Under the pieces are notes generated by a model, which saw only the letters and a list, made by a program, of their open reading frames with translations, was not told the DNA's origin and made no database searches. Position numbers and translations under genes: made by a program. This document shows, one piece after another, positions 1 through 64,000 of a stretch of DNA of 64,000 nt. Numbering within the stretch: the first letter of the stretch is position 1; each line of letters opens with the position of its first letter. Source of the DNA: Botryllus schlosseri (lineage: Eukaryota); NCBI GenBank assembly GCA_051294905.1, contig CM119372.1, positions 9,116,001 to 9,180,000 on the forward strand. The letters run 5' to 3'.

Positions 1-758
1 GAACTAGACGGTAGAATTGGCTAAAACTAGGTTCGATTATGCTTTGGGACAAGCCTCGACTCCTGTACGTGGTTAAAAGTGGAGCACTTGTCTATAATAG
101 AAATATCGGCGTCTTTAATCCGAGAGCTATACGTGTAATTTTGCGAAAGACATTGGCCAGGTGATGATACTCGCGCAATTTCTCTGAAAAGTAGAGATGA
201 AATTCGACTCGAACTAGACGGTAGAATTGGCTAAAACTCGGTTCGATTATGCTTTGGGACAAGCCTCGAATCCTGTACGTGGTTAAAAGTGGAGCACTTG
301 TCTATAATAGAAATATCGGCGTCTTTAATCCAAGAGCTATACGTGTAATTTTGCGAAAGACGTTGGCCATGTGATAATCGCTCGGATTCTTTTGAAACTA
401 CACTCTAATTTCAACCGGAACAAGACGGTAGAATTCGATGAAACTTAGTTCGAACATGATTCACGACAAGCTTCGACTCGTGTACGTGTCTACGTTTTGA
501 TGCCGTATCGATAATTTAAATGGTGACATCTTAAATCAGACGGCCATGTGCTAATTTTCGACAAACATTGGCGGAGTGATGATACTCGCGCAATTTCTCT
601 GAAAAGTAGAGATGAAATTCGACTCGAACTAGACGGTAGAATTGGCTAAAACTCGGTTCGATTATGCTTTGGGACAAGACTCGACTCCTGTACGTGGTTA
701 AAAGTGGAGCACTTGTCTATAATAGAAATATCGGCGTCTTTAATCCGAGAGCTATACG

Positions 759-2111
759 CAGGCCGTGTTATTTTTGGCATATGCCAAAACTGCCAAAAAT
801 AACTTATTTTTGGCATTTTTCGATTTTTATTTTCGGCAGTTTTGGCATCGTCATCTAAATAGATAGTTTCAGCCTCGAATTAGTCACAAAAACGCTTTAT
901 TTGGGCTAGTTTGTCAAAAGACACCACAAAATGTGCAGCATCCACGTATAATCAGTGCCAACAAACAATAATAAGAAAAAACCGAACGATTTCATAGGTT
1001 AATAATATCAAACGAAACCACAAAATGTGCAGTATCCATCGGAATCGGTGCCAATAAGCCAAAAAAAAAAAAAAACCTAACAAACACGCTCAACAGCTGA
1101 TTGTTACAGCTGTCGAATAGACTTAAATCGTTTGCACTGTAACAGTGCTTCCAAGCTCAGGTCAGCTTAGTTTCTCATAAATTCATTTCTCGCCCAGCGA
1201 GTCTGAGAAATATCGGCTTCAACAGTAGCCGTTGATGGAAAGAATGTTGCCAGTCATCCACAAAAGGTTTTCAGACCTTCAAAATCTTTGGAGGGCCGAA
1301 CCGGCTTCCATACATCATGAAAAGAGATCACTTCGCCAGTGCCATCGATCTCATCGCGGAAAGAATTTTCTTCCAGATCCTTTCCCAGGAGTTTCCTGTG
1401 TTGTCTCTCAACACATTCTATTTAGTAGCCCGACTATCATTTCTCCTTCAGTCTACCGATATATTTTCGGAGGACTTTTGTCACTTCAGGTGGCTTTAAT
1501 ATTACCAACTCGCATGGAAGAGTCCTGGGAAGGTTAGCTTGTTTAAGAACATTGACGCAACAAGACTGTCTGGCAAAACGAGACTATGCAGCTCAGAAAT
1601 AGCCAGACAGTTTGTTGCGTCACAATGTTCAACTCGATCACAATGCAAAAATCGTGGTTGATTTTGGAGGTTCCAGTTCCATGAGCAGAATATAATTTAT
1701 ATTTTAATAATCAGTTCTGCGGCAGCTTCTCATTGATACCCGTTTTATCAAATTTAGCGCTCGACAAGCCGGTCAAAAATGGTCGTAAAATTGCCTTTTG
1801 ACAAATGGAAAGTATGACGTAAACCAAATGCAGTCAGCCGTTCAATCTCGCTGTGCCCACACCATTTAGGACACCATGCTTTCACCCCTAATGGGTGGGC
1901 TGGACCCAGATTAAGAAACCTGCCTTTCACAAACGCTATTCTCGCTTGTAACGCGGTCCTGTTAACAGAACACCATGAACGAAATACACTATTTGGCAGG
2001 CCGTGTTATTTTTGGCATATGCCAAAAATTGCTTATTTTTGGCATTTTCAAATTTTTATTTTTGGCAGTTTTGGCATCTGGCTCCTGAAATGCCAAAAAT
2101 AACACGGCCTG
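759..2111. mobile_element. Non-autonomous hAT element inserted in the satellite (copy 1)
   Basis: TIR CAGGCCGTGTTATTTTTGGCAT / ATGCCAAAAATAACACGGCCTG; 8-bp TSD GCTATACG at 751-758 and 2112-2119; extra internal left-TIR copy at 1997. Confidence 0.93.
1130..1540 (-). pseudogene. Decayed C-terminal hAT transposase fragment (dimerisation region)
   Basis: Manual minus-strand translation gives LPRTLPCELV...SFHDVW...FEGLKTFCG*LATFFPSTATVEADISQTRWARNEFMRN*ADLSLEALLQCK. It resembles the hAT C-terminal 'P.TA.VE..FS' motif and has several stops. Confidence 0.75.
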
Positions 2112-4214
2112 GCTATACGTGTAATTTTGCGAAAGACGTTGGCCAGGTGATGATACTCGCGCAATTTCTCTGAAAAGTAGAGATGAAATTCGACTCGAAC
2201 TAGACTGTAGAATTGGCTAAAACTCGGTTCGATTATGCTTTGGGACAAGCCTCGACTCCTGAACGTGAATAAAAGTGGAGCACTTGTCTATGATAGAAAT
2301 ATCAGCGTCTTTAATCCGAGAGCTATACGTGTAATTTTGCGAAAGACGTTGGTCAGGTGATGATACTCGCGCAATTTCTCTGAAAAGTAGAGATGAAATT
2401 CGACTCGAACTAGACATTAGAATTGGCTAAAACTAGGTTCGATTATGCTTTGGGACAAGACTCGACTCCTGTACGTGGTTAAAAGTGGAGCACTTGTCTC
2501 TAATAGAAATATCGGCGTCTTTGATCCGAGAGCTATACGTGTAATTTTGCGAAAGACGTTGGCCAGGTGATGATACTCGCGCTATTTCTCTGAAAAGTAG
2601 AGATGTAATTCGACTCGAACTAGACCGTAGAATTGACTAAAACTCGGTTCGATTATGCTTTGGGACAAGCCTCGACTTCTGTACGTGGTTAAAAGTGGAG
2701 CACTTGTCTATAATAGAAATATCGGCGTCTTTAATCCGAGAGCTATACGTGTAATTTTGCGAAAGACGTTGGCCAGGTGATGATACTCGCGCTATTTCTC
2801 TGAAAAGTAGAGATGAAATTCGACTCGAACTAGACGGTAGAATTGGCGAAAACTCGGTTCGATTATGCTTTGGGACAAGCCTCGACTCCTGCACGTGGTT
2901 AAAAGTGGAGCACTTGTCTATAATAGAAATATCGGCGTCTTTAATCCGAGAGCTATACGTGTAATTTTGCGAAAGACGTTGGCCAGGTGATGATACTCGC
3001 GCAATTTCTCTGAAAAGCAGAGATGAAATTCGACTCGAACTAGACGGTAGAATTGGCTAAAACTAGGTTCGATTATGCTTTGGGACAAGACTCGACTCCT
3101 GTACGTGGTTAAAAGTGGAGCACTTGTCTATAATAGAAATATCGGCGTCTTTAATCCGAGAGCTATACGTGTAATTTTGCGAAAGACGTTGGCCAGGTGA
3201 TCATACTCGCGCTATTTCTCTGAAAAGTAGAGATGAAATTCGACTCGAACTAGACGGTAGAATTGGCGAAAACTCGGTTCGATTATGCTTTGGGACAAGC
3301 CTCGACTCCTGCACGTGGTTAAAAGTGGAGCACTTGTCTATAATAGAAATATCGGCGTCTTTAATCCGAGAGCTATACGTGTAATTTTGCGAAAGACGTT
3401 GGCCAGGTGATGATACACGCGCAATTTCTCTGAAAAGCAGAGATGAAATTCGACTCGAACTAGACGGTAGATTTGGCTAAAACTAGGTTCGATTATGCTT
3501 TGGGACAAGACTCGACTCCTGTACGTGGTTAAAAGTGGAGCACTTGTCTATAATAGAAATATCGGCGTCTTTAATCCGAGAGCTATACGTGTAATTTTGC
3601 GAAAGACGTTGGCCAGGTGATAATCGCTCGGATTCTTTTGAAACTACACTCTAATTTCAACCGGAACAAGACGGTAGAATTCGATGAAACTTAGTTCGAA
3701 CATGATTCACGACAAGCTTCGACTCGTGTACGTGTCTACGTTTTGATGCCGTATCGATAATTTAAATGGTGACATCTTAAATCAGACGGCCATGTGCTAA
3801 TTTTCGACAAACATTGGCGGAGTGATGATACTCGCGCAATTTCTCTGAAAAGTAGAGATGAAATTCGACTCGAACTAGACGGTAGAATTGGCTAAAACTC
3901 GGTTCGATTATGCTTTGGGACAAGACTCGACTCCTGTACGTGGTTAAAAGTGGAGCACTTGTCTATAATAGAAATATCGGCGTCTTTAATCCGAGAGCTA
4001 TACGTGTAATTTTGCGAAAGACGTTGGCCAGGTGATGATACTCGCGCAATTTTTCTGAAAAGTAGAGATGAAATTCGAATCGAACTAGACGGTAGTATTG
4101 GCTAAAACTCGGTTCGATTATGCTTTGGGACAAGCCTCGACTCCTGTACGTGGTTAAAAGTGGAGCACTTGTCTATAATAGAAATATCGGCGTCTTTAAT
4201 CCGAGAGCTATACG

Positions 4215-5569
4215 CAGGCCGTGTTATTTTTGGCATATGCCAAAACTGCCAAAAATAACTTATTTTTGGCATTTTTCGATTTTTATTTTCGGCAGTTTTG
4301 GCATCGTCATCTAAATAGATAGTTTCAGCCTCGAATTAGTCACAAAAACGCTTTATTTGGGCTAGTTTGTCAAAAGACACCACAAAATGTGCAGCATCCA
4401 CGTATAATCAGTGCCAACAAACAATAATAAGAAGAAAAAACCGAACGATTTCATAGGTTAATAATATCAAACGAAACCACAAAATGTGCAGTATCCATCG
4501 GAATCGGTGCCAATAAGCCAAAAAAAAAAAAAACCTAACAAACACGCTCAACAGCTGATTGTTACAGCTGTCGAATAGACTTAAATCGTTTGCACTGTAA
4601 CAGTGCTTCCAAGCTCAGGTCAGCTTAGTTTCTCATAAATTCATTTCTCGCCCAGCGAGTCTGAGAAATATCGGCTTCAACAGTAGCCGTTGATGGAAAG
4701 AATGTTGCCAGTCATCCACAAAAGGTTTTCAGACCTTCAAAATCTTTGGAGGGCCGAACCGGCTTCCATACATCATGAAAAGAGATCACTTCGCCAGTGC
4801 CATCGCTCTCATCGCGGAAAGAATTTTCTTCCAGATCCTTTCCCAGGAGTTTCCTGTGTTGTCTCTCAACACATTCTATTTAGTAGCCCGACTATCATTT
4901 CTCCTTCAGTCTACCGATATATTTTCGGAGGACTTTTGTCACTTCAGGTGGCTTTAATATTACCAACTCGCATGGAAGAGTCCTGGGAAGGTTAGCTTGT
5001 TTAAGAACATTGACGCAACAAGACTGTCTGGCAAAACGAGACTATGCAGCTCAGAAATAGCCAGACAGTTTGTTGCGTCACAATGTTCAACTCGATCACA
5101 ATGCAAAAATCGTGGTTGATTTTGGAGGTTCCAGTTCCATGAGCAGAATATAATTTATATTTTAATAATCAGTTCTGCGGCAGCTTCTCATTGATACCCG
5201 TTTTATCAAATTTAGCGCTCGACAAGCCGGTCAAAAATGGTCGTAAAATTGCCTTTTGACAAATGGAAAGTATGACGTAAACCAAATGCAGTCAGCCGTT
5301 CAATCTCGCTGTGCCCACACCATTTAGGACACCATGCTTTCACCCCTAATGGGTGGGCTGGACCCAGATTAAGAAACCTGCCTTTCACAAACGCTATTCT
5401 CGCTTGTAACGCGGTCCTGTTAACAGAACACCATGAACGAAATACACTATTTGGCAGGCCGTGTTATTTTTGGCATATGCCAAAAATTGCTTATTTTTGG
5501 CATTTTCAAATTTTTATTTTTGGCAGTTTTGGCATCTGGCTCCTGAAATGCCAAAAATAACACGGCCTG
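4215..5569. mobile_element. Non-autonomous hAT element inserted in the satellite (copy 2)
   Basis: Near-identical to 759-2111, with the same TIRs, the same TSD GCTATACG (4207-4214, 5570-5577) and the same position in the monomer. Confidence 0.93.
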
Positions 5570-8500
5570 GCTATACGTGTAATTTTGCGAAAGACGTTGG
5601 CCAGGTGATGATACTCGCGCAATTTCTCTGAAAAGTAGAGATGAAATTCGACTCGAACTAGACGGTAGAATTGGCTAAAACTAGGTTCGATTATGCTTTG
5701 GGACAAGCCTCGACTTCTGTACGTGGTTAAAAGTGGAGCACTTGTCTATAATAGAAATATCGGCGTCTTTAATCCGAGAGCTATACGTGTAATTTTGCGA
5801 AAGACGTTGGCCAGGTGATGATACTCGCGCTATTTCTCTGAAAAATAGAGATGAAATTCGACTCGAACTAGACGGTAGAATTGGCGAAAACTCGGTTCGA
5901 TTATGCTTTGGGACAAGCCTCGACTCCTGCACGTGGTTAAAAGTGGAGCACTTGTCTATAATAGAAATATCGGCGTCTTTAATCCGAGAGCTATACGTGT
6001 AATTTTGCGAAAGACGTTGGCCAGGTGATGATACTCGCGCAATTTCTCTGAAAAGCAGAGATGAAATTCGACTCGAACTAGACGGTAGAATTGGCTAAAA
6101 CTAGGTTCGATTATGCTTTGGGACAAGACTCCACTCCTGTACGTGGTTAAAAGTGGAGCACTTGTCTATAATAGAAATATCGGCGTCTTTAATCCGAGAG
6201 CTATACGTGTAATTTTGCGAAAGACGTTGGCCAGGTGATAATCGCTCGGATTCTTTTGAAACTACACTCTAATTTCAACCGGAACAAGACGGTAGAATTC
6301 GATGAAACTTAGTTCGAACATGATTCACGACAAGCTTCGACTCGTGTACGTGTCTACGTTTTGATGCCGTATCGATAATTTAAATGGTGACATCTTAAAT
6401 CAGACGGCCATGTGCTAATTTTCGACAAACATTGGCGGAGTGATGATACTCGCGCAATTTCTCTGAAAAGTAGAGATGAAATTCGACTCGAACTAGACGG
6501 TAGAATTGGCTAAAACTCGGTTCGATTATGCTTTGGGACAAGACTCGACTCCTGTACGTGGTTAAAAGTGGAGCACTTGTCTATAATAGAAATATCGGCG
6601 TCTTTAATCCGAGAGCTATACGTGTAATTTTGCGAAAGACGTTGGCCAGGTGATCATACTCGCGCAATTTTTCTGAAAAGTAGAGATGAAATTCGACTCG
6701 AACTAGACGGTAGAATTGGCTAAATCTCGGTTCGATTATGCTTTGGGACAAGACTCGACTCCTGTACGTGGTTAAAAGTGGAGCACTTGTCTATAATAGA
6801 AATATCGGCGTCTTTGATCCGAGAGCTATACGTGTAATTTTGCGAAAGACGTTAGCCATGGTGATGATACTCGCGCAATTTCTCTGAAAAGTAGAGATGA
6901 AATTCGACTCGAACTAGACGGTAGAATTGGCTAAAACTAGGTTCGATTATGCTTTGGGACAAGACTCGACTCCTGTACGTGGTTAAAAGTGGAGCACTTG
7001 TATATAATAGAAATATCGGCGTCTTTAATCCGAGAGCTATACGTGTAATTTTGCGAAAGACGTTGGCCAGGTGATGATACTCGCGCAATTTCTCTGAAAA
7101 GTAGAGATGAAATTCGACTCGAACTAGACGGTAGAATTGGCTAAAACTCGGTTCGATTATGCTTTGGGACAAGCCTCGACTCCTGTACGTGGTTAAAAGT
7201 GGAGCACTTGTCTATAATAGAAATATCGGCGTCTTTAATCCGAGAGCTATACGTGTAATTTTGCGAAAGACGTTGGCCAGGTGATGATACTCGCGCAATT
7301 TCTCTGAAAAGTAGAGATGAAATTCGACTCGTACTAGACGGTAGAATTGGCTAAAACTAGGTTCGATTATGCTTTGGGACAAGACTCGACTCCTGTACGT
7401 GGTTAAAAGTGGAGCACTTGTATATAAAAGAAATATCGGCGTCTTTAATCCGAGAGCTATACGTGTAATTATGCGAAAGACGTTGGCCAGGTGATGATAC
7501 TCGCGCAATTTCTCTGAAAAGTAGAGATGAAATTCGACTCGAACTAGACGGTAGAATTGGCTAAAACTCGGTTCGATTATGCTTTGGGACAAGCCTCGAC
7601 TCCTGTACGTGGTTAAAAGTGGAGCACTTGTCTATAATAGAAATATCGGCGTCTTTAATCCGAGAGCTATACGTGTACTTTTGCGAAAGACGTTGGCCAG
7701 GTGATGATACTCGCGCAATTTCTCTGAAAAGTAGAGATGAAATTCGACTCGAACTAGACGGTAGAATTGGCTAAAACTCGGTTCGATTATGCTTTGGGAC
7801 AAGCCTCGAAGCCTGTACGTGGTTAAAAGTGGAGCACTTGTCTATAATAGAAATATCGGCGTCTTTAATCCAAGAGCTATGCGTGTAATTTTGCGAAAGA
7901 CGTTGGCCAGGTGATGATACTCGCGCAATTTCTCTGAAAAGTAGAGATGAAATTCGACTCGAACTAGACTGTAGAATTGGCTAAAACTCGGTTCGATTAT
8001 GCTTTGGGACAAGCCTCGACTCCTGAACGTGAATAAAAGTGGAGCACTTGTCTATGATAGAAATATCAGCGTCTTTAATCCGAGAGCTATACGTGTAATT
8101 TTGCGAAAGACGTTGGTCAGGTGATGATACTCGCGCAATTTCTCTGAAAAGTAGAGATGAAATTCGACTCGAACTAGACATTAGAATTGGCTAAAACTAG
8201 GTTCGATTATGCTTTGGGACAAGACTCGACTCCTGTACGTGGTTAAAAGTGGAGCACTTGTCTCTAATAGAAATATCGGCGTCTTTAATCCGAGAGCTAT
8301 ACGTGTAATTTTGCGAAAGACGTTAACCCGGTGATGATACTCGCGCAATTTCTCTGAAAAGTAGAGATGAAATTCGACTCGAACTAGACGGTAGAATTGG
8401 CTAAAACTCGGTTCGATTATGCTTTGGGACAAGCCTCGACTTCTGTACGTGGTTAAAAGTGGAGCACTTGTCTACAATAGAAATATCGGCGTCTTTAATC

Positions 8501-11500
8501 CGAGAGCTATACGTGTAATTTTGCGAAAGACGTTGGCCAGGTGATGATACTCGCGCTATTTCTCTGAAAAGTAGAGATGAAATTCGACTCGAACTAGACG
8601 GTAGAATTGGCGAAAACTCGGTTCGATTATGCTTTGGGACAAGCCTCGACTCCTGCACGTGGTTAAAAGTGGAGCACTTGTCTATAATAGAAATATCGGC
8701 GTCTTTTATCCGAGAGCTATACGTGTAATTTTGCGAAAGACGTTGGCCAGGTGATGATACTCGCGCAATTTCTCTGAAAAGCAGAGATGAAATTCGACTC
8801 GAACTAGACGGTAGAATTGGCTAAAACTAGGTTCGATTATGCTTTGGGACAAGCCTCGACTCCTGTACGTGGTTAAAAGTGGAGCACTTGTCTATAATAG
8901 AAATATCGGCGTCTTTAATCCGAGAGCTATACGTGTAATTTTGCGAAAGACGTTGGCCAGGTGATAATCGCTCGGATTCTTTTGAAACTACACTCTAATT
9001 TCAACCGGAACAAGACGGTAGAATTCGATGAAACTTAGTTCGAACATGATTCACGACAAGCTTCGACTCGTGTACGTGTTTACGTTTTGATGCCGTATCG
9101 ATAATTTAAATGGTGACATCTTAAATCAGACGGCCATGTGCTAATTTTCGACAAACATTGGCGGAGTGATGATACTCGCGCAATTTCTCTGAAAAGTAGA
9201 GATGAAATTCGACTCGAACTAGACGGTAGAATTGGCTAAAACTCGGTTCGATTATGCTTTGGGACAAGACTCGACTCCTGTACGTGGTTAAAAGTGGAGC
9301 ACTTGTCTATAATAGAAATATCGGCGTCTTTAATCCGAGAGCTATACGTGTAATTTTGCGAAAGACGTTGGCCAGGTGATGATACTCGCGCAATTTTTCT
9401 GAAAAGTAGAGATGAAATTCGACTCGAACTAGACGGTAGAATTGGCTAAATCTCGGTTCGATTATGCTTTGGGACAAGACTCGACTCCTGTACGTGGTTA
9501 AAAGTGGAGCACTTGTCTATAATAGAAATATCGGCGTCTTTGATCCGAGAGCTATACGTGTAATTTTGCGAAAGACGTTAGCCATGGTGATGATACTCGC
9601 GCAATTTCTCTGAAAAGTAGAGATGAAATTCGACTCGAACTAGACGGTAGAATTGGCTAAAACTAGGTTCGATTATGCTTTGGGACAAGCCTCGACTCCT
9701 GTACGTGGTTAAAAGTGGAGCACTTGTATATAATAGAAATATCGGCGTCTTTAATCCGAGAGCTATACGTGTAATTTTGCGAAAGACGTTGGCCAGGTGA
9801 TGATACTCGCGCAATTTCTCTGAAAAGTAGAGATGAAATTCGACTCGAACTAGACGGTAGAATTGGCTAAAACTCGGTTCGATTATGCTTTGAGACAAGC
9901 CTCGACTCCTGTACGTGGTTAAAAGTGGAGCACTTGTCTATAATAGAAATATCGGCGTCTTTAATCCGAGAGCTATACGTGTAATTTTGCGAAAGACGTT
10001 GGCCAGGTGATGATACTCGCGCAATTTCTCTGAAAAGTAGAGATGAAATTCGACTCGTACTAGACGGTAGAATTGGCTAAAACTAGGTTCGATTATGCTT
10101 TGGGACAAGACTCGACTCCTGTACGTGGTTAAAAGTGGAGCACTTGTATATAAAAGAAATATCGGCGTCTTTAATCCGAGAGCTATACGTGTAATTTTGC
10201 GAAAGACGTTGGCCAGGTGATGATACTCGCGCAATTTCTCTGAAAAGTAGAGATGAAATTCGACTCGAACTAGACGGTAGAATTGGCTAAAACTCGGTTC
10301 GATTATGCTTTGGGACAAGCCTCGACTCCTGTACGTGGTTAAAAGTGGAGCACTTGTCTATCTTAGAAATATAGGCGTCTTTAATCCGAGAGCTATACGT
10401 GTACTTTTGCGAAAGACGTTGGCCAGGTGATGATACTCGCGCAATTTCTCTGAAAAGTAGAGATGAAATTCGACTCGAACTAGACGGTAGAATTGGCTAA
10501 AACTCGGTTCGATTATGCTTTGGGACAAGCCTCGAAGCCTGTACGTGGTTAAAAGTGGAGCACTTGTCTATAATAGAAATATCGGCGTCTTCAATCCAAG
10601 AGCTATACGTGTAATTTTGCGAAAGACGTTGGCCAGGTGATGATACTCGCGCAATTTCTCTGAAAAGTAGAGATGAAATTCGACTCGAACTAGACTGTAG
10701 AATTGGCTAAAACTCGGTTCGATTATGCTTTGGGACAAGCCTCGACTCCTGAACGTGAATAAAAGTGGAGCACTTGTCTATGATAGAAATATCAGCGTCT
10801 TTAATCCGAGAGCTATACGTGTGATTTTGCGAAAGACGTTGGTCAGGTGATGATACTCGCGCAATTTCTCTGAAAAGTAGAGATGAAATTCGACTCGAAC
10901 TAGACATTAGAATTGGCTAAAACTAGGTTCGATTATGCTTTGGGACAAGACTCGACTCCTGTACGTGGTTAAAAGTGGAGCACTTGTCTCTAATAGAAAT
11001 ATCGGCGTCTTTAATCCGAGAGCTATACGTGTAATTTTGCGAAAGACGTTAACCCGGTGATGATACTCGCGCAATTTCTCTGAAAAGTAGAGATGAAATT
11101 CGACTCGAACTAGACGGTAGAATTGGCTAAAACTCGGTTCGATTATGCTTTGGGACAAGCCTCGACTTCTGTACGTGGTTAAAAGTGGAGCACTTGTCTA
11201 TAATAGAAATATCGGCGTCTTTAATCCGAGAGCTATACGTGTAATTTTGCGAAAGACGTTGGCCAGGTGATGATACTCGCGCTATTTCTCTGAAAAGTAG
11301 AGATGAAATTCGACTCGAACTAGACGGTAGAATTGGCGAAAACTCGGTTCGATTATGCTTTGGGACAAGCCTCGACTCCTGCACGTGGTTAAAAGTGGAG
11401 CACTTGTCTATAATAGAAATATCGGCGTCTTTTATCCGAGAGCTATACGTGTAATTTTGCGAAAGACGTTGGCCAGGTGATGATACTCGCGCAATTTCTC

Positions 11501-14500
11501 TGAAAAGCAGAGATGAAATTCGACTCGAACTAGACGGTAGAATTGGCTAAAACTAGGTTCGATTATGCTTTGGGACAAGACTCGACTCCTGTACGTGGTT
11601 AAAAGTGGAGCACTTGTCTATAATAGAAATATCGGCGTCTTTAATCCGAGAGCTATACGTGTAATTTTGCGAAAGACGTTGGCCAGGTGATAATCGCTCG
11701 GATTCTTTTGAAACTACACTCTAATTTCAACCGGAACAAGACGGTAGAATTCGATGAAACTTAGTTCGAACATGATTCACGACAAGCTTCGACTCGTGTA
11801 CGTGTTTACGTTTTGATGCCGTATCGATAATTTAAATGGTGACATCTTAAATCAGACGGCCATGTGCTAATTTTCGACAAACATTGGCGGAGTGATGATA
11901 CTCGCGCAATTTCTCTGAAAAGTAGAGATGAAATTCGACTCGAACTAGACGGTAGAATTGGCTAAAACTCGGTTCGATTATGCTTTGGGACAAGACTCGA
12001 CTCCTGTACGTGGTTAAAAGTGGAGCACTTGTCTATAATAGAAATATCGGCGTCTTTAATCCGAGAGCTATACGTGTAATTTTGCGAAAGACGTTGGCCA
12101 GGTGATGATACTCGCGCAATTTTTCTGAAAAGTAGAGATGAAATTCGACTCGTACTAGACGGTAGAATTGGCTAAAACTAGGTTCGATTATGCTTTGGGA
12201 CAAGACTCGACTCCTGTACGTGGTTAAAAGTGGAGCACTTGTATATAAAAGAAATATCGGCGTCTTTAATCCGAGAGCTATACGTGTAATTTTGCGAAAG
12301 ACGTTGGCCAGGTGATGATACTCGCGCAATTTCTCTGAAAAGTAGAGATGAAATTCGACTCGAACTAGACGGTAGAATTGGCTAAAACTCGGTTCGATTA
12401 TGCTTTGGGACAAGCCTCGACTCCTGTACGTGGTTAAAAGTGGAGCACTTGTCTATCTTAGAAATATCGGCGTCTTTAATCCGAGAGCTATACGTGTACT
12501 TTTGCGAAAGACGTTGGCCAGGTGATGATACTCGCGCAATTTCTCTGAAAAGTAGAGATGAAATTCGACTCGAACTAGACGGTAGAATTGGCTAAAACTC
12601 GGTTCGATTATGCTTTGGGACAAGCCTCGAAGCCTGTACGTGGTTAAAAGTGGAGCACTTGTCTATAATAGAAATATCGGCGTCTTTAATCCAAGAGCTA
12701 TACGTGTAATTTTGCGAAAGACGTTGGCCAGGTGATGATACTCGCGCAATTTCTCTGAAAAGTAGAGATGAAATTCGACTCGAACTAGACTGTAGAATTG
12801 GCTAAAACTCGGTTCGATTATGCTTTGGGACAAGCCTCGACTCCTGAACGTGAATAAAAGTGGAGCACTTGTCTATGATAGAAATATCAGCGTCTTTAAT
12901 CCGAGAGCTATACGTGTGATTTTGCGAAAGACGTTGGTCAGGTGATGATACTCGCGCAATTTCTCTGAAAAGTAGAGATGAAATTCGACTCGAACTAGAC
13001 ATTAGAATTGGCTAAAACTAGGTTCGATTATGCTTTGGGACAAGACTCGACTCCTGTACGTGGTTAAAAGTGGAGCACTTGTCTCTAATAGAAATATCGG
13101 CGTCTTTAATCCGAGAGCTATACGTGTAATTTTGCGAAAGACGTTAACCCGGTGATGATACTCGCGCAATTTCTCTGAAAAGTAGAGATGAAATTCGACT
13201 CGAACTAGACGGTAGAATTGGCTAAAACTCGGTTCGATTATGCTTTGGGACAAGCCTCGACTTCTGTACGTGGTTAAAAGTGGAGCACTTGTCTATAATA
13301 GAAATATCGGCGTCTTTAATCCGAGAGCTATACGTGTAATTTTGCGAAAGACGTTGGCCAGGTGATGATACTCGCGCTATTTCTCTGAAAAGTAGAGATG
13401 AAATTCGACTCGAACTAGACGGTAGAATTGGCGAAAACTCGGTTCGATTATGCTTTGGGACAAGCCTCGACTCCTGCACGTGGTTAAAAGTGGAGCACTT
13501 GTCTATAATAGAAATATCGGCGTCTTTAATCCGAGAGCTATACGTGTAATTTTGCGAAAGACGTTGGCCAGGTGATAATCGCTCGGATTCTTTTGAAACT
13601 ACACTCTAATTTCAACCGGAACAAGACGGTAGAATTCGATGAAACTTAGTTCGAACATGATTCACGACAAGCTTCGACTCGTGTACGTGTTTACGTTTTG
13701 ATGCCGTATCGATAATTTAAATGGTGACATCTTAAATCAGACGGCCATGTGCTAATTTTCGACAAACATTGGCGGAGTGATGATACTCGCGCAATTTCTC
13801 TGAAAAGTAGAGATGAAATTCGACTCGAACTAGACGGTAGAATTGGCTAAAACTCGGTTCGATTATGCTTTGGGACAAGACTCGACTCCTGTACGTGGTT
13901 AAAAGTGGAGCACTTGTCTATAATAGAAATATCGGCGTCTTTAATCCGAGAGCTATACGTGTAATTTTGCGAAAGACGTTGGCCAGGTGATGATACTCGC
14001 GCAATTTTTCTGAAAAGTAGAGATGAAATTCGACTCGAACTAGACGGTAGAATTGGCTAAATCTCGGTTCGATTATGCTTTGGGACAAGACTCGACTCCT
14101 GTACGTGGTTAAAAGTGGAGCACTTGTCTATAATAGAAATATCGGCGTCTTTAATCCGAGAGCTATACGTGTAATTTTGCGAAAGACGTTAGCCATGGTG
14201 ATGATACTCGCGCAATTTCTCTGAAAAGTAGAGATGAAATTCGACTCGAACTAGACGGTGGAATTGGCTAAAACTAGGTTCGATTATGCTTTGGGACAAG
14301 ACTCGACTCCTGTACGTGGTTAAAAGTGGAGCACTTGTATATAATAGAGATATCGGCGTCTTTAATCCGAGAGCTATACGTGTAATTTTGCGAAAGACGT
14401 TGGCCAGGTGATGATACTCGCGCAATTTCTCTGAAAAGTAGAGATGAAATTCGACTCGAACTAGACGGTACAATTGGCTAAAACTCGGTTCGATTATGCT

Positions 14501-17500
14501 TTGGGACAAGCCTCGACTCCTGTACGTGGTTAAAAGTGGAGCACTTGTCTATAATAGAAATATCGGCGTCTTTAATCCGAGAGCTATACGTGTAATTTTG
14601 CGAAAGACGTTGGCCAGGTGATGATACTCGCGCAATTTCTCTGAAAAGTAGAGATGAAATTCGACTCGAACTAGACGGTAGAATTGGCTAAAACTCGGTT
14701 CGATTATGCTTTGAGACAAGACTCGACTCCTGTACGTGGTTAAAAGTGGAGCACTTGTCTATAATAGAAATATCGGCGTCTTTAATCCGAGAGCTATACG
14801 TGTAATTTTGCGAAAGACGTTAACCAGGTGATGATACTCGCGCAATTTCTCTGAAAAGTAGAGATGAAATTCGACTCGAACTAGACGGTAGAATTGGCTA
14901 AAACTCGGTTCGATTATGCTTTGGGACAAGCCTCGACTCCTGAACGTGGTTAAAAGTGGAGCACTTGTCTATGATAGAAATATCGGCGTCTTTAATCCGA
15001 GAGCTATACGTGTAACTTTGCGAAAGACGTTGGCCAGGTGATGATACTCGCGCAATTTTTCTGAAAAGTAGAGATGAAATTCGACTCGAACTAGACGGTA
15101 GAATTGGCTAAAACTCGGTTCGATTATGCTTTGGGACAAGCCTCGACTCCTGTACGTGGTTAAAAGTGGAGCACTTGTCTATAATAGAAATATCGGTGTC
15201 TTTAATCCGAGAGCTATACGTGTAATTTTGCGAAAGACGTTGGCCAGGTGATGATACTCGCGCAATTTCTCTGAAAAGTAGAGATGAAATTCGACTCGAA
15301 CTAGACGGTAGAATTGGCTAAAACTCGGTTCGATTATGCTTTGGTAAAAGCCTCGACTCCTGTACGTGGTTAAAAGTGGAGCACTTGTCTATATTAGAAA
15401 TATCGGCGTCTTTAATCCGAGAGCTATACGTATAATTTTGCGAAAGACGTTGGCCAGGTGATGATACTCGCGCAATTTCTCTGAAAAGTAGAGATGAAAT
15501 TCGACTCGAACTAGACGGTAGAATTGGCTAAAACTAGGTTCGATTATGCTTTGAGACAAGACTCGACTCCTGTACGTGGTTAAAAGTGGAGCACTTGTCT
15601 ATAATAGAAATATCGGCGTCTTTAATCCGAGAGCTATACGTATAATTTTGCGAAAGACGTTGGCCAGGTGATGATACTCGCGCAATTTCTCTGAAAAGTA
15701 GAGATGAAATTCGACTCGAACTAGACGGTAGAATTGGCTAAAACTAGGTTCGATTATGCTTTGAGACAAGACTCGACTCCTGTACGTGGTTAAAAGTGGA
15801 GCACTTGTATATAATAGAAATATCGGCGTCTTTAATCCGAGAGCTATACGTGTAATTTTGCGAAAGACGTTGGCCAGGTGATGATACTCGCGCAATTTCT
15901 CTGAAAAGTAGAGATGAAATTCGACTCGAACTAGACGGTAGAATTGGCTAAAACTCGGTTCGATTATGCTTTGGGACAAGCCTCGACTCCTGTACGTGGT
16001 TAAAAGTGGAGCACTTGTTTATAATAGAAATATCGGCGTCTTTAATCCGAGAGCTATACGTGTAATTTTGCGAAAGACGTTGGCCAGGTGATGATACTCG
16101 CGCAATTTCTCTGAAAAGTAGAGATGAAATTCGACTCGAACTAGACGGTAGAATTGGCTAAAACTCGGTTCGATTATGCTTTGGGACAAGCCTCGACTCC
16201 TATACGTGGTTAAAAGTGGAGCACTTGTTTATAATAGAAATATCGGCGTCTTTAATCCGAGAGCTATACGTGTAATTTTGCGAAAGACGTTGGCCAGGTG
16301 ATGATACTCGCGCAATTTCTCTGAAAAGTAGAGATGAAATTCGACTCGAACTAGACGGTAGAATTGGCTAAAACTCGGTTCGGTTATGCTTTGGGACAAG
16401 CCTCGACTCCTGAACGTGGTTAAAAGTGGAGCACTTGTATATGATAGAAATATCGGCGTCTTTAATCCGAGAGCTATACGTGTAATTTTGCGAAAGACGA
16501 TGGCCAGGTGATGATACTCGCGCAATTTCTCTGAAAAGTAGAGATGAAATTCGACTCGAACTTGACGGTAGACGTCGCTGAAATTCGGTTCCATTATAAT
16601 TTGGGACAAGTTTCGACTACAGACCGTTTCTGCGTTTTGATGCGGTAGCGATAATTGAAATGGTATCATCGTCTTGCGTATTGTATTTGGTTGAAACGAT
16701 ACTTGCGATAAATCATAGTTGTCTGTTTTGGACACGTTTTCTGCGACAGATCTGCATGAAATTTGGTATGGACAGAGTTTTATATACGTTTTATCATGTG
16801 TCAGTGTCCAAATCCGGATACCATATATGGATACGCCATTGTTTCATCAGTATGGTGATACAACCGTTCATGTTATTACATGTCACATTAATAGTTACCC
16901 TTCGATTTATGTGATAGAATTTTGTGTGATAACTTCACTCTGGTGCGCCGAAACGGGTGTTCGCGTGGGAGAAAGTGCCTCAAGCCATTGAGTCACTCGG
17001 CTCCGACGGCTAGACGCCGTAGACGGCTAGACGCCGTAGACGGCTAGATGGTTTTCAGCGTAACCGGAGTGGATCCGGATTCTGAATTTGCTTTGACAGT
17101 GGGATTGTAGCAGGATTTTTCTATTGAACGTTCAAATAGCATAGCATTATTTTGGCAGCAGTTTTTTGGATTACCCAGAATTGGAAATTCATAAGACTTT
17201 CAAATTGCCGCCTGGAGCCGTAATGGATTCGGATTCCAAAATTTGGGATGGCCAAGAATCAAAATATCTGCAAAATCATGCGAAAGCGGCGTGTGACAAA
17301 AGGAAAAACATTCGATCATAGCAACGATGTAAATTGCTATGATTCGATGGTGGCAATTACGGTGACATATCACCCCATAAGAGTAAGACATCAATAAAAT
17401 TGATAGTAGATAAATTATACCATAAAATGAAACAATAATCGAATTTGATTCCTCACAAATATATTTTCGGCATTTTGACGAAAGTTGTTGGATAAGAAAA

Positions 17501-18747
17501 AGATGTATTCAAGATACGTTTCCGCACAAGATATGCATAAACACAATTTTGAGATAATTAGGATAACAAAAAGATATCCGAACATGTCCTGAATATATCT
17601 CGTGTTTGCTGGGTAAGCATCTTCGGGCGGGCGGACCCGTTGATATGACTTCGTTACATGATGTTATTTCGAGACTTCCAGTCTGCTATATCAAAAAATA
17701 TAGAATCGCCCAAACGTAGGCTTCTAAACTAAGAAACGCACACGATTTCAAATTGGTATTTCTTCACTGGCATTAAATTTTTCGCAGCGTGATGGTATTT
17801 ATCTTGTGAGGTTCAGATTGCAAAGACAGGAACATTCGGCGCCAGTCATTTAGACGCCTATGGACAATTAAACCTATATGTATTTGGTATATATAACGAA
17901 GTCTTCGGTCAGCATAAGGGCATAGCCCTTTTCGGCCAAGGTTTTGTCGCTGCCGATCGTTATGGCACACTTCTTGGAGTCGCATGTTATATGGCCTAAA
18001 ACTTGATTGTATGTCTTGGTGGGTCGTGGCGCGGTAAGGACCCAATACCCAATAATAAAGACAAATGGCTACTTGAATTCACGCGCATCGCGAAAAAATT
18101 GCATAAATTTTAAAAAAATACTCTATGATTTATGCAAATTCACGAAATAATTTTGCCCCCCCCCCAATTGGGGGGTTTGGGGTGCGGCAGTTACGGTGCT
18201 GACTGGACTATATGATAACTGACCGACACCATGATCAGACTCGACAGCTAGGTAATGGTAGTTGTGTAATCGCGTTAATTGGGGCGATCTAGTTCAAGTA
18301 TATGTAAAATGTTTCTATGGTGTAATTTTAATTTTAATCCAATTTCGGGTTTTCTTCAAAATGCTGTAAAAACGTGTATATAATCCGAAATGAACCAAGC
18401 TTGATGAAAAGACATTTGCCATTCTCATGCTTACGAGGATGAACCCTGATTGGATAAGAGATGAACTTGATTATTGTTGTATTCTTCCACCATATCAATA
18501 TCTAATTTTTTGCAAACGCAGTAATTCTATTCTAAATTTGAAAAAAACTGCAGCTATGAAGCTATTTCCAATATAATTTGTATAAGCTGGAAATTTTCAA
18601 GTTGCCCTACTCTGTCCTTGACACATCGCACCAACACGGAAAGGTTTAGTCAAGTTCACTGCTACGCATATACTAGCGCATCCATGTTGCCCTGCATCGC
18701 TTCATCCTCACCAAAGAATAGCAAACATACAGCCGATTTTCCAGTAA

Positions 18748-18753
18748 TTTATT
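18748..18753 (-). terminator. Candidate polyadenylation signal of SPT6
   Basis: AATAAA on the minus strand ~170 nt after the SPT6 stop codon. Confidence 0.5.
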
Positions 18754-18924
18754 TACTGTCACGGTGTATCCACCACACGCGGCAGGTCTTATAAAAAAGC
18801 GTTACTCTCGATATCACATCCACAAAGTCAGACGCTGCTTTGTATCCGACGCGATAATGTCAGCCCAACAGAGAGGCCGAGTTGGCGGCATGTCGTCACA
18901 CGCGGACATACCCCGCTGATTGAG

Positions 18925-21900
18925 TCACATTGATCCCTGATCTCTCGGGGTGTGTCGGGACGGAGTCCTCGGGCTACCCCTGTAGCTGCCGGCCGGCGTC
19001 CTGGGGCCTCTCGGGGTACCGCTTGGAGTCATTCTCGGAGTGCCTTTGGGTGCGGACTGTTTCCGTGCCCACTCCTCGGCCGCTTTACCCCAATCCATAC
19101 CAGCAGCCCTGAAAATAAACGGTGATTAATGACGACAATCTACTCGTCTGATCATGCCAATTAGAACGATACGCCGGTAATCTAATTCTAATCCGATTTG
19201 TGAAATGTTTCTACACCGTTATTTTAATTCTAGTATGATTTTTTTCAAAACGCTTCAGGAGACCTGTATAGTGCGTAACGAGCAGAGCTTGCTGCACAGC
19301 AGGGGTTCTCAAGCTGTGGGCCATGGCTGGCTGGCATTTCCCGCCCCAAAACAGCAGTTAAGATATCTTCACAGCAAAATAAGTTGAACCACCACATTAA
19401 GCGAGTATATAATAGCTAATTACTAGGGAAAGTTTTTGTTGCAGTCAAATCCGTGGAAAGTTGAATTTCTTTTCAACAAAAGTTGAAGTAAAAAGTTGCA
19501 TTTACTTTTCACAAAAGTTGCACCAAAAAGTTGCATTTATGGACAAGTTCCTTGAAATTATTAGGGTATGAGATAGTCGAATCGAACCGTATGCAAGGCA
19601 CTGTAGCAAATCTCAGTGTTGGCGACTTTAACAAAATCATTAGCCTGAAAAAATTGACCCAATGAAAATATAATTTTCGGCGGTCTGGCCTGAATGTACG
19701 TCAAATCAGAAAGGACGTCAAATTTAAATGACAGTGAAATAATCAAGCGATCTATTTACATAAAGTGCCAAATATTTTCAGTAAAAAGCCGGTTGCATGA
19801 AAAATCGAACAAAGTTTCAAAGAATTACACAAAAATCGCAAAAAGTTGCAATATGATATTCCTTCAAACAGCTTAAAACACCATACTATATAACTTCTGA
19901 GTATTTAGGAAGCTGCCGGAAGTTGTGAAAAAAAGGTGCAAAAGTTGCAAAAACTCGCCCTACTAATTACTCTCATTACAAATTGCGTGTTGTATGCATC
20001 TAATTTTATCATTTCAACTACCGGTTACTGTATAAACCTGTTTATTATTTAAAATAATGTAACAATGTGAACTATCTTGAAAATTTGTTGAAAAAATAGC
20101 TGGGCCATGGATTTTTTCAAATGTTCCGAGTGGGCCACGGCGTAAAAAAGGTCGGGAACGACTGATGCGCGGACATTTGCTGTTCTGGTGCTTACGAGAA
20201 TGAAATTCGGTCGGATAGGTGAACCTGATTTCTGTTGGATTTCTTCGGTTCGGGATTTCATTCAGATTCCAAGTTTTTGCGAATTTGGCAATTCTAACGC
20301 GGATTCGCAATCTACTTTGGAGAAAGCTGTATAGTGTATAGCCATATTTCTAATTCTAATTTGAAAAAAAAAAACTGTAACTATAACTCCAATTCTAATC
20401 AATGCCATCAGTTGACCACGACTTCACACAAGTGTCGTTTTCACTAATGCGCATAGCTTTTTAGAACGTTTCGTATGCTGCGTAAAACAAATTGAGGTTT
20501 CAAGGTTTCCTCAACGTAAAATAGCATCGAAACTGTAATTTTAGTTGCAAGGGAAAAAAATCGTTTTTCACTACTATACTCGAACCATCATGGCCAGCCT
20601 TGGTTAACAGTACTTACCCAGGCCCCTGGACCGGCGTTCTCGACGGAGGTGGTCCGGACGGCGGCTGTCCCCACGCGACGGGCGTCCTGCCATGGGGCGT
20701 AAATCCCGGCGTGCGTCGCACCGGCGTCTGCCCCGGGCCGTAGACCGGAGTCCGCTGCGGCGGGTAATTCGGTGTCCGGGGGATTATCGCCACGTTCGGG
20801 GTGTTGAACGGTTGCGTTCTGGGCAGCGGCGTGGCAAATTGACCGGCCTGCGAAAAAGGGTTTCAATACGGTGTCGGTGGTCAACAGCAGAGCGCTGCTA
20901 ATTATTCGGAGTACTCAAGTAGTTTTAGCTGACTTGCAGAGCTCACAGTTTTCAGTTTTCAGGCAAACTAGGCCTAGAAGCCTACAAGGTCAAAGTCACT
21001 ATCCAGGGTTGTAACCAAGTCACAAGGTTCAGAGTCACAAGTCAATCTCACTTTTACAGTTTTGACTCGAGTCAAGTCAAGTCATTTTCAATTCATTGTG
21101 TTTTGAGTTCTATCAGGTTCAATCCACTTTTTTCATCTCTGCTCGAGTGATATAGAACGGCTCGCATTCATAACATCATAATTCTCCTTAGTCCTAACAG
21201 TTTCTGGCCATATTTCCCAAGTATCATGTGGTGACTTTACTATTCTTCGAAGTTACAATGAAAAGTCCGTCTCAGCCGTCTCAGCCGTCCCAGTCTCGAG
21301 TCATATGACTTGCTTCGAGTCATGCACATTGACTCGAGTATAAGACGAGTCGAGTCATTTTACACATATGACAAAATGGCTCCAGTCACCAAAAAAATCG
21401 TGACTCGAGTCGTTACAACCCTCTCGTTATCATTCGTGCTCGAGTAGAAGTAACATTTAATTAACAAATAAATCTCTACTCAGGTACAAGTATAAGTAGC
21501 AATTGCCAAATAAAAAGTGAAGTATTTCGTGTGTCGATTTGCCTAAAACACGTAAAACTGTTCGAGAGATGGGAAGTATTAGAATAATATATTCATATTT
21601 ATTCCCGAAGCTTTTCGGCTGACACTCATCAGGGGATACCGTCAGCAATAATGCGAGCATTCAAATAACTATGTTTAACAACGATCAGTATCACTAATCA
21701 TGAATGTATTATTCAAATGTGTCAGGAAGTTCCGTGCTCCAAAGCGTCTCTTTGCGTACTCCAGATAGGAAGTAGTCGAAAATCATAACCACTCGAATAA
21801 GCAGTGCAGGCGCACTAAATATACTTGAGAACTCTGAAAAAGTACCAGTAATTTGCACTGAACACCTACGTTTGCAGTCAGATCATTTGAGGAAAATAGC

Positions 21901-24900
21901 ATCTAAACAATTAGACTGCGAGACAGCTTCAGAGTTTCCCATTACCTGTGGGGTGTGTAGGGATTGCATCGCGTTCTGAAGCACGTTAACACCCAGCCGC
22001 GCGGCGCGGTCCGAAGCGCTTGTGGCGCCGGCAGGAGTCCGGCTGTGAATATGCTCTGAAGAGACGGAGAAAAAAATCGTAAATTCTTCGCACCAGCCGT
22101 CGAAACTCTCAGCAGACTTGACAACCGGATAGGATAATTCTAGTTGTTTAATTAGACGGTAGTCAAAATCTAATCTAATTAGTCAAATGTTACAATGCTC
22201 TTTTAATTCTAATCTAATTTGTTAAAAGTTTCTATGCTCTAACAGTAACTCCAACCTAATTTCTGGTTTTCCTGAAAATGCTACAGAACTGTGTGGTGCG
22301 AGGTGAGCCAAGCTCGCAAACGAGCTTGAACTTGGATTTGATACGAACTGAGTTCGATTTTTGTTGTGCTACTTTTGAATTCAGAATTAAAATCAATCTC
22401 GAAGTTTCACGAATTCAGGTAATTCTCATATTAATCCAATTTGGAAAAGGTGTAGCTATAATTCTAATTTTGATATAATTTGAAAAAAAAAATGCAGCTA
22501 TAATTCTAGTCCTAATCTAATTTGAAAATAAAACTGTAGCTGTAATTCTAGTTCTAATCTAATTTGGAAAAAACTGTAGCTATAATTCTAGTTTTAATAT
22601 AATTTGAAAAAAAAACTAGCTATAATTCTAGTTCTAATCTAATTTGGAAAAAAAACTGTAGCTATAATTCTAGTTCTAATCTAATTTGGAAAAGAAACTA
22701 GCTATAGTTCTAGTTTTAATCCTATTTAGAAAAAAAAACTGTAGCTATAACTCCAGTTCCCATCCAATTTGGAAAAGAACTGTAGCTATAATTCTAGTTC
22801 TAATCTAATTTGGAAAAGAAACTAGCTATAATTCTAGTTTCAATCCAATTTGGAAAAAAGAAACTGTAGCTATAACTCCAGTTCCAATCCAATTTGGAAA
22901 AGAACTGTAGCTATAATTCTAGTTCTAATCTAATTTACAAAAAGAAACTAGCTAGAATTATAGTTTTAATCCAATTTGGAAAAAAGAAACTGTAGCTATA
23001 ACTCCAGTTCCAATCCAATTTGGAAAAGAACTGTAGCTATAATTCTAGTTCTAATCTAATTTACAAAAAGAAACTAGCTATAATTATAGTTTTAATCCAA
23101 TTTGGAAAAAGAAACTGTAGCTATAACTCCAGTTAGTTCCAATCCAATTTGGAAAAGAACTGTAACTATAATTCTAGTTCTAATCTAATTTGGAAATAGA
23201 AAACTGTAGCTATAACTCCAGTTCCAATCCAATTTGGAAAAGAACTGTAGCTATAATTCTAGTTCTAATCTAATTTACAAAAAGAAACTAGCTATAATTA
23301 TAGTTTTAATCCAATTTGGAAAAAAGAAACTGTAGCTATAACTCCAGTTCCAATCCAATTTGGAAAAGAACTGTAGCTATAATTCTAGTTCTAATCTAAT
23401 TTACAAAAAGAAACTAGCTATAATTATAGTTTTAATCCAATTTGGAAAAAGAAACTGTAGCTATAACTCCAGTTAGTTCCAATCCAATTAGGAAAAGAAC
23501 TGTAACTATAATTCTAGTTCTAATCTAATTTGGAAATAGAAAACTGTAGCTATAACTCCAGTTCCAATCCAATTTGGAAAAGAACTGTAGCTATAATTCT
23601 AGTTCTAATCTAATTTACAAAAAGAAACTAGCTATAATTATAGTTTTAATCCAATTTGGAAAAAAGAAACTGTAGCTATAACTCCAGTTCCAATCCAATT
23701 TGGAAAAGAACTGTAACTATAACTCCAGTTCCAATCCAATTTGGAAAAAAAACTGTAGCTATAATTCTAGTTCTAATCTAATTTGGAAAAAATTGACAGT
23801 TAGCTTACGCGGGAGGGGGTCCCGGAAGTGCTCCTTGAACCACTTGAAAACCTGGTTTATCGTCGGGAACACTTGCGCCCGGTAACGGAACCCGTCCGAG
23901 AGAACCGTGACGTACTCGTGCTTCGGCTTCATCCGCGGCATATATGAGAGAAGGAACTTTCCTGGAAAGCACCGGCACAAATTTAGTTTTAATTTCATCA
24001 GATCGATACGCCACAAGACTGAGATACAATGAAAAGATGGGAAGGTGTCGAAACGACTTGGAGTAGTCTCCGAAATTGTTACTACCATTTGAGCAGCAAC
24101 GTTGCCTGCTATGACCGCCTCTGGTCAGCTACAGTGCCAGCCATGACGGTAGATTATTAGGGCAAGCTTTTGCAACTTTTTTTTACAACTTCCCGCAGCT
24201 TCCTAAATACTCGGAAGATATGTAGAATGCTGTTTTAAGCTGTTTGAAGGAATCTTACAGTGCAACTTTATGTCTATTTTTTCTCATGCAACTTTTTGCA
24301 ACATTTTGCAACTTTCGATTTTTCATGAAGGTATTTTCTATTTTGGTGAAATACACACCCAAATTCGACTGAAATACCGTAAATCAGCACTGAAGTAACG
24401 CCCTTACGGGTATTTCGGGAGCTGAGCCGGAAAGTTGACCTTTTTTCTCTTTTTTAGTCAATCAATAGTGAATGCAGATAAAAAACTGTATTTCGGGAGT
24501 GAAACTGCCTGAGATACACTCTGATTTCAGAATTCAAAGACAAAGTGTTATTTCGCACGCAACAGACCGCATCAATTCAACACCGTCGCCTACCTGGCAG
24601 TTCCTTGGACACGCTCAGAAAGTAGGGTATCCTGGACGGCGCGTTCTTTTTCGCCTGCTTCAAAATGTCTTCCAGTATGTCTTTCTTGCCGCCGTTCGCT
24701 TCCCGGTAGTATTTGTGATTGAGAATGTCCCGCGCGTTGGCCGCCATCGGCTGGATGAATCTGGCGATGATCTCGTCCAGATCTTCGAATTCCTGCCATG
24801 AAAATACAGACGCGGTCGGGGTTAGGGTCAGGGTTGATGTTTGTGCTAGGGTTGGATTTAGGGTTATTGGGCGAAGATCATGAAGTTGGAAAAGGTTACG

Positions 24901-27900
24901 ATCAATCGCGGTGACCCGAGTTTTCAATCGAGTGGTGTTATCTGTTGTGTCATAATGCGAAAACAAGTTATTGGCTGTCGGTTGTCGATTTGTTGAATGA
25001 AATGGAAGCCTGCTGATGAAGATACTGTGACTGTAATAGGTAGAATTATCATCATCGCGAAATGAATGTTGTGTGTAATCACTACGGAATGGCGACGAAA
25101 TGGTTTATAGAATATTGATATCTCTCTTCAAATGTGGGTACATAATTCTTTGATTGTTCCATTACCTAGAAGACCATCGTAACAGTCATTATCGGAAATT
25201 TTGCGTGTAGGAATGTTACACAGTGTACGCAATTTATCCCGGTTTGTTAAATCATGAGATTAAAAACAACTTTACGCGCTACGATCAGCCGGTTTCCTTA
25301 ATCCTGGATTGTTAAATCCTTATGAATGCTGTAATCGACTTTATCGATCATCCAACTTTATGATCTCCACTAATAAAGTCACACGCTCAATCGTCGGCCA
25401 ACCATTTTCTCATACACGTAAAGTCGCACTCACGTCGTTTCCGATAATCAACGTTTTCCCGAGACTGAACGAATTCTCCTTGTTCTCCTCCTTGATGTCG
25501 ATATGAGCGCACACGTTTTCGCCTACTTTCCACGTCGCAGTCAAATGATCGGCGCCTGTCGAATAATAGAAAGTAGAAGATTGCTGGCTCGTCTTTAAAA
25601 TTCGTATGGTCAGAGAGAGAGAACCCATAAATTTTCACGTACCTTTGCTGCTTGGTCTTATCACCACATCACCTTGGTCCATGCTCTCCATCAGCTTTTC
25701 TGACTCTTTGAAACCGATATTGTGGAAGGACGGGTGAGCAATGACTCGCTTGATGTAAGCTGTAAAGATTGGCGGGCACAAGTTGAGTTGCTGACCGATT
25801 CCGCTTCTTTTTGACCGATTTTTAGACACAACTACAAAGTTGCTTTTTACAGAGTGAATTTTAAAAAATATAAAGTAGTTTTGAGATCTAGGTTCATTAG
25901 AACACGTGGATCGCGCTCGGAGAAAAGCTCGCCCTTGACCCGTCCCCCGAAGCTCGAATCAGCACAGGCAAAGGCCATAAATTCTGCCATTGGCAAGCGT
26001 TTGTTGAATAATTCTGTATGTGCGGAAATTATCGAGACGACAGATTTCGCGTCGTTGGGAGAGGCCGTTCCCTCTTTCATTTGTGTGCCCACTTTTACCA
26101 GAATACGTCAACCTAGTTAGTTTGTGCTAACAGAAGGAAATTGGGTATCATCTAAAAATAATACATTGAGCTCCAGCAATCTCTTCGCCTCGATTATTCG
26201 AAATTTCATGCTGGTGCATATTTGGTGATACGATTGTTGATTTACGACGTCCTTTCCAAATTCTCTGCTAGTTTCTGCCGATTACCCCTGACGAGTGTCA
26301 GGCGAAAATATTCAGGTTTATTCCAATGCAATATATTATTCGGTTGTATATCGAAGTTCTGTACCTCCAAGAAGCTCTTAGAACAGCTTCCATCGCTTTT
26401 TCAAGTGAAATTAACATTACAACCTCAAATATCCCTTGTACCACGATAACCGATTACCTTTTCAAAGATTCTACTTACTTGTAATGCGACCCCGCGACCA
26501 AATCGACTACTTGAAGCCACTCGCCACATTTCAGACCTTTGACTTTCTACTTCCACTCAAAGAAATTTGGGCGTGCTGGAAATTGTTACTCCTACATTAA
26601 TCGAGTAGAAATTTATAACGTTGCTCGTTTAAATATTTACATCCGAGAACAAGACCTGCCTGGCGGAAGTATCACGGGTAACTGAAACCGTATAAAGCAA
26701 GCCCCACCCTAAAAACAAAATCCGCAATTTCCTATAAAAATTTCCGTAGATCCGGACAAAATTTTCCAACTCACTAGTCCTGTTCTTGTTCTTGTCGCTG
26801 TTCTTGCTGTTTTGTTTGTCGATCTCCTCCGACTCGTGATCGTAGTACGTGTCCTGCGTCGAGCCCCACGTCTGGTTGTCGTTACGCAGGTCCGAACTGC
26901 GCGACGTCAGGTCCACTTGAAACTTGTCGATGTCGATTTTCAGGATACGACAGTGCACTGACATGCCGACCTGGTGGCAAAATCCCGAAATCAAACATCG
27001 GCAAAATCACGGCTACACGTCATCTTCCAGACTGGGAAGATAATTCTTGCAGAAATCACTCGTACCTTCACCCTGTCTTCCGGATTCCGAACTTTCGAAT
27101 CACTCAATTTCTCTGTGGGGATGAAACCGGTCAAGCCGTTGTCCAACCTGGTCCTGACGCCGACCGCTTTGCCGTGGCACTCGCCCGAGTCCAAATGCGA
27201 CCAGACCTGCGCGAGGAAACCGTCAAAGCGACGACGAATAACGCGAGACGCGGACGGTATCTTACGTCGCTGAGCTCTCCGAAACCGTTTCCGCAAAACG
27301 AACATCTCCAAGTGCCAGTCTCCTCGTCCTTGTGAGGCTCCGCCTTGTCGAGCTGCTCCATCTTCGGCTTACGGTAAGCGATCCCGGTGACGCGACACAT
27401 CACCAATTTTCCTGAAATTGAACGCGGGACACTTGCGTCAACACTGACAATATTACACGACGACTGTTAATCAGACTTGGATAACTAGATAATCCTAGTC
27501 TCATAAATTTAATTGGAGCGAAATGCCGTAATCTAATTCACACCTCATTCGAGAAGTCTTGTTATGGTCTAATTTGACAGTACTGAATAGGGCGATAAGA
27601 GCCGTGCTTGCTATACAGCCATCAGTTAATCTCATGCTTCTAAGAATGAACTTTGAGTTGATATGAAACGATCTCAATTCAATTTCCGTCACAAAGACGC
27701 ATCTTGCGATTGCAAAGTAGCCACCGCCGCGCTGTAATCACCTTCTTGGAACTGGCTCGTGTCCTCTTTGGTGATGAGAGAGAATCGTTCTTCGTTGGTG
27801 GGCGGCCGGTACGGTACTCGCAAATCCTTGTATCTGGAATCGAGCTCGTTGCGGATGTCGTACAGCGTGATGCCCTTGTTCCCGTAACCCTGAAGAAAGA

Positions 27901-30900
27901 GCGAGGTCGTAAAAGTAGCCATCGTTTGTACTGCAGTACAAGCGGAGTAGAGTATTCCAAGCAACAAAAAGAGAAAATATTCCGGACCTAGTTTTGCCTA
28001 AAAACTGAAAAATATTAGCAGCAGCGGCGGTAGTATAAAATCGGGTACTCCGTAAAAGTAGAAGTACTTTGTTAATGACCGAGTCTGCCATGACGTCCAG
28101 TTTCCCTTTACGACCAATAAGGTGGTAATTATTATATTCAGAATTAGAGCATAGAAACATTTCACAACTTAAGATTAGAATTAAGACTTAGATCAAAGAA
28201 TCATTTCACAAATCATAATAAAATTATATTACCAGTATGTTACACCATTTAGTCTAATTAGATACGGTAACTAAGAATATCAAATTGTCCAAATCTGGTT
28301 GTTAACAGGAGTTGCAAATTACATATTTGACCGCATTCGGGTGGGTTCTGGTCTTACGATTATTTTGAAGATGGATTTAGATATGAAATTATTAACCATT
28401 TCAAATTTCCCGCAGCTTTCGAACAAATTTCAGCCATTACCCAGCTTATACTGGGATTTGAAATTATGAATCACCTGTCGCTCTAATTCATCGGCGAAGG
28501 CGTCCAAATCGAGATCTTTCAACCTCTCCGGCGATTCCAGAATCTCGTCGACCGCGGAAGCAGGATTTGCGTCCTCGGCCGATTCGTCGTACTCCAACGC
28601 GTCCACCGCCATTTTCCTGGCCCACTCGTACGTCTCCGGATGCACGCGTAGCCCGTCCAGCACTTCGATGTAGACGTCGGTACTGAGAAAGGTAGACTTG
28701 GACTTAGGGGTCGAACGGAGATAACCAGCGAAGAACCGGCCCGACAGTAACTACGCAGGGGCTTCAAATTTCTTAAGCGTAGACCTCTATAAATTTTTTA
28801 GGGTTGTTACGTAGACCCAATGCTCGAATTCAGCTAGTCCACAACAGTCCTATAGAACTGTATCATGCAATTTTATGAGATTAGCAAACCGAATAGCATT
28901 ACTTGTTTCTGTCAATCATTCTGTTAACAGGACCGTCTAAAAAATACGACTTATGTGACAGAACCTGCTGACAAAATATTTGAATGCGACCAACATTGTA
29001 AACCTCTATTGTGACCTACTCTGATATGTGCTTGGAACTACCCAACCAGGATTAAATTGTCTGAGTAGCCTTACCGCAAAAATTAGGCAACTGATGACTT
29101 AAGGTTTATCAATTTCGCCAGATCCTAATCCTAACTATGTTCTCATTGCGATCTGCTCCAAAAAACTACCCGACGACTAACACAAAGTCATTAAGTCGAA
29201 AATAGCAAGCTGTAAGAACGGTCGCAAGCACAAAAACGCACCTGTCGCCTAACGAGCTGGTGTCGATCTTTATAAAGCCGGCGCAGTTGATGAAGATCTT
29301 CGGTCCCATCACGCAGACGGTCACGAGATTCGAACGGTTTTCCAAGCGGCCGTTTTTCTGCTTCAAAACCTGAAGACGAAACATGGCGGACCTACTTTAG
29401 AAATAGTCAGTAACAAAGTATTTGTACTATTTTGGAAAACTCAAATTTTGTTCACAATCGTTACTTTTAACAGTATCTGGCCCCTCAACCAAATTCATTT
29501 ATTGAAGCTGCTTTCTACTTCTACTTAAAAGTAGTGGTAACACATCTATCGAGTAGAAATTCACATCATTACTCGCGATTCTACTCGAGTGGAAAAGCAA
29601 TCAACTTTAAACATCTCTGGCCTACTTCTACATCGACCATAGTAAATACTAAACGACAGCAACGCAACATCACGTCAAATCCTTTTCCGGGCACCCCATT
29701 CTCACCTTCAGTACATTGGCTGCTTTCCTCGGGCCGAGCCCGCAAACGAATTGCACGATATTGGCAGTGTGCGGATGCGCTATCGCTCTGTTGATGTCGA
29801 CGCCGACTTCGCAAGATCGAAACACAAACTCTTCGATCAAACTCGTCAAAAGTTGGTCCTTGTCGACTTGGTCCTGAAACGCGCGGGAAACGTCAGTCGG
29901 GCAGCACTCAAGAACATGACAAAGTGTCGCGCAAACCTGCAATGGATGAAACCGCAAACATAGCAAGTCTTCGTCTTGCGAACACAGCTGCGAAAACTCG
30001 AGCAAGGGGTCCTGCATTCTTCTCGCGAGCGACACCGCTTGCCTGAGCTCGGTCGGATAATCTCGAAAATCGGTCTGCAAGAAGATACAGGGTAGTCAAA
30101 AACTTGTGCTATACTGAACCAGTCAAGGATTAACAAAGATTAGCGACAAAATATATTTAGCGTCACTCGAGAAACGGAGGTTAGACATTCACGCACAGGA
30201 GGTCAAAGTGACCTCAATCTGACAAATCAACCTCGTCTAACGACACAGGCGTCATTCATTTTCATCACTAGTCATCACATGTCATCCCTTATTTCTTAAC
30301 ATGCAGTGTGCATTAGGGCTCTTCAAAAATGAATTTTTTTCTCAAATCGTACTGGCTACTTGATAAAATTGTTAGGTTACCTAATTTAAGCCTACACGCA
30401 AAATTTGGTTCAATTCCAACCAGTAACTGCTTTGCTACAGGAGAAGTAAGTTTCTATTTATTATTTAAAAATAAATAATAAAAAATTTGAAAATTTTCTG
30501 TTCACCCCATGAAAGTGTTAGGCTGTCTATAGAAACGATGCTCACCAAATTTGGTTCAATTCCAACTAGTAGAAGCGAAGTTATTGCCGTCGAAAAATTT
30601 GGATTTGAATAAAATTGTATTTACGGTGAGCACAACTATAATAAATAAACAAAGAATCGCTCACCGTAAATACTATTTTATTCAAATCCAAATTTTTCGA
30701 CGGCAATAACTCCGCTTCTACTAGTTGGAATTGAACCAAATTTGGTGAGCATCGTTTCTATAGACAGCCTAACACTTTCATGGGGTGAACAGAAAATTTT
30801 CAAATTTTTATTATTTATTTTTATATAATAAATAGAAACTTACTTCTCCTGTAGCAAAGCGGTTACTGGCTGGAATTGAACCAAATTTTGTGTGTAGGCT

Positions 30901-33900
30901 TAAATTAGGTAACCTAACAATTTTATGAAGTAGCCAGTACAGTACGATTTGAGAAAAAAAAGTCATTTTTGAAGAGCCCTAGTGTGCATGCCTCTTATAT
31001 ACATCGTCTAGGCCCGGGCGGGTATCTGATTTCAAAAACTACTCCAAGTCGTTTCGACACCTTCCTGTCTTTTCATCGCATCACTGTTTTTTGGTGTTTT
31101 GAAATGATAAAATTATTAACATACTGTAGAAGAAAAGCTGTGAATTTCTACTCAATTACAAGTAGAAGTGGCAATTTCCAAATCTCGTCTGAACTGCCCA
31201 AGTGGAAAGTATCGAGACGAGGGGTCACAAACTTGTAGCAGTTGTGGCTGTTTTCAAAATCGCGAGATATAAGTTACAAACTAACATAATGCGACTAATG
31301 ACAATCCAATTAGGTACAATCATCGAAAATACATTCCGTCACAATTCTACGGGCACTATTTCACACCTAAAAGTGATGCAAACCTATCACAATACTCCTT
31401 CATCGTCTTCACCGGTACTACTACAAAAGCGCAAGCAACATGTACCTCGGCTTTTTTCGTGGCGGCGTATACCGCAGCCAGTTCGTTGTCCATAATTTCG
31501 ACACTGATGGCCGAAACTGAACCCTCCTGCTCCAGTTCCGTAACGCAGGCCTTGATATCCTCTTGCATCATGAGCGCAGTCCTGATAGAGAAAATACGAT
31601 AATTGAAGTTTCAATTTTTTCACTCAAGTACATGTAGAAGTAGATATTTTCGAGTAAATAAAATAGTAAGTATTGTGGCCCCAGCTGTCTTAAAAACGAA
31701 AACTGTTTAGTAAAAGTGGAAGTAGTCAAAATCACAAACACTCGATTAGACATTGCAAGTATGCAAAGCCTACAGCAGTATTCTGAAAAAGTAGAAGTAT
31801 TTCATATCTGAACGGTTCTGCTAGATGCTAGACTCGACGCCAAATACCGTTGAGCAGAATCGGGGGCAGTCTAAAATAACCAATCGAGCAAGCAGTGCAA
31901 GCAGGCAACAAAATGTTTTTTTTTTTAATGTGCACCTGGAAATAGAACTACGACTACTTACTTTTCGAAATACGCAACTAGAACCAGAACTAGAACTACT
32001 CGTAAAGCCAGCAATTAGTTCACCGTAAACCAAGCAGATTGGTACTTAGTCCAAGTCGGACGTTCTCACCTGTCCTCCGCGCCGATGACGATGACGTGCG
32101 GCTTGCGTTTCGCGATGAAATGCTTGACGTTCTCGATGTCCTTCTCTTTGCGCTTTCTCTCGTTGTCGTTGAACGCGTTACGTCTGTACCTCATCGCCGG
32201 CAGTCGCAAGAAGTCGATGACCTCGCCGTCCCCGGAAATTACCGCGGCAAACGTCGCCAAATCTCTGCAACACGATGTAAAACACTATGAAAGACTCCGC
32301 GATAGAGCACAGGGTTGTGACGACTCGAGTTACTAGACTCGAGTAAATTTATGCATAGACTACTACTGGTACCTTTTAAAATCTAAATTGTGAATTGAGT
32401 AGTTTTGCCCGAAAAGTACTCAGAAACAGCAGTATTCGGTTACCTGTTTTCGCTGTAGCTGACGGCCATCACGGTACAGCCTTGTCTGTCATCGTCCTCG
32501 TCGTCTTCCTCCCGTTCTTCGGGCTGGTATGGCGCGACGGACAGCCATCTTCTTAGCGTGAGCGCACAGTGCTACAAGCCAAAATTGACAACATAACCAT
32601 AACTGTATTAAAACCATCTGAGTGAGTGAGTGAGTGCAAGCAGGCAAAAACCCACTGGAGTACTAAGGATGAAAATATTACAGTTGCATAACTTGTTTCT
32701 GAATTCTAATGGAGTTCGAACACTACCATACGCATAAATGTCCTTTTCATGAACGCGGGTAGCTTTGTTTCACAGTTTCGAATAATATGATGCCTTCTAT
32801 CGAGGTATCAAGGCTACAGGCAGAGGGAAGAAATTATCGCAAAAATAATCAAAATTGACACTGGATTCCGATTCAAACACCCAAAAGTTATGCGTAACCC
32901 TAGTCATCTCCATCATCTATGCTACTGAACAAATTTTAAGGCAATAAGGTTTCACCGGAGCACAACTAAAGATTTTTGAACTCTTGCTGTGGAAAACTTT
33001 CCAAACCGTTAGTGAGTAGGTCCTTCATTTTATTTTTGGTTGAGGATGGCAATTTCACCGACTAAAGCGGGTCTGACGATCAGACATGACATAGAATTCA
33101 TCATGGGGATACCGACAGACATATCGAGCAACTTACATCAATAATTCCTTCCTTCGACTCTCGAAGCAATGTTTCTTTAAGTTCCTTCGACATTTCGGGA
33201 TACAGGATCTTATTCAACATCATCTCGACGACTTGACTCCTTTGATTGTTCCACTCCTGCACCAGATGGCTGAATTCGTCCTGACAAAAACGTGGGAAAG
33301 TAGAATCCAGCGACGCAATATACGGGATTCCAGCGACGCATTTGAACACAAACGAGTTCTCACCCGATAATAAAGTTGCTTTATCTCTTCGAAATAAGAA
33401 TGCGTGCCGGCAGACGCCACGTCTTTCATGTCCATACGAATGTCATACTCGATTAGTCTCTCTAATTGGCCCTGGATATTGACAAGAAAAACAAACCTTA
33501 ATCCAGATCGAGGACGCCAGATTTCTCCTGTATAATTTTGCAAAATATCGCAAGGAAACATAGCAGTTTGTCAGCTAAACAAAGGTATCTTCATTAGTGT
33601 CAGCTTAAAATATTCAAGCTTATTTCAATGTGAATGTATTATTCACGTTTATATTGAAGTTCTGTACCTCTAGGAATCTCTCAGCGGTAAATTACAGAAT
33701 AATTGATCAAAAGACCGAATTCGTATGAAAATCATTGCAACTATGACAAAAGAACAATTATTGTTTCACCCTCTGTAGAATCAGCTACGAAAGCAAAGTG
33801 CAGAAGAACGCCATTCGCTATGATAGGCACGCGCGCAACTACAGCACAAGGTTCTGAGACAGGCGACCTGCAACTTACATTAAAAATATGAAGAAACAAC

Positions 33901-36900
33901 GGGCCGGACAGCTCCCGCACGGGCTTGTTCCGCAACCACTTGACGGCGAACAGCGGGTGCGCCTCGTCGATTTCCTTTTTTCCTTTTTTGGTCGGAATGA
34001 TGTTGATCTTGGCCCGCTCCCGGAATACCTGCCTGACGCATTGCCGCACCAAAGGCTCTCTCGCCAGTTGCATAGCCATCATGTACCTCGCGCCCTCCAG
34101 AACTTTATCGCTACAGAGTAAGAGTAACGTTTTGAGCACGTCACATCGTAAGACCATTCCACGACATTCGTGGCCAAAATTTGTAAAATCCAATACAAAA
34201 TATTCCATCTCTCACATTCCGATACAAGTGTGAAATGGATCACTCACATAACATTGGTACTGGAGTAGAAGTAGAAGTAACACTAAAAAATCCTACTCCG
34301 TTATTTCAAGACTAATTGCAACTACTTGGAGAGGAAGGGATATCAAAAGTATTCGAGTACCCAGTTTCTAAAGTAGAAGTAGTGTATCGTAGGTGGCCAG
34401 TTTCAAAATCGCAAGATGCATCGCCGCGACTAACGCAAAATGATTAACAACGCCACAAATCATAAAAAATATTCAGATACATTAACACATAGGCTATTTC
34501 GCGCAATTTTTACGACAGCGATGCAAAGTCATCCTTAAACCACTTGCTACTTGCAAAAATCCCTAGTACTAAAAGCAAATAGTTTTGCCTAAAATACTAT
34601 CAAGTAGCAGAAGTCTAAAAACATCAGCACTTTAGCGAGGTTGTAATGACTCGAGTCGCAATTTATTGGTGACTGACTTGACTCGAGTACTTTTTGAAAA
34701 TATGGAAAATGACTCGACTAGGGGCAATTTGTTTACTGACTCGAGCGTCGGACTCACGAGACAGGCATTTTGTCTAGGGGTGCTAGTTTTCTAAAATAGG
34801 GGCAGAAACTGTGCAAAGTGAGAAAATTATTATAGTGTGAATGCGAGGCGTTCAATCTCACCTAAACAGAGTTGTAAAAAAGTGAGTTGAACGCGGTTGA
34901 ACTCAAGCCCTTGAACACCGACTTTGACTTGACTCGTGGTGAATTGAAAATGACTCGACTCGAGTCAAAACTACAATAAAGTAGATTTGACTTGTGACTT
35001 CGTTACAACCCTGCACTTAGTAAAGAATTAAAAGCAGGCAAAACCCATTTGAGTACCCGAGAAAAAAGTAGAAGTATTCTGTTACTGGAATAACTCACGG
35101 CGAATCAAACTGCGGCGTCACGAAATCCTGCGCAAGCTCTTTCGGTTCGATCGGATACTGCTCGGTCTCGTGCCGCTGATAATTGTCACGCAAGTTCTCT
35201 CCGAACTGCTCCGGCGTCAGACCAAACTTATTCGCGATGCCGCCTGTTAAAAGTTAACGCGCCGTGAGGTCTCGAAAAATTCGTTCGGAATGCGCCAACG
35301 CACCTAATCCCGCGGTGAGGCATATCGTGTACATGTCTCTTCGCGATGCCTGCTTCAATCCGCTTCCTTGTGATTCCTCGCCCTCCGCGGTACTGCCGTC
35401 GCCGGCTTTCTCAGCTTGGCGTCTCGCTTTTAGAGCGTTCTTCAAAAGGGACACCACGTAAGTCTCATGATTTCAGTAAAGGAAGAGTCTCGGAAACTAT
35501 TTTTTCATGGGCAGTGTCAAACTACTTTGCTGTTCGTACGGTATCTTTATAAGTAACAGACAGATCGAATACCGTTACGACGGACATTAATACTAGCAGT
35601 ACCAGTAGGCTAAGTTGGACGTTAGATAGATAGACCGCACTTGGTAAATTCAGTATCCTTCCATCTGTCTATTACATCATATTGTCTACTGTGGACCGCA
35701 TCATACATTGCAAGCCCATAAAAATAGTAAAACCGCCGATTATAATTATTAGACACCCCAAAACCTGGCGTAATACTTTGGTCAGTAGCGAAGTGGTTCT
35801 GCTTTTTCGGAAGAGTTAAGTGGGTTTTGCCTCCTTGCCTAACTAACCTGCATTTTCGGAACGTCCCTGCCATAATGGAGTAAAAAATGTGCGTAAACGT
35901 CCTTCAACTCGTCCATCGTCTGTACGGAATTGATTCTGCAAAAGAGATCATGTTTACTCATCTCCACACCGAAAAGCAATCTGTAACAGTGATTACCGCT
36001 CGATATCGGAATCAGCCAAAGCGCGGACATTATCGCCGAGCGGTTTATCGGGATCGGCCGAAATCTGTTCGTATTGAAATGTCTGCATCTTTTGCAACAA
36101 CCGAGTCAAGTTCGCTTTCCTGTTCAAAAGTTGTGTCCACTGGAAAATAATTTAACGGTGATACGTCCACAGCCACACACACGTAGGGAATTCCGTTACC
36201 TTTTCGTCCCAATGATAAACTTTGTTTAAATCGTGAATGTTCAGTTCCGGTTCCACATATTCCTTCCGGTAAAACGCGATGAAAGGCATTTCGAAGAATT
36301 GGTTTCGCATGAAATTTAGTGAATCCTATAAAAAGTAGCTGTACAGACAGACCACCCCCCGGGACGGCACGCGGTAAAAATATATTTACCTGTATTTTCG
36401 GTATAGCGGAGTGCGGTTTGCGGTTTAGTGACGAATTTGCGCCAATATCGTCCAAGTTTTCCTGGAAAACATTGTTTCACAACAATCCACTCATTGTGAT
36501 AAACTATTCTTATATCTACTATGAGTGAAAAATGCAGCCTACCATAATAATCACTGACATCATCGTTTTAAACGTCACCATGATATACTATAACATTGAA
36601 ATTGAATCTAAACAATGCAATATTTCGATTGCCAATCCTCAAACAAATTGCATCCCGATTGCGGGACATTCCTGTGAATTTGTAAGACTGTTTGTTCGAG
36701 CACTGATTCATTAGACGTTTTTATCTTGCTATGACAGATAAATGGCGGTTGCGGTATTTACGGTACCTGTTTAGATATGGTACTTTCTGCGAAACAATGT
36801 TTGTATATCCAATCGGCTTCTAACTCCAGTTCAGTGTCTTCTGCAATTCTGAAAGAGTATAATTGGTTGAGTGGGCTGCAAATGCACAGCGCAGGAATAC

Positions 36901-39900
36901 AATCTGAAGTGAGGTTCATGTTTATGGTTCAAGCAGCAAATAAATTATATTACCTTCACTGCTTGTTAATTTGACTACCTTATTACGAACAGGTTGGCAG
37001 TTTCAGCATTAACTCAATGAAAACACAAAATAGCGACTTCACGAGGATAGATAGTATGAATTTATCATAGATTGACTAATTGACAGAATGGAATGGACGA
37101 TAGTGCCATATGAACGTTGCCCAGATTGGAGCCAAATTATATCGAATTCGTGGTATGGAATGAAGATTCGCGTACAAGATACCTGACTGGGACTGCGCGA
37201 AGCTGAAATCTCTCCGGCACATCCATGGTTCTGATCTCAGAATCGATATCCGTAAAAAATCCACGTTCCAAGGTATCCGGTTCATACACCTAACGATCAA
37301 AGTCCATTGAAAGAGCTCGGCGGCACGCAAAAAAGTCTGAAATATTTACGTCAAATATCGATCGCTTTTTCTTTGTCTTCTTGCTCTTTTTCTTCGGTCT
37401 CAGCTGCGAGACCCCGGTGCCGTCATCGTCTTCGTCGATCTGTCAGAAGTAAGAAGGATGTTAATCGGTCCGTTCGATACAGCCTGAAAATCTCAGCGTA
37501 CATCTTCGTAATAGTCATCCTCCATCCGAATGTCTTCGTCATCTTCATAACCGTCTCCGTACTTGTCGAATTCGTTGAAGTCAAAGTCTACTCCGAAGAT
37601 GTCGTGGAGGTTTTGTAGCGCCCTGGACCCCAGATAACAATAATATTTATACGAAAATAATTTAGACAGCCAAATATTGCAATATAGCATCCCTACACTA
37701 CGGCTAGCAAAACATAGAAAGTAAACGATATGTATACAAGAATGAGTGCATAGGCTATTTGTTAGGAAAGATGTCCACTACTGTAGTTGGAATTTACGTA
37801 TGTTTAATAAAACTGTTCTGATGTTCATGCAAGTCAATTGATAGATGTTTTGTGACTTCAAACTGGGAAGTACAATCAACTATTGTTAAGACGAACGTAA
37901 GTTTCAACCGTCATGACCAACATAGCATCAGAGAATGCAGTCGGTGCAATCTCAATCTTACGGTAAAACCCCCAAGACAGAAACTTCTACAAATCATCAG
38001 AGAGGGTCATCGCGATAAAATTCCAACCGCCCAAAACCGATTTCATGTTAATAGGATGGAAAATTGACAACTCAAAAATCGTCAAATCACTACTTCTACT
38101 TCAGTAGCATTTACAACGTTACTCGTACCAGAGTACCAACGATGATCACTTTGACCACCCCTGGTTGTAGTTTCATGACGGGACCTGGCGTAGTCATGTT
38201 GAACCTTCAATCAGTTTTAATTACTTGTGGTAAATTTCTGACAAAACAATCCGAGTACCGTAATTTGAAAGCCTGGTTTGCATTGACATGAATATAAAAA
38301 AGCAACTAGATAGTCAAACAAATTGCAAAATTAGTAAACTGATGACTAAAAATATGTCGACAGATCCTGATTGCAGGAAATAAAGACAATCTTGCTGCAA
38401 ATGAAGGACAGATCTCAAAAATTCCAACGTTAAGACAAGCCTGTTTGAAATAAAGCTAGACGGAAGCGGTCTCGCGGGGCGTCAAAACCAAGACTCCCAC
38501 TTACGTGTCTCCCTTCCTCTTTTTCCGATGTCCCGGAACACTAGGCTTACTGATAGGCTCGTTGTTATCATCGACAATGAAGTCGTCCACGTCACTCTCT
38601 TCCGATTCATCCTCGGCTTCCTGCAACGGCTGAATGACAGGCTCCGGCGGTCTTCTAACAGGAGGCCCTTCGTCATCGTCGTCGTCGCCGTCGAACAACT
38701 CATGCGCAACTAGTCCGGACTCTCCGACACCTTCCTTATCGCTGTCCTCGTCGGAAGAAACCGTCTTGAGACGACTGTGTTTTTTCCGTTTGATTTTAAC
38801 TCCCAGATTTTCCTCGATAAGATCCAAATCGTCATCTTCTAGCTGGTGTTCATATTTCCGCTTTTTGAGTTTTGCTAAAATCCGGTATCGCGTTAATGGT
38901 TTGCGCGGTGGCAAAAAGCGAAATACCATATACCAGGGCCTTCCTCTGGATCTACCTCGTCCGCCTCCTCCTCTGCCGCTTCTGCTATGCTCGAGTCTTC
39001 AGATTCAGACCCGCCGCTGTCCTCTTCTGAAAATGAAAAACACAAACAAATTTCAAGGCAGTGGCTCGTAACTGGTGTTACACAGAACGCTAGGGGTTCC
39101 ATACTTCCATGAGCCAGTCTTTGGGGGGGGGGGTCCGTGGTGGTCAAGACATGCACCCGACTCATGCATATAATTTGTGATGATACGCCCAATAAATATT
39201 CATTATAATGTGAAATCAACATTCTGTTGATGCACAGTTCATTTTGTGCACTAGTGTTCTACAGTAATCCAATTGAAGACTTCTTGGAGCTTCAATATAC
39301 AACGTAGTATATTCATATTGAAATGAACCAGAATATTATCGACCGACACTGGTCAGGGGTAATCGTCAGGAACTGGTAGAGTATTGGAAACGACATTGTA
39401 TATCAACAATCGAATCACAAAATATGACGTCACCAGCATGAAATTTCGAAAGAGAGAATTCAATTAACTTATTTTGGATGGTACACAAATTCCCTTTGTT
39501 GACACAGCCTTGGATGGTGTATTTTGAGAAAAGTCGACCCCACGGCACACAAATGAAAGTGTGAACGTACCCTCCCGATCCAATTCGAATTGTTTGATTC
39601 AATTTCTAAGTTTTCATAAGTTCAGTACCGTGATTCTGATTCTAATCAAAGTTGGAAAAAAACTTGTTTGACTTAAATTCTAATTCTAGTCTATTTTGGA
39701 AAAAAATGTGAAGGTCTAATTCTAATTTATATAGGAAAATCTGAAAATTTTATAGTTGTTCAACAATGTCGATAATCATTGTCAAATTGTAATGTGCTAC
39801 ACTTCATCGGAAAACTTATATTTATCATGACATATATCAACTATAATACTATGCAGATCTAAATCTACTAGCGACGAGAGAGAATTTATTCATCATCGCA

Positions 39901-40247
39901 GAATGCAAATTTTTATGACAACAGGAAATGCAGTTCATAAAGATTTGAGATTTACTACAGTTATCAAATACCTTCATCGACGATATCATCGTCAATCAAC
40001 CCACGGATGTTTCCTTTGTCATCAGCTTCAGCCGCTAATTTTTTGTCCACCTCTGAAACGTAGGAGAGTCAAAGGAAAGCCATTTCGTTGTAATTGGTAA
40101 GTATAAATGATCGATACCCTCTTCATCTTCAGCGCTATCTTCTAACGAGCTATTTTCGTCTTCGCTCACTATTGCTGGTTTCTTTTTAGTGGAGACGAAT
40201 TCATCGTCAGAGGATTCGTCCGCCTCATCATCAAAGAAGTCAGACAT
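18925..40247 (-). CDS. SUPT6H: Transcription elongation factor / histone chaperone SPT6 (~35 coding exons)
   Basis: Exon peptides match SPT6: [12 protein letters not shown] (40118-40247), [127 protein letters not shown]1 region, SH2 [13 protein letters not shown] / [16 protein letters not shown] / [11 protein letters not shown], last exon [10 protein letters not shown]...DQGSM* (18925-19108). The intron boundaries checked are GT-AG. Confidence 0.97.
19424..19962. mobile_element. hAT MITE in an SPT6 intron
   Basis: Termini TAGGGAAAGTTTTTG / CAAAAACTCGCCCTA; perfect 8-bp TSD CTAATTAC. A partial inverted copy lies at ~24158-24330. Confidence 0.88.
21004..21423. mobile_element. hAT MITE (CAGGGTTGTAAC family, GACTCGAGTC-rich)
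   Basis: TIR CAGGGTTGTAAC / GTTACAACCCTC; degenerate TSD TCACTATC / TCGTTATC. Confidence 0.75.
21603..21636 (-). ncRNA. Minimal type I hammerhead ribozyme (Penelope-associated type), sense to SPT6 pre-mRNA
   Basis: Minus strand reads UCCC-CUGAUGA-G-UGUCAGC-C-GAA-AAGCUU-C-GGGA. It has the full core, a 4-bp stem I, a 1-bp stem II, a palindromic stem III and a UC cleavage site. Confidence 0.8.
22420..23791. repeat. ~41-bp minisatellite in an SPT6 intron
   Basis: Unit CTGTAGCTATAATTCTAGTTCTAATCTAATTTGGAAAAGAA with variants. Isolated related copies at ~18520, ~20330 and ~39640. Confidence 0.95.
25880..26390 (+). mobile_element. Penelope-like retroelement 3' remnant with hammerhead motif
   Basis: Frameshifted peptide [35 protein letters not shown]...LC*QK resembles the C-terminus of the PLE GIY-YIG endonuclease. 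It is followed by CTGACGAG-TGTCAGG-CGAAAATATTC at 26288-26313. Confidence 0.75.
30314..30981. mobile_element. Palindromic hAT MITE (arms ~320 bp, 27-bp loop)
   Basis: Termini TAGGGCTCTTCAAAAATGA...TCATTTTTGAAGAGCCCTA; perfect 8-bp TSD GTGTGCAT (30306-30313, 30982-30989); arms 30314-30631 and 30659-30981 are near-perfect reverse complements. Confidence 0.95.
34636..35013. mobile_element. hAT MITE (same family as 21004-21423, inverted)
   Basis: Ends CGAGGTTGTAAT / GTTACAACCCTG; flanks CACTTTAG / CACTTAGT; GACTCGAGT motifs. Confidence 0.7.
39270..39600 (-). mobile_element. Second Penelope-like 3' remnant with a mutated hammerhead
   Basis: Reverse complement is similar to ~26080-26370; peptide [19 protein letters not shown]; motif CCCCTGACCAGTGTCGGTCGATAATATTC. 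Confidence 0.7.
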
Positions 40248-41600
40248 ACCTACGGAAAATACAAGTCCCCCAATTCAATAGATCTAAATTGAAGATAAAT
40301 TTGAAAATATGTCACCAGAGCTCAACTCTCACTAGGCATAGACTAGAAGTGGGTAAACAGCAAACCGCGACGACAGTCCTGACTTTGCACACTCAAAATG
40401 TTTCAGTTCGTTGAGCAAATAAGAATACCACCTTATCATTCATTTTCTCAAGTGGACCAGAGTGGAATTGGTCATATGCAACTTTCCGTTCAATTACCCT
40501 ATTATGCAAAAAACAATTCTGTCGCAGGCAATTCATCGCTCAAAACAACCACTATTTGCAGTCTGACACAAGTTGAAGCTTCCAAGTGGCAGACCGATAC
40601 ATGCAAACTGCAAAGCATAATTTAAAATGGCAGTTGCACACTTTGTGTTATCATTGTTTCAAAAGCTAAATCACTTTCATTTCATATTTAAGTTGTAATC
40701 TGAATCCTGAATTCATTTCGTATCACAACCTTGTTGAAGTTGGAACATGGTACGCCTATACTGTATTGACGTAACGTCCATTCATATGTCGCACAAAGAT
40801 TCAAAAGTAGGAAACTTCCCAATCCAATAGTAGTAATAAATGGAGTTAATGACAGAATATTTAAAAGTGATGCTGATTACTAGTGAAGGAGCAAAAATCC
40901 CGACACACATTCAATACCCTTCTCAGAAAAATGTCAAAATGTCTGCGACAGCTGAGTATATCCACGGGGCCATTCTACTGACTAGTGGGAGTATTACTGG
41001 ATAAATTAAAAGGAAACAACTTTTGAGTCCCAGTCCCGAGAAGAGTTACCGTAGTATATCAATTTGCCATATTTTGTGAAGCCTTTCAATAAAGCACCAG
41101 GTCTGCTCCACGCCACCTTCTCACAAAGCAAATAACAGTAAAAAAACATCGCCCTGGGCTCAATCACCATAACCTCACATTGACATTACCCTAACACGGA
41201 CGAGGGACGGCCAATTGCAAATTCAACTGGCTCATTTACTGTTGCCAGTGAACTATATATTCAGAGCCAGAAGAGGATTATCGAGCATATGATGTGATAA
41301 ACCCGACCACAGTCGAATGGGGATGTTACCGGGAAGCGCTTTAGCCACTCTCGTCGCGTCTCGCGTGATTATGGTGATAACCGAGGGCTTTCACGACAAG
41401 GGAAGTACGATAATGGTATATGTTAATTGACTCAACTCGTCCTGGCGAAATTTCGGCGAAATCTCTGTGATCACGTGAAACACTATTTCCGCGAACTCGG
41501 AATATTAACCCTCAACTGAGCGTAGGACAGTATTCCACTATTCAATAATCGAAATGTTAGGTTATTCTAAACAAATATAATATCTCTAATACCTATACAT

Positions 41601-42580
41601 CAGTGGTTCCCAACCTGTGGTACGCGTACCACTAGTGGTACGCGAAGGTCTTCCAGGTGGTACGCGAGTAGATTCTGCTTTTTTTTTCGACCGACGGTAG
41701 TTATTAGTTAAGGTGGGGTTGAACACAAAGATTGTTCTCCAATACACTTCAGGCTTAGCATGGCCTCCTCGTACTAGACTCTAGCTTCTCACGCTATTCC
41801 CCAGCTGCTAATTTCCCCTTCTACGTGGGAGCGCGAGCAAGGATTTTTATCTCTGATGACTATCAAGTCGAAGAAACGAAACCGACTAGTTGCGCCCATG
41901 CAGGACTTTCAATGCGCTGTGAGCAAACATATGCCCCGCATCGACCAACTAGTGCAGTGGTTCTCAAACTGGGGGTGGTGGTGAAAACATCTGAAGGGTG
42001 GCGCGAAGCTGAAGCCAACTGAAAAAAAAATTTCGCGCTTCGCGCGATTTACCCCTATCCAATCACATTGTTTTTGCTCTGTGTGTAGTTCTAATTGCAT
42101 ATTTGAGAATTCTTTTATCAACTGTCATAACCTTCCATGCCATCTAATTATTCGTTGGGATCGCTAGCATTCTGGTTGCATTTTGTGATATGACGATTAG
42201 GGGGGGGGGATTTTTCTCTATCATAAACGGAGGCGTGTGTATAAAAGTTTGATAACCGCTGAGCTAGTGGAAAATTAGCTAATGCAGCCATCGCATAAAA
42301 ACAATTGACGTTTGTTGTTTGCTGTTATTTCATTATGTTGTTCTTCTTGTGACTGGTGGTGAAAAAACAATTTCATGCATCCCATTAGCCCTGGCTGATA
42401 ATGCCTAGTTTATTAGTACTTGCTATTACGCCTCGCATGGGTCAAATACGTCGTTATGACGTCATAAATGACGGAAACATTTTTGACCGCCTTCAGCGCG
42501 CGTAACTTATGTAGGTGGTACGCGAGCACTGCATAAAACCTCGAAATGGTACGTGGGTGAAAAAAGGTTGGGAACCACTG
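41601..42580. mobile_element. hAT (Charlie/Buster-like) non-autonomous element nested in the left arm
   Basis: TIR CAGTGGTTCCCAACCT / AGGTTGGGAACCACTG; TSD CTATACAT. The right arm (~55075-55100) shows the empty site with one copy of the TSD. Confidence 0.95.
41955..42261. mobile_element. Charlie-like MITE nested inside 41601-42580
   Basis: TIR CAGTGGTTCTCAAACT / AGTTTGATAACCGCTG (14/16 match); TSD AACTAGTG / AGCTAGTG (7/8). Confidence 0.75.
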
Positions 42581-42639
42581 CTATACATCTTCTATTCACA
42601 GTGAGACCGGCTAACGAGAATCAACTTGACACATTAGTG

Positions 42640-45275
42640 CCATTTTCCCTGTCGCAATATTCCGCTTTCGGATATGTGACCGCCATTCCAAATGGGCGAC
42701 AGATTCCAAAGTATGCTCAATTCCAAGATGAATTCAAGAATGTTTCGCCGATATATTTCACACAATCAACGTATTATCGGAAAGGTCTTTCACAGTACTT
42801 TAAGAAAAATCTAAATTAGGAGTGATTATCGGCCTTGTTTGTTTTTAATACCACTAACAACCTCAGGCAAAATTGGCTATCGGACATATGCCCGCCATTC
42901 CAAATGTGCGACATATTCCAAAGTATGCCCAATTCAAAGCCGAATTCAAGAGTGTTTCGCCGATATATTTCACACAATCAACGTATTGCCGGAAAGGTCT
43001 TTCACAGTACTTTAAGAAAAATCTAAATTAGGAGTGATTATCGGCCTTGTTTGTTTTTAATACCACTAACAACCTCAGGCAAAATTGGCTATCGGACATA
43101 TGCCCGCCATTCCAAATGTGCGACATATTCCAAAGTATGCCCAATTCAAAGCCGAATTCAAGAGTGTTTCGCCGATATATTTCACACAATCAACGTATTG
43201 CCGGAAAGGTCTTTCACAGTACTTTAAGAAAAATCTAAATTAGGAGTGATTATCGGCCTTGTTTGTTTTTAATACCACTAACAACCTCAGGCAAAATTGG
43301 CTATCGGACATATGCCCGCCATTCCAAATGTGCGACATATTCCAAAGTATGCCCAATTCAAAGCTGAATTCAAGGGTCTTTCGCCAATATATTTCACACA
43401 ATCAACGTATTGCCGGAAAGGTCTTTCACAGTACTTTAAGAAAAATCTAAATTAGGAGTGATTATCGGCCTTGTTTGTTTTTAATACCACTAACAACCTC
43501 AGGCAAAATTGGGTATCGGACATATGCCCGCCATTCCAAATGTGCGACATATTCCAAAGTATGCCCAATTCAAAGCTGAATTTAAGGGTCTTTCGCCAAT
43601 ATATTTCACACAATCAACGTATTGCCGTAAAGGTCTTTCACAGTACTTTAGGAAAAATCTAAATTAGGAGTGATTATCGGCCTTGTTTGTTTTTAATACC
43701 ACTAACAACCTCAGGCAAAATTGGGTATCGGACATATGCCCGCCATTCCAAATGTGCGACATATTCCAAAGTATGCCCAATTCAAAGCCGAATTCAAGAG
43801 TGTTTCGCCGATATATTTCACACAATCAACGTATTGCCGGAAAGGTCTTTCACAGTACTTTAAGAAAAATCTAAATTAGGAGTGATTATCGGCCTTGTTT
43901 GTTTTTAATACCACTAACAACCTCAGGCAAAATTGGCTATCGGACATATGCCCGCCATTCCAAATGTGCGACATATTCCAAAGTATGCCCAATTCAATGC
44001 TGAATTCAAGGGTCTTTCGCCAATATATTTCACACAATCAACGTATTGCCGGAAAGGTCTTTCACAGTACTTTAAGAAAAATCTAAATTAGGAGTGATTA
44101 TCGGCCTTGTTTGTTTTTAATACCACTAACAACCTCAGGCAAAATTGGGTATCGGACATATGCCCGCCATTCCAAATGTGCGACATATTACAAAGTATGC
44201 CCAATTCAAAGCCGAATTCAAGAGTGTTTCGCCGATATATTTCACACAATCAACGTATTGCCGGAAAGGTCTTTCACAGTACTTTAAGAAAAATCTAAAT
44301 TAGGAGTGATTATCGGCCTTGTTTGTTTTTAATACCACTAACAACCTCAGGCAAAATTGGCTATCGGACATATGCCCGCCATTCCAAATGTGCGACATAT
44401 TCCAAAGTATGCCCAATTCAAAGCTGAATTCAAGGGTCTTCCGCCAATATATTTCACACAATCAACGTATTGCCGGAAAGGTCTTTCACAGTACTTTAAG
44501 AAAAATCTAAATTAGGAGTGATTATCGGCCTTGTTTGTTTTTAATACCACTAACAACCTCAGGCAAAATTGGCTATCGGACATATGCCCGCCATTCCAAA
44601 TGTGCGACATATTCCAAAGTATGCCCAATTCAAAGCTGAATTCAAGGGTCTTTCGCCGATATATTTCACACAATCAACGTATTGCCGTAAAGGTCTTTCA
44701 CAGTACTTTAGGAAAAATCTAAATTAGGAGTGATTATCGGCCTTGTTTGTTTTTAATACCACTAACAACCTCAGGCAAAATTGGGTATCGGACATATGCC
44801 CGCCAAACCAAATGTGCGACATATTCCAAAGTATGCCCAATTCAAAGCCGAATTCAAGAGTGTTTCGCCGATATATTTCACACAATCAACGTATTGCCGG
44901 AAAGGTCTTTCACAGTACTTTAAGAAAAATCTAAATTAGGAGTGATTATCGGCCTTGTTTGTTTTTAATACCACTAACAACCTCAGGCAAAATTGGGTAT
45001 CGGACATATGCCCGCCATTCCAAATGTGCGACATATTCCAAAGTATTCCCAATTCAAAGCTGAATTCAAGGGTCTTTCGCCAATATATTTCACACAATCA
45101 ACGTATTGCCGGAAAGGTCATTCAAAGTACGTTAAGAAAAATCTAAATTAGGAGTGATTATCGGTCTTGTTTGTTTTCAATACGACTACCAACCTTAGAT
45201 AATATTGCGCTATCAGACATATACCCGCTATTCCAAATGTGCGACAGATTTCAAAGCATACAAATTCCAAGCTGA
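42640..45275 (+). repeat. 212-bp tandem array, left arm (11 near-identical units plus diverged edge units)
   Basis: Periodicity of 212 (42835, 43047 ... 44955). Confidence 0.97.
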
Positions 45276-47923
45276 CCAACGTTGGGAGTGGGGGACGATT
45301 TTATGTTTTGGTCTAGATTCTAGCTACAAGTCACAATAACATTGCATATAAGCCGATGGCTACGACGGCAGGTCCAAATGTTGGGTAAAGAATTGTGAAA
45401 TAACGATTGGCGCCCGTTTCAAGCAGAATCATTTGAGAATAAGAGAAAGTGAACATAAAATTCTGCCTTCAACTTAATACAGATAATGTAATGCAAGTGT
45501 CCATTACGAAAAACGGCTCGGTTATGATATATATCAGCAGCTGTTGATTTTTAATGCTTCGTCGTGGAAACCGTAATGTTTTATTTGACGAGTGGGCTAC
45601 AAAATTTCAAACCTTTGTCCGGTGTTTTGTACAAATAAAAAGTAATAGTTCTTTCACAAAGAACTCGATTAAATACGGCAAGTAGTCGATTACGATTACT
45701 ACGTAATTTTCTCGAATGTAATCGATTGCGATTACGATTACTTGAAAATGATGTAATCGTCATAATCGATTACGATTACTAATCGCAATTACCCCATGTC
45801 TGATCCACAGTAGGCTATATCGTTAACTCAGATTTCAATACTCGACTTTTGGTCTCGACCCTAAGATTTTCAATATATTTCAGACAATGAACACATTAGC
45901 GGAAGGCGCCTTCAAAGTGCACGCGCTTCAATTGTAATGTTGGCCGACTTTCACGCCGAATTCAAGAGCATTCCGCGCCTGCATTTCGGACAATGAGCAC
46001 ATCATCGGAAATGATTCTTTATTATTAGAGTACAGTTTTTAAATGCGAATACAAACCGTGCGTATTATTCCGCTTCTGCACAGTGCATGAGGCGTGTTTA
46101 TTGATGACTCGTGCTTAAAGTGTTTATGTTGGTCGACAATTTCCTTTGATCTGATGTAAGTGATTCCCCGCTGGTAGTAAGATTCTTCGCTCGCCGTGTC
46201 AACTATCAGTGATGACTACTGGTCATCCACCAATATTTACCTATTTATATACGCACTCCTGTATAATTTTAAGATTTATCCCTAATTGGCCCCTAATCTG
46301 ATAAGATCTGACCCCTTTCGGCCACATTTTCCGGCACCCCACTATGCAGCTCATATTCGCTGAGAAAATTCGGTGTAACAGTCCACGCGATTGTATGGCA
46401 TAGTCTCATTTTGTGCGATATTGCACATATCACTATTAGTCGCGTGAGTTGAATCTGTGGGAGCTTTCAAGATCAGTAAATTATATAGCAATCCGTTATC
46501 ACGTCCTAACGTGCATGTGAGGTCTAGGAAGTTCAACATTAGAGTTTACTGCCAGTGTTTCACGCAATTCTCTCTTTCGGGTCAGTACTCGATATAGCTT
46601 TAGAAGTAGTCGACCGTTTGGCGGGGTGGCAGGTATTTTTTTAAATTATTTTATTTCATTATGTCATGTTGTGGGTGATACAATGCGGGTTACCGAGTTT
46701 TGTAATCAATCACGTCAGTACTTCATGTTTGAATTTTACAAGTGATGAAATAATAAGGAATGCATCTATAGGCGCGTATCAAGAGACATGTGATATTATT
46801 ATTGAAATTTTCCAGTTGCACTTATCACCTGTTAAGGTATTTTGTGCCACGAACGCAAACAGTATCATGAAAATTTAAGAATACGGCATTCAGGTGAATC
46901 AAATAGTGGAGAGGACGAATTCAGCAACAGCGGGCGACAGGGAGGGGTTAGATAACACATTAAACATTTTAAAAGGAAATTTGAGCCTAGTATACTCGTC
47001 GCTCAAAAATATGCGATGAAATTGACAAAAGTTCGATATAAGTGAGGACGATGTTTCAACGCATGCAGCAGGAGATCTCATCATTTCTGGTTCAAATAAG
47101 CACGCGACACACTGATATACATCGCGTATCGTGATTGATCGAACTTTCATCGTCTGCGACTGATGTTTTTATTACTGGATGAGCGCATTCAAGATAGGGA
47201 TAATCAGATTACTCGAGTTTTCATTCCGGTTGACCGGTGCGATCGTTTTGGTTGTGTCCGGGTTTGGACCATCCGGAATTATAATATATCGCAGTGTATA
47301 GTTGTTATTATGCCACATTATGCCAAAATGCTCAAGTACATGCTGATATTTTAAGCAACTCCAAATTTATCAACTAACAGGGGTCGCCAACCTTTTTGGC
47401 ACCAAGAGCTACTTTTTGAGTACTGATTGAAGCGGTGGGCTGCCATTTACTTCCGTCGTTTACCCATAAATCAGTGTCTCCCAAACTTTTTTGAGCTACC
47501 ACCCTTCTGGACAGCGAATGAAGCGTTGGTGGCCCCTGAACTAGAACAATGAAATGCTATAATAGTTCGATAAAATCAACATCGGTGCTTTTGCCCCGCA
47601 CGGAAAATCTGAAACCTCGGTTTGTATAGTATCACAGCATATAAAATGCCGAACTAATATCTTTATTTATTCTACAACTGGCATAATTTTGTTTGTGGTC
47701 GTATAAAAGGTACGTGTTTGGAATTTTCACCTAAGTCATTGTATACTTAGGTCATGGGCGACCACAAATTACATCACAATAAAGATTATTTGGTATTTTT
47801 CCATTTCGTAAAATATCGACAGCGAATGAAATGACCGTAAAATGATCAAACGACAGAAGAGGATTTGTTCTTTTGCCGTATTTCAGGTGCTTTTAATTAT
47901 GCGTATATAATGCTAATACTAAT

Positions 47924-49831
47924 ATGACGAAACGGAAAGTAGACAAGAAGGCAGTTGCATTTGATTTGGCAATTTGTCTGGATGCTCTCCCTTCACGGCA
48001 GTCGATCCCTAAGCGTTCAGAGATAGTAAGGTTGTGGACAAGGCGTAGGAAATTTGCATCTATAAAAAATATACAGATGGTGCGAAATCTCTGGAAGAAT
48101 TGCTCCGAATTCAGGGCCATGGTGACTACATTCTTCCGCGAAAACAATGGAATAGACACCGACATCTCTGATTCAGCAATTGAGTCATCTGAAATTGATG
48201 GAGCGGAGAATAATTCGGAACTGATGTTAGGTGTGACGCAAAAGACAGTCATGCAAGCGCCATTTAGGGACGGTGATTCGAAATACGATGACGTCATAGA
48301 ACCCTTATATTGTTACTGCAAGCAACCGTATAAAGGAGAATTCATGGTGCAGTGCGAGGATTGCAAATTCTGGTTTCATCCGAAATGCGCGTTCCCACCG
48401 AACAGCAAAGAAATCAAATTTGATCGTAATCAATGGCGTATTAGGTCTTTGGCTTGTGGTAATGAGCGTAACACTAGCAAACAACGGCTGTTGCATATTC
48501 ACACACCACAGCGCACTGAAAATCATAATCTCGATAAGGAGTTATTGCCTCCCAAGTCTCCGCACGATAAGGTCACAGAACAACATGTAATGTTACATCC
48601 TTCAGATGATGCTTTTCTGATTCGTAATGTCGCTGATGATGATGTCACGGAACATGACGGAATATTTAATCCGTCAGATGATGTTTCTCTGAATCTTAAT
48701 TTCGCTGAGGATGATATCACCGAACAAGAGGAAATAATTAATTTTTCAGATCATGCTTCTATAAATGATAATAACGCTGACGATGATAGCGCAGAACAAG
48801 ACGAAATACCAAAAGCTTCGGATCATGCATCATGTTCTACAGCTTCGCACTCGGCGACTGACAACGTTATGCCAGTTTATGAACGAGACCAATACATCGG
48901 CCCTGCGGAAGCATGGGTAAGTGATTCGGTAATCGAATCGCTTGGGAACATTGAAGCCAGCCTGGCTGACAAAATTAACCAATCGAAGGATATCAACTTG
49001 AAACTATCTACTCCGATATCCTCACAAGAATGGCAAAGAGCTTTTAAAAATCGCGGCAAACATCATTTCGCCAGTGATTCCCCATACGCAGCGATAGTTT
49101 TACAGGCGCTTCTAAAAGTATACGATTCATGTGTACCAATGATAAAGTGTAATTATCTACGGGCTCCGGACAAAGTAACCGAGATTACAGCAGACTCTGG
49201 AAGATATTATGAAGGCAAAGTCACACTTTACTGCGGTCACGCTACATGCTGCGAATGTGCGGTAATGGTCGAAGCTAATTTGTACACTTTGATGACGTCG
49301 GCTCAAATCGATTTTCATATACATGGATGCAGGCATCATCGTCACGAATGTACCAAATCAAGGCGCGTTCAAGGCGAGCAGAGGCATCATTTGAAAGAGG
49401 AACTTGATTACAAAACCCCGACTCAAGTGCATCGGAAATTATATGACCAATTATCAGACAATGAACGTCTTTTAGGGTCACATACATTTGTACCCTCAAT
49501 TAAAGTATTGCAAAACGTCAAAGGAGATGGCTGTCCAGCAACGAAATATTCCAAAAATTGGCTACTCGCAATGGAGAAGATTATGGAAGTCTTCACGAAG
49601 GAAAAAGATACTAATTTTCTACGTGCATGGTCCGCGCATCCCCCAAGCGTTAGTATGTATAATGACGCACAGGTGTCCCTTTATCAAATGCTGTGTCGCA
49701 TAGATTTCCTTTTCTTGGATGCCAGCGGAGGCGTTACGCGCAGCAAGAAAGGGTTTGAAAATTTTCAAATCTACGTACTTTTTATGCGAAATCCAATGGC
49801 GGGTCGGCCCGGAATACCAGCTGCGAGCTGA
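47924..49831 (+). CDS. Transposon ORF, N-terminal part: PHD finger, acidic 24-aa repeats, C2H2-type DNA-binding region, start of a MULE/NOF-like DDE domain
   Basis: PHD motif LYCYCKQPYKGEFMVQCEDCKFWFHPKC; YCGHATCCEC...HRH; FLFLDASGG as the first catalytic Asp ('DATG'-like). A splice acceptor TTTCAG lies at ~47887. Confidence 0.8.
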   Translation: MTKRKVDKKAVAFDLAICLDALPSRQSIPKRSEIVRLWTRRRKFASIKNIQMVRNLWKNCSEFRAMVTTFFRENNGIDTDISDSAIESSEIDGAENNSELMLGVTQKTVMQAPFRDGDSKYDDVIEPLYCYCKQPYKGEFMVQCEDCKFWFHPKCAFPPNSKEIKFDRNQWRIRSLACGNERNTSKQRLLHIHTPQRTENHNLDKELLPPKSPHDKVTEQHVMLHPSDDAFLIRNVADDDVTEHDGIFNPSDDVSLNLNFAEDDITEQEEIINFSDHASINDNNADDDSAEQDEIPKASDHASCSTASHSATDNVMPVYERDQYIGPAEAWVSDSVIESLGNIEASLADKINQSKDINLKLSTPISSQEWQRAFKNRGKHHFASDSPYAAIVLQALLKVYDSCVPMIKCNYLRAPDKVTEITADSGRYYEGKVTLYCGHATCCECAVMVEANLYTLMTSAQIDFHIHGCRHHRHECTKSRRVQGEQRHHLKEELDYKTPTQVHRKLYDQLSDNERLLGSHTFVPSIKVLQNVKGDGCPATKYSKNWLLAMEKIMEVFTKEKDTNFLRAWSAHPPSVSMYNDAQVSLYQMLCRIDFLFLDASGGVTRSKKGFENFQIYVLFMRNPMAGRPGIPAAS

Positions 49832-52069
49832 ACAGCATATTATGGAACTCCTGCGGCTGCAAAGAATATCCGGAATCATAATTTAAAATCCTTAATTTCA
49901 AAGCAGCGGAAATTTGCGGAAACATTGTGGGGCGCAATAGAGCAACAGACCGCGGCAACGGTCGGGGCTAACTTGATGAATATTGCGATAACAACGAAAT
50001 TCAATATCGGTGTGACGTATGCTGATATAATTTCCGTTTGTCCTAACGCATCGGAGGAAACCATTCAAAATCTTAATGACGTCACGACAAATCACACCAG
50101 CGCAGGATGGTTAACGGACAGCATTGTTAATGCATTTGTTCAGCAGTGTGTCGGGGTTAGAAATTCGCAAATAAATGAAGATCATTTTGGGTGTTTGGAC
50201 ACAGACATCTGTGACATGATAATCAGTGGAAGACAGCCTCATTCAGTTGCGGCCACTATTGTTGATAAAAATCAGCAAATTCGCAAGGAAATTATCTGTC
50301 CAGTTCTTATCCGTCAGGAATTCAATCATTTTGCTCTGCTACATTTTCAAGAAATGGATAAAAAGATCACCTTTTACGACTCTTCCGGTGATCGTGAGAC
50401 GGACCAACAAAAGCACATTTTATCTTCGATTACGCAATACCTTTCTGGTATTTCTGGGGCAAATATAAACAACGTAAGGGAGGAATTTTGTGACAAGTTC
50501 CTTCAAAATGACTCGTCGTCATGTGGTGTTTGCGTATGTATGTCAGCGTGGAATATTTGCTTTCAGCAGCATCGCCAAACATATTCACAAAATGAATTTC
50601 GTGGGAAAATCATTTGGGATTTGCTTCAACATTATGTTACGTCATCTCACATTGTACAGAATGCCGAGGTTGAAAGTGGGATAATCACTCAAATTCCAGG
50701 ACTCATAAACTTGGGAAATACATGCTGGTTCAATTCCGTTGTACAGGTATACTCTCATGTCATACGACTGGTGTCGGGGCCTATGGACGACAGTGTGCAA
50801 ATTCATCCGGAAATCACAAATATACTCATTCCATTGACAAACTTGAAGACGGTTGCACTTGACGTGCTAATGAACGCTATTCGAGCTGTATGCGACGGAA
50901 ATCATTTGGAATTTGGTAGTCAGCACGATTGTTGTGACTTCATTTGGATGTCACATTTGCCGAAAGTATTGAAAGAGCTGGGATTGAAGCACGAATTGAA
51001 GTATGAAAAGATCACACAATGTGAGACATGCAATATAAATCAAACAGAAACGTACCATCAAAAAATGTTCGACGTGGATTGCGGAGTGAAAACGATAGCT
51101 GATGCATTTGAAATTTTGAAACGAACATGTGGAAAATGTGGTTCCATGATGGATATTAATGTCAAATTCAATGAGACTCCAAGGATAGTGACCGTGCGCC
51201 TTAACCGTTTGAACGACGAAGCTGAAAAGTTGGAAAATGTCGTCATTCCCAGTAGAAATCTGGACATCAAAGGATCTAACCAAATCCTGATTGGATATGC
51301 CCTCAAGGCGGTGATCGCACACAGCGGAACCTCCCAAAACGGGCATTATACTGCATATTTAATGAGCCCAAAGAGATCGGTGCAGCTATGCGACGACGAA
51401 CATGTGAGATTTGTGGATTCGAAAAAAGCCTTCGATGTCATGTCTAGATCGGGATACATCTTTCTTTATGTTAAAAAACATCCAAAACGAAGGCCTCTGC
51501 AATCGTCACCCCAGACCGAATATTTTATGAAAGCACTGCCATCGATTATTGCGGATGTCAATGATGAAGTCAAGGAAATGGGCGATGCGATATGCCAAAA
51601 TGTTGTAAAAATTGCTAATCTGACATTACAGGAGGCGAAGAGTAAAGTTCGGTATCAGTATCATGCTTTATTTCTCGAAAGAAAATACAGCAAATTACAA
51701 AAAATGATCTTACCTGTAACGACGGATTCTGGAAGAGAACATTGGAACGACGAACTTGAAGTGATATTAAATTATATCAGAAGTAAGACTTGTATCACGC
51801 ATGAAAGATGGATAAGAAGTTTGACCACAGGTGACGAATACAAATCCACCCGACACTTTTCGCGACCAGTTCTGAACAATGCTTTCGTGCATAAAGAAAG
51901 TGAGCTCGTAACGCAATTGGGGCCAACCTACAATTGCAGTAAATATTTCAAATGGGTTGTTTTTCCTGAAGTTGCTTTGATGTATCTATCGATTATCGAG
52001 AAGAGAACATATGAACAAGTTCTGGAAAATATGAATCGATTGACCGAAGAACTCAATCGGCAGTGGTAA
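49832..52069 (+). CDS. Transposon ORF, C-terminal part: ULP/C48 SUMO-type protease, USP/C19 deubiquitinase and an unknown C-terminal domain
   Basis: C48 motifs: GWLTDSIV, NHFALL, FYDS, QNDSSSCG. C19 motifs: GLINLGNTCWFNSVVQ, QHD, CETC/CGKC, VIAHSG...GHY, CDD, GYIFLY. The frame is open directly from 49832 and is the same frame as the upstream ORF. Confidence 0.88.
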   Translation, partial: TAYYGTPAAAKNIRNHNLKSLISKQRKFAETLWGAIEQQTAATVGANLMNIAITTKFNIGVTYADIISVCPNASEETIQNLNDVTTNHTSAGWLTDSIVNAFVQQCVGVRNSQINEDHFGCLDTDICDMIISGRQPHSVAATIVDKNQQIRKEIICPVLIRQEFNHFALLHFQEMDKKITFYDSSGDRETDQQKHILSSITQYLSGISGANINNVREEFCDKFLQNDSSSCGVCVCMSAWNICFQQHRQTYSQNEFRGKIIWDLLQHYVTSSHIVQNAEVESGIITQIPGLINLGNTCWFNSVVQVYSHVIRLVSGPMDDSVQIHPEITNILIPLTNLKTVALDVLMNAIRAVCDGNHLEFGSQHDCCDFIWMSHLPKVLKELGLKHELKYEKITQCETCNINQTETYHQKMFDVDCGVKTIADAFEILKRTCGKCGSMMDINVKFNETPRIVTVRLNRLNDEAEKLENVVIPSRNLDIKGSNQILIGYALKAVIAHSGTSQNGHYTAYLMSPKRSVQLCDDEHVRFVDSKKAFDVMSRSGYIFLYVKKHPKRRPLQSSPQTEYFMKALPSIIADVNDEVKEMGDAICQNVVKIANLTLQEAKSKVRYQYHALFLERKYSKLQKMILPVTTDSGREHWNDELEVILNYIRSKTCITHERWIRSLTTGDEYKSTRHFSRPVLNNAFVHKESELVTQLGPTYNCSKYFKWVVFPEVALMYLSIIEKRTYEQVLENMNRLTEELNRQW

Positions 52070-53130
52070 TATTACAATATTGGCTTCATGAAATGTATCC
52101 TTATCTTGAACGGATCATTCGAGCATCGACGTAGCCGTCAGCGGCACAGCGGCATTCCCGGAAATGAAATTGCGGATGAATTATTGCGTCCGTCCGTTTT
52201 CGACCGAATATCGTCATTTGGAATATCGCGTCGACATGATAATATTTTTTTTGCCTTTTTCCAGGTCATTAACTACTAACAGTGCATCTGTTTAAAATTG
52301 GGTGTATTGATTCTCCTACATTTGACTTCCGTTTTCTACCTGACACAATCGACTATTTTCTTTTAACATGTTGTAAATACGCGCATCATATATTGCTGTG
52401 ATTAATGTGAACTTTTGATATGTATTTCTACTGATTTAACGTTTACTCACGAGGTGCACCAGACCGTTAACGGCGATAAGCGCTACTTCATTTTTTACTA
52501 TCTATAATAATAATAACAATATTGGTTTGCCATGTATTGATTTTTTGTATCTAAGCTATCACGTAACGGCAGTGAGTTGCTAACATTCTACAAAGATGTA
52601 TTGTGCAAGTATTTAATATATTTCAACATATATTGGGGTTACTTGGATTTTTGTTGGAAGATAAACAAGTTGTTGAAGTTGTATCCGTGTTTCGAAATAG
52701 TGGTCTAAGTATCGTAGAATTGAAAACGTTGTTGTTAGTTCGGTCGGTCCTTCGCGACATACCGAATAGCTGAGTAATAGGATTGACCAAACAATGTTTA
52801 GACTGCGTATCAGTATTTGAAGTATTCAACATTAGGCAGGGGCGTATCGTTGACCACGGAATTATGAAAGCTACCGTTCTGTGGTGTCCACGTCTTGCGA
52901 TCAGTTTTTACACTTGCAAATGTCGGCTCAACTCACAAAACAGAGTAGCGAAACAGTTTAGTGTTCATGCTCAGTTCATACATCAAGCGAAGTCTCATGA
53001 TGTCAGCGGGGATTAATTCACTTACATAAGATCTTAGCGTATAATACAGCACGACGACTACAATTCCACTTAATAAATGGATCATCAACAAACCTGCAAC
53101 ATGCACTGCATAAAACCACTGTACAGAACA

Positions 53131-55010
53131 AACAAGGGCGATAATCATCTCTGAATTTAGATTTTTCATAAAGTACTTTAAAAGACCTTTCCGATAATAC
53201 CTTGATTGTGTGAAATATATCGGCGAAACACTCTTGAATTCAACTTGGAATTTGTATGCTTTGGAATCTGTCGCACATTTGGAATGGCGGGCATATGTCC
53301 GATACGCAATTTTACCTGAGGTTGGTAGTGGTATTAAAAACAAACAAGGCCGATAATCACTCTGAATTTAGATTTTTCTTAACGTACTTTGAAAGACCTT
53401 CCCGACAATACGTTGATTGTGTGAAATATATTGGCGAAAGACCCTTGAATTCAGCTTTGAATTGGGCATACTTTGGAATATGTCGCACATTTGGAATGGC
53501 GGGCATATGCTGTCCGATAGCCAATTTTGCCTGAGGTTGTTAGTGGTATTAAAAACAAACAAGGACGATAATCACTCCTAATTTAGATTTTTCTTAAAGT
53601 ACTGTGAAAGACCTTTCCGATAATACGTTGATTGTGTGAAATATATTGGCGAAAGACCCTTGAATTCAGCTTTGAATTGGGCATACTTTGGAATATGTCG
53701 CACATTTGGAATGGCGGGCATATGTCCGATACGCAATTTTACCTGAGGTTGGTAGTGGTATTAAAAACAAACAAGGCCGATAATCACTCTGAATTTAGAT
53801 TTTTCTTAACGTACTTTGAAAGACCTTCCCGACAATACGTTGATTGTGTGAAATATATTGGCGAAACACTCTTGAATTCGGCTTTGAATTGGGCATACTT
53901 TGGAATATGTCGCACATTTGGAATGGCGGGCATATGTCCGATACCCAATTTTGCCTGAGGTTGTTAGTGGTATTAAAAACAAACAAGGCCGATAATCACT
54001 CCTAATTTAGATTTTTCTTAACGTACTTTGAAAGACCTTTCCGGCAATACGTTGATTGTGTAAAATATATTGGCGAAAGACCCTTGAATTCAGCTTTGAA
54101 TTGGGCATACATTGGAATATGTCGCACATTTGGAATGGCGGGCATATGTCCGATACCCAATTTTGCCTGAGGTTGTTAGTGGTATTAAAAACAAACAAGG
54201 CCGATAATCACTCCTAATTTAGATTTTTCTTAAAGTACTGTGAAAGACCTTTCCGGCAATACGTTGATTGTGTGAAATATATCGGCGAAACACTCTTGAA
54301 TTCGGCTTTGAATTGGGCATACTTTGGAATATGTCGCACATTTGGAATGGCGGGCATACGTCCGATAGCCAATTTTGCCTGAGGTTGTTAGTGGTATTAA
54401 AAACAAACAAGGCCGATAATCACTCCTAATTTAGATTTTTCTTAAAGTACTGTGAAAGACCTTTCCGGCAATACGTTGATTGTGTGAAATATATCGGCGA
54501 AACACTCTTGAATTCGGCTTTGAATTGGGCATACTTTGTAATATGTCGCACATTTGGAATGGCGGGCATATGTCCGATACCCAATTTTGCCTGAGGTTGT
54601 TAGTGGTATTAAAAACAAACAAGGCCGATAATCACTCCTGATTTAGATTTTTCTTAACGTACTTTGAAAGACCTTTCCGGCAATACGTTGATTGTGTGAA
54701 ATATATTGGCGAAAGACCCTTGAATTCAGCTTTGAATTGGGCATACATTGGAATATGTCGCACATTTGGAATGGCGGGTATATGTCTGATAGCGCAATAT
54801 TATCTAAGGTTGGTAGTCGTATTGAAAACAAACAAGGCCGATAATCACTCTGAATGTCGATTTTTCTTAAAGTACTGTGGAAGACCTTTCCGATAATACG
54901 TTGATTGTGTGAAATATATCGGCGAAACATTCTTGAATTCATCTTGGAATTGAGCATACTTTGGAATCTGTCGCCCATTTGGAATGGCGGTCACATATCC
55001 GAAAGCGGAA
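53131..55010 (-). repeat. 212-bp tandem array, right arm (inverted, ~9 units)
   Basis: Reverse complement of the 42640-45275 units. Confidence 0.97.
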
Positions 55011-55530
55011 TATTGCGACAGGGAAAATGGCACTAATGTGTCAAGTTGATTCTCGTTAGCCGGTCTCACTGTGAATAGAAGATGTATAGGTATTAGAGAT
55101 ATTATATTTGTTTAGAATAACCTAACATTTCGATTATTGAATAGTGGAATACTGTCCTACGCTCAGTTGAGGGTTAATATTCCGAGTTCGCGGAAATAGT
55201 GTTTCACGTGATCACAGAGATTTCGCCGAAATTTCGCCAGGACGAGTTGAGTGTTAATTGCTAAGAGCGCTTTCGCGGTCGCTGCTTATCTTTTCAGTAA
55301 ATATTTCACACAGGAAATAAACAATGTCCCTGATAAACCACAATATTAGTCCAGCAGATTGCTTCGCTTTACAAAAAGTGTACTGATCATTTGTGTTGGG
55401 CTAAGAATACGGTTGACATAACTTGCAAGAATATTTGACCCAAAATTTCCATGCATTTGTCCTGCCTATGTCATGAGGACAGTAGACAAGTTAAATCGTT
55501 ATAAACGGAAAAACTTAATGACCTACTCTC

Positions 55531-55951
55531 CAGAGATGAGCGGATTGGGAATTTCTATGTCCTAATCCAATCCAAATCCAAACCTTCAAATCCAAATTCA
55601 AATCCTTATCCATACCTTTTTCATATTCAAATCCATGTCCAATCCTAATCCGATTCTAACTGGAAATTCAGAAAAAATGCTAATTTGTGCAAGGGAGGAA
55701 TTGGAAAATTTTCTTTCACAACCAACGATTCCCTTGATTCAAGATAACTTAGTAACCATAAGAACATCAATAACTGATCTGAATAAAGTTTGTCGCCATT
55801 CGCCACTCGACATATCGATCTCCCAGAAAATAGGTAAATCCAATCCAAATCCTAATCCGTTCAGAAAAAAATCTCTAATGCTAATCCAATCCAAATCCGA
55901 CAAAATTTCACAAATCCTGTTTTTTCAAATCCTAATCCATGCTCATCTCTG
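55531..55951. mobile_element. hAT MITE (AATCC-rich)
   Basis: TIR CAGAGATGAGC / GCTCATCTCTG; perfect 8-bp TSD CTACTCTC. Confidence 0.9.
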
Positions 55952-56025
55952 CTACTCTCTCACAGTGTTGTATGATAAAAACCACTGAGCTATAAATTTA
56001 TCGAAGGGTTGATACAACTGTCGTT

Positions 56026-56120
56026 TCAATTCAATTTATTGCTAACAATTTCATCATTTCAATACACCACAAGACTGCGATACAATGAAAGAATTGAAGG
56101 TGTCGAAACGACTTGGATAC
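56026..56120 (-). repeat. Dispersed repeat, probable 3' end of a non-LTR retroelement
   Basis: Minus strand reads TCCAAGTCGTTTCGACACCTTC...AATAAATTGAATTGAA. Related copies at ~24010-24065 and ~31040-31120. Confidence 0.55.
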
Positions 56121-56647
56121 TGCCATTTCTAAATTTTAATATTATATTTATTTCTAATATATAATCCGAGTTTTTGAAGTTTTGTTTTGATGTTGTCGAA
56201 TAAGTTATATTGCTTGCATGTAATTTATGAATGTAGAACCTAACAATGTCCCCGCAAACAAAATTATTTATTTATTCAAGACGGTATGCACTATGCAGCG
56301 GCGAAAGTTTACGTGCGTCGACTGCTGTCATGTTAATCTTTGTCGCGGAGCACAGTCAACTTTGCCGTCGTAATCGGAATATGCTATCGAGCTGGCCAAG
56401 CTACCGGTTTCTTCACAATTAACATAATTCACGCAGTTTCAGGATTCCAATTCATTCAGTTTCCGTGATTTTTTTAGCAGTATACGTAGTCCGTCGTTTA
56501 GGATTTAAGGTTCCGCCGTTTAGTGTTCACGTAACTTCACTCAGGTAATGACGAAGCGTGCAGTTTTTTTGCGGCTAGTTGCATTGTAAGGGCAAATTAG
56601 GTAGGAAATACGATCAGGTGCCCCTAGAATCGCCACTTCTGGTCAAG

Positions 56648-57335
56648 ATGTCTACGGGACAGGACGGCATTCCCTCTGAACTGGTGGATTCTTTCGAGTC
56701 ATTTGAGTCTGCCGTTTCCAAAATTGAAAAAGCCATTGAACCGCTCATTGCCACGCCGAGAACCGAGGTAATTGTTAATTATATTGACGGGCATGTGTGT
56801 AATATGATGAAACTGATTCATTTTTCTTTCCTCGGCGACCTAGATGTTGAAAAAGTTCACGCCACTGGAAGTTGCAAAGCTTGATCTAGTATGCGCTTAC
56901 TCGATCAACTCCTTATTTTGGATGTACCTCATCACGCAAGGTGTAAACCCTCGGAATCATGACATCAAGGGTGAAATCGACAGGGTTAAGAGTTACATGG
57001 GTAAAGTCAGAGAAATCGAAGACAGAAAGAACGCTCCAAAGCTTAAAAAAGAAGCTGCAAAGCGGTTTGTAAGGAATGCCATGTTTGATGTCAACGAGAA
57101 AAATCAGCAGAAGCGAAAGGAAGAAGTTCCAGGTTCGGAAAGGGATGACGTCACTGCCAGTAATTGTGAATCAAAGAATGTCGAGGTGGTGCAAGAGCCT
57201 GTCACCAAAAATGCTGATGCTACTGCAAAACTTCCTGTTGACGATGACACAGCAAAGTGGAAGAGTGGAAAACGCAAACATAAAAGGACTGAGAAGTCTC
57301 AGAAGAAATTTAAAAAATCCAGGACTACGACATGA
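56648..57335 (+). CDS. C1D: Nuclear nucleic acid-binding protein C1D (exosome cofactor, Rrp47 family); exons 56648-56767 and 56844-57335
   Basis: PLEVAKLDLVCAYSINSLFWMYLITQGVNPRNHDIKGEIDRVKSYM and KEAAKRFVRNAM; 76-bp phase-0 GT-AG intron. Confidence 0.93.
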
Positions 57336-58396
57336 ATGCCATTAATGCAAGTGGTGGGCGTAACAGTTGTAGCTTCTGGTCTGAGTGCCAAGGGGCTGAA
57401 GTAACATCTGATGCAAAAGAAAACCGGACCTCTCAACAAATTGTTACCGAAAGACCAATACTGATTTTTTACGGTTGTAGGCTTACTGTACAACAAATGA
57501 TGTTTGTATCAGGTTGAAATCTCATCTATGTGCCTTTTCTGATTGTGTGAGCAATGACGGCTCCCCGTTTTGACATTTTTCAAGTCGCAGGTCGAGTGTA
57601 GACATGTTTTTCAAATTTTGGTCCATTTTTCCCGTTGATCCCGTACCGTGATAAAGGCTTTGCCGTCGACATGATTCCACACTGCAGGTGTAACAATTTG
57701 TGGGTAGCGAGTGGTGCGAGAAATATATTGGTTAAAGCAAGGCATCGTGAGTCTGTTCCCATATGAAAAAAGATGCATTGTATTAAGATAAATCTTGGTG
57801 TAGGCTATTCAACGTTTCCGCTATTCAAAAGCATCATACAAGATGTAAAAAAGTCAAAATCAATGCAATATAAACACAATAGATAAGTCACACAGACTTC
57901 AACTTAAAGTACAAGTCGTCCTCACAATACAGCGATCCATATCACCACTGGACGCCGAAACCTGCATCGGCAGTTACTTCAGTTTGCCAGAAGTCTCGCA
58001 TTGGAACTTTCGCTGCTATGGGACGCGAGTATCCCCTGCTTACTTTCAGTTGGGTCGACTGAACATTGCTCAAGAGGACACTTCATGTGAGTCACAAAAG
58101 ATGAAGTGACATTCATTAATACTAGAAATTTTACTGCTAATCTCGATGGGTTGACTAAAAAATAATCAACCTCCCGACTACACTCGACTCTCGACAGACC
58201 CATCCATACCCACGAACAATCGGTTTTAGTTGTCCCTGTACGATCGTGAGTCCCTCACAGCTATAAATGAGGACGAATTTCAAACAATTCAAGTACATTT
58301 GGGCGTCCTACGGAGGAAATATGGAAGCCCTTGTCCCAACCCAAAATTTGGGGGCGTGCTGATGCAGTTTTGATCTAAAGTTCATATATATATTCT

Positions 58397-59197
58397 CTAC
58401 ATACAGTACCTATCCGATTTCATTTTTGCTCTTCTATCAAGCAATACTTCATGAAGCTTGCCATCTGATTTTGCTGAATCGAGTTTGTTGGCATCACCTT
58501 CATTAATTCTAAGTCTTCTGTCTTGAAAGCTTTGGAACTTCTTTACATAGTTCACCTCACAATCCTTGAGGTCCGTGACTTTCTCTTCCACTGGAGTATC
58601 ATCTACTTGGAAATTTCGATCCGCATTTGATCTTATTCTCAGAATCTCGTCCTCGCCAGCAGTCAAACTTTTTGCTACAATGTCTCCTTCTTTATCATAG
58701 CACATGAAACAACTGTTCCCAGTAGACAAAAGAGCTGTTTTACCATCTTGGAATATCGGCTCCCATTGTTCCTTGGGCCCGATTGCATCGCTGATTCCAG
58801 TAATTCTTCCAGACTTATCCACTCCCAAATACTTATCAAACCCCGTTTTGAAGGCTACTTTGGTATCTGATACAGGAATTCCAGTTAATTGTTCTGTGGG
58901 TGACGGGCCTTCACCATCATTGTGTGGAGGCCCAAGTGTAAACATTCCATTGTCCATAGCTGATATATAGGCTCCTTTGCCAAATTCAATACATATATTG
59001 CCTTTAATCTTCTCCACATCCGTCACATTCCACCAGCCATCGTGGTCTTCAATGTCTTTCTTTTCCGCGGCCTTCCTTGCTTTCTCCTCGGGGTCTTCTT
59101 TCTTTCTTTTGTGCTTCTTGTTTTTTTTATCTTTGTGTTTTCTCTTCTCACCTTTCAACATCAGTTTACCAGTCCTAACATGCTGATAATCACTCAT
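58397..59197 (-). CDS. FRG1: FRG1 (fascin-like, spliceosome-associated), intronless CDS, 266 aa
   Basis: MSDYQHVRTGKLMLKG, GPSPTEQL, FKTGFDKYLG, SDAIGPKEQWEPIFQDGK, EVNYVKKFQSFQD, LHEVLLDRRAKMKSDRYC. Confidence 0.96.
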   Translation of the reverse strand: MSDYQHVRTGKLMLKGEKRKHKDKKNKKHKRKKEDPEEKARKAAEKKDIEDHDGWWNVTDVEKIKGNICIEFGKGAYISAMDNGMFTLGPPHNDGEGPSPTEQLTGIPVSDTKVAFKTGFDKYLGVDKSGRITGISDAIGPKEQWEPIFQDGKTALLSTGNSCFMCYDKEGDIVAKSLTAGEDEILRIRSNADRNFQVDDTPVEEKVTDLKDCEVNYVKKFQSFQDRRLRINEGDANKLDSAKSDGKLHEVLLDRRAKMKSDRYCM

Positions 59198-60229
59198 GGT
59201 CAATTTTCTAACATATAAAGAAGGCATTATTGGCAAAGGAAGACAAAACGCATTACCCAGTCGCCACATTCCACACACCTAGGACCAACGGCACACCACA
59301 GTACAACAAATTGTCAAAAAAAATATTATCCTTGATAAAACTTATCGGCCAGACTCTGCATGTCACGAAATGTGATGGTTTAACATCAGCATGAGCAACT
59401 TCATAAGCCCACAAGCACTTATGAGCTACCATAGAGATACAAGTCATTGAGAGCAACTATGACATTAGATTTGCCGAAAGCAGTATACAACAGCTGATAC
59501 GACAAAGACTGCAGAAGTCTGCGTGAAACAGGACACTTCGACATGATCTCAATTCACCAACATTTACACGTTCCTAGTTCAAAACCAAAATAACTAAGAT
59601 CGGGTCAATGATATGACATGTGGAGCATGTCAAATTCCTCATTATTGCACTACATGAATGATGCACAAGTAATATACATCATCAAGCAACACACGGCAGA
59701 AATAGCAAATTTTCTTAAATATCAAACCAGCATGTGTTCGAAATGATATCCAAAATAATCAAGCATTTTTACACTACAAACTTATAGAGGATGTAGATAA
59801 TGTGACTAACTAGCAGCTTACTGACTATGTCCTACTTGCTAGGTACTCAAATTATTGAGTTATTTTCTTTCCTTTTTTTAGGAAATATGATACAAGTAAA
59901 TGTCGGCAATTATGTAATTGCAATGGGACTTCATTATCAATACGATATAACAAGCTATTCAAAATGCATTTTCCTGCTTTTCTGCAGCTTTTGTCGGGCC
60001 TTGGAAGAAGCACTGTGAGGTTATCAAAACAATTCACAAAGAAAAACAATGTCAATTAGGTCCTGCATTAACAAAGTTTGTCATGAAAAATCAGTCACAG
60101 GTGTTTTGAAATATATACGATTGGTACACGACTCAACTACCCCAATGTACACAGTAGTGACAGAACTGTCATCAGAGACGGTGGTCTCACATGTCTTCGT
60201 GAGTGGGGGGTGATTGCCCATGCGCTTCA

Positions 60230-60592
60230 TTACCAGGCGAGTAGTTTCCTTTTACCAACTTTACCTTTCTTCTTTTTCTTCGTCATCTTTTTAATTTTAC
60301 GACCGTTCATCCAAACAGGAAACTGTCCATTTTCATCCATCATGGTTTTCTTGTCTCTTTTCATTTCCACTTCCATTTCGAGGTCTGCGTCCTGTTCGCT
60401 CTTCTTCGGTTTACTCACGGGTGGCTTGATGGGCATGGACTTTATCTGACAATTCTCCTCGGACATTACGACATCTTTGATTGTGCTGGACGAAAGAATC
60501 TTCTTTAATTTATCGAGTTCCTTAGGTGCGTTTTTCTGCCGTCTTATAGCGCGCATTTTTCGTTTCCACTTGCTTCTCAAACTTTTAGCCAT
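60230..60592 (-). CDS. LLPH: LLP homolog (LAPS18-like protein), intronless CDS, 120 aa
   Basis: MAKSLRSKWKRKMRA...NAPKEL...KTMMDENGQFPVWMN...LAW. Confidence 0.95.
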   Translation of the reverse strand: MAKSLRSKWKRKMRAIRRQKNAPKELDKLKKILSSSTIKDVVMSEENCQIKSMPIKPPVSKPKKSEQDADLEMEVEMKRDKKTMMDENGQFPVWMNGRKIKKMTKKKKKGKVGKRKLLAW

Positions 60593-61385
60593 GGTTAATG
60601 ATTGAAGTCTGCTTGTCAAATCAATATATTACCCGAAATTACGCTGAAATATAAAATATGAAAGTACTTTGAATCAACTTTGGATGTTTACACTATAGGC
60701 TACCGAAGGTGGCCAACAAACAAGTCGGGTCGTATTTTTTCCGCATAGGCGCAGAGCAGCGTCAAACTTAATTCGCAATATATATAATCACCATCAATGG
60801 TCATCATGAAATGAATGACCTCAATCAACACTAATTGGCTTGTGAGATTTTCTGGACAAAATGCAATCAATTTAGCGCGAACACATAGGGATAAGTGGCC
60901 TCCGAGAAACTATTCTGGTAGAGTGGTAGTGGACATAAATAAAAATATATAGTGTCGAAAGAGTTGAAAAAAGAGAAAACAAAACTTTGTCATCGGAAAT
61001 AGTGGCAGGTTAGGCAGGCTTTACGCCTGGACCGTATTGTATAATATATATGTATGATACGGCGCAAAGTAAAAGATAAGAAACTTATCTTTTGCCGCTG
61101 GGCGACGACTAACACCAAAAATCAAATTAAATTCGAGGAGATTATCGGTCTGGTAGTGGTACTGACATAACAGAAAATTTTGACTCTACGCGTGTCGCGA
61201 GCGAAGAGACTAATTAGTCATTTAGCGAGAACTGTACCGTACTCCATAATTTCTCCTAATGAAAGTACCTTCGGCCTCGTTCATCTTCGACAAAAAAAAC
61301 GAGCTACGGTATCGACGCCAGTCGCCAGTCAATGAAAGCAAGGCTCAGGCATTTCTGATCCATCCACCATATCAGCGATCTCGGA

Positions 61386-64000
61386 ACTCGAGTCGTCCTG
61401 GCGAAATTTCGGCGAAATCTTTGTGATCATGTGAAACACGATTTTTGACATGACGAAATATTAACCCTCAACTTGACGATTCACCGATTGCTCCATTGAA
61501 ACGGATCCATCCTGTGTCGAAATATTCCGATTTTCACTAAATACACATTCGGGCATGCTGTATTTAGGGATTGTCTTTCGTCCTGCTTAATTTTGAATAC
61601 GATTAGCAACTTTTACGCTATATTTCGCTCTTGTTTGAGTACCGAACTGCCGATGTACAGCAAATGTCTATTTTCAGACTGGATTTGAGAGTGTACCTGA
61701 CATACAATTCCGCCAATGGACACATCATCGGAAAGAGCTTGCAAAGTGCTTTAATAAAAATCCATTTTCATTTTCAACTTCGTCCTGGTTAAGTACGATT
61801 ACGAGTACCAATAAAGCATTTCATTACGCTGTCGACCATTGCGTCGGCATCAGTTTCAACGAACGGCAAATGCCGAATTCCGGGCAGGTTTTTGAGATTG
61901 TGCCTGACTTGCAATTCCTATAATGAACACATCATTGGAAAGGGCTTGCAAAGTACTTCAATAAAAACCCATTTTCGTTTTCAACATCGTCCAGGTTAAT
62001 TAGAAATAAGACTGCCAAAAAATGCATTGCATTGCGCTGCCGGGCATTGTATCGGGATCAATTCAATGAACGGCAAATGCAAAATTTCAGGCGGGTTTTT
62101 GAGATTGTACCTCACTTGCAATTCCTATAATGAACACATCATCGGAAAGGGCTTGCAAAGTACTTCAATAAAAACCCATTTTCGTTTTCAACATCGGCCA
62201 GGTTAATTAGAAATAACAGTGCCAAAAATGCATCGCATTGCGCTGCCGGGCATTGTATCGGGATCAATTCAATGAACGGCAAATGCCAAATTTCAGGCGG
62301 GTTTTTGAGATTGTACCTCACTTGCAATTCCTATAATGAACACATCATCGGAAAGGGCTTGCAACGTACTTCAATAAAAACCCATTTTCGTTTTCAACAT
62401 CGGCCAGGTTAATTAGAAATAAGACTGCCAAAAATGCATCGCATTGCGCTGCCGGGCATTGTATCGGGATCAATTCAATGAACGGCAAATGCCAAATTTC
62501 AGGCGGGTTTTTGAGATTGTACCTCACTTGCAATTCCTATAATGAACACATCATCGGAAAGGGCTTGCAAAGTACTTCAATAAAAACCCATTTTCGTTTT
62601 CAACATCGGCCAGGTTAATTAGAAATAAGACTGCCAAAAATGCATCGCATTGCGCTGCCGGGCATTGTATCGGGATCAATTCAATGAACGGCAAATGCCA
62701 AATTTCAGGCGGTTTTTTGAGATTGTACCTCACTTGCAATTCCTATAATGAACACATCATCGGAAAGGGCTTGCAAAGTACTTCAATAAAAACCCATTTT
62801 CATTTTCAACATCGGCCAGGTTAATTAGAAATAACAGTGCCAAAAATCCATTGCATTGCGCTGCCGGGCATTGTATTGAGATCAATTCAATGAACGGCAA
62901 ATGCCAAATTTCAGGCGGGTTTTTGAGATTGTACCTCACTTGCAATTCCTATAATGAACACATCATCGGAAAGGGCTTGCAAAGTACTTCAATAAAAACC
63001 CATTTTCGTTTTCAACATCGGCCAGGTTAATTAGAAATAAGACTGCCAAAAATGCATCGCATTGCGCTGCCGAGCATTGTATCGGGATCAATTCAATGAA
63101 CGGCAAATGCCAAATTTCAGGCGGGTTTTTGAGATTGTACCTCACTTGCAATTCCTATAATGAACACATCATCGGAAAGGGCTTGCAAAGTACTTCAATA
63201 AAAACCCATTTTCGTTTTCAACATCGGCCAGGTTAATTAGAAATAAGACTGCCAAAAATGCATCGCATTGCGCTGCCGGGCATTGTATCGGGATCAATTC
63301 AATGAACGGCAAATGCCAAATTTCAGGCGGGTTTTTGAGATTGTACCTCACTTGCAATTCCTATAATGAACACATCATCGGAAAGGGCTTGCAAAGTACT
63401 TCAATAAAAACCCATTTTCGTTTTCAACATCGGCCAGGGTAATTAGAAATAAGACTGCCAAAAATGCATCGCATTGCGCTGCCGGGCATTGTATCGGGAT
63501 CAATTCAATGAACGGCAAATGCCAAATTTCAGGCGGGTTTTTGAGATTGCACCTCACTTGCAATTCCTATAATGAACACATCATCGGAAAGGGCTTGCAA
63601 AGTACTTCAATAAAAACCCATTTTCGTTTTCAACATCGGCCAGGTTAATTAGAAATAAGACTGCCAAAAATGCATCGCATTGCGCTGCCGGGCATTGTAT
63701 CGGGATCAATTCAATGAACGGCAAATGCCAAATTTGAGGCGGGTTTTTGAGATTGTACCTCACTTGCAATTCCTATAATGAACACATCATCGGAAAGGGC
63801 TTGCAAAGTACTTCAATAAAAACCCATTTTCATTTTCAACATCGGCCAGGTTAATTAGAAATAACAGTGCCAAAAATCCATTGCATTGCGCTGCCGGGCA
63901 TTGTATTGAGATCAATTCAATGAACGGCAAATGCCAAATTTCAGGCGGGTTTTTGAGATTGTACCTCACTTGCAATTCCTATAATGAACACATCATCGGA
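61386..64000 (+). mobile_element. Terminus and arm of a second, diverged Foldback-family element (runs off the right edge)
   Basis: Begins ACTCGAGTCGTCCTGGCGAAATTTCGGCGAAATCTTTGTGATCATGTGAAACAC...ATATTAACCCTCAACT, closely matching the 41430 terminus, and leads into a tandem array. Confidence 0.85.
61700..64000 (+). repeat. 206-bp tandem array
   Basis: Periodicity of 206 (62139, 62345 ... 63787); the first units are more diverged. Confidence 0.97.

Follow-up and report, generated by a model that had tools for sequence, protein, structure and literature searches.

A tandem of C48 (Ulp1-like; ULP) and C19 (USP) protease domains forms the C-terminal accessory part of a single giant transposase gene in a multi-copy cut-and-paste foldback transposon, one copy of which lies in the 64,000-nucleotide stretch of the Botryllus schlosseri genome analyzed here (contig CM119372.1; hereafter, the window). 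The original prediction treated the pair as a separate module; instead, both domains belong to one giant transposase frame (1678 amino acids in the genomic copy L015) and do not constitute an independently captured gene. The full protein is predicted to span about 1680 amino acids and to comprise, from the N to the C terminus, a PHD finger, a Cys/His cluster, a DDE core with a CxxH motif, a basic linker (KFKKR..RR), the C48 domain, the C19 domain, and a tail of about 190 residues. We put the probability of this reading, which covers the identity of the domains, the one-gene architecture, and the origin of the window copy by internal deletion, at roughly 0.8. The features of the window copy are collected in Table 1.

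Table 1. Features of the transposon copy in the window (window coordinates)
Feature	Position	Strand	Basis or remarks
Left target-site duplication, GTTAATTG	41422..41429	.	Identical 8 bases at 55253-55260, just outside the inverted ends
Left terminal inverted repeat, outer part, start ACTCAACTCGTCCTGGCG	41430..41601	+	100% reverse-complementary to 55252-55081
Nested insertion in left arm, unrelated high-copy element of ~980 bp	41602..42580	.	Interrupts the inverted repeat
Left inverted repeat, inner part	42581..42670	+	100% reverse-complementary to 55089-55000
Left subterminal array, 12.3 copies of 212-bp unit	42664..45275	-	Tandem Repeats Finder; inverted relative to right array
Truncated 5' transposase gene part	47924..49831	+	Met10 of frame to junction TGA; PHD finger, Cys/His-rich region, FLFLDASGG
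Junction TGA	49829..49831	+	Made between 49829 and 49830 by 1113-bp, 371-codon in-frame deletion
Protease ORF	49832..52069	+	745 codons (49832-52066) plus stop (52067-52069): linker, ULP, USP, C-terminal region; first Met at codon 49
C48 / Ulp1-like domain	49994..50641	+	ORF residues about 55-270; Pfam, family profile, fold, motifs
C48 catalytic residues	His166 50327-50329; Asp183 50378-50380; Gln225; Cys231 50522-50524	+	Motif and profile alignment
C19 / USP domain	50684..51481	+	ORF residues 285-550; Pfam, Foldseek, fold, motifs
C19 catalytic residues	Cys298 50723-50725; His505 51344-51346; Asp521/522 51392-51397	+	Motifs
C-terminal region, ~195 aa, conserved	51482..52066	+	Family not recognizable
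Right subterminal array, 8.8 copies of 212-bp unit	53127..55002	+	Tandem Repeats Finder
Right terminal inverted repeat	55000..55252	-	Inverted-repeat comparison with left end
Right target-site duplication, GTTAATTG	55253..55260	.	Pairs with left copy

Identity of the ULP and USP domains

The original prediction had placed tandem C48 and C19 domains with intact catalytic residues in a frame of 746 codons without stops; the frame is indeed open but counts 745 codons, and every motif that had been named is found in it. The C48 motifs are FNHFALL (residues 164-170), FYDSSG (181-186), and LQNDSSSCGVCVC (224-236); those of the USP domain are GLINLGNTCWFNS (from residue 290), GSQHDCCDF (362-370), AHSGTSQNGHY (496-506), and LCDDEHV (519-525), with the four zinc-ribbon cysteines arranged as two CxxC pairs, QCETCN (396-401) and TCGKCG (432-437).

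Judged by Pfam on a single sequence, the C48 identity is borderline: PF02902 gives a partial match to the window protein at 19.3 bits versus a cut-off of 20.7 (E = 0.0011) and none to the L015 protein at E <= 1. The assignment is nevertheless confirmed, because five of the 18 relatives scanned pass the cut-off (25.5-58.2 bits), a 12-sequence family profile (A3) matches SENP2 (E = 3.1e-7), SENP1 (8e-7), Ulp1 (3.2e-5), and SENP8 (1.1e-4), and the modeled fold matches that of Ulp1. In the comparison with the A3 profile, His166, Asp183, Gln225, and Cys231 align with the catalytic positions of the SENPs; across its 12 rows, Gln is invariant, the His and Cys columns are conserved at 90% or more, and the Asp column falls below 90%. 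All six genomic copies compared retain the C48 catalytic residues.

The USP assignment stands on the window sequence itself, with PF00443 matching residues 290-546 over profile positions 2-254 of 254 (E = 4.4e-22; 79.4 bits, cut-off 23.9), and at 56 bits in L015. GNTC(298)W, QHD, GH(505)Y, D521/D522, and both CxxC pairs are present in six of six copies; subfamily A has Asn-Asp at the final site of the USP.

Structure prediction, like the profile searches a check proposed at the outset, agrees with both assignments, the two halves of the AlphaFold model of the ULP-USP tandem (mean pLDDT 86.4) separately matching the Ulp1 and USP folds. Model residues 1-216 align with Ulp1 (1euv_A) at Z = 20.9 and rmsd 2.4 over 186 residues, and SENP3, SENP8, SENP5, and SENP1 match the ULP part at Z = 18.8-20.6, such that the SUMO proteases (Ulp1, SENP1/3/5) and the NEDD8 protease SENP8 match about equally well (Z 19-21). 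Model residues 231-501 align with USP2 (6dgf_A) and USP12 (5l8w_A) at Z = 24.0 over ~260 residues (rmsd 3.2). Foldseek, run with the protease model, listed no fewer than 500 matches of USP type (best E = 9.1e-19). The nearest solved cellular USP, USP2, matches at only E = 2e-9.

Beyond the USP domain, the C-terminal region has no Pfam match (51482-52066 searched) and evolves at dN/dS of 0.29-0.52; the relatives P0003 and P0004 likewise continue past the USP domain. A reading of these 195 residues as a phage hypothetical protein, derived from Atlas features with low recognition (1990), was set aside as uninformative.

Gene architecture and the internal deletion

The TGA preceding the protease frame is in frame with an upstream frame of 644 codons (47897-49828). 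The 5' part of the gene left upstream of this stop contains the PHD finger (nt 48311-48415; PF00628, E = 3.1e-7, residues 139-173 of the upstream frame) as well as FLFLDASGG, the first catalytic Asp motif, and shares 50% identity with residues 1-565 of the L015 ORF. In L015, an uninterrupted 1678-codon frame contains both the PHD and the USP matches, and tblastn places the two window frames colinear with its residues 1-565 and 944-1670. Precisely at the junction, where the window reads AGC TGA ACA, the sister copy L013 has 1113 additional bases (L013 3359-4471); identity between the window and L013 is 99.6% as far as 49829 and 96-98% beyond it, from 49830. The additional bases encode the second Asp motif (LIIVIDGSKAVWNAV), a CxxH motif, and TQGSVEQFF, the Glu motif, and the deletion deprives the transposase of the window copy of its second Asp and its Glu. 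Among the copies examined, none of the window's own subfamily is intact, L013 being frameshifted.

Because the deletion removes the transposase core, the window copy is predicted to be non-autonomous and unable to move itself, and it is probably dead. Its product is most likely, at best, a stub of 634 residues that contains the PHD finger, and the protease frame would go untranslated barring readthrough or internal initiation. That this frame is intact reflects the youth of the copy rather than its use; taken by itself, the window copy is ordinary debris, a young internal-deletion derivative.

Structure of the foldback transposon

The location of the proteases inside a DNA transposon, as originally predicted, was borne out. 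A foldback element spans positions 41430-55252, with inverted ends that are 100% identical, a flanking 8-bp duplication, and long inverted arrays of 212-bp repeats, the right array being 92-94% identical to the left one in inverted orientation. The duplication can be read as 9 bp by counting the last T of the right end. The nested insertion in the left arm is flanked on both sides by sequence that pairs with the same nine bases of the right arm (55081-55089); a genome search with the nested element yielded 40 scored matches out of 8255 first-look candidates. Since the ends are 100% identical and the 8-bp duplication is perfect, the window copy inserted recently.

Similar ends were found elsewhere in the genome, with a related terminus, ACTGAAGTGGTCCTGGCGG, at both ends of the subfamily-A copy L016 and the last 90 bp of the right terminal repeat conserved at 87-89% at the ends of copies of other subfamilies (L017, L018, and L019). 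The ends of L016 show no target duplication, and a clean duplication was seen in one copy alone, that of the window. An extension of the element farther to the right, suggested by matches of 56043-56117 to other subfamily loci, was rejected in view of the perfect inverted ends and the duplication at 41430/55252. Searches with the flanking genome were dominated by unrelated high-copy repeats.

Genomic copies, selection, distant relatives, and RNA

The genome search gave 58 matches, 23 of which overlap the USP part (the window's own place counted). For the ULP domain, dN/dS is 0.21 between the window and L024 and 0.38 between the window and L015, and the corresponding values for the USP domain are 0.26 and 0.42; the transposase core, at 0.245, is close to the 0.2-0.4 of the protease domains. 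The comparison between subfamilies, which the original prediction had singled out as informative, thus gave values of 0.21-0.42, not near 1, and both protease domains are under purifying selection in active lineages.

Word-based homologue searches with residues 940-1500 of P0001 and with the transposase alignment A2 found nothing; relatives were obtained by an exhaustive search of representatives, which gave 372 matches with E <= 0.001, the best 150 of which were listed. Among these 150, P0003, P0004, P0005, and P0006 cover both protease domains (E = 2e-39 to 3e-24), and P0011, P0019, P0020, P0042, and P0052 extend from the ULP domain into the Cys box of the USP. In particular, P0005, a protein of 2074 residues, combines a PHD finger, the same transposase motifs, ULP, and USP. 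The ULP-USP layout is common to distant relatives at 25-30% identity, and the basic linker before the ULP domain, KFKKR..RR.GYY, is conserved in the window, L015, P0005, P0011, and P0017.

One RNA run yielded 22 reads, all at 48792-49313 and with loose ends, and zero reads on the protease frame; because they carry four fixed differences, these reads are assigned to another copy and not to the window. Three other runs, in which the presence of the organism is not shown, gave 0 reads on the stretch.

Affinity of the transposase

The transposase core appears to be of the DDE type with a CxxH motif and distantly Mutator-like. The MULE family PF10551 has no match on P0001 (E <= 1) or on five members of A2 (E <= 10), and none of its 104 genome matches falls within the examined copies of the PHD-transposase-ULP-USP family. 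An hhalign comparison of the DDE core with a 61-sequence MULE profile aligned 88 columns, spanning the stretch between the two Asp motifs, at P = 0.0011 and a probability of 20%; with the reversed control, P was 0.041. Language-model features of the core fall with MULE/SWIM clusters (0.91-0.94) and serve as a lead only; the AlphaFold model of the core, built on a five-sequence alignment, was unusable (mean pLDDT 34.6). PF18758 (KDZ) has no match on P0001 or the five A2 members, and a genome-wide KDZ search gave no match, but its controls likewise matched nowhere. The CxC cluster families have no match on the proteins of the element.

Possible roles of the protease tandem

SUMO and ubiquitin conjugation are central to animal transposon silencing and to the clearing of DNA-stuck proteins, and the anti-silencing or transposase-stabilizing function put forward in the original prediction is plausible. 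The PHD finger is H3K4me3-reader-like, its best PDB matches being DIDO1, PHF8, PHF2, Spp1, EBS, and BPTF, which are readers of that mark. In intact copies, it would dock the protein on chromatin, where the ULP and USP domains would strip SUMO-type and ubiquitin-type modifiers, mixed SUMO-ubiquitin chains included, from the transposase itself or from neighboring chromatin and silencing factors, and the transposition complex would be shielded from SUMO/ubiquitin-driven extraction, degradation, or heterochromatin formation. We propose this mechanism as a whole tentatively, giving it somewhat less than even odds.

A broader conception, which we regard as doubtful, is that the PHD-transposase-ULP-USP protein might be a self-targeting reader-eraser that brings its own deSUMOylase and deubiquitinase to chromatin to counter host control that depends on SUMO and ubiquitin, be it silencing through piRNAs and heterochromatin or removal of the transposase from DNA by a SUMO-targeted ubiquitin ligase and p97. 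Protease-only deletion copies such as that of the window may add to the pool in trans. If true, this would amount to a principle of counter-defense that animal DNA transposons have retained in distant hosts. The family builds predicted erasers of both modifiers and a putative histone-mark reader into its transposase and keeps them under selection, with relatives of ~25% identity sharing the layout, and would provide a direct handle on how such transposons counter host defense.

Among the alternatives, the best survivor, albeit an unlikely one, is that the module edits ubiquitin and SUMO signals at the excision break (on histone H2A/H2B, PCNA, and others), biasing repair toward restoration of the element. 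The choice of break repair is governed by ubiquitin and SUMO, and fusion to the transposase would put the enzymes at the break; however, the PHD finger resembles readers of promoter marks rather than of damage marks, and the data do not separate repair steering from anti-silencing or self-protection.

Still less likely, in our estimate, is that the proteases release functional parts from the giant polyprotein, or from a partner, by cleavage. A single very long multidomain ORF would suit such a role, and there are precedents: C48-related adenain-type proteases process Polinton and adenovirus proteins, and clan CE proteases act in the maturation of some mobile elements and viruses. Yet Pfam finds no ubiquitin-like domain in either P0001 or the frames of the window, visual inspection of the basic, conserved linker that precedes the ULP domain reveals no Gly-Gly site, and USP-fold enzymes usually require a folded ubiquitin-like substrate.

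Mutator-like and Helitron-like elements often pick up fragments of host genes, and the tandem could accordingly be a transduplicated piece of a host gene, a Pack-MULE-like cargo without a role for the element. Consistent with such capture, UCH and Peptidase_C48 are, separately, among 20 domains recurrent in Helitron-like elements (PMC11417382). Against it, both domains are in frame within one 1678-codon ORF, their dN/dS is comparable to that of the transposase core, their order recurs in relatives that are just 25-30% identical, and the distant match to USP2 is unlike that of a recent host copy; we therefore consider passive capture very unlikely.

The slimmest chance goes to the window protease frame being a working, transposase-free gene that supplies ULP-USP in trans or is on its way to domestication: it has 745 open codons, a full catalytic set, and, ahead of the ULP domain, a Met (codon 49), and two predicted ULP-USP proteins, P0003 (647 aa) and P0004 (788 aa), lack a transposase part, but it directly follows a stop in the same transcript frame, its openness is expected without selection because the copy is young, the only RNA run yielding reads has zero on it, and P0003 and P0004 lie on short contigs (2.7 and 9.0 kb) and may be partial calls or similar deletion copies.

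Comparison with known systems

By described features, rather than by sequence, the preferred reading of the element as a PHD-transposase-ULP-USP foldback transposon brings it closest, among described groups, to Rehavkus, which stands beside the Mutator superfamily. The accessible portions of two sources (PMC6446971; bioRxiv 10.1101/2024.12.02.626372) describe Rehavkus as foldback DNA transposons forming a Repbase group in or beside the Mutator/MULE superfamily, with a PHD-finger-bearing transposase, a single ORF, tandem repeats located subterminally in their long inverted ends, a duplication of 9 bp, and hosts among the arthropods or annelids. The PHD finger, the single ORF, and the subterminal repeats in long inverted ends are all shared by our element; its one clean duplication is 8 bp (GTTAATTG), or 9 bp with the last T, and whereas it has ULP and USP, those portions of the two sources mention no protease domains. 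Full-text searches of the literature found no description of a ULP-USP tandem on a cut-and-paste transposase.

Other transposons carry one of the two protease types. The plant transposons KI-MULE/Kaonashi carry ULP1. Plant CACTA elements carrying Peptidase_C48 appear in PMC8978399. Both resemble the element in having C48 on a cut-and-paste transposon but differ from it in that ULP is without a known USP partner, is most often encoded in an ORF of its own or in place of the transposase, and the hosts are plants. Zisupton carries a SUMO-protease domain. Zisupton/KDZ elements, according to PMC12730594, have transposases of very large size and target duplications of 8 bp, both shared with the element; PF18758 is without a match on the proteins scanned. 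In Helitron-like elements, OTU, UCH, or Peptidase_C48 domains are stably kept at fixed positions (PMC11417382), as in our element; these are, however, rolling-circle RepHel elements in which such domains are reported singly, whereas our element joins a ULP-USP tandem to a DDE transposase.

Cellular SENP/Ulp1 and USP enzymes have the same folds and catalytic residues as the element, although its domains are just 14-23% identical to them in structural alignments. The Cys box of the USP domain has Trp (GNTCW) where cellular USPs have Tyr or Phe, and the catalytic His of the ULP domain is followed by Phe, in contrast to Trp in the cellular enzymes. Finally, unlike the cellular enzymes, the two domains of the element are joined together and to the transposase.

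Tandem ULP and USP Domains in a Single Open Frame

The interval in which the original prediction had placed tandem ULP (C48) and USP (C19) protease domains, positions 50090-51480, lies inside the second of two open frames of the transposon copy in the window (see table). All the quoted protease motifs were found in the window sequence, and the frame is open as claimed, with a length of 745 rather than 746 codons. In Pfam searches, this protease frame contained at residues 290-546 a full-length USP domain covering positions 2-254 of the 254-position profile (PF00443, 79.4 bits, E = 4.4e-22), whereas the single-sequence match to C48 was partial (PF02902, 19.3 bits, below the 20.7 cut-off); the upstream frame contained a PHD finger (PF00628, E = 3.1e-7). 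The catalytic motifs are intact in all six genomic copies compared.

Given the subthreshold C48 match, relatives and structure carry much of the weight. An exhaustive search, covering 1.84 billion representatives, yielded 372 matches at E ≤ 0.001; among the 150 matches listed, P0003, P0004, P0005 and P0006 cover ULP plus USP (E = 1.9e-39 to 2.8e-24), and about 12 shorter proteins match the ULP-like part alone or on into the USP Cys box. The Pfam cut-off for C48 was passed by 5 of the 18 relatives scanned (P0009, P0021, P0022, P0049 and P0121; 25.5-58.2 bits), and that for UCH likewise by five. A profile of the ULP region built from 12 sequences matched SENP2 (E = 3.1e-7), as well as SENP1, Ulp1 and SENP8, with its His, Asp, Gln and Cys aligned to their catalytic residues. 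From a 27-sequence alignment, AlphaFold produced a confident model of residues 55-560 (mean pLDDT 86.4). Its residues 1-216 superimpose on Ulp1 (1euv_A; Z 20.9, 186 residues aligned at rmsd 2.4) and on SENP3, SENP8, SENP5 and SENP1 (Z 18.8-20.6), and residues 231-501 on USP2 and USP12 (Z 24.0); among the Foldseek matches listed, all were USPs (best E 9.1e-19). Judged by the family profile and the predicted fold, the C48 call is genuine, and the proposed tandem is upheld by both the profile and the structural comparisons.

Features of the transposon copy and neighboring repeats (window positions)
Feature	Position	Strand	Remarks
Left inverted end, outer	41430-41601		100% reverse-complementary to 55252-55081
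Nested unrelated high-copy element, ~980 bp	41602-42580		Splits left arm; 9-bp overlap/duplication on either side
Left inverted end, inner	42581-42670		100% reverse-complementary to 55089-55000
Left inverted array, 212-bp unit	42664-45275		12.3 copies
Open frame 1	47897-49828	+	644 codons
TGA	49829-49831		Sole separator of the frames
Open frame 2 (protease frame)	49832-52066	+	745 codons, same phase as frame 1
Right inverted array, 212-bp unit	53127-55002		8.8 copies
High-copy repeat, ~430 bp	55530-55955		Just beyond the right end
Satellite, 210-bp unit	1-758; 2112-4214; 5570-16618		Longest block 52.7 copies, 92% matches
AT-rich nested tandem array	22432-23792		Periods 41, 126, 340 bp; region 32.5% GC
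206-bp-unit array	61684-64000		11.2 copies, 95% matches; runs off window end

One Gene, Disrupted in the Window Copy

Sequence comparison indicates that ULP-USP is part of one gene with the PHD finger and the transposase. In L015, an intact relative of subfamily A, the frame is uninterrupted over 1678 codons (L015:2486-7519, encoding P0001), and the two window frames are colinear with P0001 residues 1-565 and 944-1670. The sister copy L013, 99.6% identical to the window upstream of 49829|49830 and 96-98% downstream, holds 1113 extra bases exactly at this point, encoding LIIVIDGSKAVWNAV, NCYSHS (a CxxH motif) and TQGSVEQFF, which we read as a DDE transposase's second Asp, CxxH and Glu. Loss of these 371 codons keeps the frame but leaves the junction AGC-TGA-ACA, so that the window copy lacks the transposase catalytic core and its protease frame sits behind a stop, with the first Met at codon 49. 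The genome (495 Mb) contains 58 matches to a 4.2-kb stretch, and many of the alignments end exactly at query position 1933/1934, that of the TGA. The protease pair does reside in a DNA transposon, as predicted, albeit in what is probably a dead deletion derivative, and its frame remains open owing to the youth of the copy. The L016, L020, L021 and L022 proteins are 96-99% identical to the open L015 frame, suggesting recent activity of subfamily A.

The same architecture is found in other proteins. P0005 (2074 aa) combines a PHD finger, the corresponding transposase motifs (YFDATGS, IMIMIDGSMAMWNAV and NRTQGIIEQHF), a basic linker, ULP and USP, with 36% identity to the P0001 core, and P0017 and P0011 carry a transposase end or linker before the ULP domain. 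These layouts indicate that the PHD-transposase-ULP-USP architecture is old and shared.

The Foldback Element

The window element is a recently inserted, foldback-type cut-and-paste transposon of 13.8 kb. Its ends begin ACTCAACTCGTCCTGGCG, and GTTAATTG flanks both sides as an 8-bp target duplication, which may instead be 9 bp because the last base of the element lengthens the match. L016 has a related terminus, with no target duplication found at its ends, and L018 and L019, of other subfamilies, have inverted arrays of ~204 bp. The nested element has 8255 first-look candidates genome-wide, with scored matches 85-97% identical.

Among the neighboring repeats, the 210-bp satellite has a strong GC skew (+0.15) and is unrelated in sequence to the 212-bp unit. 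The 206-bp unit shares with the latter only a weak 46-bp similarity (80%), and its array may be an arm of another foldback element. The ~430-bp repeat (4758 first-look candidates; scored copies 91-95% identical) looks like a SINE or MITE.

Selection and Putative Function

Between subfamilies, the Nei-Gojobori dN/dS is 0.21 for ULP, 0.26 for USP and 0.52 for Tail, the conserved C-terminal ~195 aa, in the window-L024 comparison (dS about 0.28), and 0.38, 0.42 and 0.29, respectively, against L015 (dS about 0.9, near saturation); pairs from subfamily A differ too little for a useful estimate. The protease values are not near 1; values near 1 would have told against the original prediction. With the transposase core at 0.245 (L013 versus L015) and the motifs intact in every copy compared, the proteases are thus preserved like the transposase in spreading lineages.

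One selected ORF comprises a PHD finger, a DDE core and two complete Ubl-protease domains. The best solved-structure matches of the PHD finger are DIDO1, PHF8, PHF2, Spp1, EBS and BPTF, and it might tether the protein to chromatin, where ULP and USP would strip SUMO-type and ubiquitin-type modifiers off the transposase or its surroundings, countering silencing or SUMO/ubiquitin-driven removal of the DNA-bound complex. We hold this reading tentatively, at a probability of roughly 0.35-0.4. That the module steers repair seems unlikely, and processing of a polyprotein by the two proteases is less probable again: Pfam showed no ubiquitin-like domain in P0001 or the window frames, and by eye the linker before ULP in the window, P0001, P0005, P0011 and P0017 has no Gly-Gly site. 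Carriage of ULP-USP as passive cargo, with no role for the element, is the least credible.

At 48792-49313, 22 reads of one RNA run show four fixed differences from the window, a loose, template-switch-adapter-like 5' end at 48812 and divergence after 49225, suggesting that a fragment of another, related copy is transcribed. No reads from the four RNA runs fell on the protease frame, which has no bearing either way on expression.

Relationship to Known Transposons

Neither P0001 nor five family members matched a Pfam transposase family. PF10551 (MULE) had 104 genome matches, none in copies of this family, and PF18758 (KDZ) had zero, as did its controls. The transposase core adjoins MULE/SWIM clusters in language-model features (0.91-0.94), and the interval between its first and second Asp aligned with a 61-sequence MULE profile in hhalign (P = 0.0011; reversed control, 0.041); a Mutator link is suggestive only. 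A separate, clearly Mutator-type family at other genomic sites (L026-L034; open frames of 456-465 aa, PF10551 at 64-72 bits) has ZSWIM1/3-like relatives in many invertebrates, and two database relatives, P0201 and P0249, also bear a PHD finger.

ULP domains are carried by plant MULEs. They are also reported on CACTA transposons (PMC8978399), and OTU, UCH and C48 are found singly on Helitron-like elements (PMC11417382). No paper retrieved by full-text searching describes ULP and USP in tandem on a DDE transposase; the papers' supplements and Repbase, outside this search, may bear on the point. The closest likeness is to Rehavkus, a Repbase-only group from arthropod and annelid hosts that is defined (PMC6446971) by a PHD finger on a Mutator-type transposase, with one ORF, a minisatellite and a 9-bp duplication. 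According to a preprint on Tribolium (bioRxiv 10.1101/2024.12.02.626372), Rehavkus are foldback elements whose long inverted ends carry subterminal tandem repeats. The hallmarks that fit the window family, a candidate member, are the PHD finger, the single ORF and the tandem repeats placed subterminally within the long inverted ends.
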